Assembly: GCA_963801445.1 (NCBI GenBank)
Contig: CAWDEW010000009.1
Coordinates: 836,438-900,437 of the forward strand
Direction of reading: 5' to 3'
DNA from: an uncultured Chloroflexia bacterium
Lineage (GTDB): Bacteria > Chloroflexota > Limnocylindria > Limnocylindrales > CSP1-4
DNA: 64,000 bases
In this document: positions 1 to 64,000 of the stretch, in pieces
How the letters are laid out: every line of letters begins with the position of its first letter
How positions within the stretch are numbered: position 1 is the first letter of the stretch
Made by a program: the position numbers and the translations under genes
The notes under the pieces: model-generated
What the model saw: only the letters and a program-made list of their open reading frames with translations
What the model was told of the DNA's origin: nothing
Database searches by the model: none

Positions 1-1
1 T

Positions 2-271
2 GCGCTCCTCCTCGACGAGGAGAGCCGCAGCGACACGTACCCCTACATCGATATCCAGGAGGACGACACGACGATGACCCACGAGGCCACCGTCGGCAAG
101 GTCAGCGCGGACCAGGTCTTCTACCTGATGAGCCGCGGGCTGACCGAGAACGAGGCGACGAACCTGATCGTCCAGGGCTTCCTCGAGGTCTTCACGAAGG
201 AGCTCCCGATGGAGTACGCGATCGAGTTCAACCGCCTGGTGAAGATGGAGATGGAGGGCTCGCTGGGATGA
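2..271 (+). CDS. sufB: Fe-S cluster assembly protein SufB, C-terminal fragment (gene starts upstream of the window)
   Basis: The track ORF 74..271 translates to a typical SufB C-terminus ([23 protein letters not shown] ... [19 protein letters not shown]). The frame is open back to the window edge, and the stop overlaps the sufD start (ATGA). Confidence 0.85.
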
Positions 272-1845
272 CGAGCCCGCCGGAGGCCGTCCCCGGCTCG
301 ACGCCCGCGCCCGAGGGGGGCGCGTCCCCAGCGGAATCGACGCCAGCTGCCAACCCCGTCGCCGCGCCGGGCTCCGGGCCCGCAGCGCCGGCCCGGAGCC
401 CGCGACGCGCTCCGGCGGACCTGCCGTTCTCGTTCGCCGACCGCGCGCTGGCCGAGTCTCTGTCCGAGGCGCGGGCCGAGCCGGCCTGGCTGCGCGAGGA
501 TCGGCTGGCTGCCGCGGACGCCTTCGCGGCGCTCCCCGTCGAGACGAACCAGCTCTACACGACGTACGTCGACCTGCGCGCCGCGGACCTGTTCGCGGCC
601 CGGCCGTACGTCACCACTGCCGCGGGGTCGGCCGTCGCCGGCGACGTCCCGGAGGGGACCGCGGGGATCATCGAGCTGCGCGAGGACGCGATCGTCCGCC
701 TGGCATTGGCCCCCGACGTCGCCGCGCGCGGCGTGGTCCTGGAGACGCTGGGCGCCGCGATCGCCCGTGGCGATGCCGCTGTCCGGGCCGCGCTCACCGG
801 CACCGCCCTGCCCGCCGACGAGAAGCTGGCCCACCTTTCGCGTGGCTTCTGGAGCCAGGGGATCCACCTCCACGTCCCGGACGGGGTCCGCATCGAGGCG
901 CCGATCATGCTGCGCATCGCGGCGGGCACGCCCGAGCGCGCGCTCCTGACGCGCACGCTGATCCGCCTCGGGAGCGACGCCGAGGCCTCGCTCGTCGAGG
1001 AGCTGGTCGCGGCCGGACCGCCGGTCGCCTGCGCTGCCGGCGAGCCGGTGCCCCAGGCGCTCTTCGGCGGCACGTCGGAGATCGAGCTCGGTTCGGGCGC
1101 CGTCCTGCGGTTCGCCTCGATCCAGGACCTGCCCGCCGGGACGGTCGCGTTCCAGCAGCGCGCCGCGCGGATCGGCGCCTCGGCCAGCCTCCGCTTCGCG
1201 ATCGCCCAGCTGGGCGCCCGGATCGTGCGCTCCCGGATCGACAATCGCCTCGAGGGGGCGGGCGGCGAGGTCGAGCAGGTCGAGATCGTGTTCGGCGGCA
1301 ACCAGCAGCTCTTCGACCTGACCGCCTACACCCGCCACATCGGGAAGGACACCACGGGCAACCTGCTCAGCAAGGCGGTCCTCCAGCAGGGCTCGCGGGC
1401 CTACATCAAGGGCCTCATCTCGATCGAGAAGACGGCCCGCGGCACGGACAGCTTCCTGGGCGAGTTCGGGATGCTCCTGGACAAGCAGAGCCGCTCGGTG
1501 ACCGTCCCCAGCCTCGAGATCGACCAGCCGGACTGCCGGCGGGCGGCCCACGCGAGCTCGGTGGGCCCGATCGACCCGGCCCAGATGTTCTACCTGGAGA
1601 GTCGCGGGATCCCGCCGGACGAGGCCCGCAAGTTCATCACCCTCGGCTTCCTCGAGCCGGTCGTCGCGCGGGTGCCCCTCGAGGCGGAGCGCGATCATCT
1701 CCGGAGCCTCCTGGAGGCCAAGTGGGACGCGCACCGTGACGAGATGGCGGCCGCAGCTGCGGCGCCCGTCGGGGCGAGCCCCGGCGCGGCGGTGCCCGTC
1801 GGCGCGGCGCTCGACGCTGCGGCCGCGGCGTCCTCGGTCGGGTGA
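268..1845 (+). CDS. sufD: Fe-S cluster assembly protein SufD
   Basis: The 525-aa ORF has a SufD-like beta-helix core and a C-terminus ([17 protein letters not shown] ... [33 protein letters not shown]) that parallels SufB. It is start-overlapped with sufB. The N-terminus is low-complexity Ala/Pro-rich, so the true start may be internal. Confidence 0.8.
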
Positions 1846-2159
1846 GCCGCCGCATCGACGTCGGGCCCGTGGCCGACCTTGCGCCGGGCACGATGCAGAT
1901 GGTCTGGGTGGACGGCACCGAGGCGGTCCTGGTCGTCAACCAGGGCGGTCACCTGTTCGCCCTGCAGGGCGTCTGCTCCCACGAGTACTTCGAGCTGGAC
2001 CGCGGCTTCCTGACGGGACCGTCGGTCACCTGCGCGCTCCACCTCTCACGCTTCGACCTCGCTACCGGCGAGGCGCTCGACCCGCCGGCCGACGAGCCGC
2101 TGGCGACCTACCCCGTCGCGGTGGAGGACGGGCGCATCCTGGTGGACTGGCCGGCCTGA
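1842..2159 (+). CDS. Rieske [2Fe-2S] domain ferredoxin-like protein (suf-cluster associated)
   Basis: The 105-aa ORF carries Rieske-type ligand boxes (CSHEYFELDRG ... CALHLSRFDLATG). It overlaps the sufD stop. Confidence 0.8.
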   Translation: MSRRIDVGPVADLAPGTMQMVWVDGTEAVLVVNQGGHLFALQGVCSHEYFELDRGFLTGPSVTCALHLSRFDLATGEALDPPADEPLATYPVAVEDGRILVDWPA

Positions 2160-2211
2160 CCGCTCGGCGCCCCGGTGCGCGGCCGAGCTCCTGCGCCCGG
2201 GCCTCTGCGTG

Positions 2212-2412
2212 GGTCCGAGCTCCGGCGCCCGAAGCGCCTCTCGGAATCCGATGCCTTGCGCGGCATCACAAGGTGCGGCGCTGCGCCCGTGCGGCGCTGC
2301 GGCCGAGCCCCGGCGCCCGAAGCGCCTCTCGGAACCCGATGCCTTGCGCGGCATCACAAGGTGCGAGTGCCGCGGAACGACGGGAGTGCCGCGGAACGAC
2401 GGGAGTGCCGCG
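2212..2412. repeat. Intergenic tandem direct repeats: two ~57-nt near-identical units about 91 nt apart, plus an adjacent 19-nt unit in three tandem copies (third diverged at its 3' end), each long unit carrying short hairpins
   Basis: The unit ccggcgcccgaagcgcctctcgga(a/t)cccgatgccttgcgcggcatcacaaggtgcg occurs twice. Each copy contains the inverted repeats ggcgc..gcgcc and gatgcc..ggcatc. After them, ccgcggaacgacgggagtg occurs twice in tandem. Confidence 0.6.
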
Positions 2413-2465
2413 CGACAGCGGCGAGCCCGAGCTGCGCGCCCCAGGGCCTGAGCAGGTGGGCGGGC

Positions 2466-5096
2466 CTACGGTTCGATCGTCAGCGTGGAGGCGGCCGACT
2501 TCCGGATGACATCCAAGGTGAACGGGAAGGCGAACGTTCGGCCGGCGATCCAGTCGTCGATCATGTCGCCGTAGTGGCGGTCGAAGGGGTTGCCGCTCTG
2601 GCCGGTCGTCTGGACGATCCGGGCCCCATCCATGTTGCCCAGGTCGATGGTGAAGCGGTACGAGGGGATCGTGGACGCCTGGAACGCCGCGAAGAGGGTC
2701 CCGGGCTTCGCCCACGCGGTCGAATCCGGCTTGGCGGGGTCGGGATAGAAGGCGCCGAACGTCGTCGTCGTGTTCAGCACGGCGCCCGAGGTCCCGGGAA
2801 AGCCGAAGGGACCCTGGTCGAGGAGCGCCTCGAGCGGGGCGATCCCGCTCGTGCCCAGGGTCTGCTCCTCGAAGCGACCGAGGTGCAGGCTGCCCCAGGT
2901 CCAGCGCGAGGGGTCGCCCAGCGCGGCGCGCAGGTCCGCACCGGCAGCATCGAGCGCCCCGGCCAGCCGCTCGTCACGGGTCTCCGTCGCCACCGTCGAT
3001 GGGTCGTTCCAGAAGGGGGACGCCGGGTCCGCGAGGGCGACGCGCAGGGCCACGCGCGAGGGGTCCGTGCCCACGTACTGCTGGGAGAGGGTCCCCAGCC
3101 ACGGGTCGAAGACCGCCCGCAGGAGCCGCCACTCGGCGACCTCGTACGCGGCGCAGCCCTGGCTGGCCGTGTCGCAGCGACGGTTCCAGGCTCCGACGAG
3201 CGCCTGGACGCGCTGGCCGTCGGTCGTCGCCGGCTTCGCGGCCTGGAACGCGGGCACGACGCTGTCGGCCCGGAGCAGCCGGGTGTCGGTCTGGATCGCG
3301 CCCAGGTCCGCGAGCGTCACGCCGCCCCTGGCGGCGGCCTCCTTCAGCATCTGGGTGATCCGCGCGGCCCGCCAGCCGGCGTCCCAATCCGAGCCCAGGA
3401 AGTACGGGTAGCTCGGGCCAACGACCTGGTTGTTGGCGGTCACGATCATGCCGGACGGCGGGTTGTAGAGGTGGGGGAGCTCGTCGAACGGCACGTACCC
3501 CAGCCAGTCGTGTGCGCCGGACGCCCCGTCGACCGGGCGGTCGCCGGTGTCACCCTTGGGGCGGATCGGGAGCCGGCCCGGAACCTGCCAGCCGATGTTG
3601 CCGGCAACGTCCGCGTAGACGAAGTTCTGGGAAGGTGCGCCGTAGCCCTTCATCGCCGCCTGGAAGGACGGGAAGTCGCTCGCGACGTCGATCCCCAGGA
3701 ACGACTCGAGCACGCCGTCGGGCTCGGTCAGGGCAGTCCAGCGGAGGGCGTAGACCATCCCCGATCCCTTCAGGTCGCTGAAGACGTCCGTGACGACGGG
3801 ACCGTGGACGGTGCTCCGGACCGTGAGCGTGACCGGCTCGCCGCCGGCGACCTTGATCGTCTCCTGGCGGGTCGTGTACGGGATCGACTGGCCCTTGTAG
3901 AGGTAGTTGGCCGGGTTGTGCGGGTCCGGCGTCTCGACGAAGAGGTCCTCGACGTCGGGCCCGACGTTCGTGACGCCCCACGCGATCTTCGCGTTGTGGC
4001 CGAGGATGACGCCGGGCGTGCCCGGGAACGTGACGCCCTGGACGTCGTACGGACAGGCGCCCGACACGACCCGGCAGTGCAGGCCATTGATGAACCAGAT
4101 GCTGGGCATCTGGATCCCCAGGTGCGGGTCGTTCGCCAGGAGGGCCGTGCCCGTCGCGCTCTTCGATGGTGCCACCACCCAGTCGTTGGAGCCGACGCCG
4201 CGCATGCCGATCGCGTCGGTCGCCGGTGCCAGCCCGGCCAGCGCGGTCAGCGACCCGGCCAGGGCGGAGAGCCGGGCGAGGCCCGTGCGAACGGCCGGCG
4301 TGAACGTCGACGCCGCGACCGGACTGCTCGCCGCCGGCCCGCCGACCGCCGAGGTCCCCGTGACCGCCGGCGCGGTGGCGCCCGTCCCGGAGTCCAGGAT
4401 CGTCGGGTTCGTCGACGGGTAGGGCGGGGTGAGCGCGTCGGTCAGCGCCCTGTTGCCCGCGAGCCTGGCGTCGACCAGCGTCTTGAAGATCTCGGTCGTG
4501 ACATTGCCGCCCAGCGACCAGGCCTGGAGCTTGGCGAACGTCGTCGTGTCGACCGGCGTCCAGGGCTCGGGCTGGTACCCGTCGAGGCCGCTGCCCTTGC
4601 CGCTCACCAGCCCGGCGACGACGAAGGGCAGGCCGAGCTTCCCCTTGTTCGCGTCGAGCCAGGCGTTGACGCCGGCGGCGTACCGCTCGAGCGCGCGGCG
4701 GGTGCCCGGGCTCGCGGCCGCGTAGTCCGCCTCGCCCGACTGGCGCCAGCCCAGCGTCCGGATGAAGGCGTCCGTATCGAGCTGGCTCTTGCCGAACAGC
4801 TCGGAGAGGCGCCCGGCACCGATGTGGCGCCAGATCTCCATCTGCCACATGCGCTCGGAGGCGTGGACCCAGCCCTGGGCGAAGAAGAGGTCGTCGGGAG
4901 TGTCCGCGACGATCTGGGCGATCCCGGCCGGGTCGCGGTAGACCGTGACGGGCCCCGTCAGGCCCGCGACGTGGAGCGTGCCCGAGGTGGTCGGCAGGGC
5001 CCGCCCGGCCACGTACCCGATGAGCCCGCCGACGGCGAGGACCACGACGACCAGCAGGACCACCAGGACCGCCGCGAGGCGACCGACGAGACGCAC
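2466..5096 (-). CDS. Penicillin amidase/acylase family protein (peptidase S45, Ntn-hydrolase) with N-terminal signal/TM segment
   Basis: The 877-aa product has penicillin-acylase family features (FAQGWVHASERMWQMEIWR, the SNDWVV nucleophile region, YNPPSGMIVTANNQ). A GTG start follows the RBS aaggaggg, and a hydrophobic N-terminus comes next. Confidence 0.85.
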   Translation of the reverse strand: MRLVGRLAAVLVVLLVVVVLAVGGLIGYVAGRALPTTSGTLHVAGLTGPVTVYRDPAGIAQIVADTPDDLFFAQGWVHASERMWQMEIWRHIGAGRLSELFGKSQLDTDAFIRTLGWRQSGEADYAAASPGTRRALERYAAGVNAWLDANKGKLGLPFVVAGLVSGKGSGLDGYQPEPWTPVDTTTFAKLQAWSLGGNVTTEIFKTLVDARLAGNRALTDALTPPYPSTNPTILDSGTGATAPAVTGTSAVGGPAASSPVAASTFTPAVRTGLARLSALAGSLTALAGLAPATDAIGMRGVGSNDWVVAPSKSATGTALLANDPHLGIQMPSIWFINGLHCRVVSGACPYDVQGVTFPGTPGVILGHNAKIAWGVTNVGPDVEDLFVETPDPHNPANYLYKGQSIPYTTRQETIKVAGGEPVTLTVRSTVHGPVVTDVFSDLKGSGMVYALRWTALTEPDGVLESFLGIDVASDFPSFQAAMKGYGAPSQNFVYADVAGNIGWQVPGRLPIRPKGDTGDRPVDGASGAHDWLGYVPFDELPHLYNPPSGMIVTANNQVVGPSYPYFLGSDWDAGWRAARITQMLKEAAARGGVTLADLGAIQTDTRLLRADSVVPAFQAAKPATTDGQRVQALVGAWNRRCDTASQGCAAYEVAEWRLLRAVFDPWLGTLSQQYVGTDPSRVALRVALADPASPFWNDPSTVATETRDERLAGALDAAGADLRAALGDPSRWTWGSLHLGRFEEQTLGTSGIAPLEALLDQGPFGFPGTSGAVLNTTTTFGAFYPDPAKPDSTAWAKPGTLFAAFQASTIPSYRFTIDLGNMDGARIVQTTGQSGNPFDRHYGDMIDDWIAGRTFAFPFTLDVIRKSAASTLTIEP

Positions 5097-5230
5097 GCTC
5101 CGACTCCCTCCTTTGGCCAGCCCCGCGCTCACCGTCCGGACCGACTCTGGGAGTGTGCCCCGTCCGGCGCCGTCGGGCACGCCGATTCCCGCAACGCGCG
5201 CCACGGGCAGGGACCGGGCGGATGGCCCCG

Positions 5231-6241
5231 TCAGCGGGGGAGGATCGTGCCCCTTCCCAGCGTCGCGGCGGCGCGCAGGACCGCGTCCGCGAAGACGAGG
5301 TCCGCGAGACCCGTGCCCAGGTGGGTCACCAGGACCCGCCCGTGCGCGGGCCGGGGCGTGCCCGCGAGGATCGCCTCACCCATCGAGGCCTGCGGATCCG
5401 GATAGCCGTCGAAGAGGCCGGCCTCCCGGTTCGCGGCGAACTGGGCGCGCTCGTCGGTGAGGAACAGTCCGGCCGTGCGAGCCACGTCGGCCGCAACCGA
5501 CGTCGCGTAATCGACCGCGACGACGAGCGCGTCCGGGGTGAACCAGTCGCCGGCCATGACCTGGCGGATCGGCCCGAACGAGACGCAGGTCACGACGACG
5601 TCGGCATCGGCGACGGCCTCGCGGGCCGTGGGGACCGTCCGGGCAGCGCCGATCCCGCCCACGGCGGAGGCGTCCGCCGCCATGGCCACGGCCGCCTGGG
5701 GCAGCACGTCGTGGATCGCCACCTCGACGCCCGGCAGCAGGAAGCCCAGGACGGGGAGGTGGCTGCGGCCCTGCACTCCCGCCCCGATCACGGCCGCCCG
5801 GGGCGGACGGCCGCTCACGGGCGGTGCCCATCGAGCGATCGCCGTCCCGGAGATCGCCGCCGTGCGCTCCGCCGTGATCGGCGCGCCGTCGACGATCGCG
5901 ATGGGCACGCCGGTCAGGGGGTCGTTGAGGAGCACGATGGCGTGGAGCGCCGGCAGGCCGGCCGCGCGATTGCCCGGCACGCCTGCGATCCACTTCATGC
6001 CCACGAGATCGGCCCGCCCGGTCGGGTCGTCGCCCCGGAGGTGGGCCGGCATCGCGTGGGCGAACGACTCCGGCGGGCGAGCGTGGATCCCGATCTTGGC
6101 CGGCAGCTCGGCGCCCCGGGCCAGGCCCACGAGCGTCCGCTCGGCAAGCTGGATACGCACCGGGAGCGGGGGCATGGCCGCCAGGACGTCGGCGGCGGTC
6201 AGCCAGCGGAGCGGCGGGAGGGGCGGCCTGGGGGCACTCAC
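5231..6241 (-). CDS. Ornithine cyclodeaminase / mu-crystallin family protein
   Basis: It shows an OCD-family N-terminus (LTAADVLAAM) and a Rossmann motif (VIGAGVQGRSHL). The start is placed at an internal GTG; the ORF itself extends to 6301. Confidence 0.75.
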   Translation of the reverse strand: MSAPRPPLPPLRWLTAADVLAAMPPLPVRIQLAERTLVGLARGAELPAKIGIHARPPESFAHAMPAHLRGDDPTGRADLVGMKWIAGVPGNRAAGLPALHAIVLLNDPLTGVPIAIVDGAPITAERTAAISGTAIARWAPPVSGRPPRAAVIGAGVQGRSHLPVLGFLLPGVEVAIHDVLPQAAVAMAADASAVGGIGAARTVPTAREAVADADVVVTCVSFGPIRQVMAGDWFTPDALVVAVDYATSVAADVARTAGLFLTDERAQFAANREAGLFDGYPDPQASMGEAILAGTPRPAHGRVLVTHLGTGLADLVFADAVLRAAATLGRGTILPR

Positions 6242-6332
6242 CGACGCATCATCGCGCGGCTCCCCGGGCCTGTCGACCGGAGGGAGCGCCGCCCGCCCCA
6301 CGCGTCGACGGCGGTCCGGCTACGATCGACGT

Positions 6333-7646
6333 GTGAGCACGCCCAGCGGACCTCGGCCGGCCGACCTTGCCGAGAGCCTCGCGAACCTTCGCCTCGAGCA
6401 GGACGCGATCGTCCTGTACGACCGGCTCTCGGGCATCGAGCGCGATCCCCGCCGGGCCGACATGTTCCGGGCGATCGCCCAGAACGAGCGACGGCATGCG
6501 GCCGTGTGGGCGGCGCGGCTGGAGGCGCTGGGAGCGACGGTGCCGCCGGCGGGCCGGGCGCGCATGCGCATCCGGGCGATCGTCGCGCTGGCCCGGGTGT
6601 TCGGGACCCGGGCCGTGGCCGACCTGGTCCAGGCGCTCGAGGGCGACGAGGAGCGGATCTACCAGGGACGCCCGCGCTCGGCCGAGGCGGACACGATCGC
6701 CGCCGACGAGCGGGTCCACCTCGAAGCCTGGGAGCGGCTCAAGGAGGGCACGCCACCGGCACCCCACGAGATCGAGTCGTCGCTGCCGCCCGCCGCCGCG
6801 CCGCAGGAGCCCGTGTCGGGCGCCGCCGCGGCGGACGCAGGCGCCGCCGCGGCTGGGGCGTCCCGGGGTGGCGGGCTTGGCCTGCACGAGGCGACCCGGG
6901 TGGACGAGGAGCGGCGCGCCCGACGGGTGACCGGCGCCGGCGAGATCACCCGGGCCGAGCGCTGGCATCGCGGCGGGGCCGGCACGCTCCGGGCGGTCGT
7001 CTTCGGCGCCTCCGACGGGCTGGTCAGCAACCTGTCGCTGGTCATGGGGGTGGCCGGCGCGAACGCCCAGCCATCGTTCATCCTCCTGTCGGGCATCGCC
7101 GGCCTCCTCGCCGGCGCGTTCAGCATGGCCGCCGGCGAGTACATCTCGGTCCAGTCGCAACGAGAGGTACTCCAGCGCCAGATCGCGCTAGAACGCGCCG
7201 AGCTCGAGGCGATCCCGGAGGAGGAGAAGGCCGAGCTGGTCGCCATCTACCAGTCCAAGGGGCTGCCCGAGGCGGACGCCCGCCGCGTGGCGGACCACAT
7301 CTTCGAGGACCCCGAGACGGCCCTCGAGACCATGGTCCGCGAAGAGCTGGGCCTCGACCCTGACGAGCTCGGGTCTCCCTGGAAGGCGGCCGGCGGATCG
7401 TTCGCGGCCTTCTGCCTTGGCGCGGTGATCCCCGTCATCCCCTACCTGTTCGGCGGGGGCACGACCATCCTGGTGCTGAGCTTCGTGGTGAGCCTGATGG
7501 CGCTGTTCGTGGTGGGAGCCCTCGTCAGCCTCCTGACCGGCCGCAGCCTGCTCTTCTCGGGCGCGCGCCAGGTGGGGCTCGGCGCGCTGGCGTCCATCGT
7601 CACCTTCCTGGTCGGGCGCGTCATCGGCGTCGCGACCGGCGGGTAG
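6333..7646 (+). CDS. mbfA: Membrane-bound ferritin-like protein: N-terminal ferritin/erythrin-like domain fused to a C-terminal VIT1/CCC1 iron-transporter domain (MbfA-like)
   Basis: The GTG start is in frame. The N-terminal half looks ferritin-like (ERRHAAVWAARLEALG ... ADERVHLEAWERL). The C-terminal half has VIT1 motifs (FGASDGLVSNLSLVMGVAGA ... MAAGEYISVQSQRE) and TM helices. Confidence 0.8.
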   Translation: MSTPSGPRPADLAESLANLRLEQDAIVLYDRLSGIERDPRRADMFRAIAQNERRHAAVWAARLEALGATVPPAGRARMRIRAIVALARVFGTRAVADLVQALEGDEERIYQGRPRSAEADTIAADERVHLEAWERLKEGTPPAPHEIESSLPPAAAPQEPVSGAAAADAGAAAAGASRGGGLGLHEATRVDEERRARRVTGAGEITRAERWHRGGAGTLRAVVFGASDGLVSNLSLVMGVAGANAQPSFILLSGIAGLLAGAFSMAAGEYISVQSQREVLQRQIALERAELEAIPEEEKAELVAIYQSKGLPEADARRVADHIFEDPETALETMVREELGLDPDELGSPWKAAGGSFAAFCLGAVIPVIPYLFGGGTTILVLSFVVSLMALFVVGALVSLLTGRSLLFSGARQVGLGALASIVTFLVGRVIGVATGG

Positions 7647-7771
7647 GGGAGCGGGCAACGGCGCAGGCCGGCAGCCCCGCGGACCGGCTCCGGGCGGAGG
7701 GGCTCGATCCCGGCAGCTGGAGCAACGGTCCCGGCGACGTCTACGCCGCCCATGTCCACGGCTACGACAAG

Positions 7772-7981
7772 GTGCTCGCCTGCGTGGCCGGAAGCATCAC
7801 CTTCGGCCTCCCCGGGCAGGGCGATCGGGTCACGCTGCAGGTGGGCGACCGCCTCGACCTGCCGGCGGGCACGACGCACGACGCGGTCGTCGGGTCGCGC
7901 GGGGTCAGCTGTCTCGAGGCGCACCTTCCCGCGGGGCAGCTCGCGCCTTCGACCCGGCACCGACCGGCAGGGACCTGGTAG
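7772..7981 (+). CDS. Cupin domain protein (N-terminus uncertain)
   Basis: The track ORF begins at GTG 7772. The same frame is open upstream and encodes cupin motif 1 (GSWSNGPGDVYAAHVHGYDKV) with no ATG/GTG/TTG. The true start may therefore be non-canonical or further upstream. Confidence 0.45.
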   Translation: MLACVAGSITFGLPGQGDRVTLQVGDRLDLPAGTTHDAVVGSRGVSCLEAHLPAGQLAPSTRHRPAGTW

Positions 7982-8078
7982 GGCGCCCGCCGGAACGAAA
8001 GGAGCGACCCTCGGGGAAGCCCCGGGGGTCGTCGTGTAGGCTGTCGATCAGCCCCGGAGATGCCGGGGCGGCAGACTG

Positions 8079-8282
8079 TCAGCGCAGTCCGAAACGTGCC
8101 CAGAAGGGCAGCTCGTCGCGCGGATCGGCCTGAGGCTTCTCATCGGTGCCACTCAGCAGGATGCTGACGAAGGACAAGAGCGCCAGGAGGCCGAGCCCGG
8201 TCACGAGTAGCATCGTGCGGTCCCTCCACCTGCTTGGGTCGACTCGACGAATATCGAGTACGTATGCATAGTAGCCTAACAA
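8079..8282 (-). CDS. Small hypothetical membrane protein
   Basis: The 67-aa ORF has one predicted TM helix (LLVTGLGLLALLSFVSILL). It lies in an AT-rich spacer divergent from lrp. Support is weak. Confidence 0.25.
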   Translation of the reverse strand: MLGYYAYVLDIRRVDPSRWRDRTMLLVTGLGLLALLSFVSILLSGTDEKPQADPRDELPFWARFGLR

Positions 8283-8325
8283 AGTGCGGTAGTCAACGCT
8301 ACATTGCCTAACATAGTGGGATCAG

Positions 8326-8832
8326 ATGGGCGTAGATCCGAAGATCAGCGAAGTCGATGCCAGGATTCTCGAGGCGCTCCAGGTCGACGGGCGCCGTTCG
8401 TATGCCGAGATCGGCGCCGACGTGGGCATGAGCGGGCCCTCCGCCCATGAGCGGGTCAAGAAGCTCGAGTCGCGGGGGATCATCCGCGGCTACATGGCCT
8501 CCGTCGACCCCACGAAGGTGGGCCTGGGCGTCACCGCGTTCATGTGGGTCACGCAGGCACCCGGCACGATCGCCAACGACCTCGTGCCGGACTTCGCTGC
8601 GATCTCCGAGGTGGAGGCCTGCCACCGGATCGCGGGCGAGGGGGACTACCTGCTCAAGATCCGGGCGGCCGACACGCAGGACCTGGAGCGGGTCGTCCGG
8701 AAGGTCCAGGGCACGACCAACGTCTACCGGACCGAGACGGACATCGTCTTCTCGACGCCGTTCGAGCGCCGGCCGCTCCCCATCCGGGCGCACGATCCGG
8801 GCAGGAAGCCCGAGCCGGTCGAGGAGTCCTAG
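8326..8832 (+). CDS. lrp: Lrp/AsnC family transcriptional regulator
   Basis: It has an N-terminal HTH (ILEALQVDGRRSYAEIGADVGMSGPSAHERVKKLE) and a C-terminal RAM domain. An AT-rich promoter region lies upstream. Confidence 0.9.
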   Translation: MGVDPKISEVDARILEALQVDGRRSYAEIGADVGMSGPSAHERVKKLESRGIIRGYMASVDPTKVGLGVTAFMWVTQAPGTIANDLVPDFAAISEVEACHRIAGEGDYLLKIRAADTQDLERVVRKVQGTTNVYRTETDIVFSTPFERRPLPIRAHDPGRKPEPVEES

Positions 8833-9035
8833 GCGCCCGCCCGGCCGGGGGCCCCGGATTCGGCGGGAGCCGGCTCGAGCTCGCCCGACCCGGACGACCC
8901 GCCGGCTGGCGCGGGGTCCATCCAGTCGTCGGGGAGCGGCTCGACCTCGGCGAGCTCACCGGTCGCCATCCAGACGAGCGCGGCGATCCCGACCGCGACG
9001 AGGATGGCGAGCCAGACGAGGAACTCGAGGTTCAC
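8829..9035 (-). CDS. Small hypothetical membrane protein (GTG start)
   Basis: The 68-aa product has one TM helix (FLVWLAILVAVGIAALVW) and an acidic Gly/Ser-rich tail. It sits between lrp and lgt. Confidence 0.25.
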   Translation of the reverse strand: MNLEFLVWLAILVAVGIAALVWMATGELAEVEPLPDDWMDPAPAGGSSGSGELEPAPAESGAPGRAGA

Positions 9036-9105
9036 GGGGTCGGCTCCGGGAGCATGGCCGGGAGTATAGGGAGTCCCGTCGGGACGTCGCGCTACACTCC
9101 CGGCG

Positions 9106-10019
9106 ATGATCAACTGGACTCCCGACCCGATCGCCCTCTCCCTCGGCCCCCTCGCGGTCCACTGGTACGGCGTGATGTATGCCGTCGGGCTCGCGGCCAC
9201 CTACTGGGTCGTCAGCCGCGAGGTGCTCAGGCGCGGACTCGACATCGGCCTGCTCGCGAATGGCTTCATCATGGTCGCCATCGCGGCCCTCATCGGCGGG
9301 CGCCTCTACCACGTGATCGACCAGTGGCAGCTCTACAGGGACAACCTGCTGGCGATCGTGCTGCCGCCCTACAGCGGCCTGGGCGTCTACGGCGGCATCC
9401 TCACCGGCGTGCTCACCGGGGTCGTGTACGCGCGCTGGAAGCGCCAGAGCATCCCGACCTGGGCCGACGTCGCGGCGCCGGGCATCCTGGTCATGCAGGC
9501 CTTCGGGCGCTGGGGCAACTTCTTCAACCAGGAGCTGTACGGTCCCCCGACGAACCTCCCCTGGGGGATCGCGATCACGTGCGCCAACCGGACGGCGACG
9601 TGGGCCTGCCCCCGGTCGGGACGACGCCGATCGACGCCCACTTCCAGCCCCTCTTCCTCTACGAGTCGCTCTCGGGGCTCGTCGGCGCCGCCGTGCTGCT
9701 CTTCCTGGCCCGGCGGACGACCCGGCTGCGGCCCGGCGACGTGGCCCTTCTCGTCTTCGCCTGGTACGGGGCCACCCGCTTCCTCCTCGAGCCGTTGCGC
9801 ACGAACAACTGGCTGATCGGCGGGATCCCGACCGCCTCGTACATCTCGGCGGCCGTCGTGGCCGGCGCGCTCCTCCTGCTCGCCTGGCGCCACCGCCCGG
9901 GGGCGGCCCGCGGCGAGGAGCCCTCCGTCGGCGACGACGACGGCCCTGGGGGCGACGCCCCGGGAGACGAGCCGGCCGGGCCGGACCCGGCGGGACGGCC
10001 CGAGCCCGCCCAGGGATGA
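9106..10019 (+). pseudogene. lgt: Prolipoprotein diacylglyceryl transferase with an internal frameshift (N-part in frame +1 to about 9580, C-part in frame 0 to 10019)
   Basis: The N-terminal ORF 9106.. carries the Lgt signature GRWGNFFNQELYGPPTNLPWGIAI and then decays into Arg/Ser-rich nonsense. The Lgt C-terminus (PIDAHFQPLFLYESLSGLVGAAVLLFL ...) continues in the frame of track ORF 8544..10019. Confidence 0.7.
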
Positions 10020-10993
10020 GCTCCCCGGGGCCGGCACCGGGAGCGGGCGACCCGCCGAGCCCAGGGCGGCGCAGGGCTGCCGCGAACATCCGGCCCTCGG
10101 AGCTGGCAGTCGGGCGGGAGACCCTCGAGGGCCTGGCCTGGCTGCGCCGCCCGCCCGAGGTGCGGGCCCGCCTCGCCTTCCGCTTCGTGCGCGCGGTGGC
10201 CCGGATCGTCCTCCTCGGCATCTTCCGGTTCCGGATCCGCCATGAGGGCCGCGAGCTCCTGCCCAGGGGCGGCGGCTACCTGCTCCTGTGCGCCCTGCAC
10301 CGGGGCTGGATGGATCCCTTCCTCGCGATCGACGCACTGCCGGTCGAGCCCCGGGTCTGGTTCCTCGGGAGCGGCCCGTCGGCCTTCGACCGGCCGTGGA
10401 AGGAATGGCTCCTCCGGCGGATCGGCGGCGTGCTCCCGGTGTGGCGCGGCGGCCTCGGGATCGACGTGCACGTGGCCTCGGCACGGGCCGTGCTGGAGCG
10501 GGGTGGTGTCTTCGCCACGTTCGTCGAGGGCACGATCGGGGGCCCTCCCGACCGCCCGACGCCGTATCGCCACGGCGCGCTGCTGATCGCCCTGCGGACC
10601 GGGTTCCCGATCGTGCCGCTCGCAGTCGCCGGCACGGAGGAGCTCCACCGGGGCAAGCGGATGGCGACCCGGATCCTCTCCCCGGTCACCGTGCCCGCCC
10701 TGCTCGGCGCCGAGTGGGTGGGCCAGCCCGAAGCCGGCTCGCACGAGGAGCTGACGGCAGCCCGCCTCGCCGCCGAGCGCCTCGAGTCGCTCATGGCGCC
10801 GGCGATCGCCGACCTGTCGAGGGCCACCGTCACGCCCGCGGGCCGCTCGCGCCGCTGGCCGTGGCTGACCGGGCTGCTGCTGGGCCGGCCACGCCCCCGC
10901 CGGGGCGGCCGCGCCGCCCCGGGAGCCTCCATCGCGGCCCCCGACGCCACCGCGTCCGACGACGTGGACGCCGGAGGGCCACCGGCCGGCTGA
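10016..10993 (+). CDS. 1-acyl-sn-glycerol-3-phosphate acyltransferase family protein (PlsC-like)
   Basis: It carries the HRGWMDP motif (an HxxxxD acyltransferase motif) and a second box (FVEGTIGG). Its start overlaps the lgt stop (ATGA). Confidence 0.75.
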   Translation: MSSPGPAPGAGDPPSPGRRRAAANIRPSELAVGRETLEGLAWLRRPPEVRARLAFRFVRAVARIVLLGIFRFRIRHEGRELLPRGGGYLLLCALHRGWMDPFLAIDALPVEPRVWFLGSGPSAFDRPWKEWLLRRIGGVLPVWRGGLGIDVHVASARAVLERGGVFATFVEGTIGGPPDRPTPYRHGALLIALRTGFPIVPLAVAGTEELHRGKRMATRILSPVTVPALLGAEWVGQPEAGSHEELTAARLAAERLESLMAPAIADLSRATVTPAGRSRRWPWLTGLLLGRPRPRRGGRAAPGASIAAPDATASDDVDAGGPPAG

Positions 10994-11129
10994 TCGCGCG
11001 CCCGGGGCCGCCGCGCGGGCACTCCGCCCCGGCCCGCCGCGACGCGCGCGCTCTCGCGCCCGCCGCGGCGGCGTATTGTTCGCCCAGCGTCCCATCCTGA
11101 CCGGCGGCCTCCTGCGGAGGGATACAGCC

Positions 11130-12164
11130 ATGGGGCAGCTCGGACGCTTCCTGCTCGTCCTCGCGCTGGCCTTCAGCGCGCCGGCGGCCGCCGTCCGTGG
11201 TCCCGAGCCGAATGCCGCACCGACCGCGGCGCCCACGTCCTACCGCGAGGACGGGATCCTGGGGCTGACGATGGCTCGCTACCCGCACAGCGGCCAGGTC
11301 TGCCAGTTCGGCCAGGTCACGCTCGGGTTCATCGTCAACAACGTCTCGCCCGGCGTCGAGGTCCCGATTCCGGTCGTCGAGGCGATGATCACGGTGCAGG
11401 ATGACAAGGGGGCCACCCAGAGGCTGATCACGCGGGGCAATGGCTACGCCGAGGTCTCCTGGCCGGCGGAGACCGCGGGCCAGCTCCGCTTCACCGTGGA
11501 CGCCCAGAAGCAGTACTACACGGCGGCCAGGCCCCTCACGTTCCAGGTCCAGGTCGTTCCCTGCAAGTGGGTCCTGAAGGTCAACTACCACGAGGAGTTC
11601 GCGATCATCGCGGAGGTCCAGCTGGTGGTGGGCGCCTACGTCGACTGGAGTGGATACGTCTCCGCGGGGCCCCCGAACGCGGACAGCGGGACGAGCACGC
11701 TCACGGTCACGGGCTCGGGCAGCTACCGCTTCTATGCCTCGGACAAGATCCAGGCGCCCATCCACATCAGCGTGGACCCGCCGGTCTCCGGAGACTGGGG
11801 GCTCAACGGCGATGGCAGCGCGGACAGCCAGACGGTCAAGCTCAACATCGGGGCCGTCCTGCCCGGCCAGTACCCGAAGATGGTCACCTTGAAGGTCACC
11901 GACTACGGTCCCAGCAACATCCAGGTGAACTACAAGCCGCCTGCCCCATACATCGGGGGCAACGGGGCGTTCCTGGAGGCCAACAAGCTCAACAACCTGA
12001 CCTTCCCGGCGGACGGCGGCAACATCAGCCTCTCCAGCGGGATGTCCACCTTCTTCTGGACGGACACCCGCACGGCCTACTCCCTCGACATCATGCTCTA
12101 CAAGGTGAGGGACCTGCCCGCCTCCACATCCGGGTCCCTCGCTCTCGCGGATCCGCTGCGGTGA
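11130..12164 (+). CDS. Secreted hypothetical protein (signal peptide)
   Basis: An ATG follows the RBS ggaggga. The N-terminus (MGQLGRFLLVLALAFSAPAAA) is a signal peptide. I recognised no conserved domain. Confidence 0.6.
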   Translation: MGQLGRFLLVLALAFSAPAAAVRGPEPNAAPTAAPTSYREDGILGLTMARYPHSGQVCQFGQVTLGFIVNNVSPGVEVPIPVVEAMITVQDDKGATQRLITRGNGYAEVSWPAETAGQLRFTVDAQKQYYTAARPLTFQVQVVPCKWVLKVNYHEEFAIIAEVQLVVGAYVDWSGYVSAGPPNADSGTSTLTVTGSGSYRFYASDKIQAPIHISVDPPVSGDWGLNGDGSADSQTVKLNIGAVLPGQYPKMVTLKVTDYGPSNIQVNYKPPAPYIGGNGAFLEANKLNNLTFPADGGNISLSSGMSTFFWTDTRTAYSLDIMLYKVRDLPASTSGSLALADPLR

Positions 12165-13885
12165 CGCGGTACCGCCGGGCGCGGGTCGCGGCGCCGCTCG
12201 CGCTGGCCATCCTCGCCGCTGCCTGCGGCGGTCCCGGACCGACGAGCCCGGCTACTTCCCCGACCGGATCCGGCGCGCCGCCTGCCGGCCCGGCCGGCTC
12301 GGCCGTCGTCGGGGGACCGCGAGCCGTCGAGGACCCCGCCGCCGGGCTCGGCTCGCTGCCGGCCTACCGCGCGAGCCTCTCGGTCTCCTTCGCCGGCACC
12401 CAGGCCGGCCAGCCCGCCAGCTGGTCGCAGGAGTACTCCCTGACCTCCATCGCGGCGTCCAGGGTACGGATGCTGGCCTACACGCAAGCCGGACTCGGGA
12501 ACGCGCCGGCGCCCTACGCGGCGCTGGAGGGCCATGCGGGCACCGTCCACTACCTCCGCCGGGCGACCGGCGAGCCGTGCACGGGGGCGTTCCTGGAGGC
12601 GGGCGCCGACCCGGCCGCGTTCATCGAGCCCGCCAGCCTCCTCCCGAGGATCCGCACGCTGACCGCGGCGGGCGCCGCCCAACAGGTCGCCGGCATGACC
12701 GCGGAGCCGTTCACGTTCGACGCGGCGGCGGTCGTCACCGGCGGCTCCGGCCAGGCCGCGGGCAGGATCCTGCTCGTCCGCGACTCCCACCTCGTCCTGA
12801 GCCTGGACCTGCAGCTCACGGGCGGCGCGGACGTCTTCGACGCCGACACCCAGGGGACGATGACCTGGGCGTACAGGCTGGAGCCGATCGACCCGGCCGG
12901 CGCCTCGGCCGTCCCGGCCGACTGCCCGACGCCTCTCCCGGAGATCCCGCTCATGGCCAACGCCGCGAACGTGCTGCGGTTCCCGGGCTACCTCTCCTAC
13001 GAGACGACGAGCGACGTCGCGGCGGTGGCCGACTTCTACGGGAAGCAGATGCCCGGGGTCGGCTTCAGCGCCGTCGGCGATCCCTACGTGAGCGCGCTGG
13101 CGGCCTCCCTCGCCTGGACGAAGGGGTCCGACGCTGTCCGCATCTCGGTCGCGATCGGCACGCCCACCACGGTCCGGATCACCCGGCAGGCCGGCAAGGA
13201 CGCCCCGAACCCCTCTCCGGCCCCCCAGCCCACGACCCCCGGACAGGCCGGCATGCTGCGGGTGGTCAAGTCCCTGACGCTCCTCCTGGGCAGCGACGCG
13301 ACGCCGTCCGTGTTCCCGTCGTACCACCTGGAGCTGGCCACGAGCTCGCCGTACTGGGCCGCGACGAAGGTGGCGATCGAGAAGAGCGCCATCTCGGCCG
13401 ACGTGGCGGGCAGGAACGTCCACTTCACGAGTCGGGACACGAAGGCCGGCAGGACGACGACCAGCGAGATCTACACGATCGACGGCAAGAGCTACGCGGT
13501 CGTGAAGGGCAAGGTCACCGAAGGCGCCGACATGGAGGCCCTGGCCTGGACGATGTGGCCGCTCGACGTGGTCGTCGCGCTGGGGATCGGCTCCTTCGGC
13601 ACGACTCCCGGGGGGACCGCGACGCTGGACGGCCGCACCGCGGAGGTCTACGCGATCGAGGGCTCGCTCGCCGACGACACGACCGGCATGTGGTCGAGCT
13701 TCGGCTTCCCGATCACCTCGGCCAGGGGCACCGTCTGGGTCGACCAGGCGACGGGCGGGCTCCTGAAGGTCGTCGTCGACTACCAGACGGACGTGAAGGA
13801 GGGGACCGTCAGGAAGGGCAGCGGCGCCGGGCACATCGAGGTCGTCGTCGGACGCGTCGGCACCGTCTCCGTCGCGCTCCCGTAG
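12161..13885 (+). CDS. Hypothetical lipoprotein (lipobox LAAC), 574 aa
   Basis: A GTG overlaps the previous stop (GTGA). The N-terminus (RRARVAAPLALAILAAACGG) is a lipoprotein signal. The remainder is a Thr/Ala-rich extracytoplasmic protein. Confidence 0.65.
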   Translation: MTRYRRARVAAPLALAILAAACGGPGPTSPATSPTGSGAPPAGPAGSAVVGGPRAVEDPAAGLGSLPAYRASLSVSFAGTQAGQPASWSQEYSLTSIAASRVRMLAYTQAGLGNAPAPYAALEGHAGTVHYLRRATGEPCTGAFLEAGADPAAFIEPASLLPRIRTLTAAGAAQQVAGMTAEPFTFDAAAVVTGGSGQAAGRILLVRDSHLVLSLDLQLTGGADVFDADTQGTMTWAYRLEPIDPAGASAVPADCPTPLPEIPLMANAANVLRFPGYLSYETTSDVAAVADFYGKQMPGVGFSAVGDPYVSALAASLAWTKGSDAVRISVAIGTPTTVRITRQAGKDAPNPSPAPQPTTPGQAGMLRVVKSLTLLLGSDATPSVFPSYHLELATSSPYWAATKVAIEKSAISADVAGRNVHFTSRDTKAGRTTTSEIYTIDGKSYAVVKGKVTEGADMEALAWTMWPLDVVVALGIGSFGTTPGGTATLDGRTAEVYAIEGSLADDTTGMWSSFGFPITSARGTVWVDQATGGLLKVVVDYQTDVKEGTVRKGSGAGHIEVVVGRVGTVSVALP

Positions 13886-14007
13886 GACCGCCTGGAGCGC
13901 CGCCGCCCATCGCTCCGGCCGGCGCATCCGCGCCGCCCGCGCATCCGCGCCCGCGGATCGCACCGCCGGCGCTCGGCCGCCGGGCGGTCGCATGCGATAC
14001 TCCCGCG

Positions 14008-15429
14008 ATGGAGTACGCCTCGACGATCCTCGACCTGATCGGTCGGACCCCGCTCGTCCGCATCAACCGGATCACCCGGGGGATCGGGCCGCTGGAACGC
14101 CAGCCGCTGGTCCTGGCCAAGCTCGAGACGCTGAACCCCGGTGGCTCGATCAAGGATCGGATCGGGCTGCCGATGATCGAGGCGGCCGAGCGGGACGGCC
14201 TCCTCCGGCCGGGCGGCACGATCATCGAGCCCACCAGCGGCAACACCGGCCATGGCCTCGCGATCGCCGCCGTCCTGAAGGGCTATCGCTGCATCTTCGT
14301 CATGGCCGACAAGCAGTCCGCGGAGAAGCAGGCGATCCTGCGCGCCTACGGTGCCGAGGTCGTGCTCTGCCCCACGAACGTGGCCCCGGAGTCACCCGAG
14401 AGCTACTACTCCGTGGCGGCCCGCCTGGCTCGCGACATCCCGGGCGCGTTCAAGCCCGACCAGTACTGGAACACGGAGAACCCCAGGGCGCACGAGGCGA
14501 CCACGGGACCCGAGATCTGGGAGCAGACCGGCGGCCAGGTCACCCATCTCGTGGCCTCCGTGGGGACCGGCGGCACGATCACCGGGATCGCTCGCCACCT
14601 CCGCTCCCGGCGGCCGGACGTCGTGATCATCGGCGCGGATCCGGAGGGAAGCGTGCTCTCCGGCGACTCCGCCCGGCCGTACCTGACCGAAGGGGTGGGG
14701 GAGGACTTCATGCCCGGCACGTTCGATCCGGCGCTGGTGGATCGCTGGGTGCGCGTCTCCGACCGGCACGCGTTCGCGATGGCCCGCCGGATCACGCGCG
14801 AGGAGGGGATCCTCGCCGGGGAGTCGTGCGGGACTGCGATGGTCGCGGCGCTCGAGGTCGCGGGCGAGCTCACCGCGGAGGGCCGGGGGCCCGGCTCCGT
14901 CGTGGTCGTGGTCCTGCCGGACGGCGGGCGCAACTACCTGTCCAAGCTGTACAGCGACGAGTGGATGCGCGCGAACGGCCTCCTCGCCTCGGCCGGGGCG
15001 GTGGTCCGCGTCCGCGAGGTCCTCGAGGATCGCCACCACGGCGAGCAGATCCCCGACGTCGTGCTGGCGCGCACGACCGAGAAGGTCGGCACGGTGATCG
15101 GGCGCCTCGAGGACTACGGGATCAGCCAGATGCCGGTCTCGGAAGCCGCGGCCGGCGACGCGCTCGTCGGACTGGTCGGATCGATCAACGAGAAGGGCCT
15201 GCTGGAGCGGGCGTATCGCGACCCGGGCGTCGTGGAGCGCACCGTGGGCGAGGTGATGGACGCGCCCCTCCCGGTGGTGGCGGAAGGCGCCCCGCTCGAC
15301 GAGGCGTTCGCCCTGCTGGCGGGCGGAGCCGGTGCGGTGCTCGCTGCCCGCGGCGACCGGCCGACCGGCGTGATCACGAAGCTCGACCTGCTCGAGTACC
15401 TCTCCCACCATCCCCGGCTCGGGCTCTAG
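14008..15429 (+). CDS. cbs: Cystathionine beta-synthase (PLP-dependent, with C-terminal tandem CBS domains)
   Basis: It shows cysteine-synthase fold motifs (LNPGGSIKDR, TSGNTGHGLA, GTGGTITG) and a pair of C-terminal CBS domains. Confidence 0.9.
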   Translation: MEYASTILDLIGRTPLVRINRITRGIGPLERQPLVLAKLETLNPGGSIKDRIGLPMIEAAERDGLLRPGGTIIEPTSGNTGHGLAIAAVLKGYRCIFVMADKQSAEKQAILRAYGAEVVLCPTNVAPESPESYYSVAARLARDIPGAFKPDQYWNTENPRAHEATTGPEIWEQTGGQVTHLVASVGTGGTITGIARHLRSRRPDVVIIGADPEGSVLSGDSARPYLTEGVGEDFMPGTFDPALVDRWVRVSDRHAFAMARRITREEGILAGESCGTAMVAALEVAGELTAEGRGPGSVVVVVLPDGGRNYLSKLYSDEWMRANGLLASAGAVVRVREVLEDRHHGEQIPDVVLARTTEKVGTVIGRLEDYGISQMPVSEAAAGDALVGLVGSINEKGLLERAYRDPGVVERTVGEVMDAPLPVVAEGAPLDEAFALLAGGAGAVLAARGDRPTGVITKLDLLEYLSHHPRLGL

Positions 15430-15442
15430 GGAGGGTCCGGCG

Positions 15443-16681
15443 GTGCCAGCCCAGACGCGGCCCGGAGATCAGGGCCATCCGGCAGCGGACGCGTTCGCCA
15501 CGCGGGCCGTCCACGCGGGCGGGGAGCCGGACGAGGCGACCGGCGCGGTCAGCCCGCCGATCTACCAGACCTCCACGTACGCCCAGGCCGGTGTCGGGCG
15601 ACCCCGCGGCGGCTACGAGTACGCCCGGACGCAGAATCCCACCCGCGAGCGGCTCGAGCGCGCGGTCGCGGACCTCGAGGGCGGCGCGACCGGGGTTGCC
15701 TACGCCTCCGGCTCGGCGGCGACGGCGAACCTCGCGGAGCTCGTGGCCCCCGGCGAGGAGCTGGTCGTGGGGGACGACGTGTACGGCGGCACCTTCCGGT
15801 TCCTCGAGCGGGTGGGCCGGCCGCGCGGCCTCGACGCGCACTACGTGGACCTGGCCACCGATCCGGCGGCGGCCCTGGCCAGGGCGCTGACGGAGCGGAC
15901 CCGCGTGGTCTGGTTCGAGACACCCTCGAACCCGCTCCTCAAGGTCACCGACATCGCCGCCGTCGCGGTCGCGGCCCACGCCCACCGCGGGGCGCGGGGT
16001 GAGGCGCCCCTGGTCGTCGTGGACAACACCTTCGCCTCGCCGGCGCTGCAGCGTCCGCTCGCGCTCGGCGCGGACATCGTCTTCCACTCCGCGACGAAGT
16101 ACCTCGCGGGCCACAGCGACACGGTCAACGGCGTGGTCGTCACGTCGAGGCCCGACGTGGCGGATCGACTGCGCTTCCTCCAGAACGCGATCGGGGCCGT
16201 CCCGGGCCCGCAGGACTGCTTCCTGGTCCTGCGCGGGATCCGGACGCTGGCCCTCCGGGCCGAGCGGCACGCGGCCAACGCGCTGGCCGTCGCGCGGGCC
16301 CTGGCCGCCCGCGACGACGTCGCGTGGCTGCGCTACCCGGGCCTCGCGGGCGGCCGCTTTGCGCACCCGCAGGCGGCCACGGCGGCCGCCCAGATGAGCG
16401 CGGGCGGCGGGATGGTCAGCTTCGTGCCCGCGCCCGGCGGCCGGCACGGCCGCTCAGCCCGCGATCGCGCGATCGCCCTGTGCGAGGGAGCCCGGCTCTT
16501 CTCCCTGGCCGAGTCCCTCGGCGGCGTCGAGTCGCTGCTCGAGGTGCCGGCCGTGATGACCCACGCCTCCGTGGCCGACTCGCCGCTCGAGGTGCCCGAG
16601 GCCCTGGTTCGCCTCTCGGTGGGGATCGAGGACGCCGCCGACCTCACGGCCGACCTGTTGCGCGCCCTCGACGAGGCCTAG
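15443..16681 (+). CDS. Cystathionine gamma-lyase/gamma-synthase family PLP enzyme
   Basis: It has Cys/Met-metabolism PLP-enzyme motifs (VVVDNTFASP, SATKYLAGHSD). It lies immediately downstream of cbs. Confidence 0.9.
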   Translation: MPAQTRPGDQGHPAADAFATRAVHAGGEPDEATGAVSPPIYQTSTYAQAGVGRPRGGYEYARTQNPTRERLERAVADLEGGATGVAYASGSAATANLAELVAPGEELVVGDDVYGGTFRFLERVGRPRGLDAHYVDLATDPAAALARALTERTRVVWFETPSNPLLKVTDIAAVAVAAHAHRGARGEAPLVVVDNTFASPALQRPLALGADIVFHSATKYLAGHSDTVNGVVVTSRPDVADRLRFLQNAIGAVPGPQDCFLVLRGIRTLALRAERHAANALAVARALAARDDVAWLRYPGLAGGRFAHPQAATAAAQMSAGGGMVSFVPAPGGRHGRSARDRAIALCEGARLFSLAESLGGVESLLEVPAVMTHASVADSPLEVPEALVRLSVGIEDAADLTADLLRALDEA

Positions 16682-16766
16682 CGGGGAAGCAGCCCGCGCC
16701 TGGCGGGGAGCCCACCGGCGCTCGGCGGCGAAGCAGCCCGGCCCCGCCGGACGACGGCCGTTCGGA

Positions 16767-17336
16767 TCAGGGGTGCGCGTTCCCCTTGCCGTTCGCGTGC
16801 CCGTTCCCGTGCCCCTGGCCGACGACGCGGCCGATGCCCGGTCCGTGGGTGAGCTGCAGCTCACGAGCGATCAGGCCCCAGCCCTTGCCGCCCTGGAACA
16901 TCGCCACGATGTCCGCGACGGGCTTGCCCGACTCCTGGGCGAAGAGCACGGCCCGCACGGCGCCGCCGACCCCGACCTTTGCGGCGAGCGCCGCGAGATC
17001 GGCCTCGGTGATCGTGATCCCGGCGGCCTTCAGGCGGGCGACGAACATCGGGATGGAGGCGGGCGCCGCGTTCGATCCGGCCTGGGTCGCCTTGCTGGCG
17101 TCGGGCGCGTCGGCGGCCCGGGGTGCCCTCGTGGCCTCGGGCGCCCTGGTCGCGTCGGCGGCCTCGGTCGGATCGGGAGCCTCGCTCGGCTCGGCCGTTT
17201 CGGCCGGCTTCGCCGCCTCGGCCAGGGCCGCGGGATGGACGGCACCGGCTGCCGCGAAGGCGGAGCCGGCGGCGAACAGGACCAGGAAGACGGCGACGAC
17301 GGTGCGGCGCGCCACGGCGCCTGGCAGGGACGACAT
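16767..17336 (-). CDS. Secreted hypothetical protein with His/Gly-rich C-terminal tail
   Basis: An ATG follows the RBS gagg. The N-terminus (MSSLPGAVARRTVVAVFLVLFAAGSAFAAAGA) is a signal peptide. The C-terminus is GQGHGNGHANGKGNAHP. The upstream part of the long track ORF is likely non-coding. Confidence 0.5.
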   Translation of the reverse strand: MSSLPGAVARRTVVAVFLVLFAAGSAFAAAGAVHPAALAEAAKPAETAEPSEAPDPTEAADATRAPEATRAPRAADAPDASKATQAGSNAAPASIPMFVARLKAAGITITEADLAALAAKVGVGGAVRAVLFAQESGKPVADIVAMFQGGKGWGLIARELQLTHGPGIGRVVGQGHGNGHANGKGNAHP

Positions 17337-17424
17337 CGGCAGGAACCTCGTGCGTGTGACCCGCCCGCGCCTCGCGGTCCGGGGCGTCAAGGATAGCCCA
17401 GGGAGCGCCAACGACCAGGCCTGA

Positions 17425-18723
<1,299 letters not shown>

Positions 18724-18927
18724 GCGGCGTCCCGGTGCCCGGGCGCACCACGAACGAGCGTCGGGGGGCCGCGACGGCCAGCTTTCTGCGCGAGATGGCC
18801 GGCCGCGGGCGCGACGAGGGCTGGCGCCCACCGGGTTCGTGCCGGAAAATGCAGCGAACATGCGCGAGGGCCCCCGGGGCCCGAGGGAGGGAGGCGGCCC
18901 GGTCCGGTGCCGCCTGAAGGGAGGATC

Positions 18928-21900
18928 ATGTCCAGGAAGCTCGTCGCTGTTCTGGGAGCCTTGGCGCTCCTGCTGGCAGTGCTGCCGTCCGTCGCGACCG
19001 CCCAGGGTCCGACCCGGTTCCAGCGGCTCTCGGTGGCCGGCTTCGACAGCCAGCGCCTCAAGGACCTGATCGCGGCTCGCGCCCAGACGACCGTGATCGT
19101 CCAGCTGGCGGCCGCGCCCGTGGCGAACTCCCAGGCCGCGGCACTCGCGACCGGGCGGAAGCTCACGAGCACCGAGAAGTCGCGGGTCCGCGCGACCGTC
19201 AAGTCGTCGCAGGACCAGTTGATCCCGACGCTCCGGGGGATGGGGGCAAGGCCCCTCGCCCAGTACCAGGACGCGTACGACGGGATCCGCATCCGCGTGG
19301 CCGCGTCCCGGATCGCCGAGATCGCCGCGCTCCCCGGCGTCGTCGCCGTGCATCCGGTGACGGTGTTCCAGCGCGACAACCTGGTCGGCGTGCCCTACAT
19401 CGGCGGCAGCCAGGCGTGGACCGACTCCGGGCTCACGGGCCAGGGCGTCAAGATCGCCGACATCGACACCGGCATCGACTTCTACCACGCGAACTTCGGT
19501 GGGTCGGGCCAGGTCCCCGACTTCGCCTACGGCGCCGCCCACAGCACGACGGTCCCCGCGTTCAACGCGGACGGGACCACCCAGGCCTTCCCGAGCGCGA
19601 AGGTGGCCGGCGGATACGACTTCGTGGGCGACGCCTACGACGCCAACCTCCCCTCGTCCAACCCCAACTCGGTCCCGAAGCCCGACCCGAACCCTCTCGA
19701 CTGCGCCGCCAGCCTCGGTGGTGGACACGGCTCCCACACGGCCGGCACGGCCGCGGGTGAGGGTGTCCTCGCCGACGGCTCCACCTACGCCGGCCCCTAC
19801 ACCGCGAGCGCTCTCGCGGCCAACAGCTGGAAGATCGGCCCCGGCGTGGCTCCCAAGGCGACCATCTACGCCTATCGCGTCTTCGGCTGCACCGGCTCCA
19901 CGAACGTCGTCGTCGATGCCATCGAGATGGCCATGAAGGACGGCGTCGACGTGATCAACATGTCGCTCGGCTCCCCGTTCGGGCCCCCGGACTCGCCTGA
20001 CGCCGTCGCCGCCAACAACGCGGCGCTGGCCGGCATCACGGTCGTGGCATCGGCGGGCAACGAAGGCCCCAACGCCTACATCGTCGGATCGCCCTCCACC
20101 GCGGCCCGCGCGCTCTCCGTCGCGGCGCTCGATCCGATCTCGACCTTCCCCGGCGCCCTCGTCACCCTGACGGGCGGCCCGGCGCTGACCGGCATCGACG
20201 CCAACGGCGCCTCCCTCGCTACGGCGATCACGGGGCCGCTCAAGGTCCTGCAGGATTCGCCGGGCGTCATCTCGCTCGGCTGCGCTGACAGCGACTACGC
20301 GTCCGTCGCTCCCGGTGACATCGTGGTCGCCCTCCGCGGCGTCTGCGCCCGGGTGGACCGCGCGACGTTCGGCCAGGCCCACGGCGCCGCGGCCGTGATC
20401 ATGCTCAACAATTCCTCGGACCTGCCGCCCTTCGAGGGCACGATCCCCGGCGTGACGATCCCGTTCATCGGGATCGCGGATGCCGGCGGGGCAGGCGCCG
20501 CCCTGCTGGCCGCGGACGGAACATCGACCACGATCTCGGCCGGCGGGACGCTGGCCAACACCGGCTACCAGATGCTGGCGACGTTCAGCTCCGGCGGTCC
20601 GGGCAGCGCCAGCAGCGCCATCAAGCCCGAGATCACGGCCCCCGGCGTCAGCACGCTCTCCACGCTGGCCGGTGGCGGCACGGAGGGCGAGCGGCTCTCC
20701 GGCACCTCCATGGCCGCCCCGTTCACGACCGGCGCAGCCGCGCTCGTGAAGCAGGCGCACCCGACCTGGACGCCGGCCCAGATCAAGGGCGCGCTGATCA
20801 GCACCGCCGACAACACCGCGGCCCACATCCTTGGCTACAACGTCAGGACCGCCGGTGCCGGCGTCGTCCAGGTCCAGAAGGCGACGACCACCGCCGCGAT
20901 GGCCTGGACCAAGGACGGCCTCGACACGCTCTCGTTCGGCTATGACCCCTCCGGATCGAACGTCGTCGATTCGAAGGACCTCACGATCACGAACTCGAGC
21001 AGGAAGGCGATCTCCTACACCTTCAGCTGGACGACGCCGGCCCTGGGGGCCGTGCTCAAGGCCAGCCCCTCCAAGATCACCGTTCCGGCGCGCTCGTCGC
21101 GGACCGTGAACGTCAAGCTCACCCTCTCGACGGCGGCCGTCGCCGCCCTGCCCAGCGCGGACAGCAGCAACTTCGGCTCGCTGGTCACGATCCGCGGGAC
21201 CTTCACGGCCACGCCGACGCGGTCGGGCAGCGGGCTCTACCCGCTGGCCGTCCCGTACCTGGTCGTGCCGCGCGGCCTGTCCGACATCTCGGCATCCGAT
21301 CCGCACGTGACGGGCAGCTCCGGCAGCGTCGTGGCGCTCTCCTCGCAGGTCGTCAACAAGGGCGTGCATGCCGGCGCCGCCGACGTGTACGCCTGGGGCC
21401 TGCACGACCGCAAGGGCGACGCCGGGCCGACCAACGACATCCGCGACGTCGGCGTCCAGTCGCTCGACGGCGCGCTCGCCGGGGTGCCCGGCGACCAGCT
21501 TCTCGTGTTCGCGATGAACACGTACGGCCGCTGGTCGAACGCCTCGGACACCGACCTCGAGATCCCGATCGACAAGAACGGGGACGGGACCCCCGACTTC
21601 TGGGTGATCGGGTTCGACTACGGCTACTTCATGACCGGGACGCCCGACGGACGCTTTGCCTCGTTCACCACCGATGCTGGCTTCAACATCATCGACATCT
21701 GGATCCCGACCGCCCCGATGAATGGGTCGACGGCCGAGCTCCCCACCCTCGCCACCGATCTCGGGCTCACGCCCGCGAGCGGTCTCTTCAAGTACGGCGC
21801 CCAGGCCTTCTCCCTCCAGGGCTACACGCCCGACTTGGTCTCCGGCTGGGCCTCCTTCGACGCGTTCGCTCCGGCGTTCTCGCAGGGCCAGTTCATCCCG

Positions 21901-22071
21901 CTTGACCCCCGCCACAACGCCACGCTCAGCCTGTCGGTCGACGGGTCGAAGCTGGCCGCGCAGCCCGGTCTCGGCTGGATGGTCGTGGCGCTCGACGACG
22001 CCAACGGCGCCGCCCAGGCGGACGAGCTGCAGTTCGAAGACCACTCCGATCACCACGATGGCCATCACTGA
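18928..22071 (+). CDS. Secreted subtilisin-like serine protease (peptidase S8) with PA-domain insert and His-rich C-terminus
   Basis: It begins with RBS gaagggagga and a signal peptide (MSRKLVAVLGALALLLAVLPSVATAQG). The catalytic triad motifs are present (DTGID, HGSHTAG, GTSMAAPF). The C-terminus is HSDHHDGHH. Confidence 0.9.
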   Translation: MSRKLVAVLGALALLLAVLPSVATAQGPTRFQRLSVAGFDSQRLKDLIAARAQTTVIVQLAAAPVANSQAAALATGRKLTSTEKSRVRATVKSSQDQLIPTLRGMGARPLAQYQDAYDGIRIRVAASRIAEIAALPGVVAVHPVTVFQRDNLVGVPYIGGSQAWTDSGLTGQGVKIADIDTGIDFYHANFGGSGQVPDFAYGAAHSTTVPAFNADGTTQAFPSAKVAGGYDFVGDAYDANLPSSNPNSVPKPDPNPLDCAASLGGGHGSHTAGTAAGEGVLADGSTYAGPYTASALAANSWKIGPGVAPKATIYAYRVFGCTGSTNVVVDAIEMAMKDGVDVINMSLGSPFGPPDSPDAVAANNAALAGITVVASAGNEGPNAYIVGSPSTAARALSVAALDPISTFPGALVTLTGGPALTGIDANGASLATAITGPLKVLQDSPGVISLGCADSDYASVAPGDIVVALRGVCARVDRATFGQAHGAAAVIMLNNSSDLPPFEGTIPGVTIPFIGIADAGGAGAALLAADGTSTTISAGGTLANTGYQMLATFSSGGPGSASSAIKPEITAPGVSTLSTLAGGGTEGERLSGTSMAAPFTTGAAALVKQAHPTWTPAQIKGALISTADNTAAHILGYNVRTAGAGVVQVQKATTTAAMAWTKDGLDTLSFGYDPSGSNVVDSKDLTITNSSRKAISYTFSWTTPALGAVLKASPSKITVPARSSRTVNVKLTLSTAAVAALPSADSSNFGSLVTIRGTFTATPTRSGSGLYPLAVPYLVVPRGLSDISASDPHVTGSSGSVVALSSQVVNKGVHAGAADVYAWGLHDRKGDAGPTNDIRDVGVQSLDGALAGVPGDQLLVFAMNTYGRWSNASDTDLEIPIDKNGDGTPDFWVIGFDYGYFMTGTPDGRFASFTTDAGFNIIDIWIPTAPMNGSTAELPTLATDLGLTPASGLFKYGAQAFSLQGYTPDLVSGWASFDAFAPAFSQGQFIPLDPRHNATLSLSVDGSKLAAQPGLGWMVVALDDANGAAQADELQFEDHSDHHDGHH

Positions 22072-22106
22072 CCGATAGCCGGGACCGGCTTCGCCGGCCC
22101 GATCAG

Positions 22107-22143
22107 CGCGAAGGCCCGCCGGCAAACCCGGCGGGCCTTCGCG
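22107..22143 (+). terminator. Strong GC-rich hairpin (16-bp perfect stem, 5-nt loop) downstream of the S8 protease gene
   Basis: The sequence is cgcgaaggcccgccgg caaac ccggcgggccttcgcg. It is not followed by a U-tract. Confidence 0.55.
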
Positions 22144-22234
22144 TGTCTGCGCCCCGGCCCCGGGTAACCCGGACCGCGGCTCGCCCGGTCGGGCGCGCCC
22201 CGAAGGGGCGGCCGGGCCGGTAGACTCGCCCGCG

Positions 22235-24049
22235 ATGACCCATCGGTACACGATCCTCCACGGCGGGACGGTCCTGACGCTCGCCGGGGCGCCGCCATCC
22301 GACGCCCGCGCCCGCCGGGCCGGCGACCCGACCGTGCCCGACGCAGCCGGTCGGCGGGCCACGGCCATCTGCATCGCGGAGGATCGGATCCTCGCCCTGG
22401 GCGATGATGCCTCCGTCCTGGCCCTCGCCGGGCCCGACAGCACGCTCGTGGACCTCCGCGGCCGGTGCGTCGTGCCCGGGCTCATCGATCCCCACGCGCA
22501 CCCGTACGCCGAGGGGCTGGCGGCCGCCGTGCCGTCGCTGGTCGCGGCGCCGGACCTGCGGACCCTCCTGCGCTCGGTCCCCGGGCTCGGCGAGCACCTG
22601 GGTCCCGACGCCTGGCTGGTTGCGCGCTACGACGACGGCTCCTGGCCGGAGAGCCGGTCGCCGACCCGCGATGACCTCGACCGCGTCGTTCCCGACCGGC
22701 CGGTCCTGCTTGGCCATCGATCGGGTCACGCCGTGGTGGCGAACAGCCTGGCCCTTGTCCTGGCCGGGATCGGCGTGGACGGTCCCGCCGACGCTGCGAG
22801 CGGGGTCACCGTCGTCCGGGACCAGCACGGCGAGCCGACCGGCCTCATCGAGGGCCCGGGTGCCTGGGCGCTCGTGGCGGCCGGGATGCCGGCGCGGCGG
22901 CCAGCGGAACGTGCCGCAGCCCTCCGCCTGGCCGCCGGGCGCCTGGCCCGGGATGGGGTCACCTGGGTTGCCGACGCCGACGCGGGGTCCTCCGATGGCC
23001 TCGAGCACGAGCTGGCGGCCTATGGCGCGGCCGTCGAGGCCGGGACCTTCCCGATCGGGCTGGGGCTGCTGCCCGGGCTGGCCGGCCTGGCGCCCGCCCC
23101 CGAGTCTGACCCGCCCGCCCCCCCGGAGGTCGCGGCGCTCCTGCCCGCTGCCGTCCGGGACCTGGTCCTGCTGGATCGCGCCAAGCTCTACGCCGACGGG
23201 GCGCTCACGACTCGCACGGCCTGGCTCACGGCCGGGTATGCGGATGCCCCGGGCGCGGGGCGGCCCGTCCACGGGCCGGGTGCGCTCGCCGAGCGCGTGC
23301 GCCGGGCGACCGACCGCGGCTGGCTCCTCGCCACCCATGCCATCGGGGACGCCGCGATCGGGGCGGTCCTCGACGCCTACGAGGCCGCCGCCGGGGCTGC
23401 CGGACGGCCGGTCGGCCACCGCATCGACCACGCGATGCTCCTCACGCCAGCGCTCGTGGCCCGCCTGGCCGCGGGTCGCATCGGGGTCGTGGTCCAGCCG
23501 GAGTTCACCCGCTGGGCCGGCGACATGTACGTCCGGCGCCTGGACGCGTCCCGGGCTGCCCTCCTGCTGCCCTATGCGACGCTGCTCGAGGCAGGCGTCC
23601 CGCTGGCGTTCTCCAGCGACCGGCCCATCGTGGGCGGAGCCCCGCTCGACGGCATCCGGGCAGCCCTCCGCCATGCGGGCCCGTCGGGGCGACGGCTGGC
23701 CGAGGGCCCGACCGTCTCCCCCGCCGAGGCGCTCCATGCGTGGACGAGCGGGGCTGCCGGCGCGGCCGGGATCGGCGCGGAGGCGGGGCGCCTCGAGCCA
23801 GGGACCCGGGCGGACCTCGCGATCCTGACGGTCGATCCCACCGCGCTCCCGCCCGGGGCCTGGGCAGCCGGTGAGGATGGGGTCGCGGTCGTCGCGACGC
23901 TCGTGGCCGGGCGGGTGGTGGCCGGCGACCTGGCCGCCCTCGAACCGCTGGATCGTGGTCCGACTGATGTCGCGGCCGGCGCGCTCGTCGTGGAGCCCAG
24001 CGTCGGCGGGCGGGCGCGACCGCGGGCCCGGGGAGCGAGGCGCCCGTGA
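22235..24049 (+). CDS. Amidohydrolase family protein (metal-dependent hydrolase, amidohydrolase_3-like)
   Basis: Metal-ligand motifs are present (PGLIDPHAHP ... HAIGD ... AFSSD). The product is 604 aa. Confidence 0.8.
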   Translation: MTHRYTILHGGTVLTLAGAPPSDARARRAGDPTVPDAAGRRATAICIAEDRILALGDDASVLALAGPDSTLVDLRGRCVVPGLIDPHAHPYAEGLAAAVPSLVAAPDLRTLLRSVPGLGEHLGPDAWLVARYDDGSWPESRSPTRDDLDRVVPDRPVLLGHRSGHAVVANSLALVLAGIGVDGPADAASGVTVVRDQHGEPTGLIEGPGAWALVAAGMPARRPAERAAALRLAAGRLARDGVTWVADADAGSSDGLEHELAAYGAAVEAGTFPIGLGLLPGLAGLAPAPESDPPAPPEVAALLPAAVRDLVLLDRAKLYADGALTTRTAWLTAGYADAPGAGRPVHGPGALAERVRRATDRGWLLATHAIGDAAIGAVLDAYEAAAGAAGRPVGHRIDHAMLLTPALVARLAAGRIGVVVQPEFTRWAGDMYVRRLDASRAALLLPYATLLEAGVPLAFSSDRPIVGGAPLDGIRAALRHAGPSGRRLAEGPTVSPAEALHAWTSGAAGAAGIGAEAGRLEPGTRADLAILTVDPTALPPGAWAAGEDGVAVVATLVAGRVVAGDLAALEPLDRGPTDVAAGALVVEPSVGGRARPRARGARRP

Positions 24050-24936
24050 CCGCGGCGGTCCTCACGTTCGCGTTCGACCCCATCGTCCGGCTGGCCGGCC
24101 TGGAGGTCCGGGCCGAGACCCTCGGGATCGCCGCGGCGCTGCTCATCGGCCTCGTCTGGGTGGCGTTCATCACGGGCCGGACTCCGGGCGGCGACTGGAT
24201 CGGCGACACGGCGGCGGACGAGGAGGCCGGCCTGGCCGGACCCTGGCACCTGCGCCGCGACGACCTGCTGTTCATCGCCGTCGGGGCCGTGCCGGGAGCC
24301 GTCCTCGGCGGGCGGATCGGGTACGGCCTCCTCCACGCGGACTACTACGGGATGGACCTCCGCCGGCTCCTGGACCCGGGATCCGGGAGCGCCGAGCTCA
24401 CCCTGGCCGTCGTCGGCGGGACGCTGACCGGGATCTACGTCGCGGCGCTCCTCGATGCGCCCGTCGGTCGCTGGCTGCACGCGGCGATCCGCCCGCTCCT
24501 GATCGCCCTCGCGCTGGGCAAGGCGGCCGGGGTCCTGGGTGGGTCGGGGCAGGGCGCGCTCGTCCCGGCCGGGACGTCGTATGCGACGGCCTATGCGGGC
24601 CCCGGCCCCTGGGGGAGCGCGGCCGCGGACCTTCCGGCGATCCCCTCGCAGCTCGGCGAGGCGGCGCTGACCCTGCTCGTGCTGGCCCTCGTCGGCTGGC
24701 TCGGGTGGCGCACCCCGCTCCGGCGCCCGGACGGACGCCTCTTCGGGGTGGGCCTCGGTCTGTGGGCCCTCGGTCGCGGCCTCGTCGCGACGACGTGGCG
24801 GGACGTGTCCGTCCTTGGCCCCTTTTCCGCCGAGCAGCTCATCGCGCTGCCCGTGGGCCTGCTCGCGCTCGGCCTCGCCACCCTCGCCTGGCTCGCCCGG
24901 CGGCGCGGGCGGCGACCCGCCATCCCCGGCGCCTGA
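24046..24936 (+). CDS. Divergent Lgt-family membrane protein (paralog lacking the canonical Lgt signature)
   Basis: It is collinear with Lgt (DDLLFIAVGAVPGAVLGGRIGYGLLHADYYG; LDPGSGS..GG; C-terminal IPSQLGEAALTLLVLALVGWL resembling HPTQLYE..L.L). The G-R-x-G-N-F-x-N-x-E signature is replaced by LGKAAGVLGGSG. Its start overlaps the previous stop (GTGA). Confidence 0.55.
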   Translation: MTAAVLTFAFDPIVRLAGLEVRAETLGIAAALLIGLVWVAFITGRTPGGDWIGDTAADEEAGLAGPWHLRRDDLLFIAVGAVPGAVLGGRIGYGLLHADYYGMDLRRLLDPGSGSAELTLAVVGGTLTGIYVAALLDAPVGRWLHAAIRPLLIALALGKAAGVLGGSGQGALVPAGTSYATAYAGPGPWGSAAADLPAIPSQLGEAALTLLVLALVGWLGWRTPLRRPDGRLFGVGLGLWALGRGLVATTWRDVSVLGPFSAEQLIALPVGLLALGLATLAWLARRRGRRPAIPGA

Positions 24937-24952
24937 CCGACGACCGCGGACC

Positions 24953-25924
24953 ATGCCCGATCCCGACCGCCCCGCGCGCCCGTCGACCTCCCCCGACCCC
25001 CTCGGGGGCGGCATCATCGGCCGGCGCCCGGCCGCCGTCCTCCTCGGGCTGGTGGCCCTGGTCTGGGGCGTCCACTGGGCCGTGATCCGGGTCGGCCTCG
25101 GGGTCATGTCGCCGTTCGCCTACGGGACGCTCCGGGCGGCCGGCGGGTTCGCCACCCTGGCGGTCCTCCTGGCCATGCGGCGCGCGTTGCGCCTCCCTGC
25201 CCGGGCCGACCTGCCGATCATCCTCTCGATCGGCGTCGGCCAGATGGCCGGCACGATCGTGATCGCGAACCTGGCCCTCCAGGTGGTGCCCGCCGGGAGG
25301 TCGTCGGTCCTGATGTACACCATGCCGCTCTGGGTTGCCGCGATCCAGACGCTCGTGCTGCGCGTCCCGATCCGGCGGGGCGAGGTCGTGGCGCTTGGGC
25401 TGGGCCTCGCGGGCGTGATCGCGCTGCTCAACCCGATCGCGATCGACTGGACGTCGTCGGGCCAGCTGCTGGGCAGTGTCGGCCTGCTGGTCGCGGGCGT
25501 GATCTGGGCAGTCACCACGATCCACGTCCGCCGCCACCGCTGGATCGGGACGCCCCTCTCGCTCCAGCCCTGGCAGGTGCTCAGCGCGTTCCTGACCCTG
25601 GCCGTGATGACGCTCCTGCTGGAACCCGCTCCGCAGGTGCGCTGGGAGCCGCTGACCATCGGGGTGCTGCTCTACAGCGGCCCGCTGGCGACCGCGTTCG
25701 CGTACTGGGCGAGCCAGACCGTGACCCGGGCGATCGGCCCCCTCGCGACCAGCACGGCGCTGCTGGCCGTGCCCCTCGTCGGCCTCCTCTCGGGCGCGCT
25801 GCTCCTGGGCGAGCGGATCACCCTGATCGACCTCGCCGGGTTCGCCCTCGTGCTCTCCGGCGTCGGCATCCTGGCCCGGGCGGGTGAGACGCGCGACGTC
25901 ACCGTCCCGGACGCGACGGCCTGA
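24953..25924 (+). CDS. DMT-superfamily (EamA-like) transporter
   Basis: It has ten predicted TM helices and two EamA-like repeats. Confidence 0.8.
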   Translation: MPDPDRPARPSTSPDPLGGGIIGRRPAAVLLGLVALVWGVHWAVIRVGLGVMSPFAYGTLRAAGGFATLAVLLAMRRALRLPARADLPIILSIGVGQMAGTIVIANLALQVVPAGRSSVLMYTMPLWVAAIQTLVLRVPIRRGEVVALGLGLAGVIALLNPIAIDWTSSGQLLGSVGLLVAGVIWAVTTIHVRRHRWIGTPLSLQPWQVLSAFLTLAVMTLLLEPAPQVRWEPLTIGVLLYSGPLATAFAYWASQTVTRAIGPLATSTALLAVPLVGLLSGALLLGERITLIDLAGFALVLSGVGILARAGETRDVTVPDATA

Positions 25925-25973
25925 TCCCGGACCGGAGCCGGCCCGCGGGCGCCGTCGGGCCGCCCGGCGCCGG

Positions 25974-27371
25974 TCAGGAGAGCCGGGCGAAGTCCGCGGT
26001 CCCGCGCCGCAGGAAGCGGCCGTGGCCGGCGGGCCCGGTCCACGCGCCGTTGCGCACCACCACGGTGCCCCGGCTCATCACGACGTCGGAGCCGCCCTGG
26101 ACCTGCCGACCCTCGAAGATCGAGTAGTCCACGTCCATGTGATGCGTCGTCGCGCTGATCGTGTGGCGCCGGTTGGGGTCGTACACGAGGATGTCCGCGT
26201 CCGATCCGGCCGCGATGGCGCCCTTCTTCGGGTACATCCCGAACATCTTCGCCGGGGCCGTGGACATGACCTCGACCCAGCGCTCGCGCGAGAACTGCCC
26301 GCCGACCACGCCGCCGTCGTGGAGCAGGTCGACCCGGTCCTCGACCGCGGGCAGGCCGTTCGGGATCTTGCGGAAGTCGCCCCGCCCCAGCTCCTTCTGG
26401 CCATGGAAGTCGAACGGACAGTGGTCGGTGGAGACCAGCTGGAGGTCGTCCTTGCGGAGCCCGGTCCACAGGGCGGCCTGGTGGGACTTCTCCCGGAGCG
26501 GCGGCGAGCAGACGAACTTGGCCCCCTCGAAGCCATTGCCCATGTCGTCGAGCGAGAGGAAGAGGTACTGCGGGCATGTCTCGGCGAAGGCCATCGCGCC
26601 GCGGCCGCGGGCGGCGTGGACCACCTCGAGCGCGTCGCGGGCCGAGAGGTGGACGATGTAGATGGGCACCCCGGCCGCCTCGGCCAGGCGGATCACCCGG
26701 TTGGTGGCCTCGCCCTCGAGGATCGGGTAGCGGGCCAGGCCGTGGCCGATCGGGTCCGTCGTTCCGGCCGCGACCATGTCCGCGGCGATGACGTCGATCA
26801 CCGGGCCGTTCTCGGCGTGGGCCATGATCAGCCCGCCGTTCCTGCGAGTCTGCTGGAGCGCCCGGAAGATGTGGTCGTCGGGGCTCAGGAAGACGCCCGG
26901 GTAGGCGGTGAAGAGCTTGAAGTCCGGGATGCCCTCGGCGACGAGCTGGTCCATCTCCAGCAGCGACGCGTCGGTGACGTCCGACATGATCATGTGGAAG
27001 CCGTAGTCGATCAGGGCGTTGCCCTCGGCCTTGGCCATCCAGATCTCGAGTCCCTCGCGCAGGGACTTGCCCTTCGACTGGACCGCGAAGTCCACGATGG
27101 TGGTCGTCCCGCCGAAGGCTGCCGCCCTCGTCCCCGTCTCGAAGGTGTCCTTGGCGAACGTGCCTCCGAAGGGCAGCTCCATGTGCGTGTGGGCGTCGAT
27201 CCCGCCCGGGACCACGTACTTGCCTGCCGCGTCGATCGTCTCGTCGGCCGCGACCCCGCTCGCAGCCAGGTGCGCCCCGACGAGGGCGATGGTCTCGCCG
27301 TCCACGAGGACATCGGCGGGCGTCGAGCCGTCGGCCGTCACGACCGTCCCGTTGGCGATGAGCGTGCGCAT
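25974..27371 (-). CDS. Dihydropyrimidinase / D-hydantoinase (cyclic amidohydrolase)
   Basis: It matches hydantoinases in its N-terminus (MRTLIANGTVVTADG) and metal-binding motifs (GGIDAHTHM, DFKLF, STDHCPF). It forms the C-terminal third of the composite 1148-aa track ORF. Confidence 0.9.
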   Translation of the reverse strand: MRTLIANGTVVTADGSTPADVLVDGETIALVGAHLAASGVAADETIDAAGKYVVPGGIDAHTHMELPFGGTFAKDTFETGTRAAAFGGTTTIVDFAVQSKGKSLREGLEIWMAKAEGNALIDYGFHMIMSDVTDASLLEMDQLVAEGIPDFKLFTAYPGVFLSPDDHIFRALQQTRRNGGLIMAHAENGPVIDVIAADMVAAGTTDPIGHGLARYPILEGEATNRVIRLAEAAGVPIYIVHLSARDALEVVHAARGRGAMAFAETCPQYLFLSLDDMGNGFEGAKFVCSPPLREKSHQAALWTGLRKDDLQLVSTDHCPFDFHGQKELGRGDFRKIPNGLPAVEDRVDLLHDGGVVGGQFSRERWVEVMSTAPAKMFGMYPKKGAIAAGSDADILVYDPNRRHTISATTHHMDVDYSIFEGRQVQGGSDVVMSRGTVVVRNGAWTGPAGHGRFLRRGTADFARLS

Positions 27372-27382
27372 GCGCTTCCTCC

Positions 27383-28390
27383 TCAGGCCTTCCCGGCCGG
27401 CACGTCCCGCAGGGCCGGGATGATCTCCCGCCCGTAGATCTCGAGCTGCTCCTCTTCGTCGCCGTTCATGAGGTAGAGGTTGAACTGGTCGACCCCGGCG
27501 TCGGCCAGGACCCGCAGCTTCGCGACGTGGGCCGCCACGTCGCCCACGAGGCCGAACCGGTCGACGATGTCGTCCGTCACGAACTCGGCGTTCGAGGAGC
27601 CGACCTCGGCGTGGTGCAGGTAGTCGTAGCCCTGCCGGCTGGCGATGTAGTGGGTGAGCGACTCGGGGAGCTCGCCCTGGTACTTGCTGACGAGGTCGAC
27701 GACATGGTTCCCGACCAGCGCCGGGAACCAGCGGATCCGGTCCCGGCCGTCCGCGATGTCGCCGACGTGCGCCGGGGCGGCGGACATGATCTTCACGGAT
27801 GAGGGGTCCCGTCCGGCCTCGCCGGCCGAGGCCCTGACCTGCCCGACGAACCAGCGGATCAGGTCCGGATCGGCGATCTGGAGCATCGCCCCGTCGGCGA
27901 CCCGGCCGGTCAGCTTGAGGGCCACGGGTCCGTACCCCGCGATCCAGACCGGGAGCCGGTGGTCCGCCGCCCAGGTCAGCTGGAGCGTCGAACCCTCGTA
28001 CTCGATCGGCCGACCCTCGGCGAGGGCCCGGATGACGTGGACGGCCTCCTCGAGAGCAGCCATCGTCGTGGGCGCCTTGCCCAGCACGCGCCGGGCCGAG
28101 TCGCCCCGCCCGATGCCCAGGTCCATCCGTCCGCCCGAGAGCTCCTGGAGCACGGCCAGGGCGGACGCGGTGACCGACGGCTCCCTGGTGGCCGGGTTCG
28201 TGACGCACGTCCCGAAGCGCATCCGCTTCGTCGCCTGGGCCATCAGGGTCAGGAGCGGGTAGGGCTCCCGCCACAGGACGTGCGAGTCGAACAGCCATCC
28301 GTGGGTGAAGCCGGCGGCCTCCGCCTGGCGGGTGAGCGCGATCGTGCGCTCGATCGAGAAGCCGGGCCGGATCGTGAACCCGAACTGCAT
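27383..28390 (-). CDS. LLM-class flavin-dependent oxidoreductase (luciferase-like monooxygenase family; possibly F420-dependent)
   Basis: The 335-aa product has a luciferase-like TIM-barrel pattern (MQFGFTIRPG ... GRMDLGIGRGD ... VWIAGYGP). Confidence 0.8.
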   Translation of the reverse strand: MQFGFTIRPGFSIERTIALTRQAEAAGFTHGWLFDSHVLWREPYPLLTLMAQATKRMRFGTCVTNPATREPSVTASALAVLQELSGGRMDLGIGRGDSARRVLGKAPTTMAALEEAVHVIRALAEGRPIEYEGSTLQLTWAADHRLPVWIAGYGPVALKLTGRVADGAMLQIADPDLIRWFVGQVRASAGEAGRDPSSVKIMSAAPAHVGDIADGRDRIRWFPALVGNHVVDLVSKYQGELPESLTHYIASRQGYDYLHHAEVGSSNAEFVTDDIVDRFGLVGDVAAHVAKLRVLADAGVDQFNLYLMNGDEEEQLEIYGREIIPALRDVPAGKA

Positions 28391-28414
28391 CGGTGCGCGC
28401 CCCCGCTTCCCCGG

Positions 28415-29266
28415 CTAGGGCCGCACCAGGTCGTCGTAGGCCTCCGGGCGGCGATCCCGGAAGAACTGCCAGGTCTGGCGAACCTCCGTGATCAGGTCCA
28501 GGTCGAGGTCCCGGATGAGGAGCTCCTCGGCGTAGGGGCTGGCGACTCCGCCCACGACCTGGCCGCGCGGGTCGCAGAAGTAGCTCTGGCCGTAGAAGTC
28601 GTCGTCGCCGATCTCGGCCTCGATCCCCACCCGGTTGATCGTCCCGACGTAGTAGCCGTTGGCCACCGCGTGGCTGGGCTGCTCGATCCGCCAGAGGTAC
28701 TCGGACAGGCCGCGGCTGGTCGCCGACGGGATGAGCACGATCTCGGCGCCGTTGAGGCCGAGCGCCCGGGCGCCCTCCGGGAAGTGGCGGTCGTAGCAGA
28801 TGTAGACGCCGACCTTGCCGACAGCCGTCTGGAAGACGGGGTAGCCCAGGTTCCCGGGGCGGAAGTAGAACTTCTCCCAGAAGCCCTTCACGTGCGGGAT
28901 GTGCGTCTTGCGGTACTTGCCGAGATAGCTCCCGTCGCTGTCGATGACGGCGGCGGTGTTGTAGTAGATGCCGGACGCGGTCGTGTCCTCCTCGTACATC
29001 GGCACGACCAGGACCATCCCGGTCTGCTTCGCGAGGTCCTGCATCCGCTTCGTCGTCGGGCCGTCCGGGATCAGCTCGGTGTAGGAGTAGTACCGGGAAT
29101 CCTGGACCTGGCAGAAGTAGGGCCCGTAGAACAGCTCCTGGAAGAGCATGAGCTGGGCGCCCTGCTTGGCGGCGTCGTGGGCGAACCGCTCGTGCTTCTG
29201 GATCATGGATTCCTTGTCGCCGGTCCAGGTGGCCTGGACGAGCGCGCCTCGGACAATTCGCGGCAT
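28415..29266 (-). CDS. Nitrilase-superfamily N-carbamoyl amidohydrolase (beta-ureidopropionase / N-carbamoyl-amino-acid hydrolase type)
   Basis: The carbon-nitrogen hydrolase catalytic E-K-C context is present (LMLFQELF ... GKYRKTHIP ... VYICYDRHFPE). An ATG follows the RBS ggagga. Confidence 0.8.
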   Translation of the reverse strand: MPRIVRGALVQATWTGDKESMIQKHERFAHDAAKQGAQLMLFQELFYGPYFCQVQDSRYYSYTELIPDGPTTKRMQDLAKQTGMVLVVPMYEEDTTASGIYYNTAAVIDSDGSYLGKYRKTHIPHVKGFWEKFYFRPGNLGYPVFQTAVGKVGVYICYDRHFPEGARALGLNGAEIVLIPSATSRGLSEYLWRIEQPSHAVANGYYVGTINRVGIEAEIGDDDFYGQSYFCDPRGQVVGGVASPYAEELLIRDLDLDLITEVRQTWQFFRDRRPEAYDDLVRP

Positions 29267-29476
29267 CGGATCTCCTCCGGTGGGGTCGCAGGAACGACGG
29301 CGTAACCGGGCCACGGGGCTCGGTCGATGGATTGCGCCGGATGCTACACCTCCGCGCGCTCCGTGCGCGGCACGGAACGGGGGCGCGGCGCGTCAGCGCC
29401 GGGGTTGCCCGATCGGGCACCAGGTCTGCCCGATCCCCTGCTGACGGGGCTCCGACGCCGCGCTACCGTCGGCCCC

Positions 29477-31651
29477 ATGGGCAGGTCGCTCGCCGCGATG
29501 CGGCACCAGGCGGCCCCGGCGAGCCCGTCTGCCGCAACGCCGTCGGCCCCCTCGCGGCGGGCCGCCGGCGTCGACGAGCACGCTGTCTCCGAGATCGCCC
29601 GTCACGGGATGCCACCCGCGATCGAGGGCCGTCGCGGCGCGCCCGGCTCCGAGCCGCGCATCCTGCTCTCCCTCCAGGACCGGGCCGGGAACCGGGCGGT
29701 CAGCGCCATCGTCGCCCGCGCGCTCCAGCGCAGCGAGATCCCCTACACGGATCGCGGGGAGACGCTCTACAACCAGGACCCGTCGTTCAACGCCTCGGTC
29801 ACGCCGGGCACGGCCGGAGCCATGCACTACGGCGGCGGGACCCGGCACTTCGAGATGACCCGCTCCGACACCGAGGTGGTCGCGACCGTCCGCATCCTGT
29901 TCGTGAACCAGGACCGCGACACGCGCCAGACCTTGCCCGACGGAACGAGCAACCCGAACTATCTCGGGCACCGCGGCGCCGAGACGGAGATCCCCGCGTC
30001 CGACGAGCGGCGCGGACGCGCCAGCGACATCGCCCGCCACCAGACCGATCGCTGGAACGGCCGGATCCGGCTCCGGGGAGTGGCGCACCCGCGCTGGTAC
30101 CAGATCGGCGGCCACGACGAGGACGTCGACCTGCCGGTCCGGTTCGTGTCGCAGGCGGTGTTCGGGATGGGGGAGTCGCACCACACGACGGTCCGCCTCT
30201 ACCCGGCGTCAGTGGTCGCCAGCCAGGCTGCCGGGAACCCGATCGACGCAGGCAACTACTACCTGAACACGAGCCGGTATGGCGCCGACGCGGCCGCGAT
30301 CTACGCGCACGAGTACGGCCACCTCCTCGGGTTGCAGGATGAGTACGACCAGAGCAACTTCCAGATGCACGTCCTGCTCCACCAGGTCTCCCCGCGGCTC
30401 GGCGGCGGGCGCGGCGCCGCCCTCGACCGGGCGACCGTCGAGCGGATGGTCCTGGCGGCGCTGACGCGTCCCCTCTTCTTCCGCTTCGCGGCAGCCAAGG
30501 AGGAGCTCTCCGCCTCGTTCATGGCCGGTCGTGCGCCGCTGGAAGCCGGCCTCGGCGCGGCGCTTCGGGCGGCCGCCGCCGATCCGGCCGTCCGCACCGC
30601 GGCGACGGCCAGGCTGGAGGCGCATGCCGGCTCACGGCTCGCCGGCCGCCTCCCGGGCATCGTCGACTTCGAGGCGGGCGAGAACTTCTCGAACCTCGCG
30701 CTGGCACGGGGAGCGGTCGCAACCGAGTTTGCGCCCGACGCGCTCGGCGACCTCGTGGCGGGAGCCTACTTCCAGGCGCTCCTCGCGCCCCACGACCAAC
30801 CGGTCGACGTCGGCGGCGGCGGGAGCGGGCGGATGTCGGTGAACATCCACGGCAGCGCCGGCTCCGGCTCCGGTACCGGGATCTGGGGCGCTGCTGGCAG
30901 CGGACCCCTGGCGGGGAATGCCTCGGCCCTCGCCCAGCAGGTGGTCGGTGACAGCTCCGCCGGCCCGGTGCCGCCGGTCCGGCCGTCCTCGTCGCTGGTC
31001 TCCCAGGTGGCGGGAATCCCGGCGACATGGCGGACGGCGGCGGGAGGTCTCGCTGCGGCAATCACGCCGGCCGGACTGTCCGCCGCCATGTCGGCCGCGA
31101 TCACGGCTCGCGGGGCCGTCTCGGGCGGCGACGGCCCGATCGGCAGCGTCGTCGAGGCGTACCATCGTGCCCTCGCGCTCGTCGGATCGTCGGCCCGGGC
31201 TGCGGCCCGGTCGGAGGTGCGTCGTTTCGTGGGTGCCCAGATCGCCCCGGCCCTTTCGGCGAACGTCTCGGCGCTCCAGGGCCAGGTCTCTGCCGACGTC
31301 ACCCAGGTGATGGCGACCCCGGCGCGGACGGTCGCAGCCGCCGCACCGCCCGACCCGGACCTGCGGGCCGTGGTCACCGCGATGCAGGCCCGGCTGGCGT
31401 CGGCGACGCCGGCCGGCGCGGACGCCACCAATCGCAACGCTCCGGCGGCCAACCCGGGCAGCCCGGCCAACAACCCGACCGGGGCCGCGGTCCCCGCCCA
31501 GGAGGTCACCTACTCGAACACCGGGATGATGAGCGACAACTCGGGCGAGATCCGCACCGACCAGTTCGCCGACTTCGCGAACTTGTTCAACGACCCGTCA
31601 AACGGCCTGCACCGGTCGAACGAGGGCCAGTTCCGGGCGGTGGTTCGATGA
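29477..31651 (+). CDS. Large hypothetical protein: N-terminal LQ..AGNRAV motif (DUF4157-like effector/pre-toxin motif), central HExxH zinc-metallopeptidase motif, long Ala/Gly/Ser-rich C-terminal region
   Basis: The N-terminal region reads ILLSLQDRAGNRAVSAIVARALQ. The metal-binding motif is AAIYAHEYGHLLGLQDEYD. The C-terminal 350 aa are low-complexity Ala/Gly/Ser-rich sequence, ending in a short conserved-looking tail (TYSNTGMMSDNSGEIRTDQFADFANLF). Confidence 0.6.
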   Translation: MGRSLAAMRHQAAPASPSAATPSAPSRRAAGVDEHAVSEIARHGMPPAIEGRRGAPGSEPRILLSLQDRAGNRAVSAIVARALQRSEIPYTDRGETLYNQDPSFNASVTPGTAGAMHYGGGTRHFEMTRSDTEVVATVRILFVNQDRDTRQTLPDGTSNPNYLGHRGAETEIPASDERRGRASDIARHQTDRWNGRIRLRGVAHPRWYQIGGHDEDVDLPVRFVSQAVFGMGESHHTTVRLYPASVVASQAAGNPIDAGNYYLNTSRYGADAAAIYAHEYGHLLGLQDEYDQSNFQMHVLLHQVSPRLGGGRGAALDRATVERMVLAALTRPLFFRFAAAKEELSASFMAGRAPLEAGLGAALRAAAADPAVRTAATARLEAHAGSRLAGRLPGIVDFEAGENFSNLALARGAVATEFAPDALGDLVAGAYFQALLAPHDQPVDVGGGGSGRMSVNIHGSAGSGSGTGIWGAAGSGPLAGNASALAQQVVGDSSAGPVPPVRPSSSLVSQVAGIPATWRTAAGGLAAAITPAGLSAAMSAAITARGAVSGGDGPIGSVVEAYHRALALVGSSARAAARSEVRRFVGAQIAPALSANVSALQGQVSADVTQVMATPARTVAAAAPPDPDLRAVVTAMQARLASATPAGADATNRNAPAANPGSPANNPTGAAVPAQEVTYSNTGMMSDNSGEIRTDQFADFANLFNDPSNGLHRSNEGQFRAVVR

Positions 31652-32451
31652 GCGGGCTGCCCGCGGCGCCAGGGGAGCCCCGACCGCGCGTGGCATGGGA
31701 GCGCCGGGGGGCCGGCGGGCTGCGCCTGGGTGAGCGGCTGGCGCTCTACTCGGACAGGAGCGCCTGGCTGTGGGTGCAGGCCGCGGCGGATCCGGGGCGG
31801 GCAGACCGGGTGGGAAGCTTCCGCGCCGCCGTGGATGGCCGCCGGATCCAGGAGGCCGAGGCACTATGGGCCGCCCTCGCGGCGGCGCCCGACGCCGCGG
31901 CATCGGTGCACGGCCCGGAAGCGACGGTCGCCGGCCCGGACGGTTCACTCCTCTCCCTGTTCGCCGGGCAGCCCGGACCCGGCGCCGCGCTGCTGGCGCT
32001 CCTCGACTCGTTGACAGCCGAGGCGGTCCGCAATCCGGTCGCGGCCGCCCGCTTCGTCCTGGCGCGCGTCCCGGACACGGGGGTGGGCGGGTTCGCCCTG
32101 ATCGTCGAAGGCGAAGGCGAGCAGGCCGTCCAATTCGTCCTCGATCCCGGCGCCTTCGTCCTCTCCCTCTCCGAGGCGAACGGCGAGGGCGAGCGCCAGG
32201 GCGTGGGGCCGCTGCCGATCGGCCTGATCGGACCGGATGGCGACCTCGTCGACGGCCTCCATGGCACGGCCCGCCTGGCGCCGGGGAGCCGGGCTGCCGC
32301 CGTGCTCCCGGTCCGGGCGGAGGCGCCCCGGGATGCCCGGGTGGAGGTTGGCGGCCGGATCGCGCTGGTCGGCCCGTGGCCGGCTGCGCCGATGGCCGCC
32401 GACGCCTTCGAAGCCCGGACCGCGGTCCTCCCGGCGGGCCAACCCAGCTGA
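31648..32451 (+). CDS. Hypothetical protein translationally coupled (ATGA overlap) to the HExxH protein
   Basis: The 267-aa ORF has no recognisable domain. Its codon usage is coherent with its neighbours. Confidence 0.5.
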   Translation: MSGLPAAPGEPRPRVAWERRGAGGLRLGERLALYSDRSAWLWVQAAADPGRADRVGSFRAAVDGRRIQEAEALWAALAAAPDAAASVHGPEATVAGPDGSLLSLFAGQPGPGAALLALLDSLTAEAVRNPVAAARFVLARVPDTGVGGFALIVEGEGEQAVQFVLDPGAFVLSLSEANGEGERQGVGPLPIGLIGPDGDLVDGLHGTARLAPGSRAAAVLPVRAEAPRDARVEVGGRIALVGPWPAAPMAADAFEARTAVLPAGQPS

Positions 32452-32714
32452 CCTCGTGCGCTCGGCGCGCGGCGGGGGTGGAGCGTGGTCGCGCCCGGAC
32501 CGGAGCCCGCCGGATGGGGCAGCCCGAGGCGTTCGCGACAGCGCTCCATCGGGCCTCCTCGATGTGGTCTAATGGCGCATCCCTCCCGGGCGGCCGCGAG
32601 ACCGAAACGGCCCCGCTGTCGTCCCGCCCCACCGCGGCCCGTCGCCGCAGAGGGGTGCCGCGGTGCCAGTGGATCGCGGCCGCGTGCCGGGCACGCGCCG
32701 CATCGAGGTGATCG

Positions 32715-34049
32715 ATGAGCGTCAAGGCCCCGAACCGACTCTCCAGCGAGGAGATCGTCCGCCTCTCCCGCCGGTACACGTTCTTCCCCTGGGCCGCCCA
32801 GGGCGCCGTCGCGCCCGTGGCGATCGACCGGGCGGAGGGCGTCTGGCTCTATACGCCCGAGGGGCGCCGGATCCTCGACTTCAACAGCCAGCTGATGTCG
32901 GTCAACATCGGCCACGGCGACCGCCGGGTGATCGACGCGATCACGGAGCAGGCGAAGCGGTTGCAGTACGTCCAGCCGGGCTTCGTCACCGAGATCCGGG
33001 CCCAGCTCGGCCAGAAGCTCGCCGAGCTGCTCCCCGGCGACATCGAGAAGGTCTTCTTCACGCTCGGTGGGGCCGAGGCCAACGAGAACGCGATCAAGCT
33101 CGCCCGCCAGGCGACGGGTCGGCACAAGATCCTGGCCCGCTACCGGAGCTACCACGGTGCCACGGCCGGGGTCATGACCCTGACCGGCGACCCGCGCCGC
33201 TGGGCGAACGAGCCCGGGATCCCGGGTGTCGTCCGCTTCCCGGACACGCACCGCTGGGGCGAGAAGGAGCCTCGTTCGGCGGCCGAGGCGCTGCAGGGCC
33301 TCGAGGACGTGGTGATGTACGAGGGGCCGTCCACGATCGCGGCTCTCATCATCGAGACCGTCGTGGGCACCAACGGGATCCTCATCCCGCCCGACGGCTA
33401 CCTCCAGGGCGTCCGCGAGATCTGCGACCGGCACGGCATCGTGCTGATCGCCGACGAGGTGATGGCCGGCTTCGGGAGGACCGGCGAGTGGTTCGCCGTG
33501 AACAACTGGAACGTCGTGCCCGACATCATCACGCTGGCCAAGGGCCTCACCTCCAGCTACCTGCCCCTCGGGGCCGTCGGGATGCGGCCGCACATCGCCG
33601 CGGCCTTCGAGAGCAAGGTCTACTACGGCGGCCTGACCTACAACAGCCACCCTGTCGGGCTCGCCGCGGCCCTCGCGACCATCGGCGTCTACGAGGAGGA
33701 CGGCCTGATCGAGCGGGCGCGCACGATGGGCGCGCTGCTCCGCGGTCACCACGAGGCCCTGGCGGCGAAGCACCCGTCGGTCGGGACCCACCGCAACATC
33801 GGCATGTTCGGGATGATCGAGCTCGTGCGGAGCCGCGACCCGTGGGTGCCCATGGCGGGCTACAACGGCTCCTCGGACGAGATGAAGGCCATCCAGAAGT
33901 CGCTCCGCGAGCAGGGCCTCTACACGATGTACCAGTGGAACGGGATCCACACCAACCCGCCGCTGACCATCACCGAGGACGAGATGGCCCAGGGCTTCGC
34001 CATGATCGACCGCGCGCTCGAGATCGCGGACGAGGCGGTGACCAGCTGA
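32715..34049 (+). CDS. Class-III (omega) aminotransferase, PLP-dependent (beta-alanine/taurine-pyruvate aminotransferase-like)
   Basis: It has class-III motifs (GGAEANENAIKLAR, IADEVMAGFGRTG, TLAKGLTSSYLPLGAV). Confidence 0.9.
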   Translation: MSVKAPNRLSSEEIVRLSRRYTFFPWAAQGAVAPVAIDRAEGVWLYTPEGRRILDFNSQLMSVNIGHGDRRVIDAITEQAKRLQYVQPGFVTEIRAQLGQKLAELLPGDIEKVFFTLGGAEANENAIKLARQATGRHKILARYRSYHGATAGVMTLTGDPRRWANEPGIPGVVRFPDTHRWGEKEPRSAAEALQGLEDVVMYEGPSTIAALIIETVVGTNGILIPPDGYLQGVREICDRHGIVLIADEVMAGFGRTGEWFAVNNWNVVPDIITLAKGLTSSYLPLGAVGMRPHIAAAFESKVYYGGLTYNSHPVGLAAALATIGVYEEDGLIERARTMGALLRGHHEALAAKHPSVGTHRNIGMFGMIELVRSRDPWVPMAGYNGSSDEMKAIQKSLREQGLYTMYQWNGIHTNPPLTITEDEMAQGFAMIDRALEIADEAVTS

Positions 34050-34089
34050 TACCTGGCCGAGCGTCCCCCCAGGCCCCCGGAGCGTCCCG

Positions 34090-35031
34090 ATGACGGCAGT
34101 CCCCGCCCGGCCGCCTGTCGCGGGCGCGCGCGGGCGGGCCGCATCCCCGGTCGCGGAAGGCCTGTCGCCGCGTGGTCGCGGCATCGCGGTCGCTGCGGTG
34201 GTGGTCGCGCTGCTCGTTACCTGGGAAATCGTCAAGTGGCTCTTCGGCGATCCGTGGCGGCTCCACGGATCGATCCTGGGCATCGCGATCAACTACGAGC
34301 ACTTCCCGCCCCTGCACTGGTCGGTGGCCACCGACCTCGCGCTGCCCCACCTGTGGTCCATCGCCAATGCGTTCTTCGAGCCCGCCCAGCGCTTCGGGCC
34401 ACCCACCTGGCAGGTCCTCGCCGGGGCGGCGCTCTTCACGTTCGCCGAGGCATTCACCGGCTTCGTGGTCGGAGGCGTGCTGGGCCTCGGGATCGGCGTC
34501 GTCTTCGTCCGGTTCCGGCTCCTGGAGCGGGCCCTGGTCCCGTACGTCGTGGCCTCCCAGACGATCCCGCTCATCACGATCGCCCCGATCGTGGTGATCT
34601 ACCTCGGGGCCAGCTGGACCTCGGTGGCCATGATCGCTGCCTACCTGACCTTCTTCCCGGTCACGGTGGCCGCCCTGCGCGGGCTCAAGTCCGCCGACCC
34701 GCGGGCCTTCGAGCTGATGCGCGCGGCCGCGGCTTCCGAGACCCAGGTCTTCTGGAAGCTCCGCTTCCCGGCCTCCGTCCCGTACCTCTTCTCGGCCCTC
34801 CGCGTGAGCGCGAGCGCGAGCGTCGTCGGGGCCATCATCGGCGAGCTTCCCTCGAGCATCCAGGACGGCCTGGGGGGACAGATCCTGCAGAACGCCCAGT
34901 ACTACATCACCGGCCCCGAGAAGCTGTGGGCGACGATCATCGCCGCCGCCCTGCTCGGGATCATGTTCGTCGGGTTGGTCAGCCTCGCCGAGACTGTCCT
35001 GCTCGGCGGTCGCCGTCGACCCGTTTCGTGA
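34090..35031 (+). CDS. ABC transporter permease (NitT/TauT family)
   Basis: It has six TM helices and an EAA-like loop (MRAAAASETQVFWKLRFPASVP). Confidence 0.85.
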   Translation: MTAVPARPPVAGARGRAASPVAEGLSPRGRGIAVAAVVVALLVTWEIVKWLFGDPWRLHGSILGIAINYEHFPPLHWSVATDLALPHLWSIANAFFEPAQRFGPPTWQVLAGAALFTFAEAFTGFVVGGVLGLGIGVVFVRFRLLERALVPYVVASQTIPLITIAPIVVIYLGASWTSVAMIAAYLTFFPVTVAALRGLKSADPRAFELMRAAAASETQVFWKLRFPASVPYLFSALRVSASASVVGAIIGELPSSIQDGLGGQILQNAQYYITGPEKLWATIIAAALLGIMFVGLVSLAETVLLGGRRRPVS

Positions 35032-35045
35032 GCGAGGCCAGCCCC

Positions 35046-35940
35046 ATGTCCCAGATCGATCCGATCGCCGCTTCCGCTCGGGCGGCCCGGCCGGCCCCGA
35101 TGAGCGGGAGCGCGCCGGTGGTGGAGCTGATCGGCGCCGGCAAGGTGTTCGGCACGGGACAGACGAGCCTCACCGCCGTCGACGGAATCGACCTTTCGAT
35201 CGCCCCCGGGGAGTTCGTGTCCCTGATCGGCCCGTCCGGATGCGGCAAGTCGACCCTCCTGCGCCTGATCGGCGACCTGACCGCGGCCACGGCCGGGACC
35301 GTGCGGGTCAACGGGAAGACGGCGGCCGAGGCCCGCCGCGGGCGGGAGTACGGGATCGTGTTCCAGGCGCCCGTGCTGTTCGACTGGCGGACGGTCGATC
35401 GGAACGTGGAGCTTCCACTCGAGATCATGGGCGTGGCGCGGGCCGAACGGCGGGAGCGGGCCGCGCAGATGCTCAGCCTCGTGGAGCTCGGCGAGTTCGC
35501 CCACAAGTACCCGTGGCAGCTGTCGGGCGGGATGCAGCAGCGGGTGGCCATCGCCCGCGCCCTCTCGATCGATCCGAAGCTCCTGCTCATGGACGAGCCG
35601 TTCGGGGCGCTCGACGAGATGACCCGGGAGCGGATGAACCTCGAGGTCATGCGCATCTGGCGGACGACCCAGACCACGGTCGTCTTCGTGACCCACTCGA
35701 TCCCCGAGGCGGTCTTCCTCTCGACCCGGGTCGTCGTGATGTCCGCGCGACCCGGCCGGATCACACGCGTGGTGGATGTCGACCTGCCCCAGCCGCGAAC
35801 CTTCGAGACGCGCGAGACGGAGGGCTACTTCCAGGCGCGTGACCGAGGTGCGCGAGGCGCTGCGCCAGCAGCACGGGGCCGTCGGCGACGAGCCCGGCAC
35901 GGATCCCACGAGCCGGATCCGCGTCGAGGGGTACGCGTGA
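35046..35940 (+). CDS. ABC transporter ATP-binding protein (NitT/TauT family) with an apparent frameshift near 35835-35842 in the last ~35 codons
   Basis: Walker A (GPSGCGKST), the signature (LSGGMQQRVAIARAL) and Walker B (LLLMDEPFGALD) are present. After GYFQA the annotated frame turns Arg-rich and runs into the next gene. The +1 frame gives a plausible C-terminus (VTEVREALRQQHGAVGDEPGTDPTSRIRVEGYA*) ending in GTGA overlap with the next permease. Confidence 0.8.
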
Positions 35941-36752
35941 CCGCAGCCGCGCTGGCGCGGTCCGGCCCGTCGGCCTGGAGCCGGCGACTGCACGACGCCC
36001 TGCCCATCGTGACCGTCTTCGTGGTCGTGGTCGTGTCGTGGGAGTTCTCCCTCCAGGCTCTCGGGGTCAAGCAGTTCCTCATGCCCCGCCCCAGCGTGAT
36101 CGCGACCGCCCTGGTCGACCAGTGGACGACCCTCTCCCGCGGAACCAGCTACACGGCGACCGAGTCGATCGGCGGGCTGCTGATCGGAACCCTCCTCGGG
36201 ATCGGGGCGGCCTTCGCCACGTCGCGCTGGACGAGCGCCCGCCAGGCCCTCCTGCCCGTGGCGATCACGGCCAACTCGATCCCGATCATCGCCCTCGCCC
36301 CGCTCACCAACATCTGGTTCGGCTCGGACAACCAGGTGTCGCGGATGGCGATCGTGGCCGTCATGGTCTTCTTCCCGGTCATGGTCAACGTGGTCCGCGG
36401 CCTCACCGAGGTCGATCCTGCGGCGCTCGAGCTGATGCAGGCCAGCGCCGCGTCCTCGTGGCAGGTGCTGGCCAAGGTGCGCATCCCCAACGCCCTGCCG
36501 TTCGTGTTCACGGGCCTGAAGGTCTCCACCACGCTGAGCGTCATCGGGGCGGTCGTGGGCGAGTACTTCGGCGGCCCCCAGTACGCCCTCGGCGTGTACA
36601 TCAAGTCCGAGGCGTACGTGTTCCGCTACATGAATGCCTGGGCCGCGATCATCATCGCGAGCCTCCTTGGCATCGGGCTGTACGTGGCGGTCGTCGTGCT
36701 CGAGCGGCTCGTGCTTCCGTGGCACGCGTCGAACCGTCGGGCGCTGACCTAG
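35937..36752 (+). CDS. ABC transporter permease (NitT/TauT family)
   Basis: A GTG overlaps the alternative-frame stop of the ATPase. The product has six TM helices and an EAA loop (MQASAASSWQVLAKVRIPNALP). Confidence 0.8.
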   Translation: MTAAALARSGPSAWSRRLHDALPIVTVFVVVVVSWEFSLQALGVKQFLMPRPSVIATALVDQWTTLSRGTSYTATESIGGLLIGTLLGIGAAFATSRWTSARQALLPVAITANSIPIIALAPLTNIWFGSDNQVSRMAIVAVMVFFPVMVNVVRGLTEVDPAALELMQASAASSWQVLAKVRIPNALPFVFTGLKVSTTLSVIGAVVGEYFGGPQYALGVYIKSEAYVFRYMNAWAAIIIASLLGIGLYVAVVVLERLVLPWHASNRRALT

Positions 36753-36873
36753 CCACGGACGGCCGCGTCGTCCCGCACCAGGAGGAGGTAGCCGCTATCG
36801 AAGAGGCAACGATCGAGACCGCGCGGTACTGACGTCGGTTCGGCGTCGAACCAGAGGAGGAGGAGAGGGTCTC

Positions 36874-37989
<1,116 letters not shown>

Positions 37990-38066
37990 CCCCGGGTACC
38001 CCAGGATCGATGACGGAGGCCGGCCCGCGAGGACCGGCCTCCGTCGATTCCCGGGACGGCGCTCGC

Positions 38067-38453
38067 TCAGCCGGGGAGCGGCGTGGCCTGGTGGAAGCGA
38101 ATCCTCCAGCGCTGGCCGCGCCGGACCCAGATCGACGACCGCAGCGCGACCCGGGCCTCGCCGTCAGGCCTCGGCACGAACGCCCGGTAGGTGACGAGGA
38201 TCACGTCCGCCGCGACCGATGTCGCTGTGAGCGAGTCGATCGTGACGTCCCCCGGCGGCGCCGCTTCGACGGACTTCATCGTGGACGCCCGGTCCCAGCG
38301 CCGGCCGCTTGCCCCGATCTCGAGGAAGCCGTCGTCGAGGACCTGCTCGAGGCCGCCCGGGAGCGCCGCGAGCTCGCGCCGCGCGAGGGCGAGCTCGAGG
38401 GCCGCCAGCTCAGCCACGAGGGCGGGATCGGGCCGTGCCGACGTTGCCGACAC
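38067..38453 (-). CDS. SnoaL-like / DUF4440 (NTF2-fold) family protein
   Basis: Only the C-terminal 128 aa of the track ORF look protein-like (LEIGASGRRWDRASTMKSV ... VILVTYRAFVPRPDGEARVALRSSIWVRRGQRWRIRFHQAT). A GTG start is assumed. Confidence 0.5.
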   Translation of the reverse strand: MSATSARPDPALVAELAALELALARRELAALPGGLEQVLDDGFLEIGASGRRWDRASTMKSVEAAPPGDVTIDSLTATSVAADVILVTYRAFVPRPDGEARVALRSSIWVRRGQRWRIRFHQATPLPG

Positions 38454-38631
38454 CGGAGAGCGGCCCCCAGACGCGCCCACGCTCCTACCCTCCGGTGCCC
38501 CTGAACCAGTCCCTGTCGTTCCGAGCGTACCCGCTCGTCGCGTGCGACGCTGGCCCGTCGACGAGCGTGGCCGCTGACGGCGCCTCGCGCTACCCTTCGG
38601 CGATCGTGGTTCGCCAGCCGGGAGTCCGCCG

Positions 38632-39150
38632 ATGCCCCATCCGCTCGTTGCCCAGCTTCGCTTCACGAGGAGCGAGTTCATGCGCGGCCTGCGCGGCGTC
38701 ACCGACGCCGATGCGCGGCACCGGTTGGAGCCGATGAACTGCCTCGCCTGGAACGTCGGGCACCTGGCCTGGCAGGAGCAGGAGTACTTCCTGTGGATCG
38801 CCCAGGAACGCATGCTGTACCCGGAGATCCGGCGCGACTTCGCCTATGGCGCCCCCGCGAGCGCGCCGCCGCTCAAGGAGGTGATGGCCGCCTGGAAGGC
38901 GATCACGGCCGACGCGGATCCGTGGCTCGACGGCCTCACGAGCGCCATGCTGGCCGACCGCTTCGAACGGCACGGCGAGCCGTTCGACAGGCAACGCGGG
39001 AGCCGGCTGCAGCGGGTCATCTACCACTACTGGTTCCACACGGGCGAGAACGCCGCGATCCGCCAGGCGCTCGGGCATCGCCGCCTTCCGCAGTTCGTCG
39101 GGAGCATCGACACGGACGCGCCGTACGTCCCGGAGGCGGCGGAGTCCTGA
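38632..39150 (+). CDS. DinB-family (DinB_2 / metal-dependent four-helix bundle) protein
   Basis: It carries the HLAWQEQEYFLW and YHYWFHTGE His-containing motifs. The product is 172 aa. Confidence 0.7.
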   Translation: MPHPLVAQLRFTRSEFMRGLRGVTDADARHRLEPMNCLAWNVGHLAWQEQEYFLWIAQERMLYPEIRRDFAYGAPASAPPLKEVMAAWKAITADADPWLDGLTSAMLADRFERHGEPFDRQRGSRLQRVIYHYWFHTGENAAIRQALGHRRLPQFVGSIDTDAPYVPEAAES

Positions 39151-39208
39151 CGGTTGGGCGCCGGACCCGTGCCCGCTCCGCATCGGCAGGGGCCTCCAGG
39201 ATCGAGTA

Positions 39209-39264
39209 TTGACCTCACTGTCTTCTGGTAGTACTATCGCATGCGACTGATAGCACATCAGTCG
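39209..39264 (+). promoter_or_regulatory. Sigma-70-like promoter (TTGACC, 17 nt, TACTAT) followed by a perfect 8/8 palindromic operator (CGACTGAT-N5-ATCAGTCG) upstream of the tetR-ATPase operon
   Basis: The boxes and palindrome are read directly from the sequence. The palindrome begins 7 nt after the -10 box. Confidence 0.5.
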
Positions 39265-39366
39265 AACGCCAGGTCGGCGACCAGCACCAGCTCGGGCGCT
39301 CCACCGGAGGCCCGCCGTCTCCCACGGCGGGCCTCGCCATGCAGGACAGAGCAGGAGGAGCGCACG

Positions 39367-39972
39367 ATGGACGTGACCCAGGACGGGGCGCTGCTCGGCC
39401 TCCGCGAGCGGAAGAAGGCCCGCACGCGCGTCCAGATCCGCGAGACCGCGCTTCGACTCTTCCTGGAGCAGGGTTACGAGGCGACCACCGTGCAGCAGGT
39501 CGCCGACGCCGCTGACGTGTCGCTGTCCACCCTGTTTCGGTACTTCCCTACGAAGGCGCGCCTGGCGCTGCCATTCGATCTCGAGTCCCTCGTGCGCGAC
39601 GCGTTCGCCACCCTCGGGCCCGATGCGTCGGTCTTCGCCGCGATCAACGCCGCCATGCGCACGAGCTTCGACGAGCTGGTGATCGTCGATCGTGGCTGGA
39701 GCGGGGACGACGGGCATGCAGCCGCGACGCTCGCCCAGGCGCGCGAGGCGGTGCAGGGCGAGATGACCGGGGCCGTCGGCCTCTACGCCGAGCTCATCGG
39801 CGACCGGTGGCGACGCGATCCGCACGACACGGTGGTCCAGGCCGCGTCCGGTGGCGTCGTCGGCGTCGGGATCGCCGCCTGGTCGGCCGACCGGGATCTC
39901 GGGCGCGACGCCGCGCTGCGCATCCTGGACGTCGGTCTGCGCGGCCTCGAGGACGGGTTTCGGCCGTCATGA
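39367..39972 (+). CDS. TetR/AcrR family transcriptional regulator
   Basis: It starts with RBS aggagg and an N-terminal HTH (RETALRLFLEQGYEATTVQQVADAADVSLSTLFRYFPTKA). Its stop overlaps the next gene's start (ATGA). Confidence 0.85.
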   Translation: MDVTQDGALLGLRERKKARTRVQIRETALRLFLEQGYEATTVQQVADAADVSLSTLFRYFPTKARLALPFDLESLVRDAFATLGPDASVFAAINAAMRTSFDELVIVDRGWSGDDGHAAATLAQAREAVQGEMTGAVGLYAELIGDRWRRDPHDTVVQAASGGVVGVGIAAWSADRDLGRDAALRILDVGLRGLEDGFRPS

Positions 39973-42578
39973 CGCCGTTGCACGCCCTGGCCGCGACCAC
40001 CGTCGCCGCCGGGCTCGGGGTCGACCCGTCACAGGGCCTGGCCACGGGCGAGGCTCTTCGGCGGGCCGTGGAGGCCGGTCCCAACGCGCTCGAGGAAGCG
40101 CACCGCCGGCCTGTCTGGCGGATGGTGGTGGAGGCGCTCACCGAGCCGTTCATCGTGATGCTCGTGATCGCGGGTGTCCTCGCGATCGCGGTCGGCGAGG
40201 TGCGTGACGGCGTCCTCATCCTCGTCGCGCTCCTGCCGATCGTCGGCGCGGACGTCGTCACGGAATACCGCGGCGAGCGGGCGCTCGAGGCGCTTCGGGA
40301 GGCGTCGGCCCCGGTCGCCCGTGTCCGTCGCGATGGCGCCGTCGTGGTCGCCAACGCGGCCGCGCTCGTCCCCGGCGACGTCGTCCTCGTCCAGGCCGGC
40401 GACGTCGTGCCGGCCGACCTCAGGGTCCACCGCGTGGACCGGCTCCTGCTCGACCGGAGCATCCTCACCGGCGAATCGATCCCCGAGGAGGCACGCGTCG
40501 AGCCGGATCTCCCCGAAGCGCCGCTCACGAGCCGCCGCTCGATCGCCTACTCCGGGACCAGCGTCGTCGGCGGTCGAGGCGAGGGCATCGTGGTCGCGAT
40601 CGGCGCGGCGACCGAGTTCGGCCGCATCGCGGGGAGCCTCGCGTCCGAGGAACGGCGCCGCTCGCCGCTCCAGCGCGAGCTCGATCGGCTCGTCCGCATC
40701 CTGCTCGTCGTCGCCCTCGCGCTCATCGCGTTCACGACCGGGATCGGGTTCGTGCGCAGTCATCCGCTCGGCGAGAACATCCTCGCCGGCGTCTCCGCGG
40801 CGATCGCCGCGATCCCAGAAGAGCCGCCGGTCCTGCTTGCGGTCATCCTCGGCCTGGGGGCCTACCGGCTGCTCCGGCGGGGCGTCCTCGTCCGGCGGCT
40901 CAACGCCGAGGAGACGCTCGGTGCCGTCGACCTCATCGTCACCGACAAGACCGGGACGATCACCCAGAACCGCCTCGCGATCTCCTCGGTCCGGACACCC
41001 GACGGATCCGTCGACGACCCGGTCGAACGCCGCGAGATCCTCGAGCAGGCCCTGCGGGCAGAGGAGGACGCGTGGCCGGGCGAGGAGATCGCTCCGGGGT
41101 CGTTCACCCGCGCTCTTCGGACGGCGGTCATCGAGGCAGGCGGTACCAGCCAGCTCGACGCAGCCGCGCTCGTGGAGGCCGCCCCGGCATCGCACCGCCA
41201 CCCCGTGACGCGCACCGACGCCCGGCGCGACGGCCACCTCGAGGGCCTCGCCCTCGGGGCCCCCGAGGTCGTGCTCGCTGAGGTGGATTCCCACGCCGGC
41301 GGCCCGGTCGAGCGGGAGCGCTGGGCGGACCTCATCAGGGCCTCGGCGGCGGCGGGAGAACGCCTCGTTGCGCTCGCCCGGCGGATCGACGGCGGTCCGT
41401 GGGAGATGCGGGCGCTCGTCGGATTCGCGGACCCCATCCGGCCGGGCATCGCCGACGCGATGGCGACTGCCCGTGGCGCCGGCATCCAGGTCGTCGTCGT
41501 CACCGGCGACCACCCGGGAACGGCTGCGACCATCGCCGCCGAAGCGGGCCTGCACGGCGAACGCATCGTCACCGGCGAGGACCTCGCGTCCTGGGACGAC
41601 GCGCGGCTTGCCGCTGAGCTCCCGGCCCTCCACGTCGTCGCGCGTTCGACGCCCGAGCAGAAGCGCCGCCTGGTCACGGCGGCCCGGACCGACCGCCGGA
41701 TCGTCGCCGTGACCGGCGACGGGGTGAACGACGCGCCGGCCCTCCACGGCGCGGACGTCGCCGTCGCCATGGGCAGCGGCACGGCGGTCGCGCGCGAGGC
41801 GTCGGACCTCGTCCTCGGCGACGACTCGTTCGCGACGCTCATGTACGGCCTCGCCGAGGGTCGGCGGATCGTGGACAACGTCCAGAAGGGGCTCGTCTTC
41901 CTCCTCTCGACGCACATGGCATTCCTTGGCTTCATCTTCATCTCGACGGTCTTCGTGACGCAGGGCCAGGTGCTGCTTCCGCTCCAGATCCTCTGGATGG
42001 AGCTGTTCATCGACCTCTCGACCTCGATCGCCTTCGAGCGCGAGCCACCGGAGCCCGAGCTGATGACCCGGGCGCCCCGGTCCGCCACGGCACCGCTCCT
42101 CACGAACCGGATCCTCGGCGGGATCGTGCTCGCCGGCGCGTTCACCGCGGTCGCCGCCCTCGTGGTCATGCTCACGTACGGCGGCACCTTCGAGCATGCG
42201 GCGTGGCTCGCGTACACGGTGCTCGTGGTCGGGCAATGCGTCCGGGCCTACTGGAACCGGAGCGTCCGCGCGCCGATCCACCGCCTCGGGCACAACGGCT
42301 TCCTGCTCGGTGCCTGCCTCGCGGCCGTCGCGGTGCAGGTCCTGATCCCGTACGTGCCCGTGCTCGCCGAGGCGTTCCGGGCGGTCCCGCTCGACGCCGT
42401 CGAGTGGGTCGCTCGTCGCCATCGTCGCGGTCATCCCGGCGGCCGTCGCCGAGGCGATCCGGACGCTCGGGCGGGGGCGTGTCGCCTGGGTGGCCTGACG
42501 GATCGCAGCTGCCGGCGGAGGCCGCGCGGTCGACGCTCAGGCTCAGGCCGCGCGGAGCGCCATCGATGGCGTGGCTGA
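39969..42578 (+). CDS. Cation-transporting P-type ATPase (P2-type, Ca2+/Mg2+-like); the C-terminus probably ends near 42498 after an apparent frameshift around 42410
   Basis: P-type ATPase motifs are present (DKTGTITQN, VTGDHPGTAA, VTGDGVNDAPAL). The last ~55 codons of the annotated frame are Arg-rich. The +1 frame gives a hydrophobic TM-like tail (LVAIVAVIPAAVAEAIRTLGRGRVAWVA*). Confidence 0.85.
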   Translation: MTPLHALAATTVAAGLGVDPSQGLATGEALRRAVEAGPNALEEAHRRPVWRMVVEALTEPFIVMLVIAGVLAIAVGEVRDGVLILVALLPIVGADVVTEYRGERALEALREASAPVARVRRDGAVVVANAAALVPGDVVLVQAGDVVPADLRVHRVDRLLLDRSILTGESIPEEARVEPDLPEAPLTSRRSIAYSGTSVVGGRGEGIVVAIGAATEFGRIAGSLASEERRRSPLQRELDRLVRILLVVALALIAFTTGIGFVRSHPLGENILAGVSAAIAAIPEEPPVLLAVILGLGAYRLLRRGVLVRRLNAEETLGAVDLIVTDKTGTITQNRLAISSVRTPDGSVDDPVERREILEQALRAEEDAWPGEEIAPGSFTRALRTAVIEAGGTSQLDAAALVEAAPASHRHPVTRTDARRDGHLEGLALGAPEVVLAEVDSHAGGPVERERWADLIRASAAAGERLVALARRIDGGPWEMRALVGFADPIRPGIADAMATARGAGIQVVVVTGDHPGTAATIAAEAGLHGERIVTGEDLASWDDARLAAELPALHVVARSTPEQKRRLVTAARTDRRIVAVTGDGVNDAPALHGADVAVAMGSGTAVAREASDLVLGDDSFATLMYGLAEGRRIVDNVQKGLVFLLSTHMAFLGFIFISTVFVTQGQVLLPLQILWMELFIDLSTSIAFEREPPEPELMTRAPRSATAPLLTNRILGGIVLAGAFTAVAALVVMLTYGGTFEHAAWLAYTVLVVGQCVRAYWNRSVRAPIHRLGHNGFLLGACLAAVAVQVLIPYVPVLAEAFRAVPLDAVEWVARRHRRGHPGGRRRGDPDARAGACRLGGLTDRSCRRRPRGRRSGSGRAERHRWRG

Positions 42579-42633
42579 TCTGCAGTCAACCTGTCACGGC
42601 GCAGGATTCGGCTCGGCGGGATAATCGGACTCC

Positions 42634-43782
42634 ATGATCGAGATCGTCGCCTTCGCCATCGGGATCGTCCTCCTGGGCGCCGTCTTCTGGGACGTCTTCG
42701 AGACGATCGTCGTCCCGCGACCGACGCCCGGCGTCTTCCGGATCGGGCGAGTCATCGTGCGCGGGTCGTGGCGGGTGGTCCGGGCGATCGGCACGCGCAG
42801 CGACGGACGGCACGAGCGCCTGCTCGGCCTGTTCGCCCCGGCGGCGACGATCGCCCTCCTCGTCGCCTGGCTCGGTGGGCTCGTCCTCGGATACGGGCTC
42901 GTCCTGTTCGCGATCCGGGACGAGCTGCGGCCCGCCCCGGTGGACCTCGGCACGGCCATCTACTTCGGGGCGACATCGGTCCTGACGCTCGGCTTCGGCG
43001 ACGTCGTCCCCGTCGGCGGTCCCGCGCGCTTCGTCGTGGCCGGTGCGGCCCTCTCCGGGCTCGGTACCGTTGCGCTCGTCGTCACGTTCCTGTTCTCGCT
43101 CTTCGGGTCGTACCAGCGGCGCGAAGTGGCCGTCGTGACGCTCATGGCCAAAGCCGGCGCGCCGCCGTCCGCCGTCGTGCTGCTCGAGTCGCTCGCCCGG
43201 CTCGAGCTCGTCGATCACCTGCCCGACTTCTTCGGGGGGTGGGAGCGGTGGATTGCCGAGGTCCTCGACTCCCACGTCGCGTACCCGCTCCTCGGCTTCT
43301 TCCGGTCGAGCCACGACGAGGTCTCATGGATCAGCGCGCTCGGGACCGTCCTGGACACGGCCAGCCTCGTCCTCACCACCATCGAGGGCGTGCCCCGTGG
43401 CCAGGCCGAGCTCGCGAAGAAGCTGGGCGCCCACCTCGTCGAGGACATCACGAATCTCGGGTTCCGCGCTGAGGGGTCCGACGGCGTCGATCGTGCCTCG
43501 TTCGACGCGGTCTACGCGCGTCTCGCCGCGGCCGGGTACCGGCTGGTGCCGGTCGACGAGGCGTGGCCGATGTTCCGCCGCGCGCGGTCGAGCTACGCCG
43601 AACGCCTCGAGTCGATGGCGGCCTACTGGGCGGTGCCGGCCCCAGCGTGGTTCGGCGGCCGCCGCGCGCTGCATCCTGCCGCGTCGCCGGCCCCGTCCGC
43701 AACCCCGTCCCCCGTGATCCGCGGGGCGGACGTCAGTCCGGGCGCCGGGGAAGGCGAGCCAATCCGCTTCGACGCGCAGTAG
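42634..43782 (+). CDS. Potassium-channel-like membrane protein (Ion_trans_2 pore domain with TLGFGD filter) with a cytoplasmic C-terminal domain
   Basis: Two N-terminal TM helices flank a pore loop (ATSVLTLGFGDVVP). A soluble C-terminal half of about 200 aa follows. Confidence 0.65.
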   Translation: MIEIVAFAIGIVLLGAVFWDVFETIVVPRPTPGVFRIGRVIVRGSWRVVRAIGTRSDGRHERLLGLFAPAATIALLVAWLGGLVLGYGLVLFAIRDELRPAPVDLGTAIYFGATSVLTLGFGDVVPVGGPARFVVAGAALSGLGTVALVVTFLFSLFGSYQRREVAVVTLMAKAGAPPSAVVLLESLARLELVDHLPDFFGGWERWIAEVLDSHVAYPLLGFFRSSHDEVSWISALGTVLDTASLVLTTIEGVPRGQAELAKKLGAHLVEDITNLGFRAEGSDGVDRASFDAVYARLAAAGYRLVPVDEAWPMFRRARSSYAERLESMAAYWAVPAPAWFGGRRALHPAASPAPSATPSPVIRGADVSPGAGEGEPIRFDAQ

Positions 43783-43821
43783 CCGATTCCGCGCTGGCGG
43801 ATCGAGGAGGCGACGAGTGCC

Positions 43822-44844
43822 GTGAAGAGGCTGCCGCTGGACCTCACCCGGGAGCAGATCCTGGCCTATCGACGAACCGTCGGTGGGCTCGACGAGCGAC
43901 TCCCGCCCGGCCCACGGTCGCTGCGGCGTGCCGCGTGGGCCGGCCTGCAGGACAGCATGCCGCGAGCTGCGCTCCTGTCGATTCATGCGCGCGTCGAGGG
44001 CACGCAACCGTCCACCTGGGAAGATCGATCGCTCGTCCAGCTCTGGGGGCCGCGATTCAGCGCCTACCTTGTCGCGGAGCGAGACCTGGCGGTCTTCTCC
44101 CTTGGGAGGCTGCCGGATGATGACGCCCGCCGGCGGCTCGCGGCGGAGATGGCGGGCGGCCTGCACGCCTACCTCGGGGGCACGAGGATGACCTACGGGG
44201 AGGCAGGTCGCGGGCTGGGCGTCCACCCGAACATGCTCAGGTACGCGGCGCCGACCGGCAGGCTCCTGATCCGTTGGGACGGCGCCCGTCAGCCGACCGT
44301 GTGGACGGTCCCGCCACCGGACGTCGACCCGGTCGAAGCCCGCCTCGAGCTTGCCCGCCGGCACCTGCATGTCTTCGGTCCGACGACGCCCTCGGCATTC
44401 GCCCAGTGGGCCGGGATCAAGCCGGCACGGGGCCGCTCCGCCTTCGAGGCGCTCGACGCATCGCTGACGCCGGTTCGAACCCCGGTCGGTGACGGGTGGA
44501 TCCTGGCCAGCGACGAGCCGACGTTCCGGGCCAAGGCCAGGCCGGTCGCGGGGGCACGACTCCTCCCGAGCGGCGACGCGTACTTCCTCCATCGGGGAGC
44601 GGATCGCGCGCTCCTCGTGCCCGAGGCCGACCGTCGTGACGCGCTCTGGACCCCGCGCGTCTGGCCGGGCGCCGCCCTCGTGGGGGGCGAGATCGTCGGG
44701 ACCTGGCGCCGCGCGGACACCGAGCTGACGATCCAGCCTTGGCGCCGTCTGACGCGCGAGGAGCGCGACGCCGTCCAGGCCGAGGCGGAGTCCCTGCCGT
44801 TGCCGGGCGTCCAGGGGCGGATCCGCGTCCGATGGGCCGACTGA
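43822..44844 (+). CDS. Winged-helix DNA-binding domain protein (YcaQ/DUF1006-like)
   Basis: The 340-aa product has the overall pattern of YcaQ-family proteins (LTREQILAYRR ... N-terminal winged helix). Confidence 0.5.
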   Translation: MKRLPLDLTREQILAYRRTVGGLDERLPPGPRSLRRAAWAGLQDSMPRAALLSIHARVEGTQPSTWEDRSLVQLWGPRFSAYLVAERDLAVFSLGRLPDDDARRRLAAEMAGGLHAYLGGTRMTYGEAGRGLGVHPNMLRYAAPTGRLLIRWDGARQPTVWTVPPPDVDPVEARLELARRHLHVFGPTTPSAFAQWAGIKPARGRSAFEALDASLTPVRTPVGDGWILASDEPTFRAKARPVAGARLLPSGDAYFLHRGADRALLVPEADRRDALWTPRVWPGAALVGGEIVGTWRRADTELTIQPWRRLTREERDAVQAEAESLPLPGVQGRIRVRWAD

Positions 44845-44893
44845 GGCTGCAGGGGCGCGCGACGGCAGCGTCCGCTCGCGCGCGAGCCCGTCC

Positions 44894-45574
44894 TCAGCCC
44901 GTGCGACCCGTCCCGAACTGGCGATCGCCGGCATCGCCGAGGCCGGGCAGGATGTAGCCCTTCTCGTTGAGCCCGCGGTCCAGGGCGGCGCAGTGGATGG
45001 TCACGTCCGGGTGGGCGGAGCTGACGGCGGCGACGCCCTCGGGGGCCGCGATCAGGTTGATCAGCTTGATCCGCACCGCGCCCCAGCGCTTGAGCACGTC
45101 GATGGCGGCGGTGGCCGAGCCGCCGGTCGCCAGCATGGGATCGAGGATCAGGCAGACGTCCACGGTCGCGGAGTCGGGCAGCTTGTTGTAGTACTCGACG
45201 GGGCGCAGGGTCCGCTCGTCGCGGAAGAGCCCCAGGTGCCAGACCTGGGCCGTGGGCATCAGCTCGAGCATCGCGTCGACCATGCCCAGCCCCGCGCGCA
45301 GGATCGGGACCAGCCCGATCCGGTCGCCCAGCTCGTGCGCCTCGATCTCCTCGAGCGGCGTGCGCACCCGGCGCGGGCGGAGTCGGGCATCGGCCAGCGC
45401 CTCGTAGCCCAGGAGCCACGAGAGCTCGCGAACGACCTCGCGGAACTTCTTCGGCTCGGTCTTCTCGTCGCGCAGGATTGCCAGCTTGTGCAGGACCGCC
45501 GGGTGGCGTGAGACGGTCAGGGACGGCGCGATGCCGGCGGTCGGGGCGGGGGAGTCGGTCACGGCGCGCACCTC
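44894..45574 (-). CDS. upp: Uracil phosphoribosyltransferase
   Basis: UPRT motifs are present ([48 protein letters not shown]). The start is assigned to a GTG (VTDSP); the ORF extends further upstream. Confidence 0.85.
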
Positions 45575-45700
45575 GGGCTTGAGCGGGCGTTCGGCCGGTC
45601 GGGCCACCGCTCCGAGCGGGGCCCCGACCCCGCCGATCCTAGCACTGGGCGGGTGCCCCGGGGCGCCCTCCGGCGCCGCCGGGAACGCTACGCTACGGGC

Positions 45701-46843
45701 ATGCCACCCGTCCGATCCGCCCGCACCCCCCGCCCCGCCACGGCCGCACCCCGGGCTCCCCGGCGCGCCGCCCCGGTCCTGGCGACCCACGTGCGGGGCG
45801 AGATCCTGGAGAGCGTGCACCGGGGTCACGTCGTCCAGGTCGATGCCGCCGGGGCGCTGATGCGCGTGGCCGGCGACCCCGATGCCGTCGTCTCGCTACG
45901 CTCCTGCGTCAAGCCGTTCGCGCTCGTGGCGCTCCTGGAGGCGGGCGGCATCGCGGAGTACGAGCTCGGACCAGTCGAGCTTGCCGTGATGGCCAGCTCG
46001 CACTCCGGCGAGGACCTCCACGTGCGGACCCTGCAGGGCGTCTTCAGGCGGGCCGGCATCTCCCAGGCGCTGCTGGCCTGTGGGACCGAGGGCGCGCCGC
46101 TGGACGCCCTGACGGCCGCCCGGCTGGCGCGCGACGGCGAGCGCCCGGGCCCGATCCGCCACAACTGCTCGGGGATGCACGCGGCCCAGCTGCTCCTCGC
46201 CCGGCTGGGCAACTGGACGCTGGACGACTACTGGCGCCCCGATCATCCCGTCCAGGTCGCCACGCGGGCGGTCGTCGCCCGGGCCTTCGGGACCTCCGTC
46301 GAGCGCCTCTTCACGGCGACCGACCAATGCGGGATCGAGACGTACGCGTTCACGCTCCGCGCGGTCGCCCGGGCCTTCGCGCTGCTCGCCGACCCGGATG
46401 GCATCCCGGCCGCGGACGCGCGCCGCTCGCTGGCCGCCCCGTTGCGCTCGATCCGGGATGCCATGCTGGCGAACCCGGAGCAGGTCGGCGGAACGCGCGA
46501 GCGGCTGGACACCTCGCTCATGAAGGCGCTTCCCGGCCGCGTCGTGGCGAAAGGCGGCGCCGAGGCGCTGCGTGGGATCGCGGTCCTGCCGGACCCGAAG
46601 GCCGGCACGCCGGCGTCGGCCTTCGCGATCAAGATCGAGGATGGCGGCGGGTACCAGCGGGCGACCTGGGCGGTCACGATCGAGGCCCTCCGGCTGGCGG
46701 GGATCCTGGAAGGGCAGCCGCTCCGGATCCTGGGCCGCTACCACCGGCCCGTGCTGCTCGACCCGCGCGGGCAGGTCGCCGCGGAGACGATCGCCTCGTT
46801 CGACCTGGCGCCGGTCGGAGAGCTGGTCGCGGCAGGCCGCTGA
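45701..46843 (+). CDS. Asparaginase-II (PF06089) family protein
   Basis: It has family-typical motifs ([19 protein letters not shown] ... [29 protein letters not shown]). The start may instead be a downstream GTG. Confidence 0.7.
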
Positions 46844-47034
46844 GCTCGCCGGCGCCGGCCCGGACTCTCGGCTGCCCGCCCGGGCAGCGGCCGCGCTCCT
46901 GCCCGACGCGCGTCCGGCGGCCGCGGACGACAATGAGCCCGCCATCCGTCCTGCGGCCGCGTCCGAGAGCCCGTCCGGGATCCCGGCGACCCAGGCCGGG
47001 ACGAGCCGCACGCGAGGTCCAGGACCCCCGATCG

Positions 47035-48429
47035 ATGGCCAGCGGAGCTGATCCCCACGGCGTGCTCGGCGTGGCCAGGAATGCCACGCTCGACGAGATC
47101 AAGCGTGCCTATCGCGCCCTGGCGAAGCAGCACCATCCCGATGCGGGGCGAGGCTCTGTGCCCCGCTTCCTGGAGATCCAGGCGGCCTACGAGGCGCTCG
47201 TCGGTGGGGCGGGCCGCGGGCGGGCCGGGCCCGCGGGCGACTCCGCCCGATCGTCTCGACGACCCGCCCAGCCCGGCGGGCGGTCGACCGGCGCCGGGTG
47301 GGGGAGTCCGCCGCGGCCCGGGACGGAATGGGCGCGCCGGCCGCGCGACCGGGCCGAGGCCGCCGGGCGGCCCGAGGACCCAGCGGGCGGGACGACGGCG
47401 GGCGGGACGACGGCCGGCCCGAACCGCGCGCGGGGGAGCGGTCCGGCGGGGGCACGCGGGCCGGCTGGTCCGACCGGCGGCCCTGCCGGAGGTTCGACCG
47501 GGGCCGGCACGGCTGGCACCGCGGGCGATGGTCACCGGGAACGGCGGTCGAGGCGCGAGCGCTGGTCGCGCAAGGCGACGCTCGGCTCGACGACCTACGA
47601 CGAGGCCGGCGAGGCGCTGACTCCTCCGTGGGATGGAGCGAGCTGGTACGGGCCGTCGTCGGGGACCTACTGGACGATCAACCCGCGCGAGTATGCCGAC
47701 CCGCGGAAGCACGGTCCCGAATACCAGGAGCGCGCCGGCCGGGCGGCGCGCGAGGCCGGTCGCGGGCCTCGGACTGCCGGAGGCCCACGCCCGGCCCGTC
47801 CGGACCGAACCGCGTCGGCCGCGGCCCGCGAGACCGGGGCGCCGCCCGAGGCCCGCCCGCCGCGCGAGACCGGGGCGCGCACCGCCGCCGAGCCGGTCCA
47901 GGGGCCTGGTCCCCAACCCGGCGCCACGGGGCGCGCTGCCTCCGCCCCGCCGCCATCCCGATCGGTGTCCGCGCCGGCCGGGCGGATGGGACCGTCGCCC
48001 GGCGAGGTCCCCGGCCCAGCGCCGGTTCGCCCCGGGCCGGCCGAACGGTCCGGGCCCGGCGGCGCAGACCCGTCGCCGGTGGTTCGCGGCCTCCTGGCGG
48101 CTGCCGGCTGGGCGCCGCTCGGACTCGCCCTGGCCGCAGCCGTCGGGCTGCCTGGCGGGCTCATCGCCACGCTCCCGGTCCAGGTCGCCGGCGCGGTCCT
48201 GATGACCCGCCTGCCGCGTTTCGCCTGGTCGTCCGCCGGGGGGCTCGTGGCCGTGGTGGTGGGCGCGGTCCCGGGCGTCGCCGTGCTCGCCGCGCTGGGC
48301 GAGCCGATCCGGCCGGGCGGGCCGGCACCGCTCTCGATGGTCGTGCTGGCCATCGCGGCCTGGGCCGTGGGGGCCGTGCTCGCCGCCGGCGGTCGGATCG
48401 TCGCCCCCCCGTGGCGCAAACGAGCCTGA
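47035..48429 (+). CDS. J-domain (DnaJ-like) protein with long disordered Gly/Pro/Arg/Ala-rich linker and a C-terminal multi-helix membrane anchor
   Basis: The J-domain carries an HPD motif (YRALAKQHHPDAG). A low-complexity stretch of about 250 aa follows. The last ~110 aa are hydrophobic. Confidence 0.7.
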   Translation: MASGADPHGVLGVARNATLDEIKRAYRALAKQHHPDAGRGSVPRFLEIQAAYEALVGGAGRGRAGPAGDSARSSRRPAQPGGRSTGAGWGSPPRPGTEWARRPRDRAEAAGRPEDPAGGTTAGGTTAGPNRARGSGPAGARGPAGPTGGPAGGSTGAGTAGTAGDGHRERRSRRERWSRKATLGSTTYDEAGEALTPPWDGASWYGPSSGTYWTINPREYADPRKHGPEYQERAGRAAREAGRGPRTAGGPRPARPDRTASAAARETGAPPEARPPRETGARTAAEPVQGPGPQPGATGRAASAPPPSRSVSAPAGRMGPSPGEVPGPAPVRPGPAERSGPGGADPSPVVRGLLAAAGWAPLGLALAAAVGLPGGLIATLPVQVAGAVLMTRLPRFAWSSAGGLVAVVVGAVPGVAVLAALGEPIRPGGPAPLSMVVLAIAAWAVGAVLAAGGRIVAPPWRKRA

Positions 48430-49184
48430 TGGCCGGCGCTACCATCGGCCGCGTGAACCGCAGCAGGTCGTCCGACCTCTCGAGCGCCGCCCAGGAGTAC
48501 CTGCTGGCGCTCCGGGCCTCGGCGAGCGGCGGCACGCGGGCCACCGCGACCGCCGTCGCGCGGCACCTCGGCGTCTCTCCGCAGGCCGCCAGCGAGATGT
48601 TCCGGCGCCTGGCCGCCGATGGGCTCGTCACGGCGAGCGAGGCGCGCGAGCTCTGCCTCACGCCGGCCGGGCGAGCCGCGGCCGACGGGATCTTCCGCCG
48701 CCACGCCCTGCTGGAATGGCTGATGACGACGGTCGTGGGCCTGGGCTGGGCCGAATCCGACGTGGAGGCGGCCCGCCTCCAGGGCGCGATCTCGCCGCGC
48801 GTCGAGGCTCGCCTCGACGACCTCCTGGGGCATCCGGAGACGTGCCCGCACGGCAACCCGATCGATGCCGCGACCGCCGCCCGGCGCCCCGACGGCGTTC
48901 CGCTGGCCGACCTGGAGGCGGGCGAGTCGGCGACCATCTACCGGATCACGGAAGCCGCCGAGGACGATCCGGCCCTCCTCTCGTATCTCGAAGCCCGGGC
49001 GCTCACCCCGGGCGCCCGGATCGAGGTCCTCGCGCGCTCCCAGTCGCTCGATGCCGTCACGCTCGAGGGCCCGATCGGGCGGGCCACCCTGGGGCTGCGG
49101 CCGGCCGCATTCGTGCGCGTTCTCCGAGGCGACCCGGATCCGGCGCTCTTCCACCGCGTCCCGGAGCGCGTGCGCCGCTCCTGA
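48429..49184 (+). CDS. DtxR/IdeR/MntR-family metal-dependent transcriptional repressor with C-terminal FeoA/SH3-like domain
   Basis: It has an HTH (ATAVARHLGVSPQAASEMFRRLAADGLV) and a metal-site region (GHPETCPHGNPI). Its ATG overlaps the previous stop. Confidence 0.85.
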   Translation: MAGATIGRVNRSRSSDLSSAAQEYLLALRASASGGTRATATAVARHLGVSPQAASEMFRRLAADGLVTASEARELCLTPAGRAAADGIFRRHALLEWLMTTVVGLGWAESDVEAARLQGAISPRVEARLDDLLGHPETCPHGNPIDAATAARRPDGVPLADLEAGESATIYRITEAAEDDPALLSYLEARALTPGARIEVLARSQSLDAVTLEGPIGRATLGLRPAAFVRVLRGDPDPALFHRVPERVRRS

Positions 49185-49274
49185 CGGCGGGGCCGGCGGG
49201 CACACGCCGGCTGCAACATCCGCCGCCGACATGCGTCGAACACGCGAGCGGACATGACCGGAGGGAGGGCTTCG

Positions 49275-50582
49275 ATGAGCGACGAGACGGGCAACATCGC
49301 ACGACCCACGATGGCCCTGCCGACGACCGCCCTGTTGCGGATCTCCGCGTTCTGGCTGGGGCTGACCTCGATCGACGCCGTCGTGACCGCGGCCGTCCAG
49401 TCCCGCGTCAAGTTCGACCACCTCGTCCTGCCCGGCACGGAGGGCACGTCCCTGGCGATCATCGCGATCGCGCAGTTCGTGTTCGCCATCGCGGTGCAGC
49501 CCACGATGGGGTCGATCAGCGACTACACGACCAGCCGCTGGGGTCGCCGCAAGCCCTACATCCTGGGCGGCGCCCTGTTCGATGCCCTCTTCCTGGTCGG
49601 GATCGCCGGCTCCAACTCGCTGCTCGCGATCACCGCGTTCGTCACCCTGCTCTCGTTCAGCACCAACGTGGCGCGCGGGCCGTTCCAGGGCTACGTGCCG
49701 GACCTCGTGCCGGACCGGCAGGTCGGGCTGGCCAGCGCGATGGTCGGGCTGATGCAGGTCCTGGGCAACGTGCTCGGGTTCGCGCTGGCCGCCGTCGCGA
49801 ACACCGAGGGCAACGTGGGCCTGGCGGTCGTGGCGATCGCCGCGGTCGAGATCGGGACGATGCTGAGCGTCGTCATCCGGGTGCCGGCCGGGCCTCCCGC
49901 GCGGCCCCGCAACGGGCGGTCATGGCTGTCGATCGCGAAGGAGACCTGGGGAACGGACATCCTGCGCGAGCGGAGCTACATCTGGCTGCTCGCCTCGCGG
50001 CTGTTCATCCTGATGGGGGGCGCGGCCACGGTGAACTTCATCTACCTGTACCTCAGCGACGCGCACGGCCTGGACCAGGCCGCATCGGGGGCCGCGATGC
50101 TCCAGATGCTGGCCGTCCTGGTCGTCGCGAGCCTCCTGGCGATCGTCCCGGCGTCGCGCCTGTCCGACCGGGTCGGCCGCAAGCCGGTGATCTACGCCTG
50201 CACCGCGCTCGGCGCGCTGGGCGTGGGCCTCATCGCGAGCGCGCCCTCGATCCTGGTGGCCACGATCGGCGCCGCCTTCTTCGGAGCGTCCCAGGGCACG
50301 TTCCTCGCCGTGGACTGGGCGCTCATGACCGACATCATCCCGCGGGCGGCGTCGGGTCGGTACATGGGCCTCTCGAACGTGGTGACGGCGTCGTCCACCA
50401 CGCTGGCGGTGGCGATCGGCGGTCCGTTGATCGACGCGTTCAACCGGGCTCTCGGGATCGGCGCGGGAGACCGCCTGGAGGTCGCGCTGGGCGTCCTGTA
50501 CTTCGCGGTCGGAGCCCTCTGCCTGCGCCCGGTCCTCGAGCCGCGACGGAGTCGCGCCCTGCCCGCGGCGGCCGCCGCCTGA
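49275..50582 (+). CDS. MFS transporter
   Basis: It has twelve predicted TM helices and the conserved MFS loop (GSISDYTTSRWGRRKPYILGG). Confidence 0.8.
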   Translation: MSDETGNIARPTMALPTTALLRISAFWLGLTSIDAVVTAAVQSRVKFDHLVLPGTEGTSLAIIAIAQFVFAIAVQPTMGSISDYTTSRWGRRKPYILGGALFDALFLVGIAGSNSLLAITAFVTLLSFSTNVARGPFQGYVPDLVPDRQVGLASAMVGLMQVLGNVLGFALAAVANTEGNVGLAVVAIAAVEIGTMLSVVIRVPAGPPARPRNGRSWLSIAKETWGTDILRERSYIWLLASRLFILMGGAATVNFIYLYLSDAHGLDQAASGAAMLQMLAVLVVASLLAIVPASRLSDRVGRKPVIYACTALGALGVGLIASAPSILVATIGAAFFGASQGTFLAVDWALMTDIIPRAASGRYMGLSNVVTASSTTLAVAIGGPLIDAFNRALGIGAGDRLEVALGVLYFAVGALCLRPVLEPRRSRALPAAAAA

Positions 50583-50676
50583 GCGGCGTCGTGCGCGTCG
50601 CGGGCCATCGGCCGTCGGCGGGAGTCGTCCCAGGCCCGGTCCCGGCCGGCGGCCGCCGGCCCGTACAATCGGCCGC

Positions 50677-52176
50677 ATGACCACCGCCCGCGTTCGCATC
50701 GCGCCGAGCCCCACCGGACCGCTCCACATCGGGACCGCGCGCACGGCCCTCTTCAACTTCCTGTACGCGCGCCACGTCGGCGGGACGTTCATCCTCCGCC
50801 TCGAGGACACCGACGTCGCCCGCTCCACGGCCGACTTCGAGAAGGACATCCTCGACCACCTCGACTGGCTGGGCCTCGAGTGGGACGAGGGCCCGGCGGT
50901 GACCGGTCGGCCCGAGCGGGGGGACTTCGGGCCCTATCGCCAGATGGCCCGCCTCGGCCTGTACCGGAAGGCGGCCCAGCGGCTGCTGGCCGCTGACCAG
51001 GCCTACCCGTGCTACTGCTCCCCCGCCGAGCTCGAGGCGGATCGCCGGGCGCAGGAGGCCGCGAAGGAGCCGCCCCGCTATCTCGGCCGCTGCTCGGGGC
51101 TGAGCGCCGAGGAGCGAGCCGCGCGCGAGGCCGAGGGCCGGCGGCCGGCGCTCCGATTCCGGATCCCGCCCGGCGTCGTCGCCTTCGACGACCTCGTCCG
51201 CGGCCGGGTCGAGATCGACGCCGGCGCGCTCGGCGGCGACCTGGTGATCGTCCGGGCCGACGGCACGCCGCTCTACCACTTCACGGTGGTGGTCGACGAT
51301 GCTGCGATGGGGATCACCCACGTGATCCGCGGCGAGGATCACCTCTCGAACACGCCCAAGCACATCCTGCTGTTCCGCGCCCTCGGCCACCCCGAGCCGG
51401 CCTTCGCCCACCTCCCGCTGATCCTGAACCCGGACCGGTCGAAGATGAGCAAGCGCAAGAGCCAGACCGCGGTGCGCGACTACATCGGCGAGGGCTTCGT
51501 CCGCGAGGCGATCGTCAACTACCTCGCCTATCTCGGCTGGTCGCCGGGGACCGAGGACGACGTGCTCTCGCTCGAGGAGATCATCGAGCGGTTCGACCTT
51601 CGCGCCGTGCAGAAGGGCGGAGCCGTCTTCGACCGGCAGCGCCTGGAGTGGCTCAACGGGCAGTGGATCCGCCGCCTGGCCGACGACGACCTGGCCGCGC
51701 GGCTGGCCCCGTTCTTCGAGGCGGAGGCCGCGGCCGGCTTGATCGACCGGGTGCCGACCGCGGACGAGATCCGGGCGATCCTCCCGATGATCCGCGAGCG
51801 GCTGCCCGTGCTCGGCGCCGTCGGGGAGCTCGTCGGATTCCTGTTCACCGAGTCGATCCCGCTCGATCCGGCCCTGCTGGTCCCGAAGCGCTGGGACCGG
51901 GGAACGGCGCGGGCCGGTCTCGCGGCCGCCAGCCGGGCGATCGACGCGCTGGGCGCCGCGGGCTTCACCGTGGACGCCCTGGAGGCGACGCTGCGCGGGG
52001 TCGCGGAGGCCAACGGCTGGAAGGCCGGTGACCTCTTCATGGCCCTGCGCGTCGGGCTGACCGGGCGGACCGCGACTCCCCCCCTCTTCGAATCGATGCT
52101 GGCCCTGGGCCGCGAGCGGACCCTCGCCCGCCTCGACCGGGCCACCCGCGCCCTCGAGGTCGAGTCGCCGGCATGA
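50677..52176 (+). CDS. gltX: Glutamate--tRNA ligase
   Basis: Class-I HIGH (PLHIGTARTA) and KMSKS (KMSKRKS) motifs are present. The product is 499 aa. Confidence 0.95.
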   Translation: MTTARVRIAPSPTGPLHIGTARTALFNFLYARHVGGTFILRLEDTDVARSTADFEKDILDHLDWLGLEWDEGPAVTGRPERGDFGPYRQMARLGLYRKAAQRLLAADQAYPCYCSPAELEADRRAQEAAKEPPRYLGRCSGLSAEERAAREAEGRRPALRFRIPPGVVAFDDLVRGRVEIDAGALGGDLVIVRADGTPLYHFTVVVDDAAMGITHVIRGEDHLSNTPKHILLFRALGHPEPAFAHLPLILNPDRSKMSKRKSQTAVRDYIGEGFVREAIVNYLAYLGWSPGTEDDVLSLEEIIERFDLRAVQKGGAVFDRQRLEWLNGQWIRRLADDDLAARLAPFFEAEAAAGLIDRVPTADEIRAILPMIRERLPVLGAVGELVGFLFTESIPLDPALLVPKRWDRGTARAGLAAASRAIDALGAAGFTVDALEATLRGVAEANGWKAGDLFMALRVGLTGRTATPPLFESMLALGRERTLARLDRATRALEVESPA

Positions 52177-52400
52177 CGTCCTGTTGCAGATGGTGGAACT
52201 CGCCGGAACAGGCGTTATAGTCGCGTTAACGGTCGCGCGGTGGACGTCCTGGGCACGGTCGGGTGCACTGTTGGGCGCGGGTCTGTCGCTGCGCGGATGA
52301 CCCGTTGGGCGCCCGGCGAACCGTTTGGTCCGGGCCATTGGAGGGACGCACCGTGCCTCGCATGAGCGGGCCGGTCGTGCGACAGCTCTGGAGGAGCAAG

Positions 52401-53588
52401 TTGCTGACGAAACGATCCTCGTTCCGCATCGCCACGGTTGGTGCCGTGGCCGCGGTTGTCCTGGCGGCCTGCTCATCGGGTGCCACGACCGCCCCGTCGG
52501 CCGCACCGTCCGCGGCCCCGTCGGTCGCCGCCTCGGCGCCGGCGTCCACCGGCGCGTCCGCGGCCCCGTCGGCCGGCACGGACCTGACCAGCCTCATCGC
52601 GGCCGCCAAGGCCGAGGGTGGCCTTTCGGTCGTCGCCCTGCCCCGCTCGTGGTGCGGATACGGCGCCATGCTGGACGCGTTCACGGCCAAGTACGGGATC
52701 CCGATCAACAGCCTGAACCCGGACGGCAGCTCCCAGCAGGAGCTGGACGCGATCACCGCGAACAAGGGCAACACGGGTCCGGCGGCACCGGACGTCATCG
52801 ACGTCGGTCTGTCCTACGGCCCCAAGGCCGTCAGCGAGGGGCTCGTCGCGCCCTACAAGGTCTCGACGTGGAGCGACATCCCGGACTCCGCGAAGGACGC
52901 CACGGGCTACTGGTATGGCGACTACTACGGCGTGATGTCGTTCGAGGTCAACACGTCGGTCGTCACGAACGTCCCGCAGGACTGGCCCGACCTGCTCAAG
53001 GCGGGCAAGAACCAGGTCGCCCTGGCCGGTGACCCCACCGGCTCCAACCAGGCGGTCTCGGCCGTCTGGGCCGCGGCCCTCGCGAACGGCGGCTCGCTTG
53101 ACAACGCCCAGCCGGGCCTGGACTTCTTCAAGCAGCTCAACGACGCCGGGATCTTCGTCCCGGTGATCGGGAAGCAGGCCACGGTCGCCACGGGCGAGAC
53201 GCCGATCGTCCTCCGCTGGACGTACAACGCCCTTGCCGACAAGGACTCTCTCAAGGGCAACCCGCCCATCACCGTCGTCGTCCCGAAGAACGGGCGCCTC
53301 GGCGGCATGTACGTGCAGGCCATCAGCGCCTTCGCGCCCCATCCCAACGCGGCGAAGCTCTGGATGGAGTACCTCTACTCCGACGAGGGCCAGATCGGCT
53401 GGATGAACGGCTACTGCAGCCCGATCCGGTACGACGCGATGGTCAAGGCCAACGCCATCCCCGCCGACGTGGCGGCCAAGCTGCCCGAGAGCAGCGGCGC
53501 GGCCTCTCCCGACGCTCGACCAGATCACCAAGGCCAACGACGTGATCACCAAGGGCTGGCCGACCGTCGTCGGCGTCCCCGTCAAGTA
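52401..53588 (+). CDS. ABC transporter substrate-binding lipoprotein (PotD/Fe3+-type, SBP family 1) with an apparent frameshift about 25 codons before the stop
   Basis: A TTG start follows the RBS ggagga. A lipoprotein signal follows (LTKRSSFRIATVGAVAAVVLAACSS). After ...AKLPESSGA the body frame turns Arg-rich and fuses to the permease. The +1 frame gives a natural C-terminus (PLPTLDQITKANDVITKGWPTVVGVPVK*). Confidence 0.75.
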
Positions 53589-53621
53589 GTCGGGGAAGCC
53601 TTCCGCTTCTCCCCCGCGACG

Positions 53622-54524
53622 GTGACCGACCTGGTCACTGCCATCGACGCCCGGGACCCGCGACCGTCGCGGCCCGGGCGTCGACGCGCGCCCTGGACGG
53701 TCCTGGGGGTCGTCCCGTTCTTCCTCTTTGCCATCATGTTCCTGGTGGTCCCGACCTCGTACCTCGTGGTCGGGAGCTTCCGCGACGAGGCCGGCGCCTG
53801 GACGGTCCAGAACTACCTGGATCTCTCCCAGCCCCGGATCGCGAACGCCTACCTGTCGAGCATCGAGATCAGCCTGGTCACGTCGCTCGTGGCCGGGGTC
53901 TTCGGCTTCCTCCTCGCCTACGCGGTGATCGCGGGCGGGCTCCCCAGGCCGATCCGGACCGGGATCATGACCTTCTCCGGCGTCGCCTCGAACTTCGCCG
54001 GCGTTCCCCTCGCCCTCGCCTTCATCTTCACGATCGGGCGGACCGGGTTCGTGACCGTCCTCCTCAAGGCCGTGGGCTGGAACGTCTACGACTCCGGGTT
54101 CACGATCTACTCGAAGATCGGCCTGGAGATCGTCTACCTGTACTTCCAGCTCCCGCTCATGGTCCTGATCATCGCCCCGGCCATCGACGGGCTGAAGACG
54201 GAGTGGCGCGAGGCCTCGGAGAACGCCGGGGCGAGCACGTTCCAGTACTGGCGCTACATCGGCCTGCCGGTGCTCCTGCCGTCGCTCCTGGGCGCCATGA
54301 TCCTGCTCTTCGGGAACGCCTTCGGCGCCCAGGCGACGGCCTTCGCCCTCACCGGCGGCTTCCTCAACCTGGTGACGATCCTGATCGGCAGCCAGCTGTC
54401 CGGCGACACGCTGGGCAACCAGAACCTGGGCTACGCCCTGGCCATGGGGATGGTGGCGATCATGGGCGTGACGCTCGTCGCGTACTCCTGGCTGACCCGG
54501 CGGGCGGAGCGCTGGCAGCGATGA
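53622..54524 (+). CDS. ABC transporter permease (PotB-like)
   Basis: It has six TM helices and the EAA motif (EASENAGASTFQYWRYIGLP). A GTG start is assumed. Confidence 0.7.
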   Translation: MTDLVTAIDARDPRPSRPGRRRAPWTVLGVVPFFLFAIMFLVVPTSYLVVGSFRDEAGAWTVQNYLDLSQPRIANAYLSSIEISLVTSLVAGVFGFLLAYAVIAGGLPRPIRTGIMTFSGVASNFAGVPLALAFIFTIGRTGFVTVLLKAVGWNVYDSGFTIYSKIGLEIVYLYFQLPLMVLIIAPAIDGLKTEWREASENAGASTFQYWRYIGLPVLLPSLLGAMILLFGNAFGAQATAFALTGGFLNLVTILIGSQLSGDTLGNQNLGYALAMGMVAIMGVTLVAYSWLTRRAERWQR

Positions 54525-55384
54525 CGGACCGGGCGGGCGCGGCCGCCGGGAGCGTGGGCGCGCGGCCGGAGCTGGGCGACCCGCCCGTGCGCCGGCGGCC
54601 CCGACCCAGGACCGTCGGGTCCTGGATCATCCTGGCGCTCGGTGTCGCCTACTTCTTCCTGCCCCTGGCCGGCACGCTCCTGTTCTCGCTGCGAGCCCAG
54701 CCGGCGTTCGCGGCCTACACGGACATGGTCAACGACCCGCAGGTCTGGTCGAGCTTGCTCTACTCGTTCGTCATCGGGCTGGTCACGATCGTCCTCAGCA
54801 TCGTGCTGCTGGTCCCGACCGCCTTCTGGGTGCGGCTCCGGCTGCCCCGCCTGCGACCGATCGTCGAGTTCGTCACGCTCCTGCCCTTCGTCGTCCCCCC
54901 GATCGTCCTGGTGTTCGGCCTGATCAGCACGTTCAGCCGGCCACCCCTCGCGCTCACCGGGTCGAACTTCGGGAGCGATCTCCTCCTCACCTGCGCCTAC
55001 GTGATCCTGTCGTTCCCCTACATGTACCGGGCCATCGACGCCGGGCTGCGGACCATCGACATCCGGACGCTCACCGAGGCGTCGCAGAGCCTGGGAGCCG
55101 GCTGGTTCACCATCCTCTGGCGGGTCATCCTGCCGAACCTGCGGGTCTCCATCCTGAGCGGCGCCTTCCTGACCCTCGCGATCGTCGTGGGCGAGTTCAC
55201 GGTCGCCAACTTCCTGGCCCGGCCGATGTTCGCCACGTACCTCCAGCTGATCTCGGGGGACCGCGCCTACCAGGCCGCCGCCGTGGCCCTGATGAGCTTC
55301 GCCATCACGTGGGCGGCGATGGGCGTGATCACCGTGGTCGGCCGGGGCAGCCAGGAAAAGATCGAGCTGACCGGAGCCCACTGA
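54521..55384 (+). CDS. ABC transporter permease (PotC-like)
   Basis: It starts at an ATGA overlap. It has six TM helices and the EAA motif (EASQSLGAGWFTILWRVILP). Confidence 0.85.
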   Translation: MTDRAGAAAGSVGARPELGDPPVRRRPRPRTVGSWIILALGVAYFFLPLAGTLLFSLRAQPAFAAYTDMVNDPQVWSSLLYSFVIGLVTIVLSIVLLVPTAFWVRLRLPRLRPIVEFVTLLPFVVPPIVLVFGLISTFSRPPLALTGSNFGSDLLLTCAYVILSFPYMYRAIDAGLRTIDIRTLTEASQSLGAGWFTILWRVILPNLRVSILSGAFLTLAIVVGEFTVANFLARPMFATYLQLISGDRAYQAAAVALMSFAITWAAMGVITVVGRGSQEKIELTGAH

Positions 55385-55413
55385 CCCATGTCGCTGACGG
55401 AGACGACCGCCGC

Positions 55414-56487
55414 ATGAGCTACCTGACCCTCAACGGAATCCAGAAGCGGTTCGCCGGCGGAGTCGTGGCCGTCGAGGGATTCGACCTGGGCGTTGCCAAG
55501 GGCGAGTTCGTCTCCTTCCTGGGGCCGTCCGGCTGCGGCAAGACGACCACCCTGCGCATGGTCGCCGGCTTCGAGCAGCCTACGACGGGCACGATCGTCC
55601 TGGACGGCAGCGATATCACGAACAAGCCGCCCAACCGCCGGAACGTCGGGATGGTCTTCCAGTCCTACGCCCTCTTCCCGAACATGACGGTGGCCAGGAA
55701 CATCGGCTTCGGCCTCCGGGTCCGCGGGCGCGACAAGGCCACGATCGACACGCGGGTCGAAGAGCTCCTGGAGCTGATCGGCCTGCCCGGTCGGGGCAAC
55801 CGGTACCCGTGGCAGATGTCCGGTGGCCAGCAGCAGCGCGTTGCCCTGGCGCGAGCCCTGGCCTTCGAGCCGCAGGTGCTCCTGCTCGACGAGCCGCTCT
55901 CGGCGCTGGACGCGAAGATCCGGGTGAGCCTGCGCCAGGAGATCCGCTCGATCCAGCGGAAGCTGGGCATCACCACGATCTACGTCACCCACGACCAGGA
56001 GGAGGCCCTCTCGCTTTCCGACCGGATCGTCGTGATGAGCGAGGGGCGGATCGAGCAGATCGGGACGCCCTTCGAGATCTACAACTTCCCCAGGACGGCG
56101 TTCGTGGCCCGCTTCGTGGGCACGCTCAACGTCCTGGACGGGAAGATCGTGGACGCCGCGACCGGCCGGGTGGCGGCGGGCGGCAGCGAGCTCCAGTCCG
56201 GCAAGCGCCTCGACGGAGCGGCGGGCAGCCCCGTGTCCGTCGCCCTGCGCCCGGAGCTCCTCGCCCTCGGCGACGCGGCGGCAGGTCCCAACCGGTTCGC
56301 GGGCACGATCGACGACGTGACGTTCCTGGGGGCCGTCGTGCGGATCCGCGTCCGGCTCCCGAGCGGCGACGCCGTTGCCGTGGACACGTTCAACAACCCG
56401 CACCTTCGGGTTCCCGCGCGGGGGGATGCCGTGAACGTTGGCTTCTCCACCGAGGCCTGCCTGATCCTCGGGGCAGGCGGGACCTGA
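55414..56487 (+). CDS. ABC transporter ATP-binding protein (PotA/FbpC-like with C-terminal TOBE domain)
   Basis: Walker A (GPSGCGKTT), the signature (MSGGQQQRVALARAL) and Walker B (LLLDEPLSALD) are present. A C-terminal TOBE-like region follows. Confidence 0.9.
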   Translation: MSYLTLNGIQKRFAGGVVAVEGFDLGVAKGEFVSFLGPSGCGKTTTLRMVAGFEQPTTGTIVLDGSDITNKPPNRRNVGMVFQSYALFPNMTVARNIGFGLRVRGRDKATIDTRVEELLELIGLPGRGNRYPWQMSGGQQQRVALARALAFEPQVLLLDEPLSALDAKIRVSLRQEIRSIQRKLGITTIYVTHDQEEALSLSDRIVVMSEGRIEQIGTPFEIYNFPRTAFVARFVGTLNVLDGKIVDAATGRVAAGGSELQSGKRLDGAAGSPVSVALRPELLALGDAAAGPNRFAGTIDDVTFLGAVVRIRVRLPSGDAVAVDTFNNPHLRVPARGDAVNVGFSTEACLILGAGGT

Positions 56488-56536
56488 TCAACGGTCCGGC
56501 CTCACGGACCGGGCTGTCGAGGAACCGGGCGAGACC

Positions 56537-56821
56537 GTGGCGAACAACAGATCGGAGGCCACCATGGCCAGGGGCACCAGGAAGCCGGGCGGCTCGTCGG
56601 AGGCGGGGGCTCGACCGAAGGGCGCGAAGCGCCGGCTGCGCCGCCTCGAGCGCGACATCGAGATGATCCGCGACCTCGAGGCGCGTCGGGCACGGCAACT
56701 GGAGTCTGCCCGGGTGGTGCGCGAGGCTCTCGAGGGCAAGCTGGCCCTGCTGCGCGGCGCGTTGGGGCCGGCCGGGGCCGCCGCGCAGCCGGCGGCGGGC
56801 GAGCCGCCCGAAGAGCCGTAG
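56537..56821 (+). CDS. Small basic hypothetical protein with predicted coiled coil
   Basis: The 94-aa ORF is Lys/Arg-rich at its N-terminus, followed by heptad-like LERDIEMIRDLEARRARQLESARVVREALEGKLALL. The call is weak. Confidence 0.3.
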   Translation: MANNRSEATMARGTRKPGGSSEAGARPKGAKRRLRRLERDIEMIRDLEARRARQLESARVVREALEGKLALLRGALGPAGAAAQPAAGEPPEEP

Positions 56822-56945
56822 CGACGCGCCGTGTTTGGCGGGCGGTCGTGGGCCGAGCTGATCGGCCCGCATGCCGCGGGGAAACTCGCGAGCAGCCGGG
56901 AAGGTTGACCCTGCCGAAACGCCGTGTTAACGCGGGCGCCTATCC

Positions 56946-57644
56946 TTGGATGCGATGGCCCGCACGATCCTGCTCGTCGACGACGAGCCGACCCTCCGCG
57001 AGACGCTCGCGGAGGCGCTCGAGGCGGAGGGATTCCGGGTGGTGACCGCCGCGGACGGCCGCGAGGCCCTGGCCCGCTTCCGCGAGGTACATCCCGACCT
57101 GGTCGTGCTCGACCTGATGCTGCCCGAGCTCTCCGGGATCGAGGTCTGCCGGATCATCCGCCAGGAGTCGGGCGTCCCGATCCTGATGCTCACCGCCAAG
57201 ACCGGCGAGGTCGACAAGGTGGTGGGCCTGGAGCTGGGTGCGGACGACTACGTCACGAAGCCGTTCAGCCTTCGCGAGCTGACCGCTCGCATCCGCGCCA
57301 TCCTGCGCCGGACGGAGCAGGCCGCGACGGCGCCGGCGGTCACCGTGGAGCTCGGCCCCCTGGTCGTCGACCTTGCCGGTCATCGACTCCTCCGCGACGG
57401 GCAGGCGGTCCCGCTCAAGCCCAAGGCGTTCGAGCTGCTTGCCTTCCTGGTCAGCAATCCGGGCCAGGTCTTCTCGCGCGACCAGCTCCTTGAGCAGGTC
57501 TGGGGCTACGAGTACGGCGGCGAATCGCGGACGGTGGACGTCCACGTGCACTGGCTGCGCTCGGCCATCGAGGCGGACCCGGCCGAGCCGGCCTGGATCC
57601 AGACCGTGCGCGGCGTCGGCTACGTGTTTCGACGCGCGGGCTGA
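56946..57644 (+). CDS. OmpR/PhoB-family response regulator (RegX3/PhoP-like)
   Basis: The receiver domain has a phospho-acceptor Asp (LVVLDLMLPE). The winged-helix output domain is present (VDVHVHWLRSAIE ... TVRGVGY). Confidence 0.9.
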   Translation: MDAMARTILLVDDEPTLRETLAEALEAEGFRVVTAADGREALARFREVHPDLVVLDLMLPELSGIEVCRIIRQESGVPILMLTAKTGEVDKVVGLELGADDYVTKPFSLRELTARIRAILRRTEQAATAPAVTVELGPLVVDLAGHRLLRDGQAVPLKPKAFELLAFLVSNPGQVFSRDQLLEQVWGYEYGGESRTVDVHVHWLRSAIEADPAEPAWIQTVRGVGYVFRRAG

Positions 57645-57720
57645 GCCGGGGCGACGCGTACCGCCCGACGGGCGGCGGGGACGGCGCACGGCGCCAGGGA
57701 CGCGACGGGATCCGCCCCGC

Positions 57721-58335
57721 CTAGCCCCCCTTGGCCACGATCCGCTCGATCACCTCGGCGGCATCCTCGGCCGCGTCGATCGTGTCCTCGAGCGCCGTGT
57801 ACAGGTCGCGCAGCTTGATGACCTCCAGGGGGTCCATGCGGTCGCGGAAGAGACGTCCGATCGCCGCCCGCGAGAGCCCGTCGGCCTCGTGCTCCAGGTC
57901 GTGGATCTCCCTGAGATGAGGTCCGATCGAATCCTGCTTCTGCAGCTGCCGGATCGCCTCCAGCAGCTGGGCGGACTGGGCGGCGACGATCCCGGCCAGG
58001 CGGCGGGCCTCGGGCGTCGGCTGCTCGATGCCGTAGATCACGAAGGTCTCCGCCGTCCGCTGGATCCCGTCGACGACGTCATCGAGCCGGTTGACCAGCT
58101 CGTGGATGTCCTCCCGGTCGAACGGCGTGATGAAGGCCTTCTCCAGCCGGGCCGAGATCGCGGCGTCGATCACGTCGCCCTCGTGCTCGAGGGCCTGGAT
58201 CGAGGCGACCCGCTCGTCGAGATGGTCGTACGCGGTGACGAGGTCGTCGAGCTCGCGCGCCGCCGTGACGAGGTTCTCCGCATCGCGCAGGAAGTCGACA
58301 TAGAAGGCATCGTCCCTGGGAATCAGGCGGACCAT
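57721..58335 (-). CDS. DUF47 / PhoU-like phosphate-transport regulator family protein (PiT-associated)
   Basis: It has the TIGR00153-like pattern (FLRDAENLVTAARELDDLV ... EHEGDVI ... EHEADGL). It lies immediately upstream of, and co-directional with, pit. Confidence 0.85.
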   Translation of the reverse strand: MVRLIPRDDAFYVDFLRDAENLVTAARELDDLVTAYDHLDERVASIQALEHEGDVIDAAISARLEKAFITPFDREDIHELVNRLDDVVDGIQRTAETFVIYGIEQPTPEARRLAGIVAAQSAQLLEAIRQLQKQDSIGPHLREIHDLEHEADGLSRAAIGRLFRDRMDPLEVIKLRDLYTALEDTIDAAEDAAEVIERIVAKGG

Positions 58336-58354
58336 CGATCTCCCTTCCGACGCG

Positions 58355-59347
58355 TCACCGGACGCCAACCAGGTGGAGGGCCAGCCAGGCGGCGGCACCC
58401 ACGATCATGGTGGCCGGGATCGTCACGATCCAGGCGATGAGGATGCTCCGGGCGACGCCCCAGCGCACGCCGCGCGGCCCCTTGCTGGACCCGACGCCCA
58501 TGATGGCGCTGGAGATCACGTGGGTCGTCGAGACCGGCATCCCGAGGTGGGCAGTCGCCAGGAGGACCGAGGCGGCCGTCGTCTCCGCCGCGAAGCCGTG
58601 GATCGGCTCCAGGTCCACGACCCGGTGGCCCATGGTGGCCATGATCCGCCAGCCGCCGACCGCGGTGCCCAGGGAGATCGCCGAGGCGGATACGACGATC
58701 ACCCAGGCAGGCACGTCATTGGTGGGGATGACCCCGGCCGAGAAGAGGGCGAGGGTGATGATCCCCATCGTCTTCTGGGCGTCGTTCGAGCCGTGGCTGA
58801 AGGCCATGTACCCGGCCGAGAGCACCTGCAGGCGGCGGAAGCGCCTCGACAGGGGCCGTCGATCCGCGCGCCGGAAGATCCAGTAGAGGCAGATCATCAG
58901 GAGGAACGCGATCACGAAGCCGAGGACGGGCGACGTGATGAGCGGTACGAGCACCTTGCTGACCAGGCCGTCCCACTTCACGGCGCCGGTGCCGGCCGCG
59001 ATGATCGTCGCGCCGAGAAGGCCGCCGATGAGGGCATGGCTGCTGGAGCTGGGGATTCCCCACAGCCAGGTGGCCAGGTTCCAGGCGATCGCGCCCAGGA
59101 GGGCGGCCATGACCACCACCTGGGTCGTCGTCGCCTCGACCACCAGCCCGGCCCCGATCGTCTTGGCGACCGCGGTGCCGGCGAACGCGCCGATGAAGTT
59201 GAACGCGGCGGCCATCCCGATCGCGTAGGCCGGGCGGAGGGCCCGCGTGGCCACCGACGTCGCGATCGCGTTCGCCGTGTCGTGGAATCCGTTGATGTAG
59301 TCGAAGAAGACGGCGAGGACCAGGACGGCGAGGAGGGCGAGGGTCAT
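58355..59347 (-). CDS. pit: Inorganic phosphate transporter, PiT family
   Basis: PHO4 motifs are present (FFDYINGFHDTANAIATSV ... GSNDAQKTMGI). The product is 330 aa with about 10 TM helices. Confidence 0.9.
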   Translation of the reverse strand: MTLALLAVLVLAVFFDYINGFHDTANAIATSVATRALRPAYAIGMAAAFNFIGAFAGTAVAKTIGAGLVVEATTTQVVVMAALLGAIAWNLATWLWGIPSSSSHALIGGLLGATIIAAGTGAVKWDGLVSKVLVPLITSPVLGFVIAFLLMICLYWIFRRADRRPLSRRFRRLQVLSAGYMAFSHGSNDAQKTMGIITLALFSAGVIPTNDVPAWVIVVSASAISLGTAVGGWRIMATMGHRVVDLEPIHGFAAETTAASVLLATAHLGMPVSTTHVISSAIMGVGSSKGPRGVRWGVARSILIAWIVTIPATMIVGAAAWLALHLVGVR

Positions 59348-59536
59348 CGCGGGCGCACGCTTGAGCGGCGCCGGTTCCGGCTGGAAGTCACGGCCCCAAG
59401 TATGACTGCCGCGCGCCGACCGTTGGCCCCGCGGGGGCGCAGACGGGCCGCGCCGCGGGTCCCTCCGCAGGGTCCCGGTCACGATAGTTAATCGCGCGCC
59501 GATCTCCCGATCACGCTGGCCGGGCAGGATGCGGCC

Positions 59537-60046
59537 ATGACCCTTCCGAGCCGTCGCGCGGAGCTTCCGGCCGGCGGCTCGCCCGCGCCGGGGTCCGCCC
59601 GGGACATCCCGGAATCCGGTCGGGCCGGCTCGCCCCGGGCAGCCGATCCGCGTGGGCGGTGGCGGCGCTTCGCCGCGCCGGTGCCGGGACCGGACACCGT
59701 CCTGGAGATGCGGGCCCGCGAGATCCGCGAGCGGGTGGCCGCCGGCCTCGCGCCCGCGCACTGGCGGCTCCCGGGGTTCGCCGCCGACCTGGACCAGGTG
59801 CGTCGCCAGCTGCGTCCCCTGTCCACGCGGGACATGCTGGCGGCATCCTACGACCGCGAGGGAGAGCACCTCGCGACGCTCCGCCGGCTCGCCGCGGACC
59901 CGACCCGGCCGCCGCCGGCGGCCGGCGCGATGGACCTTGCGTACGCGATCCGCTGGATGGAGCTGGGCCCGCCGGGCGGGAGCCTGCCGGCGTGGCTGGC
60001 GATCCTCGACGGCGTCCCGGCCGAACCCGGGGAGCCGGGTGGCTGA
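59537..60046 (+). CDS. Hypothetical protein
   Basis: The 169-aa ORF is co-directional with, and 97 nt upstream of, proS. I recognised no domain. Confidence 0.4.
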   Translation: MTLPSRRAELPAGGSPAPGSARDIPESGRAGSPRAADPRGRWRRFAAPVPGPDTVLEMRAREIRERVAAGLAPAHWRLPGFAADLDQVRRQLRPLSTRDMLAASYDREGEHLATLRRLAADPTRPPPAAGAMDLAYAIRWMELGPPGGSLPAWLAILDGVPAEPGEPGG

Positions 60047-60143
60047 CGCGCGGGCACGGGCCACGCGTGGCGTCCAGCGCCGCCGGGCCCGCTGGTCGGT
60101 CGCCGGCCCGCGGCCTCGTCGTCCGCCCCGCTATCCTTCGGGC

Positions 60144-61838
60144 ATGCGCCTGAGTCACCTCTTCTTCACCACGCTTCGCGACGATCCCGCCGACGCGGAG
60201 ATGCCGTCGCACCGCCTCCTCGTCCGGGCCGGCTACGTCCGCCAGCTCGGGTCCGGGATCTACTCCCTCCTGCCCCTCGGCTTCCGGGCCTCGAAGCGGG
60301 TCGAGCAGGTGATCCGCGAGGAGATGGACCGGATCGGCTGCCAGGAGATGGAGATGCCGGTCGTCCACCCGGCGGAGCTCTGGAAGGAGACCGGGCGCTG
60401 GTACGCGATCGGGTCCGAGATGGCCCGCTTCAAGGACCGGGCGAACCGCGACATGGTCCTCGCGATGACTCACGAGGAGGTCGTCGCGGACCTGCTCCGC
60501 GACATCGTCAAGAGCTACCGGCAGCTGCCGATGATGGTGTATCACTTCCAGACCAAGTTCCGGGACGAGCCCCGGGCTCGCGGCGGCCTGATCCGCGTCC
60601 GCGAGTTCGTGATGAAGGATTCGTACACCTGCGACCTGGACGAGGCGGGGCTCGACCACAGCTACGAGCTGCACTACGAGGCCTACACCCGGATCTTCGA
60701 GCGCCTCGGGCTGCACGCGATCCCGGTCGCCTCGGACGTCGGGATGATGGGTGGCTCCCAGGCCCACGAGTTCATGGTCCTCAACCCGTACGGCGAGGAC
60801 GTCCTGGTCCTGTGCGAGAAGTGCGGGTTCGCGGCCAACCGCCAGGTGGCCAGCGTGCGCGTCTCCGAGCCCCCGGCGTCCGAGCCGCTGCCGCTCGAGG
60901 AGGTCGCGACCCCGGGGACGGCGACGATCGCGGACCTGGCCGCGTACCTCGGGATCAGCCCCGAGGAGACCGCCAAGGCGACCTTCTTCGCCGATCGCGA
61001 CGGCCGCCTGATCAGCGCGATCGTGCGCGGTGACATGGAGGTCAACGAGACGAAGCTCGCCAACGCCGCGAAGGCGGTCGACCTGCGCCCCGCCCGGGTC
61101 GAGGAGATCGAGGCGGCCGGGATGGTTCCGGGCTATGCGTCGCCGATCGGCGCCCACGGCACGTTCGTGGTGGTCGATGACCTGGTGGCTCGTTCCACGA
61201 ATCTCGTCGCGGGCGGCAACCATGCCGGCTTCCACCTGCGCAACGTCAACGTCCCGCGCGACTACGCGGCGGACCTGGTGACGGACCTCGCGAGCGCTCG
61301 CGAGGGCGACGGCTGCCCGAGCTGCGGCGCGCCCGTGATCCTGCGCAACGGGATCGAGGTCGGCAACATCTTCAAGCTGGGGACGAAGTACACGTCCGCG
61401 CTCGGCGCGGAGTACCTCGGCGAGGACGGCGCGCGCCACCCGATCGTGATGGGCAGCTACGGGATCGGCGTCGGCCGGGCGATGGCCTGCGTGGTCGAGG
61501 CCCACCACGACGAGAAGGGGCTCGCCTGGCCCGCGGAGGTGGCACCCTACGTCGCCCACCTCGTCACGGTCTCGGGCGCACGGGATCCCCGCGTCGACGA
61601 GGTCGCGGAGCAGCTCCACGAGCTCGCGGCGGCCAGCGGCCGGGAGCTGCTGTGGGACGACCGCGACGAGTCGCCCGGCGTCAAGTTCACCGACGCGGAG
61701 CTGCTCGGGATGCCCCGGATCCTCACGGTCAGCCCGCGCTCGCTCGCGGCCGGCGGCGTGGAGGTGACGGAGCGCGCGACCGGCGAGCGCCGTGTCGAGC
61801 CCCTCGAGGCCGTGGAGGCCTGGCTGCGCGGGTCCTGA
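60144..61838 (+). CDS. proS: Proline--tRNA ligase
   Basis: Class-II aaRS motifs and the ProRS pattern are present (MRLSHLFFTTLRDDPADAEMPSHRLLVRAGY ... FRDEPRARGGLIRVREFVMKDSY ... GSYGIGVGR). The product is 564 aa. Confidence 0.95.
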   Translation: MRLSHLFFTTLRDDPADAEMPSHRLLVRAGYVRQLGSGIYSLLPLGFRASKRVEQVIREEMDRIGCQEMEMPVVHPAELWKETGRWYAIGSEMARFKDRANRDMVLAMTHEEVVADLLRDIVKSYRQLPMMVYHFQTKFRDEPRARGGLIRVREFVMKDSYTCDLDEAGLDHSYELHYEAYTRIFERLGLHAIPVASDVGMMGGSQAHEFMVLNPYGEDVLVLCEKCGFAANRQVASVRVSEPPASEPLPLEEVATPGTATIADLAAYLGISPEETAKATFFADRDGRLISAIVRGDMEVNETKLANAAKAVDLRPARVEEIEAAGMVPGYASPIGAHGTFVVVDDLVARSTNLVAGGNHAGFHLRNVNVPRDYAADLVTDLASAREGDGCPSCGAPVILRNGIEVGNIFKLGTKYTSALGAEYLGEDGARHPIVMGSYGIGVGRAMACVVEAHHDEKGLAWPAEVAPYVAHLVTVSGARDPRVDEVAEQLHELAAASGRELLWDDRDESPGVKFTDAELLGMPRILTVSPRSLAAGGVEVTERATGERRVEPLEAVEAWLRGS

Positions 61839-61846
61839 TCGAGGCG

Positions 61847-63064
61847 ATGGACCTGCCGACAGCTCTCGCCCTCGTCGTCGCGGCGCTGGTCGGCGTCGGG
61901 GTTGGCCTGGCCTTCGGTCGCGCGCCCGCCCGCGGCGGCTCCGCTGCTCTCCTGACGACCGGCCCCGCGCCGCTGTCGACCGAGGTCTCGACCGTGCCGG
62001 TCGCAACTGGGCCCGCGCCGGCGGGCAACCGGGACCTGGACGTCCTCGTAGAGCTGGTCGGGATCGGCGTGGTGCGCCTGGCCCCCGACCTCGTGGTCCG
62101 GAGCGCCAACGAGACGGCGGCGCGCCTGCTCGGCCGGCGGACGGGCTCGCTCGATGGGCGGAGCGCGATGGAGGCCTTCACGGATCATCGCATCGAGGAG
62201 ATCGCCCGGACCGCGCTCGAGACGGGCGCGGCGACGGGCGAGGTCGTCGTGCGCACCTCGGACGCCCCGACGCTCCTGGTCCGGGCGCGCCGGACGGACG
62301 GCGGCGATGCCTGGGTCGCCTTCGAGGACGTGACCGAGCTGCGCCGCCTGCAACGGATCCGGACCGAGTTCGTGGACAACCTCTCCCACGAGCTGCGCAC
62401 GCCCCTGACGACGATCAGCCTGCTGGCGGAGACGCTCGGGCGGGACGCCGAGCAGCTGCCCGCGAAGACCGCGGAGCGGATCGGGTTGATCGAGGTGGAG
62501 ACCGGCCACCTGGTCCAGATGGTCAACGAGCTCCTCGACCTCTCCCGGATCGAGAGCGGCAGCGCCACGCTCGTCGTGGAGGAGGTCGATCTCGGCCGCA
62601 TCGCGGCGCAGACCGCCGCGCGCCTGGCCCTCTTCTCCGAGCGCCAGGGCGTCCGGATCGAGACGGAGGCTCCCGCAGCCGGCCCGAACGTTCGCGGCGA
62701 CCCGGATCGCCTCGGCCAGGCGATCCTGAACCTCCTCCACAACGCCGTGAAGTTCAGCCCGTCCGGAGCCGCGGTCACGCTGCGGGTCGCGGCCGCCGAG
62801 AGCGAGGCAATCGTGGAGGTGGAGGATCGTGGCCCGGGCATTCCCCGGGCTGCCCAGGCGCGAGTGTTCGAGCGCTTCTACAAGGTGGACCGGGCCCGAA
62901 CGCGCGCCCACGGCGGAACCGGCCTGGGGCTGGCCATCGCCCGGCACATCGTCGAGGGCCACGGCGGCCGGATCTGGCTCGAGTCGGACGAGGGCCAGGG
63001 GTCGACCTTCACCTTCGCGATCCCGCTGGCCGGGCCGGAGATCGCGGCCACGGCGGGCGCCTGA
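61847..63064 (+). CDS. Sensor histidine kinase (PAS-like sensor, HisKA, HATPase_c)
   Basis: It has an N-terminal TM helix and an H-box (FVDNLSHELRTPLT). N, G1 and G2 boxes are present (LHNAVKF, DRGPGIP, GGTGLGLAI). Confidence 0.85.
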   Translation: MDLPTALALVVAALVGVGVGLAFGRAPARGGSAALLTTGPAPLSTEVSTVPVATGPAPAGNRDLDVLVELVGIGVVRLAPDLVVRSANETAARLLGRRTGSLDGRSAMEAFTDHRIEEIARTALETGAATGEVVVRTSDAPTLLVRARRTDGGDAWVAFEDVTELRRLQRIRTEFVDNLSHELRTPLTTISLLAETLGRDAEQLPAKTAERIGLIEVETGHLVQMVNELLDLSRIESGSATLVVEEVDLGRIAAQTAARLALFSERQGVRIETEAPAAGPNVRGDPDRLGQAILNLLHNAVKFSPSGAAVTLRVAAAESEAIVEVEDRGPGIPRAAQARVFERFYKVDRARTRAHGGTGLGLAIARHIVEGHGGRIWLESDEGQGSTFTFAIPLAGPEIAATAGA

Positions 63065-63066
63065 CG

Positions 63067-63784
63067 ATGCCCGACCGCGGCAGGGCCTCGAACGCCGGGC
63101 CAGCGGTCCCTCGTGGCCCCCTGCTGCTGGCCCACCGCGGGGACCACGCGCGGGCGCCGGAGAACTCCCTCGCCGCGTTCCGGGCGGCGCTTGCCCGGCC
63201 CGGATGCGACGGGCTGGAGCTGGACGTGCGCCACGCCGCCGACGGCCTCCCGGTCATCCTCCACGACCGGTCGCTGGCCCGCGTGCAGGGTCGCTCCGAA
63301 CGAGCGGCGGACCTGCCGGCGGCCGAGCTCGCCGTGCTCGGCGTCCCGCTCCTCGCCGACCTGCTGGCGATCTGCCCACCAGGGGCGTTCCTGGACGTGG
63401 AGCTCAAGGAGGTCCCGACGATCGCGACCCTGGCGCCCCTGCGCTCCGCCCGGGGGAATCCGGAGGGCGACGCTGGTTGCGGTCGTGCTGTCCTCGTTCG
63501 ACCCGATCGCGCTCGGCGCCGCCCGCGACCTCGCCCCGAGCTGGCCCCGCTGGCTCAACGTGGAGGGAACGCTCGGCATCGCCGAGGTGGACGCTGCGCT
63601 CGCCCTGGGCTGCCCGGCGATCGCTGCCGACTGGCGCCTGATCACGTCCCGCACTGCGGCGCTCGTCCGGGAGGCCGGGCTGGACCTCGCGGCGTGGACG
63701 GTCCGCCGGCGCCCAACGCTCCGCCGCCTGGCGGCGCTGGGCGTCGTGGCGGCCTGCGTGGAGGGGGCCGCGCTGGGCGGGTGA
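63067..63784 (+). pseudogene. Glycerophosphodiester phosphodiesterase (GDPD family) split by a frameshift around 63430-63480
   Basis: The N-part in the kinase frame has the GDPD catalytic motifs (LLLAHRGDHARAPENSLAAF ... GLELDVRHAADGLPVILHD). The C-part (ATLVAVVLSSFDPIALGAARDL ...) continues in track ORF 63113..63784 in another frame. Confidence 0.7.
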
Positions 63785-63794
63785 GACGCTCCGG

Positions 63795-64000
63795 CTAGAG
63801 CGTCCGGCGCATCGCGCGAGCGGTCTGCGGGCAGCCCCCGGCGAACTGGGCAGACGCGGCGATCCCGGCGGGCGCCGCAGCCCGCTCGGCGACCGTCCAG
63901 CCGCGCGCGGCGAAGAAGGGCTCAGCCGTCTCGGTCAGGAGCCACGCTTCCGGTGTGCCGCCTTCGCGAGCCAGGTGCAGGGCGCGCTCCACGAGCGCGC
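63795..64000 (-). CDS. GNAT-family N-acetyltransferase, C-terminal fragment (gene start lies beyond the window end)
   Basis: The C-terminus is GNAT-like (ALHLAREGGTPEAWLLTETAEPFFAARGWTV). The reading frame is open to position 64000. Confidence 0.45.
   Translation of the reverse strand, partial: ALVERALHLAREGGTPEAWLLTETAEPFFAARGWTVAERAAAPAGIAASAQFAGGCPQTARAMRRTL

What the first reader, a model, noticed from the sequence alone, without database searches (positions are those of the whole stretch)
29477..32451. Two-gene module encoding a DUF4157-like HExxH protein plus an unknown partner, inserted inside a pyrimidine-catabolism cluster
The 724-aa protein opens with ILLSLQDRAGNRAVSAIVARAL. The LQ..AGNRAV motif is characteristic of the DUF4157 N-terminal domain, described on polymorphic-toxin and contractile-injection-system cargo proteins. 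About 220 aa downstream lies a zincin-like HEYGHLLGLQDEYD site. A ~350-aa Ala/Gly/Ser-rich low-complexity region follows, then a short conserved-looking C-terminal tail. The protein has no signal peptide. The next gene (267 aa, no recognisable domain) starts on the stop codon (ATGA), which suggests a dedicated partner such as an immunity, chaperone or substrate protein. The pair is transcribed divergently from the hydantoinase operon and interrupts an otherwise coherent metabolic cluster, so it looks like an accessory insertion. No injection-system structural genes are in the window. The module is therefore either an orphan toxin/antitoxin-like pair or a new metalloprotease system.
Basis: partly seen in the sequence, partly recalled or inferred. 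Interest (0 to 1): 0.75.

Follow-up and report, generated by a model that had tools for sequence, protein, structure and literature searches.

The report
Orphan contractile-injection metalloprotease cargo pair
The two genes are a real, conserved pair: a zinc protease of an undescribed family whose N-terminal tag also occurs on proteins linked to phage-tail-like injection machines, followed by a dedicated partner protein, and this copy sits alone among metabolic genes, far from any such machine.

Summary
Both ORFs exist as described: gene A at 29477-31651 (724 aa) and gene B at 31648-32451 (267 aa), joined by an ATGA overlap. A is not a DUF4157 protein. Pfam and NCBIfam give no DUF4157 hit, and a profile-profile comparison aligns only about 33 N-terminal residues with real DUF4157 proteins.

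A belongs to an unannotated family: 270 clusters among 1.84 billion, found in Actinomycetota and Chloroflexota, conserved over its whole length. It has four parts:
- a disordered N-terminus;
- a leader helix carrying LQRxAGNxAV;
- a metzincin-like catalytic domain (HExxHxxGxxDEY, closest to snapalysin/M6);

B follows A, translationally coupled, in 64 of the 66 related loci whose downstream DNA is available.

In 11 of 72 loci the pair lies inside a contractile injection system (CIS) cluster with sheath, tube, Pvc16 and Pvc15-like ATPase genes, at the payload position. Neighbouring DUF4157 proteins and other putative effectors carry the same leader. The leader also marks many unrelated proteins in metagenomes, on contigs that often carry CIS genes.

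Best reading: an orphan CIS cargo protease with a cognate inhibitor or chaperone. Function is inferred, not shown.

The parts
29477..31651 (+). Gene A: 724-aa leader-bearing metzincin-like metalloprotease of an unannotated family. The ORF could start further upstream, up to 29327.
   Evidence: Full-length homologues at 33-58% identity. Alignment A1 is conserved end to end. AF2 model has pLDDT 79.6 and pTM 0.73.
29477..29650 (+). aa 1-58: variable, disordered, hydrophilic N-terminal region
   Evidence: pLDDT below 50. Length and sequence vary between homologues.
29651..29722 (+). aa 59-82: leader helix. The LQDRAGNRAV motif is at 29672-29701; the family consensus is LxLQRxAGNRAV.
   Evidence: This is the only stretch that aligns with DUF4157 proteins (hhalign E 2e-5). 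The same motif occurs on other effector-like proteins.
29726..30391 (+). aa 84-305: beta-rich catalytic domain. It starts with the invariant QR and ETL residues and contains HEYGHLLGLQDEY (30308-30346).
30401..31411 (+). aa 309-645: conserved all-helical domain of unknown function.
   Evidence: Helices with pLDDT mostly above 85. Conserved columns include Y431, W518 and M636. No structural match.
31499..31648 (+). aa 675-724: conserved C-terminal module (QxVTY...M...RxDQF...FN)
   Evidence: Invariant Q675, T678, Y679 and M685; R693, D695, Q696, F697, F704 and N705 are conserved in at least 90% of sequences. The model gives a beta-alpha-beta unit.
31648..32451 (+). Gene B: 267-aa fast-evolving partner. 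Its start overlaps the stop of A (ATGA).
   Evidence: An HMM of downstream ORFs hits the ORF directly after A in 64 loci. AF2 model has pLDDT 79 and pTM 0.79: an alpha/beta N-domain plus a beta-sandwich. No family hit.
28415..29314 (-). Flank, not part of the module: CN_hydrolase gene, divergent from A
32715..34049 (+). Flank, not part of the module: class-III aminotransferase gene

Best explanation
Gene A encodes a cytoplasmically made zinc metalloprotease that is a cargo/effector of a contractile injection system (CIS, a phage-tail-like machine).

Inferred: its disordered N-terminus and the conserved leader helix (LxLQRxAGNxAV, then a QR-x-V element) act as a shared address or processing tag. 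The same tag is carried by the small DUF4157 'eCIS core' proteins and by other effector-like proteins of the same clusters. The tag most likely mediates recognition by the Pvc15-like AAA+ ATPase and/or the spike/DUF4157 adaptor, for loading into the particle.

Shown at sequence and fold level only: the body of A is a metzincin-type protease (HExxHxxGxxD, with Asp as third zinc ligand, followed by Tyr) fused to a large helical domain.

Shown: gene B is translationally coupled to A and always travels with it.

Inferred: B most likely binds A stoichiometrically in the producer's cytoplasm, either as an inhibitor/immunity protein that keeps the protease silent or as a loading chaperone.

The window copy is an orphan module placed between divergent metabolic operons. 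It would be served by a CIS encoded elsewhere in the genome, if one exists.
For: 1. In 11 of 72 related loci, from both Actinomycetota and Chloroflexota, the A-B pair lies inside a CIS cluster. The cluster genes are sheath (PF04984/PF17482), gp19 tube (PF06841), Pvc16_N (PF14065), a WHD+AAA Pvc15-like ATPase and a GerE regulator.
2. In L060 the order is Pvc16, AAA, A, B with overlapping stops and starts. L072 has Pvc16, AAA, two unannotated ORFs (1171 and 217 aa), a small DUF4157 gene, then A and B on the same strand. This is the payload position of PVC/Afp-type loci.
3. CIS-embedded copies are scattered among orphan copies in the A tree.
4. Within the fetched loci the leader motif occurs on all A homologues and on 15 other ORFs, 13 of them in CIS-containing loci. 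These include PF13699 proteins (E 1e-16 to 1e-33) and 333-1250-aa proteins without DUF4157.
5. hhalign aligns only the leader between A and the DUF4157 proteins.
The tagged proteins are diverse: eCIS_core, Ntox16, Het-C, annexin, OmpA, PG-binding, M15 and Hcp-like, and most have no Pfam domain. Nine of these short contigs carry sheath, tube, Pvc15 or Pvc16 genes.
7. The N-terminus is disordered with no Sec/Tat signal. This fits what is published for eCIS cargo: a disordered N-terminal domain is required for AlgoCIS loading while DUF4157 is dispensable (bioRxiv 10.64898/2026.05.27.728243).
8. B is present after A in 64 of 66 loci with downstream sequence, with start/stop overlap or abutment.
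Against: - 61 of 72 loci, and the window itself, show no CIS gene within the fetched flanks. Whether those genomes encode a CIS elsewhere could not be checked.
- Nothing shows loading, secretion, proteolysis or toxicity.
- The function of the leader is inferred from co-occurrence only. Published work on PVC/Afp signals reports no conserved sequence (PMC11297309).
Confidence: 0.6

Rival explanations
1. A is an accessory enzyme of the CIS rather than cargo. It could be a maturation or leader-processing protease, or a factor that helps release particles or kill the producer cell, with B as its regulator.
For: It sits in the same operon as Pvc16 and Pvc15 in L060 and L072. It is a protease. Conserved QR elements recur in leaders and in the acidic tails of DUF4157 proteins, which could be cleavage sites. 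Streptomyces CIS act inside the producer (PMC11126660).
Against: A carries the same leader as the putative cargo. It is absent from most CIS-like contexts and usually lies far from any CIS. DUF4157 is already the proposed processing peptidase (PMC3482391).
Confidence: 0.15
2. A-B is an autonomous protease/inhibitor, toxin-antitoxin-like or defence module that works without any injection system. Its presence in some CIS clusters is hitch-hiking within variable islands.
For: 61 of 72 loci are orphan, with a different context each time. The two genes are tightly coupled.
Against: No PADLOC, Pfam or NCBIfam match. The leader is shared with eCIS_core proteins. Repeated, phylogenetically scattered placement at the payload position in two phyla is hard to explain by chance. 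Leader-bearing metagenome contigs often carry CIS genes.
Confidence: 0.15
3. A is a divergent member of the DUF4157/PVC-metallopeptidase family.
For: Shared N-terminal motif, and both proteins have HExxH.
Confidence: 0.03
4. A is a housekeeping peptidase functionally tied to the surrounding pyrimidine/hydantoin catabolic genes.
For: Physical position between CN_hydrolase and aminotransferase genes.
Against: None of the 72 related loci shares these neighbours; only B is conserved next to A.
Confidence: 0.01

Closest known systems
DUF4157 / eCIS_core / PVC-metallopeptidase proteins (PF13699)
   Same: Same N-terminal leader (LQRxAGNxAV followed by a QR element). Same gene clusters. Both have an HExxH site. 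Both are linked to contractile injection systems (PMC8213781, PMC3482391).
   Different: The catalytic domains are unrelated at profile level. DUF4157 is a ~79-aa HExxHxxQ...E domain. A has a ~220-aa HExxHxxGxxD metzincin-like domain plus a 340-aa helical domain.
Snapalysin (MEROPS M7; PDB 1c7k, 4hx3) and immune inhibitor A (M6)
   Different: Those enzymes are Sec-secreted extracellular proteases without a leader helix, a helical domain or partner gene B. The sequence matches are below every family threshold.
eCIS payloads/EATs of PVC, Afp and AlgoCIS (Pdp1, Pnf, Afp18, Cgo1/2)
   Same: Encoded downstream of pvc15/16-like genes. Disordered N-terminal region needed for loading. No Sec signal (bioRxiv 10.64898/2026.05.27.728243; PMC11297309).
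   Different: Those signals have no conserved sequence across systems. Here a sharply conserved motif is shared across two phyla and many protein families. No loading has been shown for A.
Streptomyces CIS effectors Tme / Sle1 with the small DUF4157 adaptor (PMC11126660; bioRxiv 10.1101/2025.11.06.686954)
   Same: The Agromyces clusters have the same layout: sheath, then a large coiled-coil leader-bearing protein (1241 aa), a small DUF4157 protein and an AAA ATPase. A-B sits between the large protein and the DUF4157 gene.
   Different: A is a protease, not a tape-measure-like membrane or nuclease effector. No Streptomyces genome appeared among the 72 loci.
Protease plus co-transcribed cytoplasmic inhibitor pairs such as staphopain/staphostatin (from my own knowledge)
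   Same: The protease gene is directly followed by a small beta-rich cytoplasmic protein. This is a working analogy for B.

Membership tests
DUF4157 / eCIS_core (PF13699) | Match to the PF13699 profile above its gathering score | tested here: not met
   No hit even at E<=1. Neighbouring true members score 59-114 bits.
DUF4157 / eCIS_core (PF13699) | HExxHxxQ...E gluzincin-type signature (PMC3482391) | tested here: not met
   A has HEYGHLLGLQDEY. hhalign aligns only the leader, not the HExxH region.
Metzincin clan (MA(M)) | Extended motif HExxHxxGxx(H/D) | tested here: met
   H278, E279, H282, G285 and D288 are invariant in 32 sequences.
Metzincin clan (MA(M)) | Metzincin catalytic fold | tested here: inconclusive
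Metzincin clan (MA(M)) | Conserved Met-turn after the third ligand | tested here: inconclusive
   M297 is Met in most sequences but Leu or Ala in some. Model coordinates could not be inspected.
Peptidase M6 (InhA) / M7 (snapalysin) | Family profile match above the curated cut-off | tested here: not met
   PF05547 scores 21.1 against a cut-off of 22. TIGR03296 scores 24.7 against 110.8. Snapalysin E 0.056.
eCIS/CIS payload (effector) | Encoded within or next to a CIS operon, downstream of the Pvc15/Pvc16 homologues | tested here: inconclusive
   Met for homologues in 11 of 72 loci. Not met for the window copy, which has no CIS gene in 64 kb.
eCIS/CIS payload (effector) | Disordered hydrophilic N-terminal region without a Sec/Tat signal | tested here: met
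   Residues 1-58 have pLDDT below 50 and no hydrophobic segment.
eCIS/CIS payload (effector) | Physical loading into, or ejection from, particles | not testable with these tools
   Needs particle purification and mass spectrometry.
Toxin-immunity / protease-inhibitor pair | Conserved adjacency and coupling of the two genes | tested here: met
   B follows A in 64 of 66 loci with downstream DNA. Starts overlap or abut the stop of A.
Toxin-immunity / protease-inhibitor pair | Toxicity of A and neutralisation or binding by B | not testable with these tools
   No complex prediction or experiment was available.
Known anti-phage defence systems (PADLOC) | Match to a PADLOC model | tested here: not met
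   No family for A or B at E<=1.

The most novel reading that the evidence does not exclude
The LxLQRxAGNxAV helix may be a sequence-defined cargo tag for the contractile injection systems of Actinomycetota and Chloroflexota, used for loading, spike/adaptor binding or processing. It would mark a large, mostly unannotated, polymorphic effector repertoire, and A-B would be a new metzincin effector with a dedicated inhibitor within it. The accessible literature says eCIS signals have no conserved sequence, so a portable consensus tag would be new. It would also allow cargo to be predicted genome-wide, including orphan modules such as this one.
Probability: 0.35. Interest if true: 0.75.

Novelty: new variant of a known kind. 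Interest (0 to 1): 0.55.

Why it matters
- CIS cargo in Gram-positive and Chloroflexota lineages is almost unknown, and orphan cargo genes cannot currently be recognised.
- This module suggests a sequence tag that finds such genes wherever they sit in a genome.
- It adds an undescribed protease family with a fixed partner to the effector catalogue.
- It shows that the tag usually attributed to DUF4157 proteins is a separate, portable element.
- If the tag directs loading, it could be used to load engineered cargo into these particles.

Tried and rejected
- **Known families.** Pfam, NCBIfam and PADLOC scans of A and B gave no family. NCBIfam has no model for other leader proteins either.
- **Look-ups by exact sequence.** Exact-sequence contig look-up failed for P0001 and P0050.
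- **Structure searches.** Foldseek against PDB found nothing significant for A. The afdb50 library was unavailable.
- **Signals and scars.** The promoter/terminator scan was uninformative. The repeat search found no insertion scars.
- **A-B fusion.** An apparent fusion in Pseudonocardia loci was an artefact of long stop-free frames. The A and B matches are in different frames.
- **Literature.** Text searches for the motif found nothing.
- **Leader scans.** A DNA pattern scan replaced them.
- **Gene finder.** My GC3-based gene finder missed A and B because of their Ala/Gly-rich composition, not because they are non-coding.
Full report
**Observation.** The window is high-GC DNA (about 70-78% GC). 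Gene A (29477-31651, +, 724 aa) and gene B (31648-32451, +, 267 aa) are intact ORFs, and the stop of A overlaps the start of B in ATGA. A contains LQDRAGNRAV at aa 66-75 and HEYGHLLGLQDEYD from aa 278. Codon-position GC is coding-like: GC3 is 0.91 for A and 0.88 for B, slightly below the neighbours at 0.95-0.97. The flanks are metabolic: Amidohydro_1, Bac_luciferase and CN_hydrolase upstream on the minus strand, and Aminotran_3, two ABC permease genes and an NMT1-type binding protein downstream. No repeats or mobile-element scars bracket the pair.

**What gene A is.**
- Pfam and NCBIfam give no DUF4157 hit. They give only sub-threshold M6/M10/M43 matches at the HExxH site.
- The protein database holds at least 143 full-length homologues (630-760 aa, 33-58% identity, about 90% coverage). 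All are 'hypothetical' and none has a Pfam domain.
- An exhaustive profile search finds 270 clusters (121 at E<=1e-30) among 1.84 billion, all with the same architecture.
- The 32-sequence alignment is conserved over the whole length. Invariant residues are:
  - the leader (L66 and Q67 near-invariant, ...G71, N72), then Q84, R85 and E95, T96, L97;
  - H278, E279, H282, G285, D288, E289, Y290 and H302;
  - W518 and M636;
  - a C-terminal QxVTY...M...RxDQF...FN block.
- The AlphaFold model (pLDDT 79.6, pTM 0.73) shows a disordered 1-58, a helix at 59-82 carrying the motif, a beta-rich catalytic domain at 84-305, an all-helical domain at 309-645 and a small C-terminal unit.
- A profile search of PDB sequences gives snapalysin as best match, though not significant (AHETGHVLGLPDHY).
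- The helical domain matches nothing.
- A is therefore best described as a metzincin-like HExxHxxGxxD protease of a new family. It is not a member of M6, M7 or DUF4157.

**The partner.**
- A scan of one genome per species found 72 loci. They come from Actinomycetota (Nocardioides, Agromyces, Microlunatus, Angustibacter, Fodinicola, Pseudonocardia, Nakamurella, Acidimicrobiia) and Chloroflexota.
- All-against-all clustering of flanking ORFs shows that the only conserved neighbour is the ORF immediately downstream. No other neighbour occurs in more than 11 loci.
- An HMM of these downstream ORFs hits the ORF after A in 62 loci, plus two contig-truncated cases. Six loci end before the position, and two (L014, L058) have no detectable B.
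- The start of B overlaps or abuts the stop of A throughout.
- B evolves fast (22-40% identity), has no family match and has no leader.

**The link to injection systems.**
- Searching the fetched loci for the motif found it on every A homologue and on 15 other ORFs.
- Several of these are genuine PF13699 'eCIS core' proteins (E 1e-16 to 1e-33), with the motif about 25-30 aa upstream of the Pfam domain. Others are 333-1250-aa proteins without DUF4157.
- Thirteen of the 15 lie in loci that also encode a contractile injection system.
- In Agromyces salentinus (L022) the order is tube, tube, sheath, a 1241-aa leader protein, A, B, a small DUF4157 protein, a WHD+AAA ATPase and a GerE regulator.
- In the Chloroflexia MAG L060 the order is Pvc16_N, WHD+AAA, A, B with overlapping stops and starts. 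L072 has two unannotated ORFs and a small DUF4157 gene between the ATPase and A-B. This is the payload position of PVC/Afp-type operons.
- tblastn with these CIS proteins finds sheath and/or the ATPase in 11 of 72 loci and nothing in the window.
- These 11 are scattered through the A tree among orphan copies, which argues against a single hitch-hiking event.

**The leader is a separate, portable element.**
- A profile-profile comparison of the A family with nine small DUF4157 proteins aligns only 33 columns: the motif plus the following QR-x-V. The E-value is 2e-5, and the HExxH regions do not align.
- In these contigs the motif lies near the start of ORFs whose bodies differ widely. About 11 are A-like and about 20 are DUF4157.
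- Of 88 of these proteins scanned against Pfam, a few carry Ntox16, Het-C, annexin, OmpA, PG-binding, M15, DUF6782 or Hcp-like domains. Most have no Pfam domain.
- Nine of the 120 mostly 1-6-kb contigs also carry sheath, tube, Pvc15-like or Pvc16-like genes.
- Zhang et al. 2012 describe the PVC-metallopeptidase as HExxHxxQ-E and, in the section read here, do not mention this upstream motif (PMC3482391).
- Work on PVC/Afp states that no conserved signal sequence was detected (PMC11297309).
- A 2026 preprint shows that the disordered N-terminal domain, not DUF4157, is needed for AlgoCIS loading (10.64898/2026.05.27.728243).
- In Streptomyces lividans the small DUF4157 protein binds both the spike complex and the neighbouring effector (10.1101/2025.11.06.686954).

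**Interpretation.**
- Shown: the gene pair is conserved; the leader is shared with eCIS-core and other effector-like proteins; the pair sits repeatedly at the payload position of CIS clusters; A has a metzincin-type active-site motif.
- Inferred: A is cargo; the leader directs loading, adaptor binding or processing; B inhibits or chaperones A; the window copy depends on a CIS encoded elsewhere.
- The main weakness is that 61 loci, including this one, show no CIS nearby, and whole genomes could not be inspected.
- Rivals:
  - an accessory or processing protease of the CIS;
  - a CIS-independent protease/inhibitor module;
  - DUF4157 membership (tested, not met);
  - a role in pyrimidine catabolism (contradicted by synteny).

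**Verdict.** This is an orphan copy of a previously unannotated, CIS-associated metalloprotease-plus-partner module. Interest is moderate (0.55). It would be higher if the leader proves to be a true loading signal.

Noticed in passing
L008, L022, L030, L042, L043, L055, L060, L072 (small DUF4157 genes, e.g. L022:12844-13518 -): The small DUF4157 proteins next to the CIS ATPase start with a conserved MHxHDxD N-terminus. They end in acidic tails with repeated ...QR(E/Q)E... elements. L060:14647-15630 has about six tandem LQALPAQRQEEPEEEEE units. The recurring QR may be a processing site.
   Followed up: partly
L022:5116-8841 (-) and L043 (~5899-8865): A 1241-aa leader-bearing protein lies directly upstream of the sheath gene. 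It has an apolipoprotein-like coiled-coil region and hydrophobic helices, and resembles the tape-measure-like Sle1/Tme effectors described in Streptomyces.
   Followed up: partly
L037:11957-12352 (+): A second, short A-like ORF (leader plus the ETLYN block, 132 aa) lies after the full A gene in a CIS locus. It is possibly a duplicated fragment or a pseudogene.
   Followed up: no
metagenome loci L073-L192: Two leader-bearing proteins match T6SS_HCP (a tube-like fold), and four carry OmpA domains. The tag is therefore not restricted to enzymes.
   Followed up: no
window 18907-22071 (+): A 1054-aa ORF has an N-terminal signal-like hydrophobic segment and classic subtilase motifs (GHGSHTAGT, SGTSMAAP). 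It is probably a large secreted S8 protease. A Pfam scan of the C-terminal 321 aa found nothing.
   Followed up: partly
window 22000-25500: A stretch of unusually high GC (0.77-0.78, against about 0.70 around it). It covers an amidohydrolase-like ORF (22235-24049) and a membrane-protein ORF (24046-24936).
   Followed up: no
L002 (DASQFM010000184.1): The contig is labelled Candidatus Eisenbacteria, but its A and B genes group with the window and with Nocardioides. This may be a binning error or a horizontal transfer.
   Followed up: no
L026:14622-18092 (-) and L026:20082-21992 (-): A Nanopelagicales MAG carries two more leader-bearing genes near its A-B pair. One is a 1156-aa protein with an N-terminal DUF4157-like region. 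No sheath or tube genes lie within 10 kb, so this looks like an effector island without the machine.
   Followed up: partly
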